Positions 1-64,000 of a DNA stretch of 64,000 bases are shown piece by piece. The translations under genes and the position numbers were made by a program. The notes under the pieces were generated by a model. That model saw only the letters and a list, made by a program, of their open reading frames with translations, ran no database searches and was not told where the DNA came from. Source of the stretch: Owenia fusiformis (lineage: Eukaryota); NCBI GenBank assembly GCA_903813345.2, contig CAIIXF020000001.1, forward strand, positions 14,880,001 to 14,944,000, written 5' to 3'. How positions within the stretch are numbered: position 1 is the stretch's first letter; every line of letters starts with the position of its first letter.

Positions 1-614
1 TTTATCTAATTACCATGACCTCAATGAAGATTTACTCCAATCAAGATTGTCATAAACTCGTTTCAAAATGTTTGGAATTAGAATTACATTATACTCAATA
101 TTCATTTAATTAATTAATCTTTCGCTATTTATCAATTACAGGATTTGATGTATTGACTTTTTCAATTAGAGATTGTTGCTTTGTTCTCGGGTGAAGAAAG
201 TAAGCTTTATTTACATATATAACTTGGATGCATATCTTGGCTACTTGTGAAATATTTGAGATGAAGTAAGGCGGCTCCTGATTAATCACTCATGAGGTCT
301 AAGTGAATTTAACAAGCATAATCCTCGGGGACACCACAAAACCAGCTCACTGTGATTTATAGCTCTAAAAATACATGAACAATTTTTCTAAGGTCAAATT
401 AGATTTTCATTAATCTGACAATATCTTATTGAGCAATGATAGAAATACTTGGCTATGGCTGATTTTGAAAATCTTGTTTTAATTTCCTTACATTTCGCCC
501 TGCATGTATTATTAGTTTCAAAACTCAGATATTTAAACATTTTTTAATTGAAAATGTATGTTCATATATTTACCAACATTGAACATTTTTCTCGGCAAAG
601 AAATGTTCAATATA

Positions 615-1112
615 CAGTAAAACCCGTCTTAGTAAACACCTCTCTCTAATGAATACCTTTCTCCAGTGGACATACTCTACTGTCGACTGCTGGATAAATT
701 ACCCTCTCCATAGTGAAAACCTACTAACAATGAACATTATTACCACCTTATCGGGCCTGTTCTAGGGGTATTAGTGCAAGTTTCATTAGAAGGCATTTAT
801 TTTACTATATCGACTTGAGCAGTATGTGACGTCATAGTGGCGGGCCATATTGACGGTCAATAATGCAATAAACGACCGGCAATTTTCCCCGGGAAATTAG
901 ATATCGTTCAGTGCATAAGATTTTCTTGCTATTTCAGCCCTGGTCATTAAAGGTGGTAATAATACTAATAACGTCATTTCTGCGGGCAATATTGTGAAAT
1001 ATTGGACCTTCGGCTCTCAGGCCCTTGGTCCAATATTTCACTATATTGCCCGCAGAAATGACGTTATTGTCCTTTCTCACCAAAAAAAGTTCAATATACA
1101 CAAGTTTTACTG
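615..1112. mobile_element. pogo/Tigger-like MITE (TA-flanked) carrying a nested hairpin repeat
   Basis: Ends TA|CAGTAAAAC at 613-623 and GTTTTACTG|TA at 1104-1114. No coding capacity. Confidence 0.55.
967..1068. repeat. Long hairpin (42-bp arms, 1 mismatch, 18-bp loop)
   Basis: AATAACGTCATTTCTGCGGGCAATATTGTGAAATATTGGACC (967-1008) is the reverse complement of 1027-1068. Confidence 0.9.
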
Positions 1113-4100
1113 TATTTAAAGCAGGTACAGCATCATCCCAAAGATATGTCAGATATGCGTGTCAGACAACTGTGTCATTTTATTAATTTACATTGTTGTA
1201 TTATGTCCTCAGCAGCATCAGATAGAAGTGTCAGATCTTTTTTTTAATATTAATTAACTTACCGTTGTTGGCACTGAAACATTCATCACACATGCGTAAC
1301 AAACCATTTCTCCTTAAATGGAGAAATTTGTTGAAAATAGTCCCTTTTCATCATAGATTTATTTTCTGATAACATGTTACATATGTATTCTTTTAAGTTA
1401 CTTAATGTATTTTGTCATATAATGAAATATAATACACTATAAGAAGAAATATCCATTGAAGGAATTTTAGTTATAATTTTGCTGATAAAAGTTTACCGCA
1501 CATGTGGCTATTAGTTAATACGGGCAGTGCAACCAATTATTTATGTGAAGTCACCATGCGCACGGTGAAAGATTTCCTGCTGCAGTGGTATGTTGAAGGC
1601 TAGCACTGCCACGGAGAATGTGATACTACATAATGTATGAATCAGAGCAAAGCTCTTATTACAATTTGAACAAAAGACCTGACAACAAATGCTGAGTATC
1701 TATTCAATAAATATACAACAACAAAAACATCCTTGTAGTAAGCATTATCTTCTAATCATTCTTAAATTGATTTCTTGATGATATATTTCTTCAAAGCATT
1801 GTGAATTGTGTGTGTCACATTGTTAAGAAGGTGACAATTGATGACGTCAGATGAACAGCCAGGTGAATGCCAAGGTAAACACAAAGGTGCATGCCTGGTG
1901 AATATACCTTAAAGTAATGTCCTGATATATTGAATGAAACCCACGAGCTATTAGCTCACTGAGGCCACAGAGAGAGAGGAGATAATCATTCAATTCATGG
2001 TTGATAATAATCTGTAGAAAACAATAAGTGCATATAGGGGAAACATGGAAAAGGATAGGATTAATTCCCTTATAAATGTCATTAGATAAAAGGACAATAG
2101 GACTGCAATAATCCCAAATGTCATGCATATACTGAACAAAGGTCACATTACATCGCCAATAACTCTAAAAGTAATCTAATCCATGAATTAACAAAAGAAA
2201 AAATGTGATTGGTGTACATGGATGTTCAGTCAAATTACAGACATCTGAAGTTCACAACAAATAGTTTAAACGTCAATGAATGATTTAAAATTTCATGAAA
2301 TTCACCAGTTCACAAAACTGATAACTTCTCTAAAAAGTAAAAACTGTGGCCAGGTAGAGGCCTCATAGGACCTGCATTGAGCAATCCTAGGATATACATG
2401 TTTTCATTCCAATGCCAGATAAAATATGTATTAGATGCACATGTGCTGAAAGGAAGAAGACTAAAAGTGTAATAAAAACACAGTTTATAGCAATTCAAAG
2501 CAAAAAAGGGTTAAGGGGAAAAATTTCAACATCCCAAACAATGAACATCCGCTCCCCATCATTGAAATGTCCATTATACACACAACATACTATGAAAAAT
2601 ATACATACATGTATCAAACTCATATATCTTTTCCTCTATATTTTATACAAATAATCATCCAATGCATCTTATATTTTTCTTCAAAATAATACCATGCCAT
2701 ACATAGTTAAAGATTCAGATTTGCATTCCCAATATAAGTTATTTCCTTAGTTTCTCCAAAGTCACTCATATTTGAAGATAAAATGACATATCATTTAATA
2801 TAAGTTACACCTTGCTACTTTGTTTTCATTTTTCAACAAAACCAATGCATCTGCCAGCTGCCAGTAAGTAAATATTATTCTGCAAAAAATAAACTTAACA
2901 AAAAATAGCTCGAAATAAATGTTAGGTTAGAACTTAAGTTCCTGTTGTCATTTGTTTCATATTTAAATGTCAGGTGAAAAATGGCCACAAAAACTCAAAA
3001 CTGTGAATTCTATGACATTTAATCTTGGATATAGCCTTTTGGATATTTCCAGGAAACCTTTAAAGATTCCCATATTGATTACGATACAAGATATTGCTTC
3101 TATAATACCATAATGCATTACTGCTCTATATAATATATACAATATATAGTGCATTATGCAATACATACAATACATGATGATGCTTAGAAAGATGATCTTT
3201 CTGGCACGAACCCTCCTGTTGACTTTAGATATTTATAAAATAACATTTATGTATGACGTAGATCGTTAACAGAAAAATGTTCGCCTCATAGTTGAGACTA
3301 TTTTGGAGCATAACCTTACTAATATTATCCAGCGTTGATGTTCATGTAGTGATGAGATGGGTGGTAAAACATGTTAACAAGACGTCTACACAGTTATGAC
3401 ATGTGTTCATAATATATCACTAAAACAATCATTTTGAAACATAAAGTAAATTACAGCCTCGCATACTTTCTGCTAATAAAAGAAGCAAAATATTGCATCT
3501 CTAAGTCCTATATATTACATGTAATTGCTCAATTAATGGGCTTTTTGACATTTCTATTTTTACTTGAATCTCAAAGGGCTGAAATTGCATCAGTTTCAAT
3601 GTTCATCAAGGTTAGACTCAGAAGTGTAACTTTAATGTTCACACATTAAGCCTCATCTCAAGTGGTTCCCCACTAAACCATGTTAATTTTGGTAATGAAC
3701 CTTTTCTCACTGAAATGTCATTTCTTCCTGCTAGACGCAGATTGTGCTGGGTGTTTACATAAAGAAAACAATAAAATCCTTCTTAATGAGCTTTAGCCTA
3801 ATAGGCCTGTGTGATATATGGTTATCTTTACCTCTCTGGCTCTCTTAGGACCCTGGATAGGCTATTTGTTCTGGGTGAACCAAGTTAGGTGCATTGACTT
3901 CAGTTCTTTTTATCCTCATTTCTTGTGACTTGTTATTATCCTCCCTTTATGAACATTCCACATGCTATTACATAATCATTATATTCTGGATCTAATCATA
4001 TAACACATATAGATGGGAGAACAATATCACCTATTTTAGGCCAAATTCTCTTTTATCAATATTCACACTTCATGTATTACATAATCGCTCGCTTTGATAC

Positions 4101-5371
4101 AGATCACTAAATAACTGCGAAGACGTTTTTTTCATATATAAATACAGCACTCATATTAGGAAATTTCTAGGTTTAGGAAATTATTTGGTATTAATGCTAA
4201 ATACATTTTTATCAATTTGGGCTAGTTGTTCTTTTTTCATGTGTGCCAATCCATTACTTTACTAAATATACTGTAAGCATAAGATAAATTATGACAAAAA
4301 TCAGTTAAAATTTTATAATTGATGACTTTTTATAAAACATAAACCAGTTATCGTTCTGATTTATGAACAATGATTTTATATGAATTATTTAGACATTATT
4401 TTTCGATACATTTGAGATTAAACACCCTTATTGCATTCACCCTTGAATTTAGAAAGCCGATTTTTCATTCATATAGCTCTGTTAACTATAACGTCCCTGG
4501 ATGTTTCATAAATATTTGATGTTTAGTGCCCAATGAAACTGAACTTTCCTTTCCTTTTATCAAGCTCCCTGTATGGTCTCATACACAGACATAGTATACA
4601 GCATAGTTACGAATCTTATGCTGCCTACAATTAACCAAAGGATAATTTTTTACATTTTCTAAAACAGATTCGCATTGATGTAAGAAATTAATAATAATAA
4701 TATAATACTGCTTTGGTAGATATAACTAAATATCATTTTAGGTATGTGTGAATAACAATAACATGTATATAAAATATTAGTATATGATGGTAGGAGCCGG
4801 TAGAGATTAATATAGCGTCATCTAGTCAGATAAATTATAATGCATGATTTAGAACTATAATTAGTAACTTATACTTTTAAGAATAATCTCTGTTTAAATG
4901 ATAGATGCTGAAACAATTGTTCCATGGTGCACTAGACATATTAAAAAAAATAGTAAAAATATTTTTCTGGATACTACATTAGCAATAGATATCTGCAATA
5001 GAGGCATTGAGTTTTTAAAATGTAGAATATATAGAAGCACCCATCCTATTCTAAGTACTTTATTAAACGTTTTTTTAATTATAATAGCTAAATCTGAATC
5101 AATGAAATGATCACTGAATTGTATAACAATTAAAGTGTATTTATATTGAATGATAAGTACAAATCCCTTCAGTATAAATGTACACCTTCTATAGTCTTCT
5201 ATAGAAACTTAAATATGCTGCTATCATGCTAGAATAACCCCTTCTTGTATATGTCCCTTCCATGTCTTTCTGTGTATGTCAATTTTATTTGATGATTTTT
5301 TGCAATCTGAATACATTTGTAGTGAGTAGACACCTTCTTGCTTTTGAACGTGCCGCACGATTTATTTCCAG

Positions 5372-6258
5372 GCTATGGACACAGTACACCAAAAACCGAT
5401 GCCGGGAAAATATTCTGCATGGCTTATGCACTGGTAGGGATACCACTTGGGATAGTCATGTTCCAATCTATAGGAGAACGTCTTAATACATTCGTGACTT
5501 TGTTGCTCAAAGTCTTAAAGAAATGTGCCAGAATGAAGAAGACTGAAGTATCTCAAACTAATTTGATAATCATTGTGTCAAATCTCAGCGTATTAGTCGT
5601 GACAGCGGGTGCCGCTGCGTTCAGCAATTATGAAAAATGGCCATACCTTGACTCCATCTATTATTGTTTTATCACATTAACCACGATAGGGTTTGGAGAT
5701 TATGTAGCCATACAGAAAGATGGACATCTCCAATCAAAGCCAGAATATGTGGCATTTACTTTGATATTTATCCTTTTTGGACTAAGCATTATATCTGCTG
5801 CTATGAACCTTCTAGTGTTGAGATTCCTTACCATGAACACTGAAGATGAACGACGTGAGGAGATTGAAGCAGCTAATGCCAGAGCCAATGCCGTCAAACT
5901 AGATGGTGATGTAATATTATCAAACGGGTCAATGATTACTGCACGTTTACATGAGACCCAGGTAGACTTCCAAGAACCTGATTTACATTCGGTTTGTTCC
6001 TGTTCATGCTACAACCTAGGACATAGTTCCTCTAATAGTTTAGATAACACCAGGAAAAAACACAGGAAAAATAATTCAAAATCAAAAGCAACGAGATACA
6101 AAGTAACGAGATCACCAGGCAGGATAGGCCATCTATTGCAGCTAAAGACCATAAATGAAAGTGAGCATCAGAAACAAATGCAGACACAGGTTCAAATAGA
6201 ACAAACTGAATCTCTTCTCAGTCAACACTACCTTCAATCCAAAAGAGCATCAATATGA
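5372..6258 (+). CDS. KCNK9: TASK-type two-pore K+ channel (KCNK3/KCNK9/sup-9-like), terminal coding exon copy A (P1 filter to C-terminus); first exon not in window
   Basis: Acceptor TTTATTTCCAG|G at 5361-5372. Reads (G)YGHSTPKT...[13 protein letters not shown]...[11 protein letters not shown]...KRASI*. Has the His after GYG, the second pore loop TIGFG, the X-gate VLRFLT and a TASK-like basic/Ser C-terminal motif. Confidence 0.92.
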
Positions 6259-6289
6259 CCTTATATATTATGCATTGGTATCAGATATT

Positions 6290-6745
6290 TATGATCATAT
6301 AAAGCATTCACAAACAATACAAGCATTCATGACTATTTTAAGGCCATATATGGTCAATCTGAAACATGTATGGCCATGTTTAGTATTAATGACCATGTCT
6401 AGTATTTTTGATTATATATATGATTCATGACCAATTTAGTATTCTTGACCATTTAGAGTATTCATGACCATGCATAGTATTTATGACCATATAAAGTATT
6501 CATGTTCATCCACAGTATTTATGACAATGTAATATTGATGACCATGTTAAGTATTTATGGCCATACAGAGTATTCATGATAATATGGACCATTCATGACC
6601 ATATGAAGTTTTCATGATCATATAAAGTATTCATGGCAATGTAAAATATTGATTACTGTATATTTATGACCATAGAGAATATTCATGACAATGTGTTCTA
6701 TTCATGACCATTGTATCCATGACCATGAATGGTATTCATGTCCAC
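6290..6745 (+). repeat. Degenerate ~19-20-bp minisatellite in 3' UTR of TASK exon A
   Basis: About 20 imperfect copies of AGTATTCATGACCATA(T/G)A-like units. Confidence 0.8.
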
Positions 6746-9700
6746 TTATATCAAGATCATAAATACTATTAATTCCAGTATACAATAGTATACACTATGT
6801 CTATCCATGTGACCATTATGTATGATATTTCAATGTGACCATATATGGTCTTGGAAGTGCTTCCTTAGTAGACCAATGTGAAATTATGACAACTTCCATA
6901 ACTTAGTTCTGTCATCAAATTGCATTTCTGCAAAAAGTCATGACACCCATTTCTGATCCAGTCGCAATCCTATTATAAAAGCTAACATCAATACCAGTTA
7001 CAAAAATAATTTTCGAGACGAAACAGGGGATTAAATTTTTCATATTATGATCTTCTCGATGATTTATAGTGACACAAAGTCTGGAGAGGGTACCACAAGT
7101 TCACATATTTTATCCTGAGATAATATGGAATGATTATTTTTCCATTACTAAAACTTGATGAATCTCTTATTGGGATCCTTATAATTTTGATAATTTGTCT
7201 CAATTAACAACTAGTTGGTGAAACATTACTTTTTTAGATGAAGAAATCCATCAATATCATATCTAGATTTTCTCTCATTCAGCTACTGGTTTAGAATTGG
7301 GTTGTCATGGCTAACATAGTTTTTCATTTTTAGCAAATTGTTGAAAATGAAAATGTATTTGAACTGCTGTAATAAATCTTTGTTAATGTAAAAAGTATGT
7401 AAATATTTTCTTGTTATGATGGTAGAAATTTTTCTACTGAATGTCATGTAATTTTATCATTATTAAAAGAATGAGCCTTGAAAGGTGAAAGTATGTGACC
7501 AGGTCATCTCATCTCGTTAGACCACATACAAACATATTTCAAGGCATGTTAAGTAAAAGGTAGAACAAGTTATTTCTAACAAAGGCTTCAGCAAACAATG
7601 GCAAATAAATTTGAATTGTATTTATATAAGCAAATACCTTATCTTTTACATAGGTTACACAAATAAGTTCATTTAGGAAATGGTAAATTCCAAATTGATA
7701 TTTCTTTCAAAATTAATTAAGATAATTTTCTCAAATATTTTCCTTGCGGGTGAAGTTAAATGAATGTGGGTTTTATGGAATGTAGATTTAATGACGTGTG
7801 GGTTTACATGAAGAGAATATTCTCAACATATTCATTACACCCTTTATATATCACATCATGTCATATTTTAATCTAATTTAAACTAAATTAATTACATTAT
7901 ATACATACAACAGGATGATATTTAGACCACCCGTTTCGAGCATTATTCATCAGTTTTATAGACATCCTCGTATCACCATATATGGGCATTAACAATGCTA
8001 TTTTATTGTCCATCCTGTTATGGTATGGTAATTCACACATATCCAGATCCTGGTCATTAAAATATTGAATATAATGGAAGGCTTGATGTTTGAAACAATT
8101 GCTAAGCTTTACTGGGATCACATTGACATCACACTGACAGTATAACAATAGAAAACAAATATATGTTTGAATTGCTGGATCAAGCTGAACACACATTATG
8201 CTGATCATGAGAGACACATATCTTGAAAGAAATGATGCCATATTCATTCATTTGAATATAAAGCAACATGTGTGCAAACATGTGAGGAATTAGATATAAC
8301 TCTCACAAGTCAGGCTTGATGAAGCCAGTCCAATTTGCCAGTTTTCCCTACAGGGGATTCGAAAATGACTTTGCCTTAAATTAAAGTAAAATTGTAATTT
8401 TCAAGACTATATATCAAGAAGGGAATTCTCATAGGGGAGTAATTACTGACCTATAGAAGGTCGATGGTAAGCCTAAAGAGAGCCCAGAGTGGGGAATGCA
8501 ACCAGATTACAAAGCGTCTAAACCACAGGGATTCAGTCGCTTGATCATATTAAAAAGGGGTCATGTAATTCATCTATATCAGCATTAGCTCTCTGTTTTT
8601 GTTATCTGTCTGGTGTATTCCAACACAGAAAAAACATATCTTAAATTAAGACAAATATTTCATTTTAAAGAAGGCAAAGTCTTTTAAGGTGTCTATTGTT
8701 AGACCTGTTTGTGTGATGTCACTAAAAGCCAGCATATAAATTCATTCTTATCATGTCTACCTTAAGTAAATAGGGAGTAAGAATATCAGTGAATGGGGAG
8801 AATTATCTCATTTAAGGAGCCTATTAGAAGCTTTTTGTTATTAGATGAGTCATTTGAATATCAGTAAAGTGCAGAATTAGTAAAACATTATGTATAGTTT
8901 TGCATTATTTCACTATGTTTTGTTGAATTCGATGCATAACTAACTAGGTCATTTGCATATTTTCTCTTTATCTGATGTTTATTGTAATGCAATTGTTATA
9001 CTAAAGTGCTTAAATTAATTAGTGAATATCCTACATTGTACATTCCATTGTAACATGTTTCATGAATTTGCACTGCACCTAGAGATTGTTTTATTCAATA
9101 TTCACTTTATCACCATGGTATTGCTCTATTTCAACAAGATGAGCTTTCACCAATTAAATGTATACATAAAAATTAATTTTGTTAAACTTGGTATAACCAT
9201 ATGTGCAACATATATGGATTATTAGATTACGGATTATTAGATTGTATAAACAAATTAAAATGACAGCCATTTTTTATTACTAATTGAGATTACGCTATTA
9301 ACCAAGGTTTCACCAAAACAACACATTTATTATTTAATTTGTTTTGCCTACATGGAGTTTGATTACATACCATTATGTATAATCTGCTTTTACATTATAT
9401 CATGTGAATCATATCATAGAGGCTAGTTTGATTAAGAGTTATGTTTAGAATTATTTTTCTTTTTGAAGAAAAATAGAGGAATGGGGTGTTAAATTTATTT
9501 GTTTTTTACCCTCAGAATGGCTTATTTTGGAGAATAAATTATATACTGTTGTCCAAATAGATGAAATATACTAGAATCAAAATTTATTTTCCATAATTTC
9601 AGAAATGCTAAACATTTCTTTTAATTACCTTAGCCTATTAAAGTTAACAGTATATACAGGTTACTTGTGTTTATTCATATTATTCACTGTTTCCTCATTC

Positions 9701-12700
9701 TGATTCAGCAAGCAATGATTACATATGAATGAATAATCAAGTATGCCACAAAAGTGTTTCTATTTGTATGTTTTGTAATAACAAGTGACATCAATCAGAA
9801 TGAATCAAGAAAACCCTCAATAGACTGGAACAAAAGCTGTTTACATTAAACATATTGTAAAATTATATCAAGTGATTCATATTTTGAATAACTGAAGTTG
9901 TTTTGGAATTGATTTTTTATTGAAAATTCTTGTATTTTAATTTGACACAATTTAATAAATGAAAACCTGTCTGTACAAATTAACCAATCGGAATAGGTAA
10001 ATCATGTCAAGAATTGTAAATCACGCTAACCAGGATGTAGGTGGCAGCACTGACAACACAAATGATCAATAATTTTGAGAACAATAACACTGGCAGGAAT
10101 AATATCTCTTGGCTGGTGGATGCTTGTAAATAACTGAATTAGCCTATATGTATGGAATACATCAATAAGAGCCAGAGAATTGAGGTCAGCATATCAGGAA
10201 TCAGTTGCGTAACTAGATAACTGCTACAATAGCCATGACTTTCTGGCTATAGTATGCAATGCTATAAAACAATTGTACAGCAATTATGCGGGCAGATATG
10301 TATAATCTTGGTACATGTATGTATTTGTCAGAGTGCTGTCATCTGCATATAGCGTGATGATAATGTATTTTCTACATTAGAAAAATAATTTTAGCAAGTT
10401 TTAAAGCTTTGGTTAGCCTTGCCCAAGTCAGTACTTTTTTACTTATCGGATTTTGAATTTTACCATAACAGAAATCAAGATAAGTAAAAGAGACCGACTT
10501 GGGCAAGGCTGAGCTTTGGTATATTCCATGGTATTTACATTTTCACATAATGTTACCTTTACTTTTACCAAGACATGGTATAACCATGCTTGACATTTCG
10601 CTACATTGTTGACCAAATGCATTTTTATATAAAATAATAAAAAAAATAACAAAATATGAATAAAACATGTTTGCCTTTGAATGATATGCGATTCATAAGA
10701 ATGTTATTGTATATATTTAAATGGTTAATAAGGCTTTATTATTCAATGTATCTCTTAATCATAACTTTTTTTAATTTATAATTTGTATTCTTCTTCCAAC
10801 ATGCCTGCCTTCTGGCAGAAAAGATAAGTACAAAACAAGTAAGAGGTTGACTAAAATGTGGTACACTAAATAATTCACATATTTTTGTGAATTGCTACTC
10901 CACCCACCCAACACTGTGAAAGATATTTGAAACATAAATGTACAGCTAAAACAGCAGTGAAATTGTGGGAGACGAAGCCCTCTTTTAGAGATGTGAAGTG
11001 ACACTATTTAATCAATGGATAATATTCAACAGACTCTTTTAACACCTACCCACAAAACAAACATATTACCTGCATAATTAAGTGTGAAATATATGAGAAA
11101 ACCCCTTAAAGCTACTTGCAAATTATAAATAAAAAGCGTGTCCTACCCTTTGCATTCATTCGACTTCACTTCTTAAAAGCTTAAGAGAGCTTTGTTTTCA
11201 CTCTTTCAGTTTACAATAAATCTCTGATCTCACCGAGCCAATCAGTGTTTGTCGTCGAAATACGGACAACTTTCTATATGGTCATTTCCTATGACATAAC
11301 CGCATAGTTAATGAGCACGTATTTAGCATGTGTTCCTTCTACTTCGCTGATTGGTTGAGAAAGGCTCAGTGTGGTAGATTTGAAATGATTTATTACCCGG
11401 GCTGTCATAGGCACCAATCTTTGGGGCGGGGGTGCCAAACTGTAATATAGTCTATACTAGGCAGAGGGTAGTTTATAACTAGACGTGCGCAGGGTAAGCA
11501 TGTCCAGACCAGTGATAAAAAACAAAGAATTCTTCACATTGGGATGATATCACATGAAAGATGCTAAGAAATTTAATTCCTTATGTTCATATAAGTATAG
11601 TGTTTTCATAGAGACAACATAGCCCCAGATCTTTAGCCACTGAATCTTTCTGATTCCTGACACATCATTGAATTCCAAAATGGTTATAACATGTTGGAGA
11701 TGGAGCAACTGAAACCTCGTGAATTAAGATGGTTTGACAAATCTGAACCTGACCTCTCTCCTGACCTCTCTCAATAAAGCTTACTAAAACTACAAAACCT
11801 TATCACTTTATACAATTCAAAAGTAATGAGTTCAAAAACCAAGACTCTCTCCGCAATTGTAATTGTTAAGATTTTTTTCATCATTTTTTGTTCCTCTCGT
11901 TTTTATAAAAGGTTGTTCAACCTTCATCTGCAACTGATGTGGTTTATCTGCTCTTGAACTAGATCATTGAATAGATATTAGGAGTATACAATGACACATC
12001 AGACTGTACATTGATACAGATCCGTTGCACCACAATATACTGCTTTCACTATATGTGGTAAACTTAGAGTAAACCTCACAGATGATGTAGAGTATGTTCT
12101 AACATTAAATCATAAAAAACATAGAGATCATGTAATATAACCAATCATCAAAATTAAATAAGTAAGTAAATGAGTTTTATCTCCCATTCAGACCTAAAGG
12201 ACGCAATGCATTTTCAACAAGGAACATACTGAGATAGAGACCTATTTTTCAACATGGTTGAACAAAATAGCATGTTGTTCAGCTCCAGTTGTAACCAATG
12301 AAGAAGATCCAATGTAGAGAGATCAGAAAACCAACAAAGATAAATTGCTTGGATAATAGAAATAACTTTATCAACTAATCAGCTAAATTTATTTTTCAAC
12401 CTGTCACATATTTTATGACCATGGTTCTGTTAATAGTTCTAAATATTATGAGCAATGAATATACTTTAATAGAAGGAAAAATATGATCCAGGCATCAAAT
12501 ATTCATCTGAAATATCACATTTCCTAAAACTTATTGAACAATTCCGAAGATTTTGTAATTGGCTTTGTGAAAAATTGATGCTATTCAAATGGCACATGAA
12601 GCCTAGACATTCCCTTATCATGGACAACATCATAATACAAGATCATACTAACTATTACCATCATATCCCCAATGGCCCAGAATATTATGCGGGAGAGCGA

Positions 12701-15599
12701 TAACAAATTGAATACAAACTTCACTTATAAATCTTAACAGAAAATAGATAAATCTTGTAAACAATAAGCTATATTACGTGACATTTCGGAGTAAGCATTT
12801 TCCAATGACAAATCGTTGTTGTTAGTGTGATATCATCTCAATTTTGTCGTGGACATGAGTTCAATCAATCTTTAAGGTGGGGCTTTGTCAGATTACATAT
12901 ACTTTTTCTACTTTTGATTGGGTCACCTTAAGACAAAAACAATATTATTTATCAGAATTTAAGTAACATAAAAAACATTTTTGTTTTCACTGATTCTAGA
13001 TAAAAATTTATTGCTTAAAAATTCTGTTCCATTCCAAATAGACTTGCGTTTATTACCCAAAAGACCCATTGAATAGGATAAGTATTCCAACCACAGTAAA
13101 TAAGATAAGGTATTCTGAAAACATATTGCATAACAATAGGCTGCTTCCAACTGGGAGGGAGAAACATAAAATTAACTTAGTTTACTAGACAATAAGTATT
13201 TCAGATTCACCACTACTGTATTTGAAAATCCCTTGGGAATACAATCAATTGGAAGCATGCTTTATCAACTAGCCATTCGAGCTGCCTATCCACAAGGAAT
13301 TTCAATACATTCTCCAATCTTTAATAATCAAATAATTTGGCCCGGATAATAAATGATTGCATGGTCAGGAATGTTTTCTATTATTATATGCTATGAATAG
13401 AAAAGAACATTAAAGCTCTCCTTATCTGAGAATTTATTAAAGATGTTTCTCAATATCGTTTTATGTATAGGGAGTTTTAATTAAATTTCAAACAAAAGGG
13501 ACTATTATAATTGCAGGCTTCAGCTGTTGAGGTAACACAATAAGAATCTATAAAGTCTAATTGAGAATTTTTGTGTCACTATATCATTCCTGGAAAAATA
13601 ACTTTGTAGTCAATACAATTTATCTAATAAAGGATTTACCTGGGCCGTTTCATTATGCAATTTATTCTGCTGAATCTCATCGATTTTCTCGTGGATTTGG
13701 AGCATTAAAGAGATATTTCTTGAAAATCTATTCCTCCCTTGGTATGATAGCTATAACCATTTTCATACAAGCCATATTTTGGAAAAATGGAAAAATGTTT
13801 TGATATGATCAAACTTGATCATTTAAAAATACTGTGCTCTTCAAGGTTCATACAGGAAGTGATGTCATTGACTCTTGACTTTTATAAACTTGCCTATAAC
13901 AGTATAGGAAAGTAGAACGAAATCACTAGAGAGTAGGTTCTTACTTTCTGTGCAAAAATAAAAATTAAGTGAAGGGATTCAAATCATAGACACTCATGAA
14001 AAAGAATATTCACCTGATTTTGTGCTTCTTACATACATTCTTGCCTTATGGCTATGCAAACTAACAATTGATGACATCACTACCTGTCTTAAAAGGAATA
14101 TCCCTTTAAGTTCCTGGTTTTCTTAAGGTAAGCGGTGGGACATGAATAATAAGTAGAAATAAATCATTACGATTTCCCATGGGACTTTACCTACCTTAAC
14201 ATATTTTCGGTACATTCTCTACTATTCACAATATGCACAATAAGTTTGAGTGGAATATGATATCTAATTTTTAGAAAATGACTGAATCCGGCAGAATCCT
14301 AAAAATGTATATTTTTATAATTCATCAGAAATTGGGCATTAAAGAAAGATTTAGATTTCAAAAAATAATCTTTCAATTTCAGATTATTAATTTTTAGTCC
14401 ATTTTTCACAGAGTGATAATTACACAATCATTAATGATGTATAAATATGTATTTATTGTAGTCATATACAGTAATTACCATAATCTAATATCCTGTAATT
14501 TCTTTTAATTTCCTATGTCTAATTATAAAAAAGTAAAATACTTCAATTTGCATGTAGAATACCATACTCAGTTGATTAAAGCTACATATAAGCCAGGGAT
14601 ACAGAAGCATAGACTCGAAGTGAAAATAATATAGAATCATATTTAACAAAATACCCAATTATCCGGCCTTCTTCTAAACATTTTTTTCAACTTCACAATC
14701 TTGAAAAAAACTGAATTCAGTATCGATAATGAATTTGGCACATTGAAATTCATCGATCCATATCAAACTGCATCTTGAATTGAGGATACAACTATAAATT
14801 ATTATACCATATATCTCTTTCTTTACTTTAAAACATTTTCAAAATAACAAAATGTATGTACTGTGTATATTAAAATGTATTTATTTTATGATTTTGTATT
14901 GTGTGAATGTTTGGACCATGGTTAATATATAGGTTGGAGGACACCTGCAGAATGAGGTAATGTAAGTAAATGTGCATGCAATATGGTATCCCAGGTCATG
15001 CAATGCAATGTGGATTCCCTGGTCACGCAATGCAATGTGGGCTCCTGCAACATTGTATCCAGGCCCCTTACCACAATGAATATCATCCCCTACACAACCT
15101 AACACTAGACAAGGATTATTTACAAAATATGAACAAATCTGTTAAAATCTAGGTGTAAATAAGTTTAAAACAAAGTTGGATATTATTTTATAGATTTGTT
15201 CATATTTATTTTATTTTTACAACATTTTTATTTCTCATCTTTATAAATTATATAATCTTTCTCGACGTATTAAAATGCACGACGTTTCATATTGAAGGAC
15301 AATATATTGAAACACAAACACCACCATTTTGATAAAATTGACACTCCCTAAAATCTTATACCTGCACAATGTTCCAAAATATATGTATAAAATTAGTGTT
15401 TTATTTCAGTATTGACCAGGCATGGCTGCTATTATAGTACCTAGAGCAGCAGAAATGAATTATTTATTGGAGAAAAGAATTATTTATAATGAATTATACC
15501 ATGTGTCCCTTCTATCACCCAATGCTGTACTAGGAAGCACAGACTTGTGTTAAGATTATATTTAAGAATGAAAATGCTCTTACATCAAGTTGTTTTAAT

Positions 15600-15810
15600 T
15601 TTTTGAAAATTGCATGGTCAATTATTGTCCTTCATTACATTTTTCTCAAGGCTTTGGATTCTATTGGATTTTATTGAATGGTTAAAACATTTTGTGAAAA
15701 TTGCATGGTCAATTATTGCCCTCATTACATTTTTCTCAAGGCTTTGGATTTTTATAAATTTTATTGAAAAGTTAATTTTGTGGATATTGCATGGTCAATT
15801 ATTGCCCTAT
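15600..15810 (+). repeat. ~85-bp tandem repeat (about 2.5 copies)
   Basis: TTGCATGGTCAATTATTG(T/C)CCTCATTACATTTTTCTCAAGGCTTTGGATT at about 15610 and 15701, plus a partial copy at 15787. Confidence 0.75.
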
Positions 15811-16915
15811 ATTCGTACAATTTCTGAAAGCTTCGGTATATTTCTACTGCACGATCGATGTTTAGAGATCTAGAGTGACATTGGTGGGGGTCGTCAATCT
15901 CATAATTTAATATCTTCCTATTTATCATATAGCTTAACTTCTTACAAGTCAATGATTTCTTACACATATCGAGTTGATATATTACTTTCAAGTGAGCAGT
16001 TAATCGCCTGCAAACATTATTCATCATGCATCAGTAATTGTAGATATGATAATGTTTTGATTAAAAATAGATTTCATTTTTCAAATTCAGTTAATATGGG
16101 CACGCTGACATGACATTTACATAAGAAATAGGTTATTTTTTTTGTACTATGATTGATGGTTTAGAAATTGTTTATCTCTTTAGCATTCAATACAATAGAT
16201 TTAATATTTAACAGCATTCTATCTCAAGAATATTAAAATTTGAACACTTTTTGTCCTATTTTATATCCTAGTGACCTCGATTAATGTTCATGTTGACCTC
16301 GATTGAGATATTTCAGGGAGAGACAGGTAGAACAGCATGTTATGTGAACCGTTAAATGTGAACACCAATAATCTAATCGTTTAATACTTGGAAATTTCTG
16401 TCCTTACTTATGTTAACAAAGATATTAGTTCACTCACAAGAGGTCTCAATTCTAAAAAATCTCATGGAAATTTGTTTCACCTGAAGATTTACCTTCCCAA
16501 TGTTCTACCATTTATCCACCTTTTTAAGTGTGCTGTGCCATCAGCACTTTGAAGGTGCATGTACTTAGTCTAACCATGTTCAATATAATACCACTTGATT
16601 ATCACAAATCCCCCCTATTAATGAATATTTTAACAGTACTGTTTAGTCTTCCTTATTATCCCTTAATATAATAATGACATCTCCCCTTTAATGTTTATTA
16701 CACAGAAATTAAGTGATTAAAATTAAGATTATCCCCCCCACCAAAGCAATCTCTCTTATTGTTAAAATTCACATTGAATTTCCAGGGACTTTCAAGTCCA
16801 CAGAATTTCATAAATTTATATTCATTGTAATCTTCACCAACTGGGTAAATTCAAACATGTCTTCAGAGGAATACATATAGTAACATTCAATAAAGCTGAT
16901 ATTCTATATTTCCAG

Positions 16916-17772
16916 GTTATGGTCACAGTACACCTAAGACAGACAGTGGCAAAGTCTTCTGTATGGCGTATGCTCTAGTAGGTATTCCCCTATGTCTGGT
17001 CATGTTCCAGAGTATTGGTGAGAGGCTCAATACATTCGTAACTTGGATTATAAAAAACCTCAAAAAATGTGCACGCACTAGGAATTCCGATACTGTATCG
17101 CAGACTAATCTAATAGTGGTTGTATCGAGCCTTAGTGTTATTGTTGGTTGTGCAGGTGCTGCGGCTTTTAGGAGCTACGAAAAATGGCCATATTTGGATG
17201 CCATCTATTATTGCTTTATTACACTAACTACAATAGGATTTGGAGATTTTGTAGCACTTCAGAAGAAGGATACATTACAAAATAAGCCAGAATATGTAGC
17301 ATTCAGTCTAGTATTTATTCTGTTTGGGCTGACGATTATTTCTGCTGCAATGAACCTGCTAGTGCTGCGATTCTTGACAATGAATACAGAGGATGAACGG
17401 CGTCAGGAAATTGAGACGGCCGTCGCGAGAGCTCAAGCTGTAAGACTAGAAGGAGATGTCATAACTGCAAATGGTAATGTTGTTTCACTAGAGCAGAGAG
17501 AGGAAGCACTACCTGAGTTCAAAGAGCCAGATTTACAGTCCGTCTGCTCTTGCACCTGTTATAATATGCGTGAAAAGAAAACGAAGAACAGGCGGTATAA
17601 AGTGACACGATCTCCAGGGAAAATTGCCCATTTATTACCATTACATAGACTCAGTGGAAGACCATCCAATGGTCATCAAGAATCACCACATACTAAAGAT
17701 GATATTTATAGTAATTATGACGATAATTCAGTTTTACAAAATTTATTAAAGACTAAAAGGGCATCCATTTAG
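16916..17772 (+). CDS. KCNK9: TASK-type two-pore K+ channel, terminal coding exon copy B
   Basis: Acceptor CTATATTTCCAG|G at 16904-16916, same phase as copy A. Reads (G)[18 protein letters not shown]...TIGFGDFV...VLRFLTMN...KRASI*. The frame is intact. Confidence 0.92.
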
Positions 17773-19410
17773 CACCTTCTGTAAATAGTGAATGAGTTTA
17801 TAGTTCACACATCAGATTTAAAATAGTACATAAGATATGGTATAGGATTTAAATGTTACAGTGATATGTGTGAAATATAAAGTCATTTTGTTTTAAAAAT
17901 TATATTTGTTGTTATAGTGACCATTGAAAAACTAACAATGATTTTACCTTCCTTCCCATTAAAAATCTCTCGTTCAACATTTTGAATCGGGATATTCATG
18001 CAATAAAAATATCCGAGAGCATGTTTTTACTTGTCTTATATCCTTTGTAAGGAAGTTCTCTCTTGTAAAACATGCAGACTCAAATGGACAGATAATTTGT
18101 TATATAAGTGCACCATTTTTCTGTATCAATAGTGCAGAAGAACTGTCATATTATACCAGATAACATTACTATTTCATATTTGTATTTATTGTTAATTTGA
18201 ATTGAATTGATCAAGAATCATTGTTAGACTTTCAAGGATCATCGATTATCCTGACTTTCCATAAAGATGTAAATATTTTATACATTGAAAAACATTCGTC
18301 CAACATTGTACATATAACATATGAATATTGAAGTAGGCGTCGATCTAGAACAGTTTATTTGAAAGGAAATAATAATTTTAGTGTTTTGCAAATTAGCAAA
18401 ACATCCCTCAAGCTTCAATGTGCCAAGTGAAATCAATAACAAAGGAACAACTATATACACAAAAAATCATTTATCAAAAGATGTCGAGAGAAATTTAAGC
18501 CGAAGCGATTAAATGATGGTGAAATGTAAAGTAAAGATTGCAATTAAGTAAAGGCCAATGTTGTCATAGTTTGACACCAGACTTTTTCATATAATTGTGC
18601 CAGGAGTAATCAAACCAAAGAAAAAGTAGTCTTTCATAATTTAGAATTGTTGGGGAAACTGTAAACTTATATTGTACACTATTAAACTGCTTTAAAATAA
18701 TTCAATTTAAATTTAAAGATCCAAAATTATAGAGTTAGAATTATTTAGCTTTAATGTGGTATATGATTTGTGTGAGTTCATATCTAAATAAAAGGCCATC
18801 GAGTCCATTTTTGTTATCGAGTCCAATCATCAAGTCCAACCATTGTTACTTTGTTATTTTCCCAATAGTCTATAATCTGAATGGCTACATGCATAGAGAA
18901 ATGAATTTAGGGTGAATGTAATATACCATATCTAGTGTATATGTTATATAGGTACTAGCCAAACATGCTTCTACTCTCCATTGATTTATAAAGTGACCTA
19001 ATAATTATGATTATTTTCCTTATTATATATACTTAATCAAAGGCACATGGGACCATAATTCTGGGGGAACAATAATGTATTTTACACCACAACTAATTGA
19101 ACCATGAACCAGTTATATGTGATTTTGAAAATAGATATTTCCTAAAAAGAACTATTCTGGACAAAAGATGTAAAAACATAAAGTTATTTTGACAAAAACT
19201 AGAAACAAATTTAAATAATTCAAAGCGGTACCTTTGGTTTGTTATGTAATCAGAAAGAAATCTGTTCTTTCGATGAACAATGATATACAGAAGTGTATGG
19301 CTAATTTACTTCATGGGGAAATATAAATCCAGGGATATAAATCTAGAGATAACTTGTTGAAATAAGATGGACAGAACTAATCTTTCAACTTATATAGGTT
19401 AATTGCAGGA

Positions 19411-19511
19411 AGGGATTGTAAATGGATTTTATCTTGAGGAATGATATGATATCTGACCAAATGTACCTTCAATATTATATCATTCCTCAAGATAAAACCC
19501 ATATATAATCC
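19411..19511. repeat. Imperfect long hairpin
   Basis: GGGATTGTAAATGGATTTTATCTTGAGGAATGATAT pairs with ATATCATTCCTCAAGATAAAACCCATATATAATCCC. Confidence 0.7.
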
Positions 19512-22500
19512 CAACCAGTGATTGGTCTCCTTTATGCCATGATGTATCACTTCTTGTGCAAAACTATCAATATAGTAATTCTTATGTTCATGTTTACAAG
19601 TACATGTCTACTCTGCAGCCAAAACATCATAGGAATTGTTTTATATTACTTGAAAGATCATCATATTATTTCTCAATTGTAGAGGCCCACCATGAAGTAT
19701 GGCTAAAGCAATTAAATTCAATGATTTACATTATTTCATATTTGAAGATGGACAGGGAATATAGCTTTTCAATTATCTCAAAATTTGGAGAATTATTATA
19801 CGTCTTAAAACAATTTCTTCTTCATTCAAAATACTGAAACAGCGTCGAAACATGAGTTATTCTCCATTAATGCTCCATGGAGCTTTTTTATTATGTAATT
19901 TAAAAAAAAAACAGATCTAGAAACATTTTATTTATTTCCCAAGCCTCACATAATTTATTCTTGTCATTGTGTGTAGACAAAACATTGTTCTTTGTTTACA
20001 TAACAAACCTATCAATATGGCAAGATAAGAAGCCAATGTGTATGTTAATGTAAGTTGTAAGGCATATTTGATATTCATGGATGAAAAACATCAGGTCGTG
20101 TCAGAAGTAGGTGTCTGAAATATAAGATATTGAATAGTATTGAGGGCAATGGAGGAGAGATATTATAAGAGTGATACAGAAAGATATTGTGAGGGCAATG
20201 CCACAGCAGTATTGCGGAGGAGTAATGATGTACATGTATTGCAAATTTGTATTAAATGCAATGCATAATTTTGAGGGTAATGTTTCCTATTTGGACATCA
20301 AAAGCAATGCAAAATAGGACTAAGATGACAGCAAAAATGACTTATCAATACAATTACTTAAATATGTTCATGTACTTAATATTGATCTTGCAAAATGCTG
20401 GTAATCGTGTGGTTATGCAAGAATACCAAGTCTAGTCAAACACAAATACAGAGAGTGCAATATTTCTTACAGCAAAAACATCTTAGATCTTAATATTTTG
20501 AAATATGATGCCAAATCCAAAAATGCTTTTATACAGGACTGTAAAAACTGTGTTGAACTTATGAACAAAAGTAATAAATTGCTTATTCATGATCTGCATT
20601 ATTGATGGGGTAGAGATGACAATTTAAAAGTATTTAAGAAGTGTTAATAAAATGCAGCCATGTACTTGTATATTAACTTTTTAATCCATGGATGAACTGG
20701 TAATGCAGACAAGAGTAGATCCACAATATAATTAATAAAAATATCACCTGTGTATTGTTTTAAAAATTTGATTGTATAGAAGACAAGAAACATAAAAAGT
20801 CTGCTCTTATATTTGACATGGTTCTAATATAATATAAAGTTGTTGAAAAGGTACTGCTGTTCATGAGTGACATATATTCGCTAAGACCAGTTATAGAATT
20901 CAGTAAAAAGAGGAAAATGTTTGAATCACAGATATAATGATTAAAAATGTACCACGCAATATCAGTGATTGACTGAAAGTAGCAGCTGGAAATATTTTGT
21001 CATTTTTAGTCTTCGAAAGGTTACTGGCTATTTTGGTACCAATGGATATTTAAAAGGTAATTTTACAGACCTTTTGATAAAACATAATTTTGTAATTTTC
21101 AGGACTATTGTATTTTGCCAGAATTTATACAGGTATCATTTACTTTTGACAACAATACAGCTAAACATGTATATGTGAACACCTTTCCATGGTGAAACCT
21201 CAAAATGTGATTTTGTTGTCTACAGTTTAAGTCTACAATCTCCCCATTTAGTTTTTTCTAATATTAGCATTGAGATGTTTTTTCTGCTATAGAGTAATTT
21301 TAGAGTATAGTTCTTCCATTGGAATTAGGGTATACAGTATTGTAAAGAGTATTACATATTATCACATGGTAAGGAGTTTCGAAGCATTTTGATTGGTCAA
21401 TTGTGATGATGCATATTCTGTATCAGATGGCACATGAGTAATTTTCATCTGATATGGTGAACTGTATCACTACAGAGTCAATAGTAACAATATGATTTCG
21501 CTGTTTATAGCACTTCATAACTGAAGACATATTATTTCACAGACAAGTACGACGACAACTACAGTTATGACATCATATTATTTCAAGGCGAAATTTCAAA
21601 AAACACATAATATAATGCAGTTTTAAACAGCATCGGAATAACCAGGGCAGACAACTGATTATCACAACTGACCAAATTAAAATGCTTAAAAACTCCTAGA
21701 TATGTGATAAAATCGTCATCACACATTTCAGCTAATGTTTTTGCTTTTGTGGATGATACAATGTTACCCTTCGTGGAATAATTTCATGTGATAACTGGTA
21801 TTATGTCTGTAAAATTTGAGTCACAGTCCCAGAGAAATATCACGCAATCCAGTATTCTGGTTATTTCCAGTAAGTGTTTTAAGATGAAAATTCCCTAAAA
21901 ACTACCATTTATTGAGGACAAGCTGCAAAAGTAAGTGAATTTTTGAGAAAAATTTGCTCAGGTATGCTTTAATTTTGTGAACCCAAGGAAATAAAAAATT
22001 CTGTTAAAATTCTGCAAGTAAAGTTTAATTTGAAACCTTATTTTCAGAAACCTGAAATTCTGCAGTTATCCAGTCCAGCAGTCCATTTGGCAATCTAAAT
22101 TCTGGAATTTTGTGTGAAAAATGGTCAATATGAAATTAGAACTCGAAATGAATATCGGTAAGCTTCATATTCTGGGGTTGTGCTTCATACAGTGTTACTG
22201 TATATATTGTATTAGATATAATAGCCAGATTATGGGTTAGGTTTTATCTAATTAAAATTTCTGAATTATTTCTGTATCTGTGTATACTGTATATATAATT
22301 TGTATATAGTCTGAATGGTGCAAGGATTACATGGAACAGATATTCATGAATGATTAAGTAACTCAATCTTATTATTGCATTGTTTAATCATTTCATGTTA
22401 ACATCATTAACCAAAGTGTTACGTGACTTCTAGGGATGCCTTTGTTAGGTATATAAAGGCAAAATTCCCACTGACTCGACATCATTTTTGTTTCTGTTAT

Positions 22501-22653
22501 ATATTCTTCCGCATCATGTGAAATATAATTAGCCTGTGACATTTACCAGATGTATTCAAAAATATAGAACAAAGATGCTAGTTTTTCCATTTGAAGATGT
22601 TTTCAAATAACATTTGCAAATTTCTGTAGATTTTTCTCAAAATTCACAGTTTA

Positions 22654-23316
22654 TGGCCTAGTCACATAGCCCGGCCGATGAGGTTACGATGAGCCAGCGA
22701 TGCAATTTTCACCGAACTCGGCCGGACACCGGCCGGACATCCGTGGCGTTTGTTGCTTAAAACCGCATCGGTGGTAGCTCGGTGAAATTTTAACTTCGGA
22801 GTTAAATTTCACCGGGCTCTCACCGAGCTCCCTCATCATGTCATCGCAGCCCCATCGTAACCACATCGGAAAACACGTCGGCCGGAGTATCGGCCGGTGT
22901 CCCGTGCATCTGAGACAACCAGAGGACGAGGTTTTTTAACGGACAGCGGCCGAGCTCCGACCGAGCTCCGGCCGATGTGGGACAGAGCATCGGCCGGTCA
23001 CTGTTCAAAGCCCGTTAACAACCCGGCCGGCGATCGCACGGTGTCCTGTTACCTGCTCGGGTACCGGCCGTATTCCTTCCGATGTCCGGCCGACCTCCGG
23101 CCGGTAGTTGCTGCCACATCGGCAGAAAAAAACTACCATTTTGAGACAGACTCCGTACGGTCACCGGCCGGTGTTCGGTCGGTCGCCTGAAGATGTCCGG
23201 ACGGAGTCCGTTCACGTCACCGAGCTCTGCTTCCGATGAGGAGAGCTCGGTGGCACCAAAAAAATCCACCGAGCTCTACCGATGCCGGACATCGGCCGGG
23301 CTATGTGACTAGGCCA
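22654..23316. mobile_element. Non-autonomous PIF/Harbinger (Tourist-like) element, GC-rich
   Basis: 27-bp perfect TIR TGGCCTAGTCACATAGCCCGGCCGATG. TTA target-site duplication at 22651-22653 and 23317-23319. Sharp GC rise over the flanks. Confidence 0.85.
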
Positions 23317-24830
23317 TTACAAACATATAAATACTATGTATTTGCCATGATTGAATATTAGACACATTTGATATCTACGTAAGCGGAATTTGGATTATTT
23401 TCTTGCACAATGCTTTGTTTGGCATCACAGAAAATGAACATGGGCAACAAAAATCATCTCAGTATTAATAGACAGTGATATCTCAGGTGGGTTAAATGCA
23501 ATAACAATTGTCATAGGTTCTGTTGAAGTGATATGCTCCATCCATGTGAAACATAATTCAGGCGATCAGTTCAACAAATGAATAGCTCAAGAAATATTAA
23601 AATGACCCTCATTTCAGTATTAATACATGGACCAACTTTGGGCTGTACAAAATATAGTGTAATTTGCATTTTGTAACTAGTTTACAGGATAATTTTTACA
23701 CAAAGGGAATACTTGTCTATTTTCTCGAATCCATAACTTGTAATTACATAGAAAAGCTTTTATTTTAATGTAAGGAGTCAGAAAGCTTTCACTTTAGAGT
23801 GGTTTATGGTCAAAAGGCTTTCCCACTCCATACAATAAAACCTTTATCATTTTCTAAAAACATGTTTCCACAATTTTTTGTTTATTCAAAATATTTGGTG
23901 ATCATTCCATGTAAGTTATACTGCCAAAACAGAAATTTTCATTTTAGGATAAAGCATCACCTGCAGTAGAGTCACATGCATTTGGGATTTGTAAATGCTC
24001 CTAATGTTATTTATTTGTAAATTGTTCAGAATAAAAGAGGTTATTTCTTTGAAATTGGACATTTCTGTGTCAACAATGAACAACTATATATCACTTTATT
24101 ACCATGTTATTTATGTACAAAATATTCTCATTTTAAAAAGCATAATAAAATGTCTTCAAAAAAAGAATAAAAACTAAATTGAAATTGTTGTGCTTTTGTT
24201 TTTTAGGAAGCCAAGATTGTGAATTACACCAGGATACCTTTAGGAAAATGAATATTGACCAAGGCAGGGCCAAGCAATGTTTTGTACAAGTTAAAACCCA
24301 TTTCATTATTACCCAGAATGCACAAGGCAGATTATAATATCTCCACCTGGTGGTTATATTATTAGAGTCACTGCATTATTGCAAATAGTTACAGAAGTAA
24401 TTGTTACATGATGCAGATTACCAAATTGGTGACAAACTGGTTACAAAAATGGAAGCCATAGTGATCGTTGTCATGACAACTTGTGGCCATGGAGTAGCAA
24501 TCAAATGAACAGAATAGGTTGATATGAACAATTTACGAAACAATCCTTTTATAATATCTCTATTTGGTAATTGGGATAAATATTAATGGGAACGTCATGT
24601 CAGGTAATAGGAAAGACTCTGATGACGCAATATCATGTAATGCCATGTGACATTATCTAAGTTATCAAAAAACACACACCCAAAAGAAATTTGAGGATTT
24701 GAATTACACAATCAAGAGATTCATGTCACAAAAATAGACTTCAGCTTTCCTATTATTCAAGGAATAAAGACTGAGATTATATGATTAATGGCATAATATA
24801 TGACAGAAACTTATTCTGTTCATAGTTTAA

Positions 24831-26122
24831 AGTTTGACACATAACGTTCAGCAAATCGAACGCTCGTTTCTTGTGTTGCTCACCGTTAAGTATAAGAGAC
24901 CCGATCCGGGGAACAATACTCAAGGGTTAACAGACTCGAGGTTGTTGTGTGAATGCCTCTAACTGTTATATAGCATTAGAATGCTATAGATTGTCACACA
25001 TTCATAAAAGGGAGAATTTTATTTTGAAAAATCAATTTCACATTTATGGGTGAAGTTTCGGGATCTTCTATTTGTGTATTATGAATATGGAAAAATTGAC
25101 ATCTAAAGGTCTATGTGAAGTATGGCAAGTGATTTTAGACGGTCATATCTTTCACCATAATAACTTTCTGGGCATAAATACAGTGGTTTTTATTAAAACA
25201 GTATGTTTTCTTTCAAGTGAAGTCCCCATGATGATAAAAATATCAATCAAACAATTCGAAAAATTGTAAATAGGAACCCCATGTCAACAATTTTTTCAAA
25301 ATGTTGAACTTATTTGCTCAAAAGAGGATCTTCTTTTTCTGATTTTTATTGCATGAAAAACATATTTATCAAGGGGACTAAAACATCTCCAAAAGTAGAA
25401 TGGTATTGAAAGTCTACTTTAAAAGATATCAATTTTCGATGACCAAAATCATGCTGAAAACAATGGATAGCATGAGTTTTCCCTATGGGAAAATAACATG
25501 GGAAATGTGTTTTTAACTGTATTGCATTTCAATACCCATCCCCTTTTCAGAAGTTATTAATATAGTGTAAAAGAAGCTTTTGATATATTTAAATCGAGAA
25601 AAACAAGATCCTCTTTTTAGAAAATAAGCCTTACATTTTTTAAAAAATGACAAGGTGGGGTCCTACTCCATAATTTTTCAGAGAGTTGGATTGATATTTT
25701 ACTGTCATAGGGACTTCACTTGAAAGAAAACATATTGTTTTCATAAAAACCACTGTATTTACACCCAGAAAGTACAGCATGGTGAAAGATATGACTGTCT
25801 AAAATCACTTGCCATACTGCACATGGACTTTTCCCCATAGTTAACGTATTAGTACACAGCTTGAACTAATATGAAATATCCTCCTAATGAAACAAAGTAG
25901 TTCTAATGCAAGGATTTATATTGGCTGTTGTACATGAATTCTTTGAACAATCACTTTCTCAATAATGTTTTCAGAATCATTATGAACGGATTACTTTATC
26001 TCCAAGAGAATTTCAATTAACTGGATATACAAATCTCCCCTTATTTCTTAAGAATGGACTGATCCAGTTGACTCGCCTGGAGCCGCCATATTGTTTTTAT
26101 ACGGGAAGCTTATCGGAACCCT
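24831..26122. mobile_element. Kolobok-like MITE copy 1, interrupted by a ~720-bp foldback element
   Basis: 24831-25100 and 25832-26122 match the contiguous copy at 31253-31808. The interrupting segment has long inverted arms. Confidence 0.75.
25106..25831. mobile_element. Foldback/MITE with long (~200+ bp) imperfect terminal inverted repeats
   Basis: GGTCTATGTGAAGTATGGCAAGTGATTTTAGACGGTCATATCTTTCACCAT... pairs with ...ATGGTGAAAGATATGACTGTCTAAAATCACTTGCCATACTGCACATGGACT. Absent from the paralogous copy near 31520. Confidence 0.75.
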
Positions 26123-27483
26123 TTTTAAAGACCAAAATTGCATCGCGATTGAGTTTTGGCATTTGTTTAGTAAAATCTGAGGCCATATATTTGCCATAAT
26201 TTATAGAATCGAGGTCTTTGTTGCCATTCTAATATGATAAACAGACAAGAAAACAACTATCTGCATTCATGAAATTTAGCAGTAAAACATACTCGATTAT
26301 AGACCAGTAAATCTAGATATTGTGATGTGACATATCATATTAGTGACTATTAATTTTACTTATTGTTTAATGTTTTCCTCTTTATATAGCCATCATGACC
26401 TTGTAGTGACATACCTTTCAATTGTTAGTATATTAGTTTTAATTAAATTAACATGATAACCATACTTTTCATATAAGTAAATTTCAGACACTTAAGTATT
26501 GTAAATATTGACCAGAATCAGCTTTTTAAAGAACATTTCAATAACTTTCACTGCAGTAAATAAACTCGGATAAACGCAATATAATTATTGCCTTTTCAAC
26601 TTGATGGGAAGTGCACCTTTTCATTTTTTGTTTCAGAGACATAATCCTTTTAAGTTTATGTATATGCAATGACTTCCAAAGTGATATCACTTCCAGTATT
26701 TCCAATTAATTCAGCTCCAAAAGTTTATTCTGGATTAGAGGTATATTCTTAGATTTATAGTCAAAAGGCATTTGCAGGGCTTTCATTATAGCAATGTGCA
26801 ATTATGTACTATTGTTTTAACATATAATTACCTTTTGGAAGAAGATAGCAATGTGATCTACTGTACAGTACATTCAATTTCTGTATAATATAGCCATACT
26901 AGAAGAGATCTCCTAGTTCTTTTAATAATTTGAAATTCTTGCATTAGGTTGCCATTTTGAATTTATAAAGCCTGAATCAGAAAAAATAATACAATAATTT
27001 TGATCTACTCTAAAAAAACTTTGATATAAGTATAATATAACCATACGATGGGGAGTTTCACTATATTCCATTCAAACTTAGTTTGTTGGGATAACACTTT
27101 ATCGCTACCAAACTTTTTAGGGATAATTATCATTTCCAATAATGTATCACCTGGTTGTTATGCTTTGTCAGATCATTCCAATGAATCCCCAATATGAATT
27201 CATGATGAATGGGTGAAGGTCTTGTGTGTTAATGTTGTGCTATACAGGTACAGTTAAACACAAAGTGGAACACTTTTGGTACCTCTAATGAGTGTTCCAT
27301 CTAGAAGGTGTTCCACTTACAGAGGTTCATTAGCATTTAGTCAGTTGGTCTTGGGACTCTCAAATGTGTTCCACTAACAGAGCTAAAGGTGTTCCACTTT
27401 ATAAGTTTCACTGTACTTGTGAAAAATGATGTTTACTTTGGGGTCTACAAGGGATGCAGGAAGTGCCAGATTTTTCAAATATG

Positions 27484-28650
27484 TAGTCTTGGATCAAGCC
27501 CCTGTCCCATTCTCCCTTAGACCTTGCAGCAACAATAACCCTGTACTCCCCAATTCTTCACCTAAATGAGCTATGGAGAATGGGAGGGGCACAGTGGCAC
27601 GATTCAAGACTAACAAATAATTTTGAAGCTTAGTCTTGAATGAATCCCCTGTCCCATTCTCCCTTACACCTTGCAGCAACAATAACCCTGCACTCCCCAA
27701 TTCTTCACCTAACTGAGCTATGGAGAATGGGAGGGGCACAATGGCACGATTCAAGACTAACAAATAATTTTGAAGCCAAGTCTTGAATGAATCCCCTGTC
27801 CCATTCTCCCTTACACCTTGCAGCAACAATAACCCTGTACTCCCCAATTCTTCACCTAAATAAGCTATGGAGAATGGGAGGAGCACAATGGCACGATTCA
27901 AGACTAACAAATAATTTTGAAGCTATGTCTTGAATGAATCCGCTGTCCCATTCTCTCTTACACCTTGCAGCAACAATAACCCTGTACTCCCCAATTCTTC
28001 ACCTAACTGAGCTATGGAGAATGGGAGGGGCACAATTCAAGACTAACAAATAATTTTGAAGCTATGTCTTGAATGAATCCGCTGTCCCATTCTCTCTTAC
28101 ACCTTGCAGCAACAATAACCCTGTACTCCCCAATTCTTCACCTAACTGAGCTATGGAGAATGGGAGGGGCACAATTCAAGACTAACAAATAATTTTGAAG
28201 CTATTTCTAATGAATCCCCTGTCCCATTCTCTCTTACAGCTTGCAGCAACAACCCCCTGATCTTCCCAATATTTCACCTATCTGAGCTATGGAGAATGGG
28301 AGGGGCGCAATGGCTCGATTCAAGACTACAAGACTAATAAATAATTTTGAAGCTATTTCTAATGAATCCCCTGTCCCATTCTCTCTTACACCTTCCAGCA
28401 ACAACCCCCTGATCTTCCCAATATTTCACCTATCTGAGCTATGGAGAATGGGAGGGGTGCAATGGCTCGATTCAAGACTACAAGACTAATAAATAATTTT
28501 GAAGCTATTTCTAATGAATCCCCTGTCCCATTCTCTCTTACACCTTGCAGCAACAACCCCCTGATCTCCCCAATTCTTCACCTATCTGAGCTTTGGAGAA
28601 TGGGAAGGGTGCAATGGCTCGATTCAAGACTAATAAATAATTTTTGAAGC
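27484..28650. repeat. Tandem satellite, ~140-152-bp unit, about 8 copies
   Basis: CCCCTGTCCCATTCTC recurs near 27498, 27646, 27793, 27940, 28079, 28216, 28368 and 28519. The repetitive ORFs in the track derive from it. Confidence 0.92.
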
Positions 28651-28684
28651 TTGAAAGAATATCCATACTTTTCTATCAACAACC

Positions 28685-28690
28685 TTTATT
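28685..28690 (-). terminator. Candidate polyadenylation signal of TRAPPC9 (AATAAA)
   Basis: TTTATT on the + strand about 250 nt past the TRAPPC9 stop. Confidence 0.45.
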
Positions 28691-28935
28691 TGCACATGTC
28701 ATCATTATTAATTAAAATAAAATAGTTTTAACATTTGATAGCTTTTACAATGATGTTAGTCAACAGTCAACAATGAACTTTGAAACATTACCTAAGTCCC
28801 TTACTCTACTGCACTTACCTACCAGGGCACATTGAATCCCTTAATATCAATTTTGACAGTTCATGATGTAATCTTTTTTGGAATATTGCAACTCAAATAA
28901 ATTAAGCATTATGCCTGATTCTTCAGTATTGTTAT

Positions 28936-31900
28936 TCATATATCACAGGCTTTCACTTTGACCTCAATAGAGGGCTCCATTGTCCATGTGTCTTTAATTG
29001 CACTGTTGCCGAGGTAACCGCTACAGGTGGCGGCCATTTTGAAGTAACCTGCCTCACAGAGGATAAATGAACAAGCGTGGTTCACAGTGGAGTTTCCTTC
29101 AATCTGGAAATATAATATACACTTTAAATATATGATTTTGATTAAATGATTTAATCTCAGGACTCAATAAAGTCATGATAATTTTAAGCACAAGGGTCTT
29201 GCATGCGACTATAAATGAGGGTGAGAGCCAAAATTCAAAGCCTAGCATACAAGACACAGTATACAAATCACCCACAGTACATTGAGTCATGTGCTTAGAT
29301 TGTTTTCCGAATTTAACCAGAAACATTTTTGCAAGGGTTTTTCAAAGTCAACATTATGACCTGCATATGCACCTACTTGGCCTTTATGATACTACAATAA
29401 AACCTGTCTGTTACAAACACAATGGGACTGCCAAAAAGTGTTTGGATTAGGAGGTGTTCAATTTGAGGTCAATCAGCAGGACTGTGGATTTTGAAGAAAT
29501 GTAAACAATTTTCACAAGTTTGATTGGCTAGTTTTATGGCATTCCAATAATTTGAAAAGATTCAAATGAATTTGTTAGTCATGTAAGAAAGATACATTAT
29601 GATTGAGACAATTCACACCACTGATGTGTTCAGATATACAGGTTTTACAGGTTTACTGTATTTATAGTTTTTCACTCAACTGCCAAATTGAAACTATGAA
29701 ATTTTAAAACCAACCTGTTTGAAGAAATGTGAAGGGGAGCCACCAGGGATAATGCCACTACAACTGGCATCCTTTCCCTCCATCTGACAGTCTTGTAGGC
29801 ACTTTAGGCATACAACACACTCCTGTATTGAGCAATCTACAAATAAATAATATCTCATAACACACAAATTCGAATTTCAAAATCCAAAGGATAGAGGTTC
29901 AGGCAGTAAATTGGCTTGAATTGGCAGTGTTTAATTTGGTGAATTTACCATTTTTGAGTGATTGAGGGGTTCAACAGTCAACAATGAACTTTGAAACATT
30001 ACCTAAGTCCCTTACTCTACTGCACTTACCTACCAGGGCACATTGAATCCCTTAATATCAATTTTGACAGTTCATGATGTAATCTTTTTTGGAATATTGC
30101 AACTCAAATAAATTAAGCATTATGCCTGATTCTTCAGTATTGTTATTCATATATCACAGGCTTTCACTTTGACCTCAATAGAGGGCTCCATTGTCCATGT
30201 GTCTTTAATTGCACTGTTGCCGAGGTAACCGCTACAGGTGGCGGCCATTTTGAAGTTCGAATTTCAAATTGAGGGGTTCAGATTCAACGGATATATAGAG
30301 GTTCAGACTGTAAATTGGTTTGAATTGGCAGTGTTTAATTTGGTGAATTTGCCATTTTCGAGTGATTGAGGGGTTCCGATTCAACGGATATATAGAGGTT
30401 CAGACTGTAAATTGGTTTGAATTGTTTAATTTGGTGAATATACCATTTTCAGAAGATTGATAGGGTTGTATTTGCTCACCTGCTGAGTTGATGAGGTCGA
30501 CTTCAATGTTAACTAGGTCACCTACAGTGAACTGATGTCTCACACCTTCTTCATGGGGTGTACCATTCACTCTCACATCTACAACATAAAATTGAATTAT
30601 ATATATTATATATAAAATGTAAAAATATAAATAGATATAAATTGTAATACAATTCTAGAAATCTATGAGTTAATTTATCATTTTTCAAGATATTTAATGT
30701 GACATTAAAGACTTTGAACAGTGAGAGGGAGATGATGTTACTTAAAATATGAACTTAAATATTTTATCCTGGTTCAATGTTGCTGAATGTGAGAGTAAGA
30801 CTTTGTTAGATTACAGTTTCACAAGACTCAGTCCCCTAGTTTGCTAGAAAGGATATTTACCCCATTATCACTAATGTTTTGCAATCTTGGCAATTGTAAC
30901 TGATATATGTTATATTAGATATAAAATGATAACATGGAAAAGTAATATTTACCCCATTGAACAGGTGGTAGTTGTATGAGGGAGATCTGATCCTGGGTCC
31001 ACTCAAGATGGTCCAAGTGCAGCACCCCACTAGTATTATTGCATGACTGCATCAGTTAAGGTAAATTACGTGTACATTTAATAGACCTTTTTATGGATAA
31101 CTGGTTTTAGCAGTGACAACCTGGGGGTCATTAACAGAAACTTAGTAAAGTTACGAATTCGTAAATCAATTGTTGTAACCATGGATATAATGACGTCACA
31201 GTTAGAGAACAATGGGTTTTGCGAATTCTTAACTTTATGAAGCTTCTGTTAAAGGGTGACGCATATCGTTTAGCAAATCGAACGCTCGTTTCTGGTGTTG
31301 CTCACCGTTTAGTATAAAAGGCCCGATCCCGGAATAATACTCAAGGGTTCACAGGCTCGAGGTCGTTGTGTCAACACCTCTAACTGTTATATAGCATAAG
31401 TATATTATAAATCGTCACATATTTATAAAACGGTGATTTTTATTTTGACAAATCAATTCCACATTTATGGGTGAAGTTTCAGGATCTTCTATTTGTGTAT
31501 AATAAGGAAAAATTGACATTTTTTCCCCATAACGTAATAGCACACAGCTTGGTATATGAAATATCCTACAAATGAAACAAAGCAGTTCTAATACAAGGAT
31601 TTATATTGGCTGTTGTACATATTCTTTGAACGCAATCACTCTATGGATAATGTTTTCAAAATCATTATAATCGGATTACTTTATCTCAAAGACAATTTCA
31701 ATAAACTGGATTTTACAGAACTCCCCTTATTTCTTAAAAATGGACTGATCCAGTCGATTCGCCTGGAGCCGCCATATTGTTTTTATACGGGATGCTTATC
31801 GGAACCCTTTAATGGCCCCCAGGTGACTAGGGTTAATTGTTGGAAGTGGATGAGAGACAAGGCATTAACATGCAAAATGTCACCACCTGCCATATGTTAC

Positions 31901-34900
31901 AGACGCTGAACACCAACCACCAAACATCAACCATTGAAAACCAAACACTGAACACCACCTACATAAATTGACACAAAGAAGCATGAACTAGCTAATATTT
32001 AACAAATGATCTTTTGCTGTTTAAGTGTAAAATAAAAATACTCTCATATCTATTTCTAAAAACTAGATTTTAAATGACTATGAGACATTCATTTGACAAA
32101 ATGTGCGACAACTGGTTCAGGCAAAAATGGTGATGGTCACAAAAATGGTGGCTAATATAGGGGAAGTCGTCCTATCAGCGCACGGTTACTCAGGGAAACT
32201 AGTGAGCATTTCTTCTAAAATTTAAGTAGTGTTTGATATTTCTCAATCTCCGAACGCTAACACTTTAAGACCCCTTAGACTCACATGTGGGGTGGTCCTA
32301 ATTATCGCACAGTCGTCCTAATTATCGCACAGTTGTGTTTCAGATGTCATTTCACGATACTGTATACATTTCTCTGTTTATAACAGATACACACATATGC
32401 TATAATGATTTTTCTATCGGTTTTAGTGTAAAATATCAACAAAATATCCATTATACACTTTCTTTTCTGTCTTTATTTGGAGGGGGTCAAACTTTGTCAG
32501 ACGAATTTCACTTCTTGCGCAATAGCATTTATGACAATAGCGGAAGTAAACAATTCTTAAAAAAGAAGAGATATTTCTAAATATATGAATAAATCATGAA
32601 GATTGGGAGTAATTGTGTTGAACTGTTTTTCGTAACACTGGTTTAAGAGACGGTGGGTGCATATTTTAGCTATTTACACAGATCCGGAGCCAGATCCAGC
32701 CCCTATTGGTACTAGGCTCAAAGGATTTATAATTATTAGTATATTTATTGAGCCTAGACACAGAGGAGGTAATCTAGCAGAGGTCCGTGGCTATTTAGGA
32801 CAATCATGTGATAATTAGGACCGTGCGATAATTAGGACCATTTCCCCTATGTAATTGTTACCATGTTTTTCTTCTAGAAAAGGATACAATAAGCCACCTA
32901 ATATTGACTAGTTCTGCTATTTGCTGTGAAACAGAAGTGTTAAACTGTGATGCTACATTCGAATGAGCTAAAGAGATGGCAGACTGTACAGATAGACCAG
33001 ATGTTGAGGAAGTGTGCATGTCACTATGTATGGGCGACCCTGAACTGTCATTGAATTGCACTAACATACACCTCTCTATCAGCAGGCTCAACCTGAAATA
33101 AAACATACAGGTAAATATGACACTTATATAGTATGCATGTACAATATACACCTTCTCTACGTCAATAGCCTTGTTTCAGCTTATTATTCTTTAGTTATAA
33201 AAGGCACTCATATGGTGAGTCTGTATACTGCAGAAAATGTGATTCCTCCAAAACGGACTAAAGTGAGAGACATGACCAGTTGTGTAAACCACTTAAAGTG
33301 GATATGGACAGCCAGACAGATGAGTAGGTGATTCCATAGGACAATGTGAGAGTCACAAACCATGGAGTTTTCAAAAATGTTGCCATTCATGCCATTCTGC
33401 AGTTCTGTAATTAGAAGGTACTAACTCCTCAACTGAGAATTGAACTTACAGGTAGGAAACATTTCCTGAATGGTGCGGGAGAGGAGTTTCAGACAGTGTT
33501 TGTTTGTATGTGTTAGATCATAGTTACTACTTTACTAGATGTGCTGATTTTTGTATTTTTTGTAATATTCTTTAGTCTTTCCCCTTTGAGCACTTGTGGT
33601 GATAGATTCATTTATTCGAGAGAATTTCTATTTTCAGAATCTTATTTCCTTTTTAATTATGATTATTACCATACCTTCCTGTTTGTCCGCTTTGTAACAC
33701 TATACTCTTCATGTCATAGAAGATAATCACTTCCTCACTGGTAGCATTCGTAAGGGAGACAAACAGGTTACATCGCCTGGAACTAAATGGAAGAAGGAAA
33801 TAGATTTTTGTTAATAATTTGTTATTCACGATACTCAACTTATGTAATACTTTGTGAACATTCAACACTATAAGGTCAAATAATATAAATGCAAAACATA
33901 TTTCATTTTCTCTGAACAAACTAAACAAGGCATTAGCATACAAAATGTCACTACCTGCCATTTGTTACAGAACACCAACCACCAAACACTGTCCACAAAA
34001 ATATTGGAGACTATATAATATGTCACCACTTCTAATGGCGACATAAAAACGAATCGAATAATAAATAAAATAAAATTACTTTCTTTCATAAAAGAAAGAA
34101 TATTTTGAATTTACATTAATAATGTTGACAGTTTGTTACCTGTGTGGTGTGACATGGCATTCCTTTACAATAAGACATGGCTTGATCTCAATGTTGATAG
34201 AGACGGCACACTGCCTGCAGTAGCCTTCTACCATCCCCTCTCCCCCACTGTATTTGAACTGTAGCAGACCTTCATAGTTCTGAAACACAAGTTCACTTCA
34301 GTTGAGAATATCCTAATATTTTAAGTCAATGCATGGCCTCAATGGAAATCATGTAATTTACAGCACTACACACAACCGTTTGTCATTTATAGGTGTTTTT
34401 TGCACTATAACTACTTAAAGCCATCTAACGTGGGCTGAAGATTTTCTCTTCTTTATTATTTGTTGTATACTAATATTGTATATTATTGTGTATTATTATT
34501 TGTTTTTCGGAATTTCAAGGTCGGAATTTTTATAAGGGCAGGTACATTGGTATCTCTGATATCAATATTTAATTGATAAATAATCATTTATTGATTTTGG
34601 GTATGACCACTCACATATCAGAATTCCTAGATTGAATGAACCAATGTTAATTTATGCCAATATACTACATTGCCAGACATTTTGAATCTAGATAACATTA
34701 CATCATAGTTAAAGTCTATACATGTAAATATGCATACAGGGTGTCCAATAAATAAGGTGAAAGATATTGTAACTTTCCTAATATTGCACCAATCTTGATG
34801 AAATTTTCAAACCCATTCTTGCCCATTTCCTGAAGTCTCGCTAAGACATGTGATCTGAGTTCATCAGTGCTTCCAAATTTATTTCCTCTCAAGTCACGCT

Positions 34901-37900
34901 TGAGTTCTGCATATAAGTAAAACTCATTGGGTGCAAGTTCTGGGGAATATGGAGGGTGTGCAAGTAGGGGAAGCCCCAGTGCCCTAATAGTTTCACTAGT
35001 GAGCATAGCTGTGTGTGAACCCAGATCACATGTCTTAGCAAGGAAATAGGCAGGAAGTGGGCAAAAATTGGTTTGAAAGTGTGTTTAGAGAGTGGGTGAA
35101 TAGGCATAAGAGTGTATAGCTAGAGATGGATATTATGTTGAATAGCTTATTTTCATAACAATGGGACTTTAGGACTGTTTTTATATTGTATTTGTGGTAG
35201 TAATAGACCTGGGAGTACGAATAAAGCTATCAGAAAGAATAATAAATATGTTTTGGTAAGTTGTGACGTAAACAAACTTGCCCCGCCTTTTTGTTGTATC
35301 GGTTGCTATAGCAACCACAACTCTGGCCAATCAAATAGAAGATGCTTTAAATTCACAGAATAAAGGTAAAAAGGTTTGGGCTACAAACCCTGAAAATTTC
35401 ATCAAGATTAGTGCAACATTAAGAAAGTTACAATATCTTTCACCTTATTTATTGGACACCCTGTATGTAGTGCATGCATTTCTATAACAAAGTTACCAAA
35501 ACAATTTCCTCACCATAGTTTTGTTCTGGTCTGCTGCATTATTATGTGATACTACAGGTTGGTCTGAAAAATGAGAAACTCTCTTAATGAAAAAACATAG
35601 CATCCATTACATTTTACGCAAGGCTCTTCACAACTATGTTAATTTTAAATGTATCAATTTAATGAAAACAATAACATATAAACAAACATTTATTTGAAAT
35701 ATTTTAATGAATTTCTTCAATATCAAACAGTAAAGAGAGAGTGTTTCTATGTTGAAGAACTACCTACTTTGTATAAATTGTTTCTGCCCAATGTCAACAT
35801 GCATATTATGCAGACCATGCATGTACACAGTGAATGCTGCTTGGTTATCTTTCTCTATGGGCAATTGTGACTGCAAATTCTCATGGTTCCATACTAGCAC
35901 CTTATCTAAACTATCTGAAATGAAGTGACAATATTCTTTAGATTTATCTTTTACAATCGAATATACATTTAAGGGTCAAAGCAAACATTTGTCATAACTG
36001 TATAGTCATTGAGAAATCATTTTGAGATGAAAACCACTTTAGGTTAAAATGAAACCAATTTACATAGTCTTGTATTAAGTTCAAAACCGTTCCAATCTCG
36101 GAAGAGGATAACAAGGAGCTGGGGACTGGCCAGAGACTAATGCAATTGACCATATTCAAGAGTAAAATAAATAAAAAAGTTTTCAATGTTTTTGGTTTTT
36201 AGTGCAATTGGTTTTTGTTCCTTTTTACCAATTCTTGAGAATGAAATAAAATATCTTTCCGAAGCTTGCTGGAACAAAATTAAGAAATATAGACTGAAGG
36301 GCAGGGGTAATATTGTTGAATACACCCCACAGGGCTAGGCACAAACGTTTTCTGTACCCTGAATGACCGAAGGGAGTGAGGGGTTCGAAAGCTTTTGTGC
36401 CTAGCCCTAAGGGGTGTATTCGACAATATTACACCTGCTATTGAGGTTTATATTACGATTCGAACATGAAAACTCACCAAAATGTTTTGAATATTCATTA
36501 CATTCTGCCATTACTACGGCATGCCGTTATGATGTCACACATTACACATATTACCAGGGGTATTCTTCACGAATATACCCCGGGTGAAATGTTGACTTTG
36601 TTAACAGTTTATAGAAGACGTGAATACAGTCATGTTTGCATTTGCGAGGATTTTGTATCAAAAATCTAAATTTGCGCAAAATCTGCGAAGAGAGCATTCA
36701 AGAAGCTAATAAAATATTTTGTTTTTGCAATTTTATGCATTTTGCGATAGACTTGCTAACCTTTACTGCAAGATGATTCTAAATGTAAGTCCACACTCTC
36801 CACTGTCTCATTCCCAACATTCTTCAATGTGATTTGGCACTCTTTACTAAAACATAAATCAAATAAATACATGTTAATTATCAATGACAAAAGTTGAGTT
36901 GCAAAAATATGGTGGCTGTAATTTGTTAGCTTCTTTGATGAAAACATTCTAATTTGTGTACTACATTGTGATTGTGTTTCACACCAATATGGCACAATCT
37001 TCATATTATTATATAAGTTCCATGTTGATAATTGTGTAAATTATGGCAATTATATTGTGTATCATCAATAACAATATGAAGTACATCCTTACAGCTAAAC
37101 TATTGATAACATCAAAATCACAATATTGATGTTATACAGATCTTGGGAACAAGAACACATCAAATTAAACTCAATTATCATTAAGTCTTACGTGTTATGT
37201 TTTATTCAGTTGAGTTATCTATGAAAAAGAGTGTACTTTCCAAAAAGATAATGCATACCTCTCTCCCATATACAGTACAACACTTGTACTTGATACTATA
37301 TTGGCTGATCCCCTACAACTACTGAAACTACCAGACTTTGGTAGAGATGACATGACTTGTACACGAGGGAGAGGTGGAATGATGTTGATGTTGTAATAGG
37401 GATATTTAAGATGTGAAAGACTTCTGAGTCGGCAGTTACTTTTCACACCAAACACATGTGTGGTGTAGCCTAAAAGAAGAATTAAAATTCAATATGTATG
37501 AAGGGTATTGTACTTATTTGCGTAATTTTTGACTATTTTAAATAATCAGTTACCTAAATATAACACCTTCCTCGGTACATCATTTCAGAGCACCTTTAGC
37601 CAATTTTGTAAAAATTTGCCACAAACATATGTATTGTATTGTATTGTAAAATCACAAACATTTGCCATCAACATTTTGAAATGGAGCTATTTTAAAACTA
37701 CGTAAAATTTTACATGTTAGTTATAAATTCATTATACATAGACATGAGACATACCAACAAGTTTTAACTCTCCATTCTCTCTAGGTGTCCCTAGTATTTT
37801 CACAGGGTAGGGACCACTCTCAGGGGGTAAGGTCATGCTGGCAGGAAAACATTCAAATGCTACTACATCAGTCATTAAACCCTATAAAACATAGAAACCA

Positions 37901-40900
37901 TGAAGTAAACTCCACTAGGAACGTAAATTAAATTCATAGGAGACATAAATGAAATAGAAAAGATATCAAAGATTAATTTACTTAATCATACATAAATCAT
38001 GTAGAGATATCACTCACTTTAGCAAGTACTTATAATAATATGTAGAGCTTATAACATGGATGCAAGTTGAGAAATCTTTTAATGTTAAAGAACTGTCATT
38101 GCTCACTGAAGTACGGTGTGCTCATCATACAAGTACAATCAGGGCTGATTAGATAGTTTCCACAAACGTTTGTCTGTACATAAAGGAGACTGGCCAAAAA
38201 TTCAAACAAAAGCCTCCATCTTTACATACCAAGCTGGTGACTTTCAGCTCAGTTGGCATTGGGTTGTAGACCTGTAGACAAACCTCACAGACATCCCCTT
38301 CCACCCACTGGAAGTCTACAAAAACAATTCAGAAGTTTTCAAATGTTGTTTTGTATGTATACAAATTGTATTCGCCTTTGAAGTCATATGTTTACTTAAT
38401 ACATTAGAAAGTTGAGAAAAGGACTGACACAAATACACTTATAAGTTCATCATTTATACCAGAGGTTACATATGTCGAGCACAACACAAAATAAGTCCAA
38501 ATTCCAGTTCAATATTTGACCACTTGGTGGAGACATAAACAGAATAATTGAAAGGAAATATTGTTTGTAGTGTTTTATTTATGTTTTTCACGACATTCCT
38601 CCAGAGATAGTAATATTTAGTTTATTACCTAAGTCTTCTTTTGAGGACAGATCTTCATGTTGGGATGATTGCGTAGAAAAGTTGATCGGTGAAAATATGA
38701 AAGGGTTATCTCCAAGTTTATTTATACTGGCTGATTGTTTCAGCTTCACTGGTCTCATGTGTGGGGCTAATGGCATCACTTCAAAATGTCTAAAATTACA
38801 AAATAAAAACAGCCTAATGTAATGTCCAAAACAGAAGAAGCTCTGAATGAGTTACAAAAATTTAAGTCCCGTAATTGCTCACTGAAAGATGGAGGACGAG
38901 GTGCTCATGACAAAAGTACAAGTCCTTAGTCCATAGTCCTTTTCCAATTTAAGCAAATTAGGTTCATCATTATAATCTAATAGAGAATTTGTTGTAAATA
39001 AGTCCCTGAATAAACTACTGAAAAAGGAAAATTATAACAAGGGACATCTGCAAAGGGACTACAAAATTCAAAAGAATTTAGATTTTACTCTATATTATCA
39101 GTATCAATCGGCTTATTCAACTATAAAGGACAAGTATGTGTACACGTACGAGTACATTAAATGCCACTCAGAAATATTAGAACTTTACTTGATAAAATAT
39201 CTTTAACTTACTTGACAAGGGGGAACTTTGTGAGTGGAATGGCTGGTAGAATTGTTCCATTATCTAAGGCAAGGGGTTGAGCAGAACCTTCACATTTGGC
39301 TGGAAGCAGTAAAACAATATATATTTTGTTGAAGTTTTATCCACTGTGTTTTTTTATATGTTTCAATAACAGTGCGACCAAAAATTGTGAAATAGTGTGA
39401 CATAATAATCAATAGGTTGCAGCACCGCCTAGTGAGTATATTCATTATGTTTTTAGGCTATTTAGATCTCAGTAAAATAACCAATCTGTTATTTATTAGC
39501 CGATGGGGCTAAAAGACACAAAACACATAAGGTTTCAATTTCAAGTTGATTCTATCCTATAAAGTGACATTAGGAAATATTATGATTATCACATACCTGT
39601 ATATGACTCTAAGATGCTTGTGATTTCCTTCTTATCTTGTTCAGTTAGGGAGTCAAACATGCCATGGAGAAGGTGGGTGATATGTCTACAAAAAATGAAC
39701 AAATGTGTATAACTTAATGTTACATTGGAATTGGCATGCCTCTTTTAAAGCTTACATACTTTGAGTGACACATTAAAAGAAAACAGATAAGCTGTCTCAG
39801 GGTTAATTGAAAATGTACAAGACCATTGGAAACTAAAACATTACTGCAAATCAGAAATGTAACAACTGTAAACCATCTCTTAACTTTCTTATGAGATAAT
39901 TTCTGAGGCAACGAGGCTTTTTATACACGACAAAAGAATAAGTTATTAAAACTATTGCAAATGTAACATTTTGATAATGGCACCAGTCACAAATTCATGG
40001 CTATAACAATTGGTCACCAATTCTTGGTGATGACATAAGAAACAAGGCATTAACATGCAATATGTCACTTCCTACCATTTGTTACAGATGCCAACCACCG
40101 AACACCAACAATTAAACACCAACTGCCAAACACTGCACGAAAAATAGTTGGAGACTATAAAAATATGTCACCACTTGTGGTGATGACATACTAGACAGGA
40201 GGTATGAACATCCACAATACCTTATTGCAATAGCAGGGTTTCCCATCCTACGTGCAGAGTAGACTAGTTCATGTAGAACACGGAGCTGTATAACAGGCCA
40301 GCCACTTGGGTATGCTGTAAAACACAACAATGACTATTGACTGGTCCACAAAAGGATGATAATACTGGAGTTAGTATCAAGATGGTGGACAAAATTTGTT
40401 TGATATCGATGAACCTTCGATTTTAGCAAAACCAAGTAAATCTTGATTCGAAATATTTCGTCAATTGAAAAAATTTGAAAAACAAAATTATTGAAAAAAT
40501 TTGAAAAAATCTAAACCATCTAATATCACTTTTGAAACTACTGAATATCACTGCTATTTGAGAAGTCATATTCGATGGTTTGAGAAGTGATGGTTTGGGG
40601 ATATTTTGCTAAAATATGGTATCCTGATTCACATATCAAATATATCTTCACCTGATATTCGATCTATATCCTTGTAACCATGGAATAATATGATTAATTC
40701 TATTTCTATCAATTTTAACTTTGACATGTTTACCTCTGGGAAATTCACTGGGGTCAAGTGAGATTTTGTAACCATTAAGTGCCTGAAGAAGTAGATTATA
40801 ACACTGGAGCCAGGCAGGTTTGGGATTAGATGGCGCCACACATTGCATGGCTGCGACACGCCGGAAAAAAGCTGCCTTGCGTTGAAATCCTATTTGGCTG

Positions 40901-43900
40901 TAGAGGGATGAGAGAGTACTGTATCTCTGAATCTACATGAATATAAAAAGAAGAATCATTTTCCTGATTTTTTAACAGTTAAGATCATATTTGTTTACTT
41001 GGAAAATGTACCAATTATTATAGGTATGTGTAAAATATGAAAATATACGCAGGCACTCTAGAATCACTTTTCTCATATTAAGTCAATGTTATTTCTCTCA
41101 AAGCAACGCATAGTCAATAGTCATTGAATTCTTTCACATTATCTGTTAACATGAAATATAAAGTATGGGGGTAAATTATGGAGTTCACTACCGTTAGTTA
41201 AGATGGGGGGGGGGGGGTGATTTTACCTTTTCCTCATCTGACTGTTGGATGTTGATGTAAACAACATTCTGAAGGAAATCAGATGCTTCTAGATATTTCT
41301 GAAAATAAATGTCAAATTAAAGCAATTCAGAAAACATAAAGTACAATATTTGAACATATTCACTGGAACACAGTCAATAAGAACTGTAAAACAAAACAGT
41401 TAATTTTGAATGTGACAAAGTAGATTTTTGAACTTTTTTTTAAAAATATTGTTATATAAATATTTCTGATTAAAGAATTGTGTGTAGCAATAATTTCTAA
41501 CTTAAAAACATTTAGTTTCCATTTTCCTAAATTGCTATATAATATGTTACATACCAACTGTAAGATGAGCACCCTGCAAGCTTTTATACTGGCCTCCATC
41601 TCAATAATACCAGCTTGCTTGATCTGAAATGAAGAAAAAAAGATAATACAAAAATGACCATTTATGTATGTTTTCATGGTGAATTGAATGTTTTATTCCA
41701 GCTGCTGTGGAGTTGTATGCCGAGTACTAGTGAGAGGGCTAAAGTTATCAAACACAAGGGATATGTCATAGTTGTCAAAATTAGGAAATAAATACTTTTC
41801 ATAAAAATTTCAGACAAAGACAAATTTTGGGCAAAGGGTGCAATTAAATGTGATTTACATCTTTTCGCAATGTAACTCCCACAGATCATGTGAATCCATT
41901 TAAAATCAAAGATTTTTGCATTCATATTTTGACAAGAACTAGGATAAGATGGGTTTTTGAATCCAGTTGAGAAGTGGAGGAAAGAACAGTGTGGTTTCTT
42001 ACCTTACTGTAGTGGACAATGGCCTCTTTGTATTTGTCTATGATATCATCAGGCATGAGACAGTTCTTGGTTTTAGCATTGAAGCTGTCCAAACCATTTT
42101 GGGACTGGAGTGGGTTGGAACTTCTAGCTCTTATTGAACCTGGAGAGAATCATATACAAGCACAGTAAGATTAAAGTCATTTTGTTAAAGATAATGCTGA
42201 TGCTTTGATGAGGTAAACTGAATTGAAACATACTGCTGTGTGCATATGATCCCTTAAGCTGTTTTCAGAATTTTGTTTTATTATGGCATTTTTATTGGAA
42301 ATATAATTTACTGATTTATGTGTATGTTAAACATAATGGGCTTCATGATTATCAATTGATGTTGGAGAATCATTCATTAGATTAAACTGGACATTATCAT
42401 ACATGAATTGCTTCACAAGTCTCATTGAAAAAAATTCTTGGAAATACAAAAATGTCTTACTAGTATTATTGAGCATGTCTTACCTGGTGAAAATGTTGCT
42501 TTTTGCATTGCTGATATACCACGTCTGGTTGAGAAAGACAAATTGCGGGAAAAGGATGTTGGACGTTCTGTTCTGGGGTAGTTCACAATAACAGAGGCTG
42601 CACAAAGACCTTCATATGCAGCTAGAAACAGAACAAAATGTCATATAAACCTTTAAATACTTTCCGTTAATATTCATTAAATTTCATCTTAGATAAACAA
42701 GTTAGGTGCATCTACTGAAAAATAAATATGGGCTATTCCAGCAATTTTAAGCAAGAATATGGGAGACAACATTCGAATTTTATATAAACATAATACTAGA
42801 AGCAATAGCATAGTTTCGTATAAACAGACTAGAGTGAAAGTTCTATCCAAATGTTCATCATTTTTTGTCATTAACTCAAAATCATATCAATTCATCTCAT
42901 CCAGTTGACCATCTCATCTCATTTCCTAAAATTGCAAGGATTTGTTTAAAATGTTTAATAAACAAAATATCCTGTACTAGTATATGTATGCTCATTGATA
43001 GCAACCTACCTGCAAGCCAGAGGGAGTCATTGACAGAGCGCAGAGAGTCTAGACATGTCTGATAGTGAAGAACAGCCTCAGCTGGGAGCCCTGCCAGGAG
43101 ACATAGGTCACCGAGGTACTTCCTTAAACGCCCTTGGCATTTCTTCCTGTAGGACCTAGAATTGGAAATCAGTTATACAAGAACAGTTAACAGTGTATTT
43201 GCACTTCATATTCAGAATAATATGACAAAGAATCAAAACATCTAATATGTATCACTTAATAAAGCATGTTTAAAAGGGATGTAGTTAATATAAACATGAA
43301 TACTACTATACCTGCTTTCTGTATCAATACCAACAAACTCCCTTCTCTCATAAGGTGCTGCAAGTAGTGGCATTCTCTCCAACTTCTCAGCAGATCGATC
43401 AAGCCTTTTGCTTTCAAGCACCCAGAATAAGGAAGATGCAAAATCTCGTATTTTGGCTTCAATATCAGAGCAGTCATCTACATGTGCATAGAACCAAACT
43501 TGTGTTTTTGAATTGATGCTACCACTTCCACTTGATGACCCTGTTGAGCTCCTTGACCTATCACCTGACCCTGAGTCTCCTTGACCTTGATCAGGGTCAT
43601 CTTGATTTTCCAAAGTGTCAAGGTCATCAGATGAATCAGATTTTCCTAATTGACTGAGTGGATGAGAAGTCACTTCCAAACGATCACTAGACACCTGTTT
43701 TTTATCATTCTTGTCATCAGTTGTAAAGTTTGAGTTTTCATTGATAATATCACTATCTGAATAACTTGTTTTAACATTTTCAGTAGTTTTTTGAAAACCA
43801 TTGTCATTGGTTTCAGTAGATATATTGCCACTGCTGTTGCTGACTGTTGATAAAGACCTTGGTTTAACTTCTAAATTCTCGTTTTCATTCTTGGGTAGAG

Positions 43901-44279
43901 CTTTTCCATCTTTTCCAAGACCAAATACCATGAGACGATGGTCAAACAATGTAGATTCATACTGCTTCTGAGTTCTATCATACATTGTGTACAAATATTC
44001 AAGTTCAGATTCAGAAGTACAATAGCCAACACAAATCAAGCCTAGAACTTTCCTATGGGCTTGAAAATCCCCCCAATCATTGTTATCTGGTGGGTATGCT
44101 TTCTTATAACGTAGCCATATGTTTCGAGCTTGTTCTTGAATTCTGACATGTTGTACTCTAGAGATGCGCTCATAGACTTTATTGAATGATCGTGATTTTA
44201 ATTGTGTCCCAATATGTTTAACAAGAACTAAGAGGTTCTGGTGATCTTCCACTTTCTGACTGTAATCTGGAAAACTCAT
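28936..44279 (-). CDS. TRAPPC9: Trafficking protein particle complex subunit 9 (NIBP/Trs120), 24 coding exons, ~1267 aa
   Basis: N-terminus [24 protein letters not shown] and motifs [61 protein letters not shown]. Exons: 44279-43312, 43155-43010, 42621-42484, 42139-42003, 41623-41555, 41298-41227, 40932-40734, 40314-40221, 39685-39597, 39299-39212, 38789-38629, 38315-38230, 37881-37755, 37469-37259, 36846-36761, 35914-35768, 35563-35514, 34279-34140, 33782-33675, 33092-32888, 31046-30953, 30578-30480, 29836-29715, 29103-28936. All introns are GT-AG with consistent phases; total 3804 nt. Confidence 0.93.
29971..30256. repeat. 286-bp apparently exact duplicate of 28760-29045 (TRAPPC9 last-exon 3' part plus proximal 3' UTR) inserted in an intron
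   Basis: Identical by eye from TCAACAGTCAACAATGAAC to GGCGGCCATTTTGAAGT. Sits within a ~85-bp tandem repeat spanning about 29890-30465. Confidence 0.9.
31253..31808. mobile_element. Kolobok-like MITE copy 2 (TTAA TSD, AGGGT termini)
   Basis: TTAA|AGGGTGACG...TATCGGAACCCT|TTAA. It is inserted into the right arm of an older hairpin MITE at about 31117-31823. Confidence 0.75.
32160..32847. mobile_element. TA-flanked MITE (Tc1/mariner-pogo type)
   Basis: TA|GGGGAAGTCGTCCTAT... pairs with ...TTAGGACCATTTCCCC|TA. Internal repeats of GTCCTAATTATCGCAC. Confidence 0.7.
34737..35463 (-). mobile_element. Internally deleted mariner element with C-terminal transposase remnant
   Basis: About 70-bp TIRs starting TA|CAGGGTGTCCAATAAATAAGGTGAAAG, with TA TSD. 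The minus-strand peptide [16 protein letters not shown]...LRGNKF resembles the mariner HPPYSPDLAPSDY motif. Confidence 0.88.
36290..36636 (+). repeat. Hairpin-type interspersed repeat, copy 1 (family shared with 60629-60890)
   Basis: Inverted arms around the spacer 36346-36393, followed by a unique tail that is also present at 60735-60890. Confidence 0.8.
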
Positions 44280-44564
44280 TGTGACCCTAAAAAGAACAAA
44301 TATACATTTTACAATAGAAACCAAACATATGATATAACATTTAATAAAAGTCTTAATTTTTTATACATGTATGAATTCAACTCTGGTGATCGATATTACC
44401 CAACTGCTCTTACGGTCTAAAAAGTCTACATGTAAATATTAGCTTTGGTACAAAAACATAACATAGTCCATTTCAATAGGGTTGTGACATCAACAAAACC
44501 TAAAAAAAAAAGCAATCAAAAGACCAATTTGCAATATTATATAAAAATTAGTGGTCAGACTCGC

Positions 44565-44940
44565 CTGAAAATCTCCAATCGAGTGGGCCATGAAAAACCA
44601 TGATTATATTCGCGATTTGACTTAGTTGAGTTACTTCCGGTTTCAGTTTCCCAAGTAGCGGCAGATTCATCAATTTGATCAAGTCTTTCAAGTGCCTCTA
44701 TACTTTTTATTGTCTAAATCGTATTGCACATCCCTATTCCCGGCTGTTGGATATTGCATCAAACCGGAAATGAAACTTTTGCATAAAAATAACGAACCCA
44801 GAATAAAATCCAAGTATGTTTGTCTTCCGCACATGGCATTAAATAGAAAATAAGTTGTATTCTTTACAAATTAAGCAGAACATTACAACTATAAGCATGG
44901 AAATTGCGAATAGGAGAGACGAATCTCGACTCAAGGTAAG
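44565..44940. promoter_or_regulatory. Candidate divergent promoter / first non-coding exons between TRAPPC9 and SNRNP48
   Basis: ETS-type ACTTCCGG at 44633-44640 and CCGGAAAT at 44764-44771. Minus-strand GC-type donor CAG|GCGAGT at 44564. Plus-strand donor AAG|GTAAG at 44936. The first coding exons of both genes are preceded by splice acceptors (44287-44288 and 47976-47977). Confidence 0.4.
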
Positions 44941-47174
44941 GTGAAAAATATTTTTTTGGTAAAAATTTCAAATCGTGAGTAAATTAGGGCATTTCAGCCA
45001 TGTTAATTTTTTCCATAACATGGCAGAGAAGTATCAACATAAGAGGCCACACATAGCCAGACAGGCCCCAAGCAATCTACGATATACAAATGTTTTACAA
45101 ATAAGATATGAATAATACAGTTTATTGTACTGTAGTCTTTTAATTGCTTATTTTTTAGGTTCAATTGATGTCACAACTGAACTAAATTAGACTGTAATTA
45201 TGCTGCTTGAGATCGCCACATTTAAAATGTGGTGTACTCTAAAAAGCTTCAACTCATGGTGACTAATCATTTTGAATATTATTTAAAAATATTTGTGAGG
45301 AAAGTAAGTGTATCCGAATCGAAACATGAGCAATGTCAAAAGTGATTATACAGTGTAACACACTGTTTCATCTGGTATTACGATAAATGGGTCTGCCATA
45401 TTGAAATACATCTAAATAGTTGAACTTTATCTCGCTTTTGGAAAACATCTGAAGGTGGCATCAACAAATGGAGACAAGGCATCATAATGCAAATTGTCAA
45501 CAGCTGTCATTCGTTTCAGACGCTGAATGATGAACACCCAACCTGACACTAAATGTCACCACAACATTCTTAATGAAACTAAAACCCGGGACTTAACTCT
45601 CAAATAACAATGAATAGCAACCTATAGACGAGCAAAAGTGAGAATCAACAAATGCAAAAACGGCGGGAGACATGATGCAAGGCTGGAATACAGAGACAGC
45701 CTTGGAAGAAGTACACTGTACCCCCATAAATGTGTGCTCGGTTTGCGCTTTTTACTTCTGAAGGTAATGTGCAGTAAAAAACAGTATATCCTATGTATAT
45801 CGTATAAACCGATACTTGTCACTCAGCTAAGACGAATCGATGCCTTTAAAGCTAACTTAGATTTATAAAAGTTCTGACCTTTTCTAAAAAATCTGAAAAA
45901 TAAAAATACATGCACGGTAGAAAAATAACATTTTCATTCATATTCTGAGAAGCAAATCTACCATCGCTCAACAATAGTTTAGCACATATACCAACGGTTT
46001 ATAATGAGTATACATCCAAATGCATCGTTTACTTACAATAAGCAAATTCGTCGAATATTTACCCAAGAAATTCACCAACCAACTTCCGCCATTTTTGTTT
46101 TTAATCTAAGGTCACGTGACTGAAAAAAGATTAAATCAAAGATTTCATAACGGTTCGTGTCATTCATTGAAGCATATGATAATATGAGTGTAGAACGAGA
46201 GATAAATCTACAGAAAGTTGTAAAGTTTGTAATTTTTGGTATTTCTTCAAGCCACAATTCTTTTTTTTCAATCGTGTAATTTTTTTTCTAACGAGCTGCA
46301 GCCATCTTTCTTTCTGAAATTTGGTAAGCAAATGGGTTTGTATTTTTCCAACTTTATGTCAACTTTACGTACTTCGGGGGTGGTTGAAACGTGTAGAATA
46401 GTTACCATTGACTGTTCGTAAAAGGTGATGCTACAGTGTACACATCTTAGCATTAGACTCTTGGCCTAGCAATCTGATTTTTAATTTTTTATTGAAAATT
46501 CAATATGAGCTCTTGTTGAATGCATAGGAGACAGGTTACCTGAAAAGAAAGATAGATATTATCTCTTATCTAAACAAGGACTGTCAGTGAGGCAAGCCTA
46601 CCCTGGCTGAAATCAGCTCTGAAATAACAATTACTGCATGTCAAGCCGTCATTCAATGCTGATTTTGTAGAAAACAGATCTGTCCATCCTTCTACATGTG
46701 AGTTTTTCCCATAAAGATGCTTGATTAGTATAAATTCATCAAATTATACCCCTAGAATATCAAATTTCAACTGTACATCAACTGCGTGAGGAAAATAAAC
46801 AAATCCATTCTTCACCTACTATTCACAAACGGTGACAAACCCCTTGGAAAAGTTGTCCCTCATTTGACTAACAGCAAATGTGTATGTTTATGCAGCAATA
46901 TACATGTATGTTAGTTTAGAAAATGATTAATTACAATCTTACCTGTACTTCACAGAAACATCCTAAGTATGAAAATATTTAACTTAACTGTCTCCTATGG
47001 TTGAATGTAGGCCGATGAATAAAACCTAAAAAATAAGAGATTCAGAAAATCACAATCATTAGTCCCCACCTCGTTATAAAGACGTAATGTATTTATAGCA
47101 AAATGGAAGAAATTCCATTGGAGGATTTCTTTTTCATCAATTTCTCCAAGAAGTAGGTCGAGTTGTATCCACTA

Positions 47175-47830
47175 GAGTAGATTTCATGGCCTGACTGCGT
47201 CAGTAGAACTTGAAAAATAAGATTTACCTGAAGATTAGGAGTCTTACTTACCCTCTAGAGGTTAGAAGACACATTTCAATGAAACCCTATCACCTTTATT
47301 GCATCAACTTAGAGCATTTAGCACAATATCCAAGAGGTAAATTATGGACCGTGAAAATGAATGATTTCCTAGTAAGTTCCGGAAGTTTCAGTACGATAAA
47401 TTACCGAACATTTGTGAAAATTGAATCTTTGTTCGTTTATTTTATAATTTACACGTGCGTGTATTCTTCCACACTTTGGTCTAAATTATAAAGCATCACG
47501 AACAGGTCCTAGTGTATTAATAGACTAATACAGCATTCATACTTTCCGCGCAGCATTTCATTCAGACCAATAGTTCAACTGTAGATCATGTAGTTTTTTC
47601 TATCTTAGAACAGGCCATCCTCTGCCCTGTCCTAAACTCGTCTGCAAAAGACCACAAAACATTCTTTTCTAATATTTTAATTATTTTTACATCAGACATG
47701 GTTGGATGACATGTCACAAAATTAAAGTTCAAGGTCAATACATTATTTCGTGATAGAGGCAACGCCGTCCCAAAAGTAAACACGAGGAAAATGGAAAAGT
47801 CCAAAAAGCATTAACACATGAAATCTACTC
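47175..47830. mobile_element. TA-flanked MITE
   Basis: TA|GAGTAGATTTCATG ... CATGAAATCTACTC|TA, a perfect terminal inverted repeat. Confidence 0.55.
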
Positions 47831-48009
47831 TAATACACTGTACTTCACCTGTATGTTAATGGTAACATCCAGTTACTGAAAAGTTAGCCAGGCACGAGAA
47901 TATTTTTCCGGCAGCTCCAATAATCAAGTGAGAATCCTCACTTCAGCAACCAGGTCGTTCAGGATATATATTTTCAGGATTTCTTCATGTGTCGTTGAAC
48001 TGGTAGACT

Positions 48010-51000
48010 ATGACATCTGAAGACAAGGCAGAGTTACTAACTCAACTGCATGATTTCATATCTGCTGCAGAAGGCCAGCTGAGTCAAATACTTCACAGGG
48101 TAGGATGGGATAAAGAAACAACGTTCAAATCAAAGGTGAAGATAAACAAATTGAGTTAAGGCATTTTAATGATATAAACAAGTTTAACATAAATGTACAT
48201 ATACGAGGGTTGTCCCAGAAGTAATGCACTATATTCTCTAACTTCCTTTAATATGCTTCAATTCAGCTGAAATTTTGTGTATATTACAATTGAAGTTTTA
48301 TCTAGTATATCCTGAAGTTTCAGCATCAAACATTAATATTAAGTCTTAATATGGTTGCTATAGCAACATGGGGGTAGGGGCCGGCGGGGCAGGTACCAAC
48401 TTTTCTAATTATGAAAAGATCCAAAGTGTTATTTTATTAATATTTCTTTCTTTTAAATGATCAAAATGATTGGGAAATTGTTAAATTTATTCAGCTTGAT
48501 GTTAACCAAGTACAAATAATGACATTTAGCACTGTGATGTCATAATACCACAGTTCAATAGTCACAAATTCAAATACAGTCACGGTCAAGAAATTGCAAA
48601 AATGGCTGCGATTCTCATCTGATAACAGAAGGCCTTGCGTTTGGTGACATACATTGTAATTTCATACTTCACTTGGACTCACAGCCACACAAAACTTATG
48701 CTACCATGAAGAAATTATATAAGGAGTATATACCAGATAGAACTACAATTATGAGGTGGCAGAAGAGATGACTGGACCCAGGATAACAACTCAAATCATG
48801 GGAGGCAAAAACTCCACAAATCACAGTGGAAGAAATTGCCAAGAGTGTTTGACCTGACAGGCATCAAAAGTACATAACATGCAAAGGGCAATATTTTGAG
48901 AAAATGTGAAATGGGACGCTGTGCAATATACATTGATTTAAATCTAGGATGTGCTCATAGTAATTTAGTATCTTATAATGTAATTTTGAGCATACATCTT
49001 ATAGCTACACAAAATGGTATTTGTTGATTAATTATTTCATATTTTCAATTTTTTATTCCTTTTGACGTGACTGTATAACCTGCCCCACCCTACCCAAACA
49101 CACCAACTTAATTTTATTATAACATCAATATAGTTTTATAAGTCAACATGAAAATTTGTAGAATAATCAAAATGTCTCTAAGGAACATTTACTGAAAATT
49201 TCATGGAAAAATATCAATTATTGATAAAGTTAGAGCATATAGTGCATTACTTCTGGGACAACCCTCGTATATGTACTTCTCAGTAAATAGTCTTCTTAAC
49301 CGTAGGCTTTTATATTTTCACATGCCTTTAAGTTCAGTATGTGATATAATTAAGATTATTGGTTTCTTTTTTAATTTTATCACTTTTCAATATTCATTTT
49401 CAGTGAGCAATAGGAAATGTAGGAGTACAGTGTTTAGCCTTATACTGTATATGCATGGGAAGTCAGATTATAGTTTCAGAAATTCAAGAGAAACAGTAAT
49501 ATGATACTTTTAGGGTACAGAGCTGGTAGAATGTCCATATGATGCCTCACACAAGATGCCAGAGTGTTCTTTGAAGAGACACACTCAGACTTGCAAGCTG
49601 TTGAAAGAGGGCTGTAACAAGACAGATCTGGTATGGTAATTTTATATGAATTAAATGGAAATGAACATTAGCTAATTCAGGCTACATCTGTGGCACCTAT
49701 ATATTTGAAATTTTGTTAATAGGTTTGCTGTCAGTTAAAGTCCCTATCACTTGTGAATGGGAAAAATCATGAGAAATGGTCATATTTTGGCCTACTTGAT
49801 AGTACTTTGATCAGAATAGTGAAAATGTGATTTTTGGAGAACACTGATCTCATACTCATTTATTATATCACCATCAAGAAGTGGTGACATATTGTTATGG
49901 TGTCCGTTTTTTGTGGCGCGGGTGGTGGTTGGCAATCGGCGGTTGGCGGTTGGCATCTGTAACAAATTCTTAAAACTTCCAATAAATTAACAAATACTGT
50001 TTAGACTGACTTCAATTTTTTACAGTTAGTTAGTTAAATATTTATTATAGTGTCACAGGCTATACAATATATGAGAAATATGATTTGCAAAACAGGCAAT
50101 AGCCCCCAGCCGTCTCCGGCTTATGAGACACTTTATATCAATGAATTTACTGTGATTGTTGCAATTTCTTTGTTCGATTCAGTTCATTGATTGTCCAGTT
50201 TCGATATGATTAAATGGTGAGTCGTATGTTATTAGTTTTAATATCAAACTAATTACTGTGTACAAATCATTTACAAGTTTTCAGAAGTTCAAATCAGATT
50301 TAACATTTTAGATTTGACCTTCAGTGACCTTTTCAAGGTCAAAGAAATGTCAAAAGGTCTTTTTTCAACTTGCTTCAAATTGACCAAAATGTTTTTCAAA
50401 ATCATCTTCAAGTTATCAGAAGTTCAAATCTGACTTAAGATTTAAGATTTGACCTTCAATGACCCTTTCAAGGTCAAAGAAATGTCAAAAAGGTCTTTTT
50501 TCAACTTGCTTCAAATTTACCAATTTTTGATTTGAGATTTCACCTCCAATGACCTTCTCAAGGCCAAAGAAAGGTCAAAAAATATTTTTCAATTTGCTTC
50601 AAATTGACCAATTTTTTGTACAAATTCTCAAGAGTTCAAATTTGACTATAGATTTGACCTTCAATGTCATTCTCAAGGTCAAAAAGGTCTTTTTTCAACT
50701 TGCTGCAAATTGACCAATTTTTTCAAAATCATCTACAGAGTTCTCAGAAATTCAAATCTGACTTAGGATTGGACTAATAATATTGTGAGCAACTAGGTGG
50801 TGACATTTTGTCATGTTATGCCTTGTTCATGGTTACTGTTGTCAATTTTTACATAACAATGAGAATGATGTCACAGAACAGAAAACCAATTATTGATAAA
50901 AATCTTATGGGTATGTGTAATGTTTACCTAAATTTTTGTAAATGGTATGTTTGTTTTATTGTAGGATGTTGCTTTGTCCACCTCAGTGGATTTTTATGGA

Positions 51001-54000
51001 AAAGCCAGTAATGTTCACACTGTACATATAGGTGAGTACTTTTAGACATTGTGCTCTTGTTCCTTTTAAAAGATCTATTCTTGATACAATTGTAATACAA
51101 GACAATACAGTACCTGAAGTGAAGACTATTTTGTTCTAATTTAGAACATCAACAGAACATAAGAATAACTGAAAACATAATTGAGATTTTAGGAAGTTTT
51201 TTCTTATAACATGATGCATTTCTTATAAAAGAAGTATATATTAAAGTATTAATGAACAGTATTTTACATGTCCAATTAAACTGTAAAATGCTTTCAGATG
51301 GAGAGACCCAGGCATCCATAATCAGAGAGTCAGAATGGATACATGGAACGACAGGTAGCTCATCTTTATAAAAACTACTCTATGAAATAAATCACGCAAG
51401 ATTGATCATTCTTGAAAGTAGGAGATAAATCAATCAGTTTTCCCATTGAATTTTTAGTATTAGATTAAACTACAGTTTGGACCATAAACAAATGAGTCAT
51501 GGATTTGCTAAAGTGAGGATTTCCCAAGTTAGAAATAAGAGAAATTTTAAAAGGCCATACATCAGTGGATGAGAATATACCAAATGTAAAATATACAAAT
51601 TTTAGAGGATAGGGCATGTATCCTGACAATATTGGAGACTATGGGCTTTTAAACCACCATGGTTTGGAAATGGTGATAGAAAATCGTCCACTCATTTATT
51701 TATGGTCCAAACTATGTATATATAAAACACATTACAAATTGATGTTTATTTTATTGACTTGTTTCTCTTTCAGGGTAAGCACATACATGGGAGAAGTGCC
51801 CAAGAATGTACTTGTACTTGTATCCTATATATAAAATATCCTTTATTCAACAATTTGTTCTTGTTCACTATTTATTTATTTCTAATTTATTATAAGAATG
51901 AACATTGAATAGGTGGCCACTGGTGGCACAGATTGTGTATATTCCTTATTGATAATGTATCAAAAATGGGATGGTACCGATAGGGATCTATTCGTGTGTT
52001 AATCTCCCATTACTTCACATGGGTTGGAGCAAATTGTTGAGTCTGGTACTTGGCCATTTACCTAGTATCTTCCTAGTATGTAATATCTTATTTAATAAGT
52101 ATGCAAACACACTATATTCTAACCTTAAAAAAGTTTGAACTCTCTTTCCTGAAAAATTTCAAATCATGGTTGGTGAAATTCAATTGTCTTTTACAATATT
52201 GCCTTTTAAAGATGTCCACATCTTATATACAGTACTTTTGAATGGCTCACTAACAATTAAATGATAAAGTCTCTATGGTTCTATATTTAGGTGCAACAGC
52301 TGATGGTACACTTAAACCTGTTCCCCATAGCGCAGAGCAGGCCACAATAGAACTGACTAGAAGCCAACGTCTGGCCATGTATGACTATGTGGTCAACCAG
52401 GCCAAGGGTGCAAGAAAGACAACTAGCTGTTCAAATGAAGAACTGATGTTCTTAAAAGAGGAAGATGTAGGTAAGGAATCAGTTTAAGTAGTTAGTCTTA
52501 TTCATTGATTTAATTTCCAACATTTCATGATTGGCAGTTTGTAAAAGTTTCATATTATAATTGCATTTCTTCTTCCTTTCTTTTTGGAACAAATGTAATT
52601 GTGATAAGACCCAGTTTGTCTTTTTTAAATAACCCTGTCTAATCTGATCTGAACACTTATATGGTGTTGAAATTAGCAGCTATTCACATACAAGTTTCTT
52701 AATAAAGTATGTGAGTCAATGGGAGACATCAAAATCGGGTATCAAAATCTGAAGGGTATGTAGGCAAATCCATTTTGGTAGGAGCACTCTGTTTAGTTTG
52801 AAAACTCACCCTTTATTATTTTGTATCAGCACTATAGTCTGCAACTTTTTTGTTGACAGAGGTCTGCATATGGCAGTCGATGTCTGTAACAAATGGTAGG
52901 TAGTGCCATTTTGCATGTCAATGCCTTGTTTATGTTCTTAGTGCTAAATGTTTTGTTATGTTTCTAGCTAAACCCAGTGGCTCCCTGTCTTACAAAGAAC
53001 AAGAGGCAGCTATGAGAGATTTCAAAAGAAGAAGACAATCATATCGTGCCAAGAATGTCCACACAACTGGAAAGTCTCACACTGAAGTAAGTCCAGTCAT
53101 ACAATACTCCTTGTAGAACTCTGCATGTTCATGTCTTGTAAATATATATTTGTTTCCATTGCACATCTAGAATTTTCTACGACAGACTGGCGTTACTCTC
53201 TGGGTTACCATATTTGGTGATTTCCTGTAAACATGCGCCATGCTCAAGTTCTTTCTAAATTCTCCATACACAAATTAAAATGAATATCTGGGATGAAAAG
53301 AAAATTCAATATTTTTTCTAGATGGAGGTCATAATGTCAAGGTTCCTGGTCAAACATGGTTATTCAATTCAAGTTTTCCTGGACCTGAAAATGTTTGAAA
53401 GAGTTATTTTGTAATACTTTTCAAACAAATCAAAAATATATTTCCCCAATAAATAATACAATAAAAGACAGAATGGCAGTGTTCATCCAAATTTAGAACA
53501 AGCTATGGTAAAGAAGTATAAACACTCCGGACAAATAAACTGGAATTCAACTTTAATTTTTTTCAAAAATCCCAAAGCTATTTACATTATTGCATCATTT
53601 AATTGAGGATTCTATGTATGTCTGTAGAACATGCTGTGCTCAATATTTAAAACAAGAATATTTTCTTTGTTTAGATTTTACGTGAGGTTATTTCAAGTCA
53701 GTGTGAGGTCTTGGATAAAATTTGGAATAAAAAGGTAAAGAAAGAGCCGGATGATGGACCATGGACCCAACAGAGGGACCATGTAAAGGAAGAACCTAGG
53801 ACTTCCTCTAGGCACCAGAAGAGGGATCACCGATCAAGGGAAAGAACTAGAAATATGTCGCCAGAGCGAGCTCAGAGAAGGAGGTAAATTTTCTAATTTT
53901 GAGAGGGGAGTGGGTTTCGTTTATGGAACAAAAATTAGTGTATTTAGTACAAATAGTAAATTATTTCATTACTTGGACAGTCCACCTCTCTATCCTCATT

Positions 54001-54547
54001 TGCATTTTGTAATTTGAAAGAGAAACTATTTCCACCTCATTGTTGATTTAGTATTTTCGAAATGTTGTTTTGCAGATCCAGATCAAAGTCCAAGAAAAGG
54101 CACAGAAGAAGAAGTCATAGCAGGTTTGAAAATTTTAGCCTTGGTTTCTATTCAGTATATCCTTCATCCAGTGTATGGACACTTTGAAGTGAGAGCACGG
54201 GGGCTTTGAGTCATAAAAAAATTAATTACATTTCTTATGGGCGTTGATTCACATGCACGGTTCCTGTTTTGAATGATTGCCTCATTGATGTTCTGAATTA
54301 TATCATAAAAAATGAAAAAACTATAGAGAAATGGCTGAATGGTCTGAATATCAGTTTTCTAGTTTATCTGAACCATGCAATCATTTAGATAGAACTGAGA
54401 TCTGTGGCATATTCATATCCAACTATGTGGACATAAATAATATTTTCAATTTACAGATACAGTGAGGATTCAGATGAGGAACACCATAGAAGAGACCGCC
54501 ATAAGTCCAAAAAACACAAGCACAAATCCCGTAGAGATAGAGATTAG
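48010..54547 (+). CDS. SNRNP48: U11/U12 small nuclear ribonucleoprotein 48 kDa protein, 9 coding exons, ~337 aa
   Basis: CHHC zinc finger ECPYDASHKMPECSLKRHTQTC, motifs LTRSQRLAMYDYVV and RDFKRRRQSYRAKNVH, and an RS/basic tail. Exons: 48010-48135, 49514-49630, 50965-51031, 51298-51354, 52291-52470, 52968-53086, 53675-53883, 54076-54123, 54457-54547. Total 1014 nt with consistent phases. Confidence 0.93.
48204..49267 (+). mobile_element. Degenerate mariner element in SNRNP48 intron 1
   Basis: TIR TA|CGAGGGTTGTCCCAGAAGTAATGCACTATAT pairs with ATATAGTGCATTACTTCTGGGACAACCCTCG|TA. Internal HTH-like remnant TYATMKKLYKEYIPDRTTIMRWQKR near 48695-48770. Confidence 0.85.
49865..50830 (+). mobile_element. 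Helentron-associated (HINE-like) non-autonomous element with an internal ~140-bp tandem array
   Basis: 5' TCACCA..GTGGTGACAT hairpin, GGCGGTT microsatellite, about 4 tandem units at 50270-50770 and 3' end GGTGGTGACATTTTGTCATGTTATGCCTTGTT. Shorter relatives lie near 31855-31960, 33925-34045, 40040-40190 (minus strand) and 52875-52932. Confidence 0.55.
51758..51844 (+). promoter_or_regulatory. USSE-like splicing element (tandem U12 5' splice-site motifs) with an upstream alternative 3' splice site and poison micro-exon
   Basis: CTTGTTTCTCTTTCAG|G|GTAAGC at 51758-51780, then GTATCCTAT (51820-51828) and ATATCCTTT (51836-51844), in the intron after coding exon 4 of SNRNP48. Confidence 0.85.
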
Positions 54548-55049
54548 TATATGAAATGACACACAAAGTCAGTCACTTGAAGACATGTGGAGGGCGAATC
54601 TTACGAGCAGTTGTTATGGATACCAAAAACTGTGTATAGACCAGTCAACAGTGGTGTAAAATCATAGTAAACAGTGATTTTAAGTCATCTAGAAATGTTA
54701 GTCACATAAAAACTTTAGATGATATAATTTCACTAGGAGACTGGTGATGTTAAGTCACCATGAAATATGAAGTCATATAGAGATGTCAGTGTTAAAAACA
54801 TTAATGATGTCATTTCACACTTGAACCAGGGATGTCACATCATAGTAATTGTGTAATCAGGTATTCAAGTCATATGGATGACAGATTGAATGTAAGACCT
54901 ACATGTATTTCAAATTAAACAAGTTCTATAAAGTGAGCAACAGTTATTATTGTATTTTATTTTCACATATAATATTGATAACAATAGTGTCATTGGTGCT
55001 GAGATTTGCAAATTTGTTAAATTACAATGACAAATTACAATAAGTATAC

Positions 55050-55055
55050 AATAAA
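55050..55055 (+). terminator. Candidate polyadenylation signal of SNRNP48
   Basis: AATAAA about 500 nt after the stop, followed by TG/T-rich sequence at 55078-55102. Confidence 0.45.
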
Positions 55056-56191
55056 CATTGAGGTAATGTATCTAATGATTTGTGTTTCTGCTATATTTTT
55101 TGTATAACTATGACAGTTAAATGCCTTTGTATCAAACAGGATTGTCATCATTAGCTTACAATTGGCATTTTATAAGACTTAAATATCAAAAAACACCACA
55201 TGTGAAAATGTCAGGAAAGTTTGATAGACTAGGCTATACATTTGATAGGCCCATACAAGTAATCTACCACACTGATAGTCTAATCTGAAATTATTTCGGT
55301 GGATTAACACACTTATTAACTGGATAAGAGTGGACAAATGAAAGTTTAGCAAATCACCATTTCTGGGTCCTGTTGCCAATGTACATTATATTGTCCACTT
55401 TTAGCATATGGTCTATCTATTACCTATCTATCCATCTGTCTAGATATATCACGTGCAAATGTACAATTAATGATTCTATACAGTGAGTAATACAATGACA
55501 TACAAGTATATCAGAAGTATGACGAGGCAAAGGAGTAGTCGAGGCAAAAATAGACTAAAAGATGGACGTTGCTACCTATGTACTCCATTTATACAGTTTT
55601 ATTTCAAAGTTGAAAAAACGCCGGAATAAATATGATTTTGTAAGCCTTTGGTGAGGCATTTGGCTCTCTACCCCTCATGCCTGGCTTCATCATTGACTCT
55701 CTACCCCTCATGTCTGGCTTCATCAATGACATGTCAAAACAATGACTGGTCGGTCAAGATAGTAACTACACTCGGAGGAAGTGAAGTTGTCACTGTTATG
55801 TTTTGTGACTGAATTTTCCTAATTTCCTGATTTTGAGAAAACATGTTTGAGAATAAATTGTCAGTGAGGCAAATTAGAAAGTGGTGTCAAATTACTACAG
55901 AAGTTGATTTTGAACTGTGAAACGTCTAGTAGACATGATTTTAAAATCACCAAAAAAGTCGAGTGACATTGTACACTTCCTCCAAGCTTAGTCATGTATT
56001 ATAACAATGAAGGACTTGTCATGTCATTTACTTTTCAAATTGTCCTGTCAGATTTTAAATGAGTGTTGACTACCAGCCATTTGCTTTTTATTGCTACACG
56101 AACAGTGTATTCAACATTGTTGAACGGTGTATTCTAAAGCAAATTTTGTAATGTAAGAAAGCTCACACATCGGAGTCACTTTGTAGTTAAC

Positions 56192-59100
56192 CTAGAGGTG
56201 AATAAAAGAGTGAATCAACACAATAACAGAGGAGATCAAAAACGAAGATGCAGCAATTGTAGAAGCACTGCTGCAGTAGTCTTTCCACCAAAGGTTCCTG
56301 AGGCGGGAGAGGGTCCCGTCTTCCTGCATTCGTAGAATAGCAAGATTAAACGTTGATACGTGGGGAGAACCTTTCGAGAAAGCCAGTCCGTACCCCCACG
56401 AATTAAGTGGATTACCTATAACTTTGACATCGCATGGTCGATGTTTTGACCAGTAGTCCGCCATGACGCTGTCCATGATAAAATAATAATTGCCTTGTCT
56501 CACTCGATCTACTCCCGTCGCTGCTTTATCAACAAACACAGATGGGTCCGAATTCATTTTGGCCCACATGCGTGCATAGAGACCATAGGTTGAATTTTGG
56601 AAAAACTGTTTCGTCAGACCATTTTGTATCGTGCCATATTTTGCCGTGTTTTGATTAGCGAGTTCCCCCACACTCTTGATTTCGAGAGGATTCTTGCCCA
56701 AGATGACAGTTCCAGTAGTCATGAAGGGCAAGGTGAAGTCCAAGACGTTCAGACGCGTCGATGTGATCGTCAGTGGCGCAGCTGCAAAGTCAGCGTCCTA
56801 GAATCGAAGCACAATGATGTAATTTCATTAATTCAATTTCCAATTACCTCATTTTGCTTAATTATTGCACAAGCTGTTTGCTGTAATTGTTTAATCTTAG
56901 CACCCAAGTTCCGTTCTTGCAAAATTACTTGTAGTAGACAAAGATGGATTCTAACAATTAGAACTAATTAAGTGATCCGACATGCCGGGGGGAATGGGCG
57001 AATGGTTCATATCACTACACCATTCTAGGTATCCACGAGGCAGATGTAATGTGTGGTTTCATATAGAACACGGTTATTTAACATAAATACGTTACTTACA
57101 TTATAAATATTATTATTGAATGATTTGAAGTGCATTACAGGATATATTCTGCTCTCGATATTCTGTATTGGCACTCGAAAAAAAGTGTTACAAATATATT
57201 GATAATTTCAGAATATACAGTTGGTGCTTGGCTTTAATGCCTTACTTTCATGTAATCATCTTTTTTGAACTAACATGAGAACCATTCATTAAAGTAAAAC
57301 CCGAAGAGAATTGGAATATTTTGCTTCATATAATTATTGATTTACATGTATATCCCATTGTATTGTGATATTGAGAAGCATCAGTGCCAGAGCGCATATT
57401 CTTTGACAAATACCACAGAGATATGTTCGACTAAAACTAAATCTTGATAGCCGAGAGCATGCAATGAGTACGAACGTGGTGTGATTATCAAATTAATATA
57501 ATATATAAGTAAACCGAATACTGGATAATGGAGTGAGAATTTTGGTAACAGGAGTCAACGGCCATGGGCAACGAATGTCGTGGCAATGTCTGCTTCTGCA
57601 ACTATATATATACGTGTGACTCCAAGATGGCCCCGAGTATTCTCCAAAGACTTTTTCATCCATTCCTGAGACATTAAGTCATCAAGTGGAACCAAACAGT
57701 TGCCAAAGAACATTTTCACTGTTCCACAACTAGTTACTTTGACGGAACGCCAATGTAACAAAATGGATGAACTTCCTGGTTACGAGTTCTTTTGTTTTCT
57801 CGATTTAAACCTACTTATAAGTCCAGTTGCAGATTGTAATTTGGCACAAAGCGAGAAAATATACAGTTGTCTAGCTTTAATGAATTTCTTCAATTTGGAA
57901 TTTGTTTGTAAATGAAGTTGCAATTCTTATATTAGTCCCTCGCTTTTGTTACATTGACGAAAGTCCGTTATATTACCAATGTATGTTACTTTGCCGACTT
58001 ACGTCAGTGTAACAAAAACGATGGTCTAAATGCATGAATTACAGCTTTATTTAAAAATCTGATTCCAAACCGAGAGCACTTCTTAAAGCTAGACTATATT
58101 TTCTAACTTTGTGCCAAATGATAATCTGCAACTTGACTTATAATTAGGTTTAAATCGAGAAAACAAAAAACTCGTATCCAAGAAGTTCGTCCATTTTGTT
58201 ACATTGACGTTCCGTCAAAGTAACTAGTTGTGGGACAGTAATTTTGAGAAAAAAACTCGGGACACAATTTTAGGTCACTTTACATCTTACCGGTCCCAAG
58301 ACTTCGCCGATCATCCCGGTCCACTTGCCATCACTTTTAGGAACCCCATAGGCGCCATCCTTAACGATAGATATATCAAAATTGATCCCTAGGCGATCTT
58401 TTAGTTCATCAAGCAGATCGGGAATAAAACCAGTATAGCGACCATTAACCAGTTGTTTTTCAACGAATGGCGGCTCCTGAAATATACCCATCCAACAATC
58501 TGATAAGAACGCCCTATTGTATATAAATTGAATGATTATCTTTCAAAAACGGCAATGGCTGCAACACTTGAAGCTTTCCGACAATAGAAAGAAAGCACTT
58601 TATCTAAAGAATTCATTTTGGCCTGTCTTGATTGCACATTCTGAATAAGAGAATAAAAGAGAATCAGACTTGCAAATATTATGATTTACATCTGGTAGTC
58701 TTATATCTATACCCTGGACCTTGGAGTAAATAACAGAGGGGGGGGGGGGGCAGAGTCTTGAAACAAGACCAATTTGGTAGTTATCGTATAGTTAAATTAA
58801 ACTCACATGAATTGTTGTCACTTTGAGTGTCTTTGATGTAACTGGAGTACATACTGCAAACAAAATAGAATTAACAATGATTGATTCTGTTATTCATTGT
58901 CTTGTTGCCAAGGAGATATACGTAAATATCCTAATAAACAAACAGTCCACCTGAGCTGGGCCATCATTTACTTTTAATTGGAAAAAGATTATATGTAGCT
59001 CATCCCACATTTCAGAGAAAAACTAGATAGATGCATATCCGAGAATTTGGAATTTGTATCAGTTTGATATCCGATGTGTTTGTGGAAACAGCCATTCGCC

Positions 59101-61551
59101 TTGGAAGAAAATACTGTAAAATGTTGACAGGCGTGGAATATGTATACCCTACGAAAATGCTCCACGCGAATCCAGCCCCTGTTTGGGTTTGATTTAAAAA
59201 AGTCAGTTGTGTTTGATACCCTGTGTCCCTGTCTAATTGAAACAAATCTTCCGTATCACCCTGTACCCTCCGATGGGATTGCCAAACATTCGATTTTCTT
59301 TAACTCCCAGGATTGACTCGAATTCGACGTTGCTATGAATATGAAATATATCAAACTGTAACAATATTCCGACAAAAACACATATTTCTTCGCTCCATGA
59401 TAGGTTTTAATACACAAATGGGAATATCACGTCATCAATAAATCAAATTGCAGAACAGAACAGCATTTTGAATTTTGACGACGCTAATCAAATAAACAGA
59501 TACTATTATTAGGTTTCATTACTATTTGTAATATCTTTTTTGTTGGAAATATATTTATGGTATCATATTAATAATGATCAAGGGGGAGAGTACGAGTATA
59601 ATCCGTTTGTATTTTATCAGCAGCTCTAAAAAGAGATCGATGAAGAAATTTCAACTAAACTCCCTTAAGCGAATATTAGGCCAACTCGTCATTCTTGGTT
59701 GAATTATTAATTTAAGCATTATAGGCCTATAAATACGTATACTTCTCAAAGCCACTTTAATTCAAAGACGATTTTTTCAGGATCTTATTTAAGATCTAAG
59801 CCATATTGGCTGCCGCAATAAAGACATTTTGTTGACACCGGGTGATTAGTCCCAAATTAAGAAAATTTTGAAAGTTTAAACATGTACTCTAAATTGCAGT
59901 CTTTTACTGTAAAACTGTTAAACACTTTAAAACTGTAAAACTGTTAAAAAGTCATTTTTATTTTTAATAGTAGCCTAATCAGTGTTAAAAATCATGTCAT
60001 GAATATAAGGAAATACAAGAACTGATCGACAATTTCCAATATAGCCTAATTATTATTGGATAAAAATTTGAGATAAAACAGGTTATTACAACCTAATTCT
60101 TCTTTTTAGTATTAAAAGATACGCATCTCGGAAATTTTGAATGCGATTACTCCATTTCCAAGTCATTAATTCCGTCATTGAATAATCTTCCATCAGTGTA
60201 CGATAAATAAATTGGCCATAGCGTTCCGGACGAACAAGATAATCACCCAGTTCGTGATATGGAAACGCCATGGAAAATTTCAACAAGTTGATCAAAATAC
60301 ATAACATCAACTTATGATTTTCTCATAAAAGATATGGAAATATATTGAATTGATGTGTTACATGTGTTAATGTATTTTGAGTTCGGAAATTCCCAATTGG
60401 TCGAGCATTACACACATAATCGCTTTAACTGAAACATTGGCAGACGCCAGAGGTGCTTTCAGAGGTCCACGATCATTGTTTATTCATACCGCAATTCCAA
60501 TTATAAACCAGGCCCTCCAATTATGGAGTCCTTCTGGAATTTGGTAGTCTATGGGTTCACGATCTATATAATCGTCTCATATCACGATACGTTTTGTCTC
60601 AACATTCAGTAATTAAGAAATAGAGCAAAGCTTTCGAACCCCTCACTCCCTTCGGTCGTTCGAGGTACAGAAAACATTTGTGCCTAGCCCCACGGGGTGT
60701 ATTCGATGATATTACACCTGCCCTGAGGTCTATATTACGATTCGAACATGAAAACTACGGGCGAAAACTACATTACTACGGGCCGCCGTCACACATTACT
60801 CGTTGTACCAGGGGTATTATTCGCGAATATAACCCGGGCGAAATATTGACTTTGTTCACTATTTATAGAAGGCGTGAATACAGTAATGTTAGAATATCTT
60901 ATAGTAAATACCATAACGTTGATAATATACGACATGCAAGCAGGTAAATTCAATTGCCTTATTTTTACGACGTTAATTTCATAAATGGTTTTAGTTAAAT
61001 GATCACATAAAATACATTGTCAAACAAAACATGTTTTATTTGATTTTTAATGTGCAAATAATCTATTTTTAATATCAGATGAACAATCAGATGGAAAATC
61101 AAACATGAAAAAGTAAGTACAAGACATGCTTATCTTTGAAAGGAAGCCACAAAATGAGATTCGATATTTTCTAGGGCATCATTATAACGAAGGAATATAT
61201 CAGTTTTGTTCATAATACTTACACACCGTTTTTGGAACTAATCCAATTAACAACTCTGGGGTTTTCAACCTAATATATTAAAAGTAAAGCTAAATATTCA
61301 TTTTGTCAATAATAAAATCGACAGAAATCAACATCTTCTTAGGATGAGTTGAACTAAGTAGTTGGTATTAATATATAGATAAATAAAAATAAATCATACA
61401 CGCAATGTAAAAATATCAAGGGGTGACAAAATCATATAGGCGAACCCAACTCTTTAAATCGAGGAGTTACCATGAAATAAAAATCGGTGAATTTTAACTT
61501 ACCTTGCAAGAACATCAGAAATCCTACAACTTGTGATGCCAATGTTTGCAT
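56192..61551 (-). CDS. Channel-less ionotropic glutamate receptor-like ligand-binding protein (signal peptide + fused S1S2 + predicted GPI signal), 4 exons, ~295 aa
   Basis: Exons 61551-61503 (MQTLASQVVGFLMFLQ), 58853-58807 (VCTPVTSKTLKVTTIH), 58476-58291 (EPPFV...DGAYG...WTGMIGEV) and 56797-56192 (DADFAAAPLTITSTR...DFTLPFM...IKSVGELANQ...YGLAFSKGSP...WWKDYC plus hydrophobic tail). Canonical GT-AG introns with consistent phases. An alternative in-frame ATG lies at 61566. Confidence 0.88.
57719..58238. mobile_element. MITE with ~90-bp TIRs in intron 3 of the iGluR-like gene
   Basis: CTGTTCCACAACTAGTTACTTTGACGGAACGCCAATGTAACAAAATGGA pairs with TCCATTTTGTTACATTGACGTTCCGTCAAAGTAACTAGTTGTGGGACAG|TA. 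Confidence 0.8.
60629..60890 (+). repeat. Hairpin-type interspersed repeat, copy 2 (truncated, spacer inverted)
   Basis: The right arm and tail align with 36394-36636. The segment 60629-60676 is the reverse complement of 36346-36393. Confidence 0.8.
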
Positions 61552-61690
61552 GTCGTGTCCAATCATTCTAAGACGACCAGTGCATGGATTGACCCTCTCA
61601 ATGTATGCTCTCACACCGACACGATTGATGCAAGTGGTTTCTCGGACCCGCTGCAATTTGATTATTAAGTCGCTGTACAAAGAGAACTTT

Positions 61691-61777
61691 CTTTTTAATA
61701 ATATCACATGGGATTCCAGTGCTTCTTGATTGGTTCCTATCGCGAGAACAATTGGATTAACCAATCATGTTCCCAAT
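61691..61777 (-). promoter_or_regulatory. Candidate core promoter of the iGluR-like gene
   Basis: Four CCAAT/ATTGG boxes (61729, 61751, 61761, 61773) upstream of a minus-strand TATTAAAA at 61700-61693, about 140 nt before the ATG. Confidence 0.4.
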
Positions 61778-62537
61778 GACGAGAGGATAATATTGTCCCC
61801 CAGCAGAATATTCCAATTCTGAGTAAATTGAGGTCACATAACATGGTTCAAAATGACGTTATTTGCACTTTGGTGATTTATAACAGAGCCAAACGCAATT
61901 ACTTTACAATATATAATCACTAGCAATTCCCATTTATTTTTGGTGGGACAATAAATTGAATTTATTATCGTGTAACAGACAACTTATTTAAGTTTTAATC
62001 ATACCATAAATGCATTTTATTGTTCTATATATCACCGATAATAGTTTCCGTCCTTTCGCGCTTCCAACCCAGTCCTCCATCGACACGTCTACTTCGCCAA
62101 CGTTGTCTCCATGACCATTCAGTTATCGCGGCCAAGTTCCACCATACCCCTTGTCACACGAACGCTCCATTAATCCAGTTATAGAATTCCTCCAGAATCA
62201 TTATATAGGACGAGTTTAATCAGGTTTGCATGATTAATGTGAAACTGTCCCCTAAATGGATTAGACTAGTTTTAATACTATTGACTGATACCACGGCGTG
62301 AATAATAAACAACGTTGACAACTGAACAGCAAAAGAATGTGTATCCATCTCTAAGATCACTTTATGAATCTTTCGCTCCTTGTCGTTAATGTCTCCCACC
62401 GGTCGAAGGACTCTCATTATTGTTGTAATATCTGTGGTCCCTTGTCAGTTTTGTGTCAATCCAGCCCAGGTTCCTAAATATGAGAAACACCAAACACAAT
62501 TTAAAATTTAACAATCTCTAAGAAATCAGATCTTTTT

Positions 62538-63212
62538 ATCGTATGATCTGTAAAATGAAGCCCTTTGATTGGCCAATTCTTGTGCTGTACCAATCTGTAT
62601 TGCTACTGAGATTGTCCCCGTTGATCATCTCCGTCGCAATACAGAAGATATTGGTACGGAGGGGACAATCTCAGAAGCAATACAGAAGATCACACGATAA
62701 AAACGTTATAGAATGATTTGACGTGCAATACAGGATATATTCTGCTCTCTATATTCTTGGCGATAAGATCACACGATAAAAACGTTATTGAATGATTTGA
62801 AGTGCAGTACAGGATATATTCTGCTCGAGAAATTCTGTATTGGAACGAGACGAAGTCGAGTGCCAATACAGAATATCGAGACACTTCAAATCATTCAATA
62901 ACTTAATATATTATCGTATGATCTGTAAAATAAAGCCCTCTGATTGGTCAGTTCTTGTGCTGTACCAATCTGTATTGCTACTGAGATTGTCCCCGCTGAT
63001 CATCTCCGTCTCAATACGGAAAATATTGGTACGGAGGGGGCAATCTCAGTAGCAATACAGAGGATCACACGATAAAAACGTTATAGAATGATTTGAAGTG
63101 CAACACAGGATATATTCTGCTCTCTATATTCTGTATTGGCACTCGACTTCGTCTCGTAACAATACAGAATTTCCTGTATATCCTGTATTGCCCTTCAATT
63201 CATTCAATAACT
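62538..63212. repeat. Complex direct and inverted repeat cluster (hairpin family, two ~220-bp direct copies)
   Basis: 62538-62757 is repeated at 62913-63132, with internal hairpins. A related fragment lies at 57113-57180. Confidence 0.8.
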
Positions 63213-63216
63213 TATA

Positions 63217-63837
63217 TTATTATATCATTGCTAGAATTTGTGTCCTTTGATTGGCTGATTCAGTACCATGTGATCAAAAATACCAAAGCGTATTTCACAC
63301 CTCCCTTAATTTTGGAATAATAAAAGACGTATTGCCCGGCGTATTGCCCGCCCGGGAATTCTGAATCGTCCCGTTTCGTCCAGTACAGTTGTGACGTGCA
63401 TCAAAATGGCAGACAGAAAAAGATTTAAAAGTCTGAATTCCGATGAAAAGAACGACATCTTGAGGGATGTGCATTCTAAAAACACCATTAAATCAACGGA
63501 ATGACATCTAATGTCTTAGAACATTTTCAAGTGTTATGTGGACGAAATAGACGTTAAATCTATCGATAAAATCGTTCTGGATGGAATTTTAGAGTTTTTT
63601 TTTGAACTGCGAACGAAGGATGGGGAATATTAAAAGAGTGCCAGTCTGCAAAGTAAGCGAATGTCTAGCAATGATATAATAAAACAAATATTTCATTCTA
63701 TGTTCGGGCAATACCTGTTGCACTTTCAATGATTTTTGCAGCATGTATTTCCCTCGCCCTCCGGGCTGCGGGCAATACATGCTGCAAAAATCATTGAAAG
63801 ATGAACAGGTATTGCCCTCCATAGAATGAAATATTTG
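63217..63837 (+). mobile_element. Crypton-like (tyrosine-recombinase transposon) remnant with decayed N-terminal ORF and terminal hairpin
   Basis: Frame from ATG 63406 reads MADRKRFKSLNSDEKNDILRDVHSKNTIKSTE*...LDGILEFFFELRTKDGEY*KSASL with three stops. It resembles the region upstream of DUF3504 in Crypton/ZMYM-type proteins. A 19-bp IR at 63217-63235/63664-63682 and a hairpin at 63685-63837 accompany it. Confidence 0.6.
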
Positions 63838-64000
63838 CTTAGTATTGAGATGCCAACCTTAGTGATGAAGTGAATGATAAAATTATTGAAATTGTGGCTC
63901 ATTATGTCTCAGTAGCAATCTCAGTATAGAACGGACAGTGAAACATTCTAAAATCATTTGGGAACCTTTTGGGTGGGAGGGGGAGCAAGCATAGATACAG

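Follow-up and report, generated by a model that had tools for sequence, protein, structure and literature searches.

Two homologous exons in a 64,000-nucleotide stretch of the Owenia fusiformis genome (the whole of which we call the window) raise the question of whether a single potassium channel gene can make two pore-forming subunits by joining one first exon to either of two last exons. An earlier note, made from the letters of this DNA, had described two paralogous exons that start at an identical point of the first selectivity filter (P1) and in the same phase; the coordinates, the acceptor and the phase were all verified. Proteins deposited for Owenia fusiformis match the window at 100%. 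The two exons and their acceptors are the following.

5360 to 5371, forward strand: acceptor of exon A, a pyrimidine run ending in ag (sequence; RNA contigs X2 and X3 match from 5370)
5372 to 6258, forward strand: terminal exon A, coding for 295 aa, stop at 6256-6258 (frame, BLASTP, Pfam)
16903 to 16915, forward strand: acceptor of exon B (sequence; RNA contigs X2 and X3 match from 16914)
16916 to 17772, forward strand: terminal exon B, coding for 285 aa, stop at 17770-17772 (frame, BLASTP, Pfam, RNA depth)

Both exons are stop-free and have the strand, the acceptor and the phase in common, and their stop-to-stop frames (5326..6258 for A, 16900..17772 for B) are the longest two on the forward strand within 4500-18500. 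Each exon is preceded by tatttccag and opens with G, after which Y-G-H continues in the same phase, the first base of the glycine codon coming from the upstream exon. Exon A begins with Gly95 of the P1 filter and continues with M2, M3, P2, M4, the X-gate and the tail. At the protein level A and B are identical at 190 of 302 positions (63%, BLASTP E 1e-128), and each contains an Ion_trans_2 domain (Pfam, E 1e-24). The nucleotide similarity of 70% extends over 5363-6014 and 16907-17564, that is, the exon plus 9 nt of the acceptor only, and no third copy was found within the 64-kb window. VLRFLT and the terminal KRASI are present in both, and indels set the tails apart; the frames and BLASTP thus bear out the earlier description of two stop-free copies that keep the His pH sensor, VLRFLT and KRASI but diverge in the tail.

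Aligned with human TASK-3 and TASK-1, both exons match from residue 95 onward. Among PDB chains, KCNK9 and KCNK3 score highest (A: E 9.5e-63 to 6.3e-61; B: E 1.6e-63 to 1.4e-60), and the next K2P subfamily, represented by KCNK10, follows at E 1.7e-23 (A) and 1.2e-22 (B). Judged by their sequence, A and B are closer to TASK-1/TASK-3 (KCNK3/9/15, sup-9) than to other K2P subfamilies. The end of P1, M2, M3, P2 and M4 are found in each exon 2, and M1, the cap and pore helix 1 correspond to residues 1-94 of the deposited Owenia model P0255, outside the window. In TASK channels the histidine that follows the first G-Y-G is the extracellular pH sensor and VLRFLT is the gate segment; the putative counterparts in A and B, right after the first G-Y-G and after M4 respectively, align to the same TASK-3 residues. 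Furthermore, the C-terminus has the basic-x-Ser-x form that serves as a trafficking motif in vertebrate TASK, reading KRASI in both copies and KRASI, KRSSI or KRLSI in the invertebrate homologues examined.

The comparison of substitution rates that the earlier note had called for gave saturated synonymous sites (pS 0.81) and an overall dN of 0.26, with 0.155 for the core of 181 codons and 0.49 for the tail. On the tree, A and B are sisters with an SH-aLRT of 98. Since synonymous saturation is combined with a dN of 0.26, the duplication appears old, with both copies kept under constraint. Saturated synonymous sites together with a core dN of 0.155, and the presence of all hallmarks in A and B, argue against the idea that one copy alone makes a channel, the other being a transcribed relic or the source of a truncated or regulatory product started at the first in-frame Met (residue 17 in either exon). 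What lends this idea some substance is that RefSeq predicts isoforms without M1 and P1 in spiders and horseshoe crabs (three of five isoform pairs); the RNA evidence on it is given below.

Exon 1 lies beyond the start of the window, upstream. The N-termini of 29 full-length relatives, compared by tblastn with both strands of the 64-kb window, gave nothing better than E 0.019, and their best matches were the self-similar P2 regions inside A and B; the Owenia exon-1 peptide taken from P0255 gave nothing better than E 0.22 in the window. The earlier claim that no TASK N-terminus occurs between the copies or upstream of them in the window agrees with these searches, and a separate first exon for B, looked for by tblastn in 6259-16915, was not found.

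1 to 5371, forward strand: 3' part of the intron upstream of exon A, without TASK exon 1 (tblastn; low contig depth)
6161 to 6166, forward strand: internal GTGAGC in the tail of A, the donor used in P0255 for the A-to-B join, unsupported by RNA (P0255 alignment)

The deposited model P0255 (642 aa) consists of 94 aa of exon 1, residues 1-264 of A and residues 2-285 of B. It is the sole Owenia protein among the 120 and 104 matches listed (162-2000 aa), and in it a single exon 1 leads into A and, after A, into B. If the model were true, one mRNA would carry exon 1, A up to the internal donor at 6160/6161, and B, and would encode a tandem protein. The model is part of the public protein set, and the GTGAGC donor is good and in the right phase. 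However, given K2P topology, the M2-M3-P2-M4 unit of B, placed after a cytoplasmic tail, would enter the membrane in the reverse orientation, and P2 and KRASI would end up on the wrong sides. Moreover, the pattern of exon 1 followed by two exons 2 occurs in one of the 104 long matches listed, P0255 itself, with no other TASK fusion of this kind among them. Four other proteins with a double pore repeat (P0341 and P0350-P0352) have no VLRF motif, and three of them are named kcnk17 or adjoin one that is.

Contigs and reads from four public runs were compared with positions 1-20000 of the window: X2 and X3 are contig runs whose type is not on record and which were taken as RNA-like on exon-limited depth alone, and X17 and X19 are raw RNA. 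The transcribed and spacer regions delimited in this way are the following.

6259 to 10326, forward strand: 3'UTR of exon A, at least about 4 kb (contigs X2 and X3; stranded reads)
10327 to 16915, forward strand: spacer between the A transcript and exon B, an intron for B transcripts, without exon 1 (tblastn; depth 2-54 outside the repeat)
17773 to 19910, forward strand: 3'UTR of exon B, a lower bound as the compared stretch ended at 20000 (contigs)

In X2 and X3 the contig depth is 55-86 over exon A and 104-176 over exon B. Upstream of A, over 1335-5336, it is 0-3.35 in X3 and 0-2.89 in X2; over 12007-16675 it is 0-6.9 in five of seven bins and reaches 27 (X3) or 54 (X2) in the other two, which are the bins where a repeat-like joint on the opposite strand, of depth 649, is listed. 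A repeat at about 10006-12006 is very deep in RNA. The contig matches start at 5370 and 16914 in both runs, 2 nt before each exon, an offset that an upstream exon ending in AG would produce; 5' of these points the contigs of both runs carry 27 (A) and 26 (B) further letters that are absent from 1-20000. Thus A and B are transcribed, and each is joined at its predicted acceptor to sequence from outside positions 1-20000 of the window; neither copy is silent, both being covered by X2 and X3 contigs. Two variants of X3 in exon A, at 5775 and 5940, are both synonymous.

The same contigs speak against the tandem protein. Those of A run unbroken across 6160, through the stop and into the 3'UTR in both contig runs. 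A 6160>16916 joint is absent among the joints listed, even though the list does contain joints with 20-letter sides; indeed, none of the 13 joints listed for the four runs connects A to B, where the very low depth of X17 and X19 leaves room for rare joints. The letters upstream of B are absent from 1-20000, and the two just before B fit AG, against the AA that precedes 6161. We therefore regard a true 642-aa protein as extremely improbable; the public annotation probably strings the two copies together wrongly and should be replaced by two proteins of about 380-390 aa.

At the 3' side, the contigs of A cover 5370-7957 and 7954-10326 in X2, and 5370-8502 and 8497-9888 in X3, and in the raw reads of X17 and X19 within 5337-10005 the first mate is always of the minus strand. 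The 3'UTR of A holds a 19-nt tandem repeat (6370-6744) and AATAAA signals at 7371, 7604, 9533 and 9954. The signal at 7371 that had been said to follow copy A is present, but the main A transcript does not end there, as contigs and stranded reads extend to about 10.0-10.3 kb. The contigs of B cover 16914-19910 in X2, and 16914-18783 and 18828-19598 in X3.

In the raw runs X17 and X19 very few reads fall on the exons. Those of X17 over 17343-18676, few in number, are oriented oppositely to the ones over A, and this counts against a plain pair of alternative last exons. The 3'UTR of TRAPPC9 was considered as the source of these reads and ruled out, the last coding exon of TRAPPC9 being near 28.9 kb. 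The low intronic depth, somewhat higher from A to B than upstream of A, also counts against such a pair, as a single long intron does not predict it. The few, oppositely oriented raw reads over B would suit the idea that one copy alone makes a channel, but contig depth is comparable for the two copies and both are spliced at a canonical acceptor to an upstream exon; with the constraint described above, we consider this idea very unlikely.

Does the same exon 1 feed both copies? The upstream end of both the A and the B contigs matches AG, and P0255 contains a single exon 1. The contigs end 29 (A) and 28 (B) nt into the upstream exon, which fits a branch of a k=31 graph; two separate donors with pre-mRNA give the same numbers. 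These ends, equal to k-2 and k-3 for Logan contigs (k=31), were rejected as proof of a common exon 1, because a branch with unspliced pre-mRNA at each of two donors predicts the same: exon A starts with GC, exon B with GTT and an intron with GT plus a purine, and a two-donor branch therefore also yields 29 and 28 nt. The ends fit equally well with two or more homologous first exons upstream, each with its own promoter. A and B would then each be paired with a first exon of their own, as nested genes E1b-E1a-A-B, or the exons would be freely combined, and the locus would be two overlapping genes or a 2x2 unit. A precedent exists in the nemertean Tubulanus polymorphus, where the isoforms X1 and X2 have different homologous first exons and an identical exon 2. 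Pairs of the opposite kind, with a common exon 1 and different exon 2, were absent among the 120 matches listed, and none of five RefSeq isoform pairs differs in exon 2. On the other side stand the single exon 1 of P0255 and the absence of any other TASK-like Owenia protein among the 224 matches listed (162-2000 aa), a range from which an orphan exon-1 model below 162 aa would escape. Moreover, a donor feeding B would still have to skip the acceptor of A, so that the choice between terminal exons stays in any case. We regard several first exons as possible, at about one chance in four.

The reading that we favour, and consider probable, is that alternative last exons yield E1+A and E1+B from one TASK/sup-9-type K2P gene with a common exon 1. 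Exon 1, encoding M1, the cap and pore helix 1 in 94 codons and one base, would lie upstream of the window, and a tandem duplication of the large second and last exon would have given two copies, both complete with a stop and a long 3'UTR. The exon-1 donor would have two possible partners: the proximal acceptor at 5372, in which case the transcript is cleaved and polyadenylated beyond A, or the distal acceptor at 16916, in which case A is skipped. This predicts one subunit of about 389 aa and another of about 379 aa, with M1, cap and pore helix 1 in common, and with different M2, M3, P2, M4 and cytoplasmic tail. We infer that the same exon 1 serves both, that the choice is regulated and that both products are functional channels, which could assemble as homodimers or as heterodimers. 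This is what the earlier note had proposed, and the terminal exons, their transcription, the acceptors and the single exon 1 of P0255 now support it; the common donor is the part that we still infer.

Taken together, it seems slightly better than an even chance that a single K2P gene encodes two pore-forming TASK subunits through an ancient pair of terminal exons, with an identical M1/cap dimerisation module, and that the 642-aa model is an artefact. K2P diversity is usually credited to gene duplication, heteromerisation, alternative translation starts and small splice changes. If the proposal is true, about 75% of the protein is exchanged, starting at the first selectivity filter and taking in the second pore, the inner gate and the regulatory tail. 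With three of the four helices, one of the two pores, gate and tail swapped, the homologous substitution would be unusually large for an ion channel. Splicing and 3'-end choice in an annelid would then do what gene duplication does for vertebrate TASK-1 and TASK-3, the heterodimer option included, and would provide a natural experiment on which parts of TASK subunits must match across the dimer. The public gene model is also corrected, the 642-aa fusion probably being two proteins of about 380-390 aa. No prior description was found among the open-access papers searched for K2P/TASK splicing and for Owenia potassium channels.

With the acid-sensitive K2P channels, namely vertebrate TASK-1/TASK-3 (KCNK3/KCNK9) and C. 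elegans sup-9, A and B align at the filter His, the P2 filter and VLRFLT (E about 1e-63), and the gene resembles KCNK3/KCNK9 and sup-9 in its phase-1 intron inside the first filter. It also adjoins TRAPPC9, as does human KCNK9. Vertebrate TASK-1 and TASK-3 subunits are the products of separate genes, whereas Owenia has two exon-2 paralogues behind a single annotated exon 1. The nearest relatives on the tree are the sup-9-like X1 and X2 of Tubulanus polymorphus (RefSeq predictions P0121 and P0008), members of the same family. There too one exon of a two-exon gene is tandem-duplicated and alternatively used, but as the mirror image of Owenia: two homologous first exons (25 differences, all at aa 3-88) and one common last exon. 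These isoforms therefore indicate that exon-1 duplication occurs in this gene family, and in spiralian TASK genes duplication would affect either side of the conserved filter intron, exon 2 in Owenia and exon 1 in the nemertean.

Mutually exclusive tandem duplicated exons are known, for example, from Dscam, TCF3 and PKM, where they are in-frame substitutes that preserve the same fold (reviewed in PMC9741552 and PMC9013439). They are internal cassettes, usually part of a domain, whereas the Owenia exons are terminal and replace about 75% of the protein. Unlike these cassettes, each Owenia exon has a separate 3'UTR and a presumed poly(A) site of its own, so that splicing would be coupled to 3'-end formation. 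Alternative 3' ends that alter a portion of the pore-forming core are also found in the K+ channel gene Shaker of Drosophila. In Drosophila Shab, another K+ channel gene, the last exon chosen likewise affects the core, and the choice differs between neuron types (PMC6025963). Compared with Shab and Shaker, A and B of Owenia are both full homologous replacements.

Two terminal exons of a TASK-type K2P channel gene, here called A and B, lie in tandem on the forward strand, and their open frames were found where the earlier note had placed them:

5326..6258, + strand, open frame of exon A, stop to stop
16900..17772, + strand, open frame of exon B, stop to stop

In the sequence, a pyrimidine run ending in tatttccag precedes each exon, and each opens on bases two and three of a Gly codon followed by Y-G-H, which puts both acceptors in phase 1 within the first selectivity filter. 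The encoded proteins are 63% identical (190/302, E 1e-128), with an almost colinear core and tails separated by indels. A carries an extra Ser/Lys-rich insert in its tail, and the two also differ at the M2-M3 loop and at the residue following the P2 G-F-G-D. VLRFLT and the terminal KRASI are present in both, and the Pfam Ion_trans_2 domain is matched by each at E 1e-24. The DNA likeness (70%, 5363-6014 against 16907-17564) is confined to the exon and 9 nt of acceptor, and no third copy of the exon occurs within the window.

Membership of A and B in the TASK-type K2P channels is well supported. Among solved structures, the human KCNK9 and KCNK3 chains align with both exons from residue 95 (E 1e-61 to 1e-63), taking in the filter His, the P2 filter and the gate segment, and the next K2P subfamily follows at E 1e-23. 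The best database relatives among the 120 matches listed, at most 61% identical, are spiralian and chelicerate 'sup-9-like' proteins. Gene models with a few junk residues directly before G-Y-G-H make up 49 of these 120 matches, which indicates that the filter intron is conserved and that gene predictors often lose exon 1 (M1, cap and pore helix 1).

By Nei-Gojobori counting, the 278 aligned codons of A and B have a saturated pS of 0.81 and a dN of 0.26; for the 181-codon core alone dN is 0.155, and for the tail 0.49. In a tree of 100 exon-2 sequences, the relatives being the 98 of the 120 listed matches in which the filter motif occurs, A groups with B as its sister (SH-aLRT 98), and nemertean sequences adjoin the pair with weaker support (86). 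The saturated pS, the dN values and the sister position indicate a duplication that is lineage-specific but old, both copies having been kept by purifying selection. Two variants are shown inside exon A in the contig run X3, both synonymous.

The N-termini of 29 full-length relatives, from residue 1 to the filter Gly, were compared by tblastn with all 64 kb. Nothing better than E 0.019 was obtained for an exon 1 in the window, the best match being internal P1/P2 similarity inside A and B, and the Owenia fusiformis exon-1 peptide, taken from the deposited 642-residue model P0255, gave nothing better than E 0.22. Both searches being empty, no TASK first exon for B was found within 6259-16915, as the earlier note had held.

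Contig runs X2 and X3, whose RNA nature is presumed, and raw RNA-seq runs X17 and X19 were compared with positions 1-20000. Depth (X3/X2) was 55-60/83-86 over A and 114-176/104-160 over B; it was 0-3.35/0-2.89 in six bins upstream of A (1335-5336) and 0-27/2.3-54 between the exons (12007-16675), where two higher bins coincide with repeat-like joints. Coverage is thus restricted to exons, as RNA behaves, and both isoforms occur in the same two bulk samples (X2 and X3) at similar depth. In both runs the match of the A contig begins at 5370 after 27 earlier letters and that of the B contig at 16914 after 26, the two bases before the exon matching AG in each case. No joint is listed that places these 26-27 letters in 1-20000, though joints with 20-letter sides are. 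The unplaced 5' letters indicate that the predicted acceptor is used in both exons, each being joined to sequence that lies outside 1-20000.

The A contigs run past the stop; successive ones end at 7957 and 10326 in X2 and at 8502 and 9888 in X3. The B contigs extend to at least 19910. All of the few raw reads in 5337-10005 (about 7-8 in X17 and 9 in X19, estimated from depth bins) have their first mate on the minus strand, which in a stranded library fits a plus-strand RNA whose 3'UTR measures about 4 kb. The AATAAA at 7371, pointed out previously, is a real signal but not the main end of the A transcript, since contigs and reads run further.

Just past the stop of A, about 20 degenerate copies of a 19-nt tandem repeat (6370-6744) are transcribed within the 3'UTR, whose assembled part ends at a repeat at 10006-12006. 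In the contig runs, RNA depth over this repeat and another at 668-1334 ranges from thousands to 20,000; raw reads lie there in both orientations, with many loose ends, and both repeats are presumably expressed transposable elements. Over the end of B and its UTR (17343-18676), X17 reads have their first mate on the plus strand, opposite to all reads over A and its UTR, and these few reads could reflect an antisense transcript. The intron upstream of A contains a small low-depth X3 contig (3363-3622) and a few X17 reads with first mate on the plus strand (3336-4669), and tblastn with the exon-1 queries found no TASK-like coding sequence at either.

Further along the window, three other features were identified:

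28939-44279, - strand, complete TRAPPC9 gene of about 22 coding exons (tblastn segments 74-100% against the deposited protein P0135)
34716-35084, - strand, DDE_3 (Tc1/mariner-like) transposase remnant in a TRAPPC9 intron (weak, E 0.0012, below the Pfam cut-off)
56192-56797, - strand, exon encoding part of an ionotropic glutamate receptor ligand-binding domain (Pfam Lig_chan-Glu_bd, E 2.4e-08)

The aligned part of the large first coding exon of TRAPPC9 is 100% identical to P0135, an 'unnamed protein product [Owenia fusiformis]'. The end of this gene's coding sequence, stop included, lies in a 286-bp stretch that is present twice, 100% identical and 1.2 kb apart (28760-29045 and 29971-30256); this is either a very recent terminal-exon duplication or an assembly artefact. 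TRAPPC9 and the TASK gene are tail-to-tail neighbours. A millipede has adjacent locus tags for a TASK-like gene (CHUAL_000999) and TRAPPC9 (CHUAL_001000), the same neighbourhood is indicated in Priapulus and Condylura by contigs of equal length for the two genes, and human KCNK9 and TRAPPC9 are neighbours as well; the arrangement appears to be an ancient microsynteny of bilaterians.

P0255, 100% identical to A, is the sole Owenia protein among the 120 and 104 matches listed, and no separate model of exon 1 with A or with B is among them. It consists of a typical TASK exon 1 (94 residues), residues 1-264 of exon A, up to base 6160 (an A in the genome, with GTGAGC after it), and residues 2-285 of exon B. 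The public annotation therefore strings one exon 1 to A and B via a predicted internal donor, and the resulting pattern of exon 1, exon 2 and exon 2 is seen in P0255 only among the 104 long matches listed. Such a fused protein is unlikely to be real: the A contigs are continuous over 6160 in X2 and X3, the joint 6160>16916 is absent among those listed, and the two letters before B match AG, not the AA that precedes 6161. Judging from established K2P topology, a second M2-M3-P2-M4 after the cytoplasmic tail would also insert upside down. Our analysis corrects this public gene model.

The earlier note proposed that one upstream exon 1 is spliced to either A or B. This proposal is supported in part: the two exons are real and both are spliced to sequence outside 1-20000, and we regard alternative last exons on one exon 1 as probable. 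P0255 has a single exon 1, another Owenia TASK-like model is absent among the matches listed, the sequences upstream of A and B have an AG end in common, and parsimony favours one exon 1. These points argue against two or more first exons upstream of the window, an arrangement that we consider rather doubtful, minor rivals sharing the remaining probability. In the nearest relative on the tree, Tubulanus polymorphus, the RefSeq isoforms X1 and X2 nevertheless have different, homologous exon 1s (25 differences, all in residues 3-88) and an identical exon 2, which makes an exon-1 duplication upstream of the window a real possibility. Several first exons would also agree with intronic depth, which is slightly higher in the stretch separating A from B than upstream of A, and with the five compared RefSeq isoform pairs, none of which differ in exon 2. 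Even with two first exons, the donor of B must bypass the acceptor and poly(A) sites of A, so that a terminal exon is chosen either way.

Contig ends were considered as proof of a shared exon 1 and dropped. Logan contigs are built with k=31 and have no 31-mer in common (PMC12424806). The 29 upstream bases of the A contig (27 + 2) are as predicted by a shared exon 1 branching to GC... (A) or GT... (B), and the 28 of the B contig need an extra branch also starting with GT, most simply unspliced intron. With such pre-mRNA branches two different first exons also predict 29 and 28, and these lengths were therefore left out as evidence.

With alternative last exons on one exon 1, transcription would begin upstream of the window, and the exon-1 donor would join either the proximal acceptor (A), with cleavage then within about 4 kb downstream of A, or the distal acceptor (B), A and its UTR being removed within a long intron. 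The choice would be the usual competition between splicing and polyadenylation of alternative last exons. The products would have M1, the cap and pore helix 1 in common and differ in M2-M4, P2 and the tail, and might conceivably be cell-type specific or form heterodimers.

No description of such an arrangement was found in the open-access literature searched on K2P/TASK splicing and Owenia potassium channels. The A/B locus joins two known kinds, the substitution of tandem-duplicated exons and alternative terminal exons in potassium channel genes, Shaker being among the latter. The first kind is represented by PMC9741552 and PMC9013439, and the second by Shab (PMC6025963). Compared with both, the A/B locus is unusual in that the duplicated exon is terminal and encodes about three quarters of the subunit.

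Follow-up and report, generated by a model that had tools for sequence, protein, structure and literature searches.

An alternative acceptor inside intron 4 of SNRNP48 (U11-48K) is used in Owenia fusiformis, and the RNA data support the conclusion that it leads to two isoforms with premature stops, one with an extended exon 5 and one in which exons 4 and 5 are joined through an exon of a single G. Downstream of this acceptor lies a tandem pair of U12-type 5' splice-site motifs, which we regard as a candidate USSE. Taken as a whole, the arrangement is likely to represent a USSE feedback mechanism that acts through a 1-nt poison exon. The USSE feedback loop as such is already known; what appears to be new here is the one-base poison exon.

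RESULTS

Identification of the host gene

The window is the 64-kb stretch of O. fusiformis DNA that was analyzed, and the coordinates of all features within it are collected in Table 1. Judged by its sequence, the gene is the O. fusiformis orthologue of SNRNP48. The scripted exon chain yields P0001, a 337-aa O. fusiformis protein with a CHHC U11-48K-type domain that was retrieved with exon 5 as the query, and the window exons and P0001 are 100% identical. A Pfam zf-U11-48K match falls in exon 2 (E=3.4e-10), and P0001 gives a full-length alignment with the human U11/U12 48K protein (chain 8r7n_F, from solved minor-spliceosome structures; E=1.1e-36). The phase 1 intron 4 of this gene measures 936 nt, and its own donor (CAG/GTAGCT) and the acceptor of exon 5 are both weak as judged by eye.

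Table 1. Features of the SNRNP48 locus and splice joints found in RNA
Feature	Position in window	Strand	Description or evidence
SNRNP48 coding region	48010-54547	+	9 exons, 8 GT-AG introns; translation equals P0001 exactly
SNRNP48 exons 1 to 5	48010-48135, 49514-49630, 50965-51031, 51298-51354, 52291-52470	+	Scripted exon chain reproduces P0001
SNRNP48 exons 6 to 9	52968-53086, 53675-53883, 54076-54123, 54457-54547	+	Scripted exon chain reproduces P0001
SNRNP48 exon 4	51298-51354	+	3' end ...ACGACAG at 51354; weak donor CAG/GTAGCT, phase 1
Alternative U2-type acceptor	51745-51773	+	ttgtttctctttcAG; AG at 51772-51773, CAG end at 51773, pyrimidine tract
Proposed 1-nt poison exon, single G	51774	+	Sequence and RNA joint 51354 to 52290
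U2-type donor GTAAGC	51775-51780	+	Near consensus; use suggested by the +1G product
TAA stop	51776-51778	+	In frame when the part of intron 4 past the alternative acceptor is retained
Second half of intron 4	51775-52290	+	Retained in the extended-exon-5 isoform
GGG run	51789-51791	+	Between the donor and the tandem motifs; read from the sequence
Candidate USSE, tandem U12-type 5' splice-site motifs	51820-51844	+	GTATCCTAT at 51820-51828, ATATCCTTT at 51836-51844
SNRNP48 exon 5	52291-52470	+	Begins GTGCAACAGCTGA at 52291
Exon 3 to exon 4 joint			Reads: X13, 30; X14, 14; X15, 23. X1 contig depth, 1272
Productive exon 4 to exon 5 joint	51354 to 52291		Reads: X13, 20; X14, 15; X15, 12. X1, none listed
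Exon 4 to 51774 joint, GT..AG	51354 to 51774		Reads: X13, 4; X14, 1; X15, 2. X1 contig depth, 187.8
Exon 4 + extra G + exon 5			Reads: X13, 1; X14, 1; X15, 0. X1 contig depth, 195.4

Acceptor and donor separated by one base

The tract of the acceptor at 51773 is the most pyrimidine-rich among the SNRNP48 acceptors, and by sequence this acceptor is stronger than the productive one; it might work without U11 help. TTGAC, with its A at 51757, is a candidate branch site for it. The acceptor cut and the donor cut leave one base, G51774, between them, and the donor joint itself is therefore indistinguishable in reads. Because exon 4 and the alternative acceptor both end in CAG, the GTAAGC donor is preceded by AGG before as well as after the first splice. 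Between this donor and the tandem motifs, the GGG run may provide a link to hnRNP H, a speculative suggestion that is drawn from the title of the study by Turunen et al. from 2013.

Two reading frames follow from these sites. Reading through from the 51773 acceptor gives ACA GGG TAA, with the stop two codons past the joint. Adding one G before exon 5 gives ACA GGG TGC AAC AGC TGA, and this TGA (52301-52303), brought into frame by the +1 shift, lies 167 nt upstream of the next exon junction. The first-pass annotation of this DNA had assigned the host gene to SNRNP48, on which the Pfam domain, the identity with P0001, and the full-length alignment with human 48K all agree. Its description of the acceptor, the single G, the GTAAGC donor, and the tandem motifs matches the sequence base for base, and the frames bear out the premature stops that it had predicted by both routes.

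Use of the acceptor and the isoforms in RNA

RNA sequences from four runs were placed on positions 50900 to 52600. X13, X14, and X15 are stranded raw-read RNA-seq runs chosen by their Owenia fusiformis species label, and X1 consists of contigs from another study. The label on the X1 record is "RNA? (a guess)"; since spliced joints are present in it, X1 contains RNA. The joint from exon 4 to 51774 was reported as a cut from 51351 to 51771 with an offset of +3, which equals 51354 to 51774. The +1G joint was reported as 51354 to 52290, with one letter that fits either side and with what lies between given as "not known."

The internal acceptor is used in 9 of the 56 exon 4 junction reads of the three raw runs (7 to 51774 and 2 with +1G; the other 47 are productive), and all 9 lie in the orientation of the gene. 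X1 has no listed productive joint between exons 4 and 5, a hole that proves nothing, and X1 therefore gives no clean ratio of isoforms. Exon 4-exon 5 junctions with one extra G and intermediates that run from exon 4 to 51774 were the two products by which the first-pass annotation proposed to recognize use of the acceptor. The former appear in two raw reads from two runs and in an X1 contig of depth 195, and the latter in seven raw reads from three runs and in another X1 contig. The read-through form had been mentioned there merely as such; its stop is confirmed, yet by read count the retained-intron form is the commoner visible product of the 51773 acceptor.

The retained form can be followed along the intron. 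X1 contig record 6 (521 nt, depth 187.8) leads from exon 4 over the joint into the intron, where it stays unspliced as far as 52267, and record 7 (depth 101.4) crosses 52290/52291 unspliced. Past the acceptor, sense depth per bin ranges from 0.5 to 4.5 in X13 and from 0 to 2 in the other two raw-read runs, whereas intron 3 has a depth of 0 in each of the three, and within intron 4 steady sense coverage is found only past the acceptor. A search of the protein collection for truncated proteins of less than 185 aa that match residues 1 to 130 returned none.

Origin of the extra G

The genome has AG, one base, and then GT at this position, and RNA with exactly that base is present in the two raw reads and the one contig, which is the pattern of a 1-nt exon. 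In the reference window, the extra G is missing from the flanking exons. Splicing in one step is an unlikely source, because a +1G product would then imply a GT..TA or a TA..AG intron. The product of the first step is observed and a consensus donor comes next; the +1G message is thus most simply explained by two splices in succession through G51774. As one base cannot carry acceptor and donor complexes together, the route would have to be sequential; the same occupancy argument is made for an Arabidopsis 1-nt exon in the Discussion of PMC4674806. For the reverse order, in which the downstream intron would be removed first, no joint from 51774 to 52291 with intron sequence before it is listed in the four runs.

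A message with one more G could also reflect the DNA itself, for instance as a length allele of the G run at the exon 4 donor or as a diverged copy of the gene, or it could be an artefact of assembly or sequencing. The raw reads with +1G number only two, in addition to the contig, and they come from a highly polymorphic population in which many letters of the reads differ; a second copy of the gene is also possible, as the comparison covers the 64-kb window. Nevertheless, the same product occurs in two independent studies, including the deep X1 contig, and neither the reads nor the contigs of the four runs have a listed insertion at the exon 4 boundary (51354/55). The first-step product from exon 4 to 51774 was seen directly, with a consensus donor one base on, and for an essential splicing gene present in a single copy, an allele with a frameshift would not be expected in both data sets. 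We regard an origin in a variant or an artefact as quite improbable, and we continue with two successive splices as the source of the extra G.

The extra G is identical to the base that opens intron 4 and also to the one directly preceding exon 5, and for this reason aligners would call an odd noncanonical junction or an indel.

Tandem U12-type motifs

The first of the two U12-type motifs starts 46 nt past the 51773/74 cut and the second 16 nt farther on; the first, GTATCCTAT, is one position off the consensus. Single RTATCCTW motifs are not enriched in the window, with 15 found against 11.7 expected. Across both strands of the 64-kb window, RTATCCT motifs lie within 40 nt of each other only in the pair described here. 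In first-order Markov simulations of the window, any such pair arose in 17 of 300, and in 1 of 300 a pair was preceded, within 80 nt, by a pyrimidine-rich YAG. The pair is located in an intron of a gene family that is known, besides RNPC3, for an element of this kind.

These figures bear on the possibility that the 51773 site is a strong cryptic acceptor used at background level, next to tandem motifs that have no function and take part in no U11 feedback. A site with the best pyrimidine tract in the gene, placed between a weak exon 4 donor and a weak exon 5 acceptor, might be used in this way, and single motifs do occur at chance frequency in this AT-rich window. Coincidence accounts less readily for the tandem pair, above all when it is taken together with the acceptor, and for its presence in SNRNP48, which besides RNPC3 is the gene known to have a USSE and whose two isoforms here correspond to those of human SNRNP48. 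We consider background use of a cryptic site unlikely and favor the reading of the pair as a USSE.

It would be extremely improbable, in our estimate, that the motifs are real minor-spliceosome donors of an alternative U12-type intron rather than an enhancer. Both match the U12-type donor consensus, and a weak branch-site-like sequence, ACCTTAAA, is found at 52122-52129, 12 nt before an AC. However, among the splice joints listed for the four runs, none begins at a motif (51819/20 or 51835/36), at a depth that is low (0.25 to 4.5 reads per bin). A good U12 branch site is lacking in the roughly 30 nt near the exon 5 acceptor, the CTAAC at 52250-54 being a U2-type sequence, and such motifs are not donors in the known USSE system. 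With no joints that start there and no suitable branch site, we rejected the motifs as true donors and retain them as the candidate enhancer.

The predicted RNA fold of positions 51740 to 51880 is no better than that of shuffled sequence (z = +0.77), and the absence of an unusual fold at the element fits single-stranded binding sites. An Rfam scan of the window gave 0 matches. The X1 haplotype has no listed differences in the 98 nt from 51771 to 51868 versus at least 8 in the 399 nt that follow (51869 to 52267), a difference that is not significant. Metagenome contigs were also searched with the pattern CAGGGTRAG, 30 to 50 nt, tandem RTATCCT. None of the 12 matching loci had SNRNP48 exons (tblastn) or a pyrimidine tract before the AG, and lacking this context they were taken as chance matches.

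DISCUSSION

The USSE in intron 4 of vertebrate SNRNP48 was reportedly described by Verbeeren et al. in 2010, Turunen et al. in 2013, and Niemela et al. in 2015, the last of whom are said to have found a functional distance of 25 to 50 nt between acceptor and USSE. According to PMC5473595 and to reviews, a USSE consists of tandem U12-type 5' splice sites that are bound by U11, do not serve as donors, and activate an upstream U2-type acceptor by exon definition. The same sources describe two outputs of the human SNRNP48 USSE, a transcript with a poison cassette mini-exon that is degraded by NMD and a nuclear "long isoform" with an exon extended by USSE-directed intron retention. They also state that the USSE has been conserved among animals and plants but is missing from Diptera, and one review places the distance between acceptor and USSE under selection.

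The Owenia locus resembles the vertebrate one in the gene and in the intron, in noncoding tandem motifs 3' of a U2-type acceptor, in two unproductive forms (a frame-shifting cassette exon of minute size and an extended exon 5 that keeps the USSE), and in an acceptor that is used in vivo and motifs that are not donors. The two differ in the cassette, which is a single base in Owenia whereas the human SNRNP48 mini-exon is 8 nt, and in the signals for acceptor and donor, which overlap in Owenia and make sequential splicing obligatory. In addition, the Owenia acceptor is strong by sequence, and a role for U11 there would follow by analogy. RNPC3 (U11/U12-65K) has the same kind of enhancer, likewise as feedback on a minor-spliceosome protein, although there the acceptor lengthens the 3' untranslated region and the message is kept in the nucleus, with neither a frameshift nor a mini-exon. 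The comparison supports the view that the Owenia locus belongs to the known USSE system and that its novel part is the one-base poison exon. Conservation of the circuit, as it had been proposed at the outset, stands with respect to the anatomy, the use of the acceptor, and both unproductive forms, and the U11 step would follow by homology.

In the mechanism that we propose, plentiful U11/U12 snRNP would bind the two U12-type motifs at 51820-51844, and an exon-definition contact would bring the major spliceosome to the acceptor that lies 46 nt 5' of them (AG at 51772-73). Exon 4 would then be joined to G51774 in place of exon 5, with two dead-end messages as the outcome. By one route, the remaining intron would be kept, giving an extended exon 5 with an early TAA and with the U11 sites still aboard. 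By the other, U1 would use the GTAAGC donor one base past the new joint, and the remainder would be spliced to exon 5. G51774 would be the only residue of this second route, and the resulting +1 frameshift would bring in the TGA at 52301-03, which makes the message an expected target of NMD. The second route would thus consist of two successive splices and would resemble a recursive splice site with a shift of one base. By analogy with the human gene, the response in Owenia would depend on U11, and its products would be subject to NMD or retained in the nucleus.

Exons of 1 nt are spliced in other organisms, and the sequential removal of both introns has been proposed for them, as stated in PMC8831610 and in the Discussion of PMC4674806, which also mentions recursive splicing. 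The nuclear examples in the full-text literature searched are from plants (APC11 and VPS55) and Fusarium (CYP621A), and the mitochondrial ones are from placozoans and fungi. The plant and Fusarium exons share with the Owenia exon the single base, GT-AG introns, and a strong GTRAG-type donor; they are constitutive, keep the frame, and come from nonanimal species, whereas the Owenia exon is alternative and breaks the frame.

Recursive sites (ratchet points, AG/GTAAGT) are found in long animal introns, where the first splice creates the substrate of the second. Like the Owenia site, they combine a pyrimidine tract and AG with a consensus donor close behind, and a downstream element that resembles a 5' splice site helps to define them. 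Classical sites of this type leave nothing behind, whereas the Owenia donor is one base off and leaves a 1-nt scar that destroys the frame, and the defining downstream element would bind U11 and not U1.

In the full-text literature searched, no report of a nuclear 1-nt exon from an animal or of a 1-nt poison exon was found. The primary USSE papers or their supplements may already list the sizes of invertebrate mini-exons. Searches of the literature that paired SNRNP48 with recursive splicing or poison exons gave nothing relevant, and searches that paired Owenia fusiformis with the minor spliceosome found no paper. We hold it to be evenly balanced whether Owenia SNRNP48 provides the first nuclear 1-nt exon from an animal and the first regulated 1-nt poison exon from any organism, that is, a U11-armed frameshift switch of the recursive type, displaced by one base, that adjusts the amount of a minor-spliceosome protein.

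No cassette exon can be smaller than one of a single base, and the Owenia exon indicates that such a switch needs only an overlapping acceptor and donor, with no exon body. The locus offers a natural animal substrate with which to ask how the spliceosome re-uses a joint that it has just made. It also calls for caution in annotation and read mapping, where a +1G junction is easily misreported as noncanonical or as an indel. To our knowledge, no example other than the USSE loop has been documented of a minor spliceosome that directs the major one in order to set its own level. The presence of a candidate USSE in Owenia, an annelid that branched off early, along with the two unproductive outputs known from human, supports the view that the whole circuit, beyond the motif, is ancient in animals.

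Dispersed repeat in intron 4 of SNRNP48

Intron 4 of SNRNP48 (U11-48K) contains a dispersed repeat, at positions 51470-51754, that lies immediately 5' of the alternative acceptor (AG at 51772-51773). In the RNA runs, read depth over the repeat is approximately that of the exons and comes from both strands. Most of these reads are mismatched to the window and have loose ends continuing into unrelated sequence. In addition, positions 51588 and 51690, both within the repeat, are linked by a joint of the "opposite strands" type. Together, these features indicate that most of the RNA reads over the repeat must derive from copies of it at other genomic locations. The 3' limit of the repeat appears to fall approximately 20 to 60 nt upstream of the pyrimidine tract of the alternative acceptor.

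The repeat also harbors a third, isolated copy of the U12-type 5' splice-site-like motif GTATCCT, at 51618-51624, approximately 150 nt 5' of the alternative acceptor. This copy was not associated with any splice joint in the RNA runs.

Sequence variation in the exons

Polymorphism is dense in the exons when the RNA runs are compared with the reference, with differences at 50982-50988, 52413, 52421, and other positions; some, such as 52413 A>G and 52421 A>C, are nearly fixed across all of the RNA runs. At the end of exon 3 (51027-51031), five reads of the raw-read RNA-seq run X13 and one read of a second such run, X14, have differing letters, and the joint 51027->51297 in these reads has three letters between its two sides. 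This variant end reads as a haplotype with a change of Ile103 to Phe rather than as an alternative splice form.

Neighboring genes and repeats

Other features of the window are listed in the table. The open frame with the TRAPPC9/Trs120-like match is probably a large exon of a divergently oriented gene neighboring SNRNP48, and the ionotropic glutamate receptor-like gene is located downstream of SNRNP48. The duplicated unit and the inverted repeats are probably transposon remnants.

Features flanking SNRNP48 in the window
Feature	Positions	Strand	Description
Open frame, 372 aa	43242-44360	minus	Weak match to N-terminal part of TRAPPC9/Trs120 (E=2.7e-4, under the Pfam cut-off)
Ionotropic glutamate receptor-like gene, exons	56192-56797, 58270-58542	minus	Lig_chan-Glu_bd, E=2.4e-8; SBP_bac_3, E=4.6e-8
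Inverted repeats, two pairs, 74-80 nt	57718-58239		Within intron of the ionotropic glutamate receptor-like gene
Duplicated unit, 222 nt	62536-63132		Spacing 375 nt, identity 94%

What the first reader, a model, noticed from the sequence alone, without database searches (positions are those of the whole stretch)
56192..61551. A natural 'S1S2' protein: iGluR ligand-binding clamshell with no channel, no ATD, and a GPI-type tail
Seen: a signal peptide (MQTLASQVVGFLMFLQVCTPVTS) is spliced directly onto S1 (KTLKVTTIHEPPF...). The end of S1 (FMTTGTVILGKNP) runs through a two-residue LE linker straight into S2 (IKSVGELANQ) within one exon at 56695-56678, so M1-P-M3 is truly absent rather than a missed exon. 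After the conserved WW...C the protein ends in SSASTIAASS plus a hydrophobic FLISSVIVLIHSFIHL with no cytoplasmic tail, the layout of a GPI-addition signal in place of M4. The frame is intact, the S2 disulfide pair (RPCD...DYC) is retained and a CCAAT/TATA-like promoter precedes exon 1. Known: eukaryotic iGluRs have the channel inserted between S1 and S2; the fused S1S2 form is familiar as an engineered construct; molluscan AChBP is the analogous channel-less Cys-loop protein. Inference: a cell-surface or shed neurotransmitter/amino-acid-binding decoy, buffer or co-receptor. I do not know of a characterised animal protein with this architecture.
Basis: partly seen in the sequence, partly recalled or inferred. 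Interest (0 to 1): 0.92.

Follow-up and report, generated by a model that had tools for sequence, protein, structure and literature searches.

The report
Natural channel-less glutamate-receptor binding domain
An annelid worm gene makes just the ligand-binding "clamshell" of a glutamate-receptor channel, with an export signal and a probable lipid-anchor tail but no ion pore, and similar genes occur in other worms, an insect and a mite.

Summary
On the minus strand of this Owenia fusiformis window, four coding exons give a 295-aa open frame: signal peptide, a complete AMPA/kainate-type iGluR ligand-binding domain with S1 joined to S2 through two residues inside one exon, then a small-residue stretch and a terminal hydrophobic tail. 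RNA reads and contigs from four runs confirm all three coding splice junctions. Transcripts cross the S1-S2 junction without any insertion. No ATD or pore sequence was found anywhere in the 64 kb.

The fold model matches GluA2/3 S1S2 crystal structures (TM 0.91-0.93). The residues I recall as binding the amino-acid ligand are kept.

It is not an orphan. I found 35 natural S1S2-only proteins. Named ones come from Owenia, Capitella, Helobdella, the fly Bradysia and the mite Euroglyphus; the rest are unnamed records. Owenia sits in a clade with ATD-less, gate-degenerate iGluR-like proteins, and 17 of 21 S1S2-only members there carry GPI-signal-like tails.

One origin versus several is unresolved (AU p = 0.195).

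The proposed promoter is not supported, because transcripts carry an upstream non-coding exon.

Nine full-text searches found no description, and a major phylogeny filtered out pore-less sequences. Ligand, GPI anchoring and physiological role are untested.

The parts
62005..62531 (-). Upstream non-coding exon (5' leader). Its true 5' end is unknown and may run into the repeat at 62525-63126.
   Evidence: Joint 61650>62005 with CT..AC ends (X17 1 read, X6 contig) and X6 contig 62005-62531. With the exon-1 leader it makes 626 nt holding 13 upstream ATGs. Frame 0 is closed by stops upstream of -102.
61503..61650 (-). Alternative in-frame ATGs lie at 61566 (-15) and at the end of the upstream exon (-102, used by model P0001).
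58834..58853 (-). Rest of the signal peptide (through VTS). Exon 2 as a whole is 58807-58853.
   Evidence: Joints 58853>61503 and 58475>58806. Homologues begin with a comparable hydrophobic N-terminus. No signal-peptide predictor was available.
58291..58476 (-). Exon 3: first part of S1 (lobe D1), including the conserved Tyr of the DGAYG motif.
   Evidence: Pfam PF10613, E 1.3e-13. Joints. Residue table.
56192..56797 (-). Exon 4: end of S1, LE linker, all of S2, tail and stop codon (56194-56192).
   Evidence: Ungapped RNA contigs across it.
56753..56755 (-). Codon of the Arg that aligns with the ligand alpha-carboxylate-binding Arg of GluA2 (R485 by recalled numbering).
   Evidence: Invariant in alignment A1. 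R in 34 of 34 S1S2-only rows counted.
56678..56695 (-). S1-S2 junction (KNP-LE-I): the place where channel-bearing iGluRs carry M1-pore-M3.
   Evidence: No gap across the junction in the three phmmer alignments printed, against engineered GluA2/3 S1S2 constructs. 120 residues of Haliotis P0004 (556-675) have no counterpart. RNA contigs cross it without a gap.
56195..56272 (-). C-terminal 26 residues after Cys269: small-residue (Ser/Ala) stretch, then a 16-residue hydrophobic end. GPI-attachment-signal-like.
   Evidence: The same layout occurs in 17 of 21 clade-A S1S2-only proteins and in 0 of 13 others. No GPI predictor was available.
56087..56092 (-). AATAAA about 100 nt after the stop. RNA contigs X1 and X6 end at 56097 and 56085.
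   Evidence: Read; contig ends. Inference only.

Best explanation
This is a real, spliced, expressed Owenia fusiformis gene. Its product enters the secretory pathway and consists of one complete AMPA/kainate-type iGluR ligand-binding clamshell and nothing else. S1 is fused to S2 at the position where crystallographers cut out the channel. There is no ATD and no M1-P-M3. In place of M4 and a cytoplasmic tail there is a short small-residue stretch followed by a terminal hydrophobic segment. That segment most likely directs GPI anchoring to the outer face of the cell.

The pocket keeps the residues that hold the alpha-carboxylate and alpha-amino groups of the ligand. The protein therefore most likely closes around a free amino acid (glutamate or another) at the cell surface. 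It cannot pass current itself. It must act by sequestering or presenting the ligand, or by reporting occupancy to a partner.

It belongs to a wider family of channel-less iGluR binding domains that I could not find described. Its nearest relatives with a channel are ATD-less proteins with a degenerate gate motif.

Shown: gene structure, transcription, domain content, fold model, family membership, residue conservation. Inferred: signal-peptide cleavage, GPI anchoring, ligand binding, physiological role.
For: - Gene and transcript. Exon bounds and an intact 295-codon frame. Three coding joints plus one leader joint with GT-AG ends appear in RNA raw reads (X17, X18) and in contigs X1 and X6. Contigs cross the S1-S2 junction ungapped.
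- Domain content. Pfam gives only PF10613 and PF00497. tblastn of five channel-bearing iGluRs (P0004-P0008) against the whole window hits only the S1 and S2 exons at E <= 8e-4; everything else is E >= 0.25.
- Identity of the domain. The best PDB sequence hits are engineered GluA2/GluA3 S1S2 constructs (E 4e-43), aligned through the junction without a gap.
- Fold. The AF2 model has pLDDT 95-98 over residues 61-300 of P0001. Foldseek places GluA2/3/GluK4 LBD crystal structures on top (E 4e-32, target-normalised TM 0.91-0.93, rmsd 1.4-1.9 A over about 256 columns, 41-44% identity).
- Pocket. Arg in 34/34 rows, Thr480-equivalent in 28/34, Glu/Asp705-equivalent in 31/34, Thr655-equivalent in 28/34, Tyr450-equivalent in 28/31. 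Owenia has Y, P, T, R, T, D.
- Tail. A terminal hydrophobic segment with at most 6 residues after it, preceded by small residues, in 17 of 21 clade-A members and 0 of 13 other S1S2-only proteins.
- Family. Of the 150 best of 5282 HMMER hits, 24 natural proteins of 208-340 aa besides the query match in one stretch. An HMM built from 25 of them matches each as one domain, while channel forms split at model positions about 140-144. Many sit on 1-2 kb contigs.
- Placement. A clade with SH-aLRT 97 holds 21 S1S2-only and 9 ATD-less channel forms. The best SYTANLAAF match in those 9 is at most 5 of 9, against 9 of 9 in five full-length AMPA/kainate-like proteins.
Against: - No signal-peptide, GPI or TM predictor could be run. 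The tail could instead be a very short membrane anchor or be left uncleaved.
- The hydrophobic end has only 16 residues and includes two His and three Ser.
- The transcript form seen has a leader of at least 626 nt with 13 upstream ATGs. How efficiently, and from which ATG, the frame is translated is therefore open. The database model starts 34 residues earlier, which would bury the signal sequence.
- Position 654-equivalent is Leu in Owenia where AMPA receptors have Ser, and the acidic residue is Asp rather than Glu, so the ligand need not be glutamate.
- Polymorphism gives only weak evidence of constraint. Of the 7 exon-4 variants listed, 4 are synonymous and 3 are not, against 23% synonymous expected by chance. 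116 further variants over the 9 kb were not shown to me.
- No protein-level evidence exists.
Confidence: 0.65

Rival explanations
1. The protein is secreted and soluble, or held by its tail as a short uncleaved membrane anchor, rather than GPI-anchored. Everything else is as in the main explanation.
For: Fourteen of the 35 S1S2-only proteins end within a few residues of the last Cys or carry only short amphipathic ends, so soluble forms clearly exist in the family. The Owenia hydrophobic end is short and contains His and Ser. No GPI predictor was run.
Against: The layout recurs in 17 of 21 clade-A members although the sequences themselves differ: small residues right after the Cys, a polar spacer, and a hydrophobic end with at most 6 residues after it. 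In the Owenia channel-bearing paralogue P0021 the M4 segment is longer and is followed by a basic cytoplasmic tail.
Confidence: 0.2
2. It works as an accessory or dominant-negative partner. Its clamshell pairs with the ligand-binding layer of channel-bearing iGluR-like subunits (for example the Owenia ATD-less paralogue P0021) and so modulates a channel, instead of acting alone as a binder.
For: iGluR binding domains are known to form back-to-back dimers (recalled knowledge). Owenia encodes a related ATD-less channel form in the same clade.
Against: Nothing here tests an interaction. P0021's record is a different contig (39.3 Mb against 62.2 Mb). I ran no complex prediction, because a pass would be expected from likeness to solved LBD dimers.
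Confidence: 0.1
3. It is a decaying or functionless truncated duplicate of an iGluR gene that happens to be transcribed.
For: Polymorphism evidence for constraint is weak (4 synonymous against 3 non-synonymous). The long leader is rich in upstream ATGs.
Against: The frame is intact across four exons with canonical splice sites. Contig depth reached 1844 in one run. Homologues have the same architecture. The ligand-contact residues and the Cys pair are conserved. The model is confident and complete.
Confidence: 0.03

Closest known systems
Engineered S1S2 ligand-binding cores of GluA2/GluA3 (PDB entries such as 1ftj, 4yu0, 3m3f)
   Same: Same domain, and S1 is fused to S2 at the same place. The phmmer alignment runs through the junction without a gap (E 4e-43). 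The model superposes with TM 0.91-0.93. The S2 cysteine pair and the ligand-contact residues are kept.
   Different: Those are laboratory constructs with a GT linker. This one is encoded as such in a genome, spliced and transcribed. It has a signal peptide and a hydrophobic C-terminal tail, and is only 41-44% identical.
ATD-less iGluR-like proteins, labelled in the databases 'glutamate receptor U1-like', 'glutamate receptor 2-like' or 'probable glutamate receptor' (the kainate-binding-protein type; that link is recalled)
   Same: They have no ATD. Nine such proteins (Owenia P0021, Tubulanus, Ptychodera, Glandiceps, Liolophura, Ylistrum and three unnamed) share a clade with the Owenia protein (SH-aLRT 97). 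Their SYTANLAAF gate motif is degenerate.
   Different: They keep M1-pore-M3 and M4 with a cytoplasmic tail. The Owenia protein has none of these.
Molluscan acetylcholine-binding protein, AChBP (recalled, not tested here)
   Same: Same idea: the extracellular ligand-binding part of a ligand-gated channel family made on its own, without a pore.
   Different: Unrelated fold and superfamily (Cys-loop, pentameric, soluble). This is an analogy of design, not homology.
Bacterial periplasmic or lipoprotein amino-acid-binding proteins (Pfam SBP_bac_3)
   Same: A stand-alone two-lobed binding domain. Pfam SBP_bac_3 matches (E 4.6e-08). JGI labels several unnamed homologues 'ABC-type amino acid transport substrate-binding protein'.
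   Different: The Owenia gene has spliceosomal introns. It is 37-49% identical to animal iGluR binding domains and nests among them in the tree. It is a derived animal iGluR, not a bacterial-type gene.
Protostome Ionotropic Receptors (IRs)
   Same: Divergent iGluR relatives. In the Capitella/Helobdella sub-clade the Thr and Glu contact residues are lost while the Arg stays, which resembles what I recall of many IRs.
   Different: IRs keep the ion channel. The Owenia protein clusters with ATD-less iGluR-like proteins; the single IR-labelled hit (P0228, IR25a) was not put in the tree.

Membership tests
iGluR superfamily (as ligand-gated channels) | S1S2 two-lobed ligand-binding domain (Pfam Lig_chan-Glu_bd / SBP_bac_3 fold) | tested here: met
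   Pfam; PDB sequence hits at E 4e-43; model and Foldseek TM 0.91-0.93.
iGluR superfamily (as ligand-gated channels) | Pore module M1-P-M3 with the SYTANLAAF gate between S1 and S2 | tested here: not met
   S1 and S2 are two residues apart inside one exon. 120 residues of P0004 are absent. There is no Lig_chan Pfam hit. No pore-like hit occurs anywhere in the window. The best SYTANLAAF match is 4 of 9, outside any pore context.
iGluR superfamily (as ligand-gated channels) | M4 helix followed by a cytoplasmic C-terminal domain | tested here: not met
   The protein ends in a 16-residue hydrophobic stretch with no residues after it. Compare P0021.
iGluR superfamily (as ligand-gated channels) | Amino-terminal domain (ANF_receptor) | tested here: not met
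   No Pfam hit. No tblastn hit in the 64 kb. The upstream exon is closed by stops. Sequence beyond the window end could not be searched.
iGluR superfamily (as ligand-gated channels) | Ligand-contact residues (Arg, Thr and acidic residue for the alpha-amino-acid moiety; numbering recalled) | tested here: met
   Owenia has Y, P, T, R, T, D at the aligned columns. The Arg is present in 34 of 34 rows.
ATD-less iGluR-like proteins (U1-like / kainate-binding-protein type) | Signal peptide directly followed by S1, with no ATD | tested here: met
ATD-less iGluR-like proteins (U1-like / kainate-binding-protein type) | Four hydrophobic segments M1-M4 | tested here: not met
ATD-less iGluR-like proteins (U1-like / kainate-binding-protein type) | Phylogenetic grouping of the binding domain | tested here: inconclusive
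   A clade of 30 rows has SH-aLRT 97 in the 170-row quick tree. No starred set holds P0001 in the 146-row or the 80-row quick trees. Fish proteins labelled U1 or 'probable glutamate receptor' fall elsewhere.
GPI-anchored surface proteins | N-terminal signal peptide | tested here: inconclusive
   There is a hydrophobic N-terminus with small residues before the S1 start. Homologues start the same way. No predictor was available, and the start codon is ambiguous.
GPI-anchored surface proteins | C-terminal signal: small omega-region residues, polar spacer, terminal hydrophobic stretch, no cytoplasmic residues | tested here: inconclusive
   My own hydropathy rule is met by Owenia and by 17 of 21 clade-A members. 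NetGPI/PredGPI were not available.
GPI-anchored surface proteins | Lipid anchor demonstrated (PI-PLC release, mass spectrometry) | not testable with these tools
   Bench experiment.
Bacterial SBP_bac_3 binding proteins | Closest relatives bacterial; partner ABC transporter | tested here: not met
   The closest relatives are animal iGluRs. The gene has introns.

The most novel reading that the evidence does not exclude
These proteins are the glutamate-receptor family's counterpart of AChBP. They form an old, protostome-wide (or older) family of surface-tethered and secreted amino-acid-binding proteins that arose from ATD-less, gate-degenerate iGluRs by loss of the pore. The distal-pocket residue (position 654-equivalent) takes eleven different residues among the 21 clade-A members. 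That would tune different members to different amino acids, for perireceptor sensing of dissolved amino acids or for shaping amino-acid transmission.
Probability: 0.3. Interest if true: 0.85.

Novelty: new variant of a known kind. Interest (0 to 1): 0.72.

Why it matters
The isolated S1S2 core has been the workhorse of glutamate-receptor structural pharmacology, but as a laboratory construct. Here nature makes the same object, exports it and probably tethers it to the membrane, and does so in several animal groups.

That raises a testable question: what does a neurotransmitter or amino-acid binding domain do without a channel? Possible answers are buffer, decoy, chemosensory carrier or co-receptor. 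AChBP, the analogous protein of the nicotinic family, proved very useful (recalled).

These proteins are naturally soluble or tethered, presumably well-folding LBDs with varied pockets. They may serve for ligand screening, structure work or sensor design.

The family also shows a gap in method. A key iGluR phylogeny kept only sequences with a conserved SYTANLAAF pore motif (PMC6307864, passage seen). Channel-less and gate-degenerate members were therefore excluded by design.

Tried and rejected
- The genome search 'own' found no genome held for this window. Paralogues and sequence beyond 64000 could therefore not be searched.
- The look-up of sequencing runs listed no RNA holder. I laid two species-label RNA raw-read runs and two contig runs instead.
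- The treekit AU test of 'all S1S2-only in one clade' did not finish after 864 s on 168 rows, nor after 471 s on 80 rows. A plain IQ-TREE run timed out. A fast LG+G4 version finished: the constrained tree is 44.2 lnL worse, p-AU 0.195, not rejected. The free trees need 7-8 changes, and starred branches force at least 4 (170 rows), 3 (80 rows) or 1 (146 rows). The number of origins is open.
- Nine literature searches found no description of a natural S1S2-only or GPI-tailed iGluR domain. I saw only search listings, apart from the passages read in four papers. PMC6307864 gave the relevant filter. PMC12226733, bioRxiv 10.1101/259044 and PMC2924276 gave nothing relevant. Subscription journals and supplements were not visible.
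- The search of earlier findings by words, by sequence and by place gave only an unrelated Naegleria analogue.
- The protein atlas returned a 56-member Chordata-labelled cluster with LBD families only (score 0.90). I did not follow it; it may hold constructs or fragments.
- P0015 (258 aa) among the short hits is the engineered GluA3 S1S2 construct by its sequence, and I excluded it from the family count. P0129, P0111, P0220 and P0224 keep pore remnants and were not counted.
- Complex prediction was not used. No binding claim is made, and a pass would be expected from solved LBD dimers.
- I considered retrogene origin and rejected it: the gene has three coding introns and one leader intron.
- I considered horizontal transfer of a bacterial binding protein and rejected it.

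Full report
**What is there.**
The region holds a minus-strand gene. A motif search fixed the exon edges:
- exon 2: 58853-58807
- exon 3: 58476-58291
- exon 4: 56797-56192

Joined in a script, these give 888 nt, that is 295 codons with one stop at the end.

Exon 4 alone encodes the end of S1, a two-residue LE linker, all of S2, and a 26-residue tail after the last cysteine. The tail is a Ser/Ala-rich stretch followed by 16 mostly hydrophobic residues that end the protein.

**The gene is transcribed as modelled.**
I laid two RNA raw-read runs (X17, X18) and two contig runs (X1, X6) on 55000-64000. The contig runs behave as RNA: their contigs skip the introns at GT-AG sites.

| Joint | Support |
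|---|---|
| 56796>58290 | X17 2 reads; X1 and X6 contigs |
| 58475>58806 | X17 1 read; X18 2 reads; X1 and X6 contigs |
| 58853>61503 | X17 3 reads; X18 2 reads; X6 contig |

All three have CT..AC ends on the plus strand. An X1 contig covers 56097-56796 and an X6 contig covers 56490-56796, both without gaps. The S1-S2 junction is therefore in the RNA exactly as in the assembly, in samples that carry their own SNPs. X6 contig depth reached 1844.

A fourth joint, 61650>62005 (X17 1 read; X6 contig), together with an X6 contig over 62005-62531, shows an upstream non-coding exon.

That leader is at least 626 nt long and has 13 upstream ATGs. Two of them are in frame and open, at -15 and at -102. 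The -102 ATG is the start used by the 329-aa database model P0001.

The extra 34 residues of that model fold to nothing (pLDDT about 40). Homologues start directly with a hydrophobic N-terminus. I therefore favour a start at 61551 or 61566, but this is not settled.

**No hidden channel or ATD.**
- Pfam finds only Lig_chan-Glu_bd and SBP_bac_3 in exons 3 and 4 at E <= 1.
- tblastn of five channel-bearing iGluRs (P0004-P0008) against all 64 kb hits only the S1 and S2 exons (E <= 8e-4). Every other hit has E >= 0.25.
- Against Haliotis P0004, S1 aligns to 443-555 and S2 to 676-809, so 120 residues are missing in Owenia.
- Frame 0 of the upstream exon is closed by stops.
- The stop codon is followed about 100 nt later by AATAAA, near where the RNA contigs end.
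- Sequence beyond base 64000 could not be examined.

**What the domain is.**
The best PDB sequence matches, of 374 at E <= 0.001, are the engineered GluA2 and GluA3 S1S2 constructs (E 4e-43). In the three alignments printed there is no gap at the junction, so the natural LE linker sits where the laboratory GT linker sits.

An AlphaFold2 model built on a 26-row alignment has mean pLDDT 86, and block means of 95-98 over residues 61-300 of P0001.

Foldseek puts GluA2, GluA3, GluA4 and GluK4 binding-core crystal structures on top. Values are E about 4e-32, target-normalised TM 0.91-0.93, rmsd 1.4-1.9 A over about 256 columns, and 41-44% identity.

**The pocket.**
I used the GluA3 construct P0015 as a ruler; the residue numbers are recalled GluA2 numbering. 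Owenia has Tyr450, Pro478, Thr480, Arg485, Thr655 and Tyr732. It has Asp for Glu705 and Leu for Ser654.

| Position | Among 34 S1S2-only rows counted |
|---|---|
| Arg485 | 34 of 34 |
| Thr480 | 28 of 34 |
| Glu/Asp705 | 31 of 34 |
| Thr655 | 28 of 34 |
| Tyr450 | 28 of the 31 rows with a residue |

P0115 was left out of the count by my slice. It also has the Arg in the printed table.

Position 654 is Ser, Ala or Thr in the insect-containing clade, but takes eleven different residues in the Owenia clade. A Capitella/Helobdella sub-clade has lost Thr480, Thr655 and Glu705 while keeping the Arg. This pattern fits binding of an alpha-amino acid, or at least a carboxylate, with diversified side-chain preference. 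That is inference.

**A family, not an orphan.**
HMMER of P0001 against 1.84 billion representatives gave 5282 hits at E <= 0.001. Among the 150 listed:
- 26 are 208-340 aa long and match in a single stretch. One is the query and one (P0015) is the engineered construct, which leaves 24 natural homologues.
- An HMM built from the 25 natural sequences matches each as one domain across the junction.
- The ordinary two-domain channel forms split there, mostly at model positions 136-148, with a large insertion in the sequence.

A profile search added ten more: P0185, P0188, P0197, P0200, P0201, P0214, P0218, P0226, P0230 and P0237. P0185 is a 543-aa protein with two complete S1S2 units in tandem.

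Named members:
- Owenia fusiformis
- Capitella teleta (CAPTEDRAFT_147793)
- Helobdella robusta (HELRODRAFT_72217)
- the fly Bradysia coprophila (XP_037035873.1)
- the mite Euroglyphus maynei

The rest are unnamed Logan, JGI, ENA and MERC records, many on 1-2 kb contigs that hold little more than the whole open frame.

**Placement.**
The 170-row quick tree used LG+C20 PMSF on 269 binding-domain columns. Rows left out: P0003, P0009, P0010, P0013, P0019, P0044, P0067, P0109, P0129, P0146 and P0237.

In this tree Owenia falls in a clade of 30 rows with SH-aLRT 97. The clade holds 21 S1S2-only proteins and 9 ATD-less channel-bearing proteins: Owenia P0021, Tubulanus, Ptychodera, Glandiceps, Liolophura 'U1-like', Ylistrum 'U1-like' and three unnamed.

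Eleven other S1S2-only rows, including Bradysia and both halves of P0185, form a clade (SH-aLRT 96) inside the group that contains the Nicrophorus 'kainate 2-like' protein. Three rows stand singly.

The free trees need 7-8 changes of the trait. However, a fast LG+G4 AU test on 80 rows does not reject a single clade of all 35 (delta lnL 44.2, p-AU 0.195), and the mixture-model AU test never finished. Quick-tree stars are also less reliable. One origin or several: open.

In the nine ATD-less channel forms of the Owenia clade, the best match to SYTANLAAF is at most 5 of 9, which is near the 3-4 that pore-less proteins reach by chance. Five full-length AMPA/kainate-like proteins have 9 of 9. The pore was therefore probably already unconventional in the lineage where it was lost. 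That is inference.

**The tail.**
My rule was a 12-residue window with Kyte-Doolittle mean >= 1.8 within the last 25 residues. The windows that met it have at most 6 residues after them.

Seventeen of 21 clade-A S1S2-only proteins meet it, Owenia included. In most of them Ser, Gly or Ala directly follows the last cysteine. None of the 13 other S1S2-only proteins meets it. The sequences of these tails are not alignable, so it is the layout that is conserved.

That is what a GPI-attachment signal looks like (established knowledge). No predictor was available and no experiment exists. The channel-bearing Owenia paralogue P0021 instead has a longer M4 and a basic cytoplasmic tail.

**Constraint.**
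Of seven exon-4 variants listed, four are synonymous and three are not. Random change would give 23% synonymous. This is weak, and 116 variants over the 9 kb were not shown. The stronger argument is conservation of architecture and pocket across the family.

**Mechanism, with odds.**
The most likely reading (0.65) is an exported, surface-tethered clamshell that closes on a free amino acid. It then acts by sequestering the ligand, presenting it, or signalling through a partner.

Rivals:
- soluble, or anchored by an uncleaved tail (0.2)
- an accessory that pairs with channel-bearing subunits (0.1)
- a functionless relic (0.03)

**Known or new.**
Nine full-text searches found no description of a natural S1S2-only iGluR protein.

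The 2018 metazoan iGluR phylogeny states that sequences with fewer than four conserved SYTANLAAF residues were not considered (PMC6307864, passage seen). That explains how such proteins escape notice.

The sequences themselves are in public databases as hypothetical or 'kainate 1-like' proteins. I cannot see subscription journals or supplements.

I rate this a new variant of a known kind: the iGluR binding domain as a free-standing, probably lipid-anchored protein family.

**Earlier scan notes.**
One note (e1-671830) describes a GPI-tailed, permuted bacterial-type binding domain in Naegleria. It is an independent analogue, not a relative, and it did not change my reading.

Noticed in passing
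window 5326-6258 (+) and 16900-17772 (+): Two long open frames, each with two Ion_trans_2 stretches (E about 1e-24). They look like a tandem pair of two-pore-domain potassium channel genes. They lie about 40 kb from the iGluR-like gene, on the other strand, and nothing links them to it.
   Followed up: partly
window 62525-63126: A block of short repeated units with very high RNA depth (X6 up to about 114,000), many loose ends and odd joints. It looks like a high-copy repeat or MITE-like element next to the 5' leader exon, and it may hide the true transcription start.
   Followed up: no
window about 57709-58310 (intron 3): A long inverted repeat, visible by eye, with arms of roughly 150 nt. It has high multi-copy RNA depth and several non-canonical joints, so it is probably a foldback transposable element inside the intron.
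   Followed up: no
window 34716-35084 (-): An open frame with a weak DDE_3 transposase match (E 0.0012, below Pfam's cut-off), probably a transposon remnant.
   Followed up: no
protein P0185 (unnamed JGI contig of 2080 nt): A 543-aa protein with a signal peptide and two complete S1S2 units in tandem, with no pore: a natural double clamshell.
   Followed up: partly
proteins P0002, P0226, P0230, P0237 (unnamed ENA genomic contigs): All four ORF-style models begin at HMM position 105, the same point as the start of Owenia exon 4. This suggests a conserved intron position and a single last exon encoding S1-end, S2 and tail in these homologues.
   Followed up: partly
proteins P0021, P0020, P0079, P0086, P0070, P0222, P0215, P0103, P0145: ATD-less channel-bearing relatives, from Owenia, a nemertean, hemichordates and molluscs, have a degenerate SYTANLAAF gate motif (at most 5 of 9). 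They too would be dropped by motif-based filters in iGluR surveys.
   Followed up: partly
protein P0111 (296 aa, MetaClust): An S1S2-like protein that keeps about 30-40 residues between S1 and S2, including the end of M3 (LAAFLTVERM). It may be an intermediate, a splice form or a model error.
   Followed up: no
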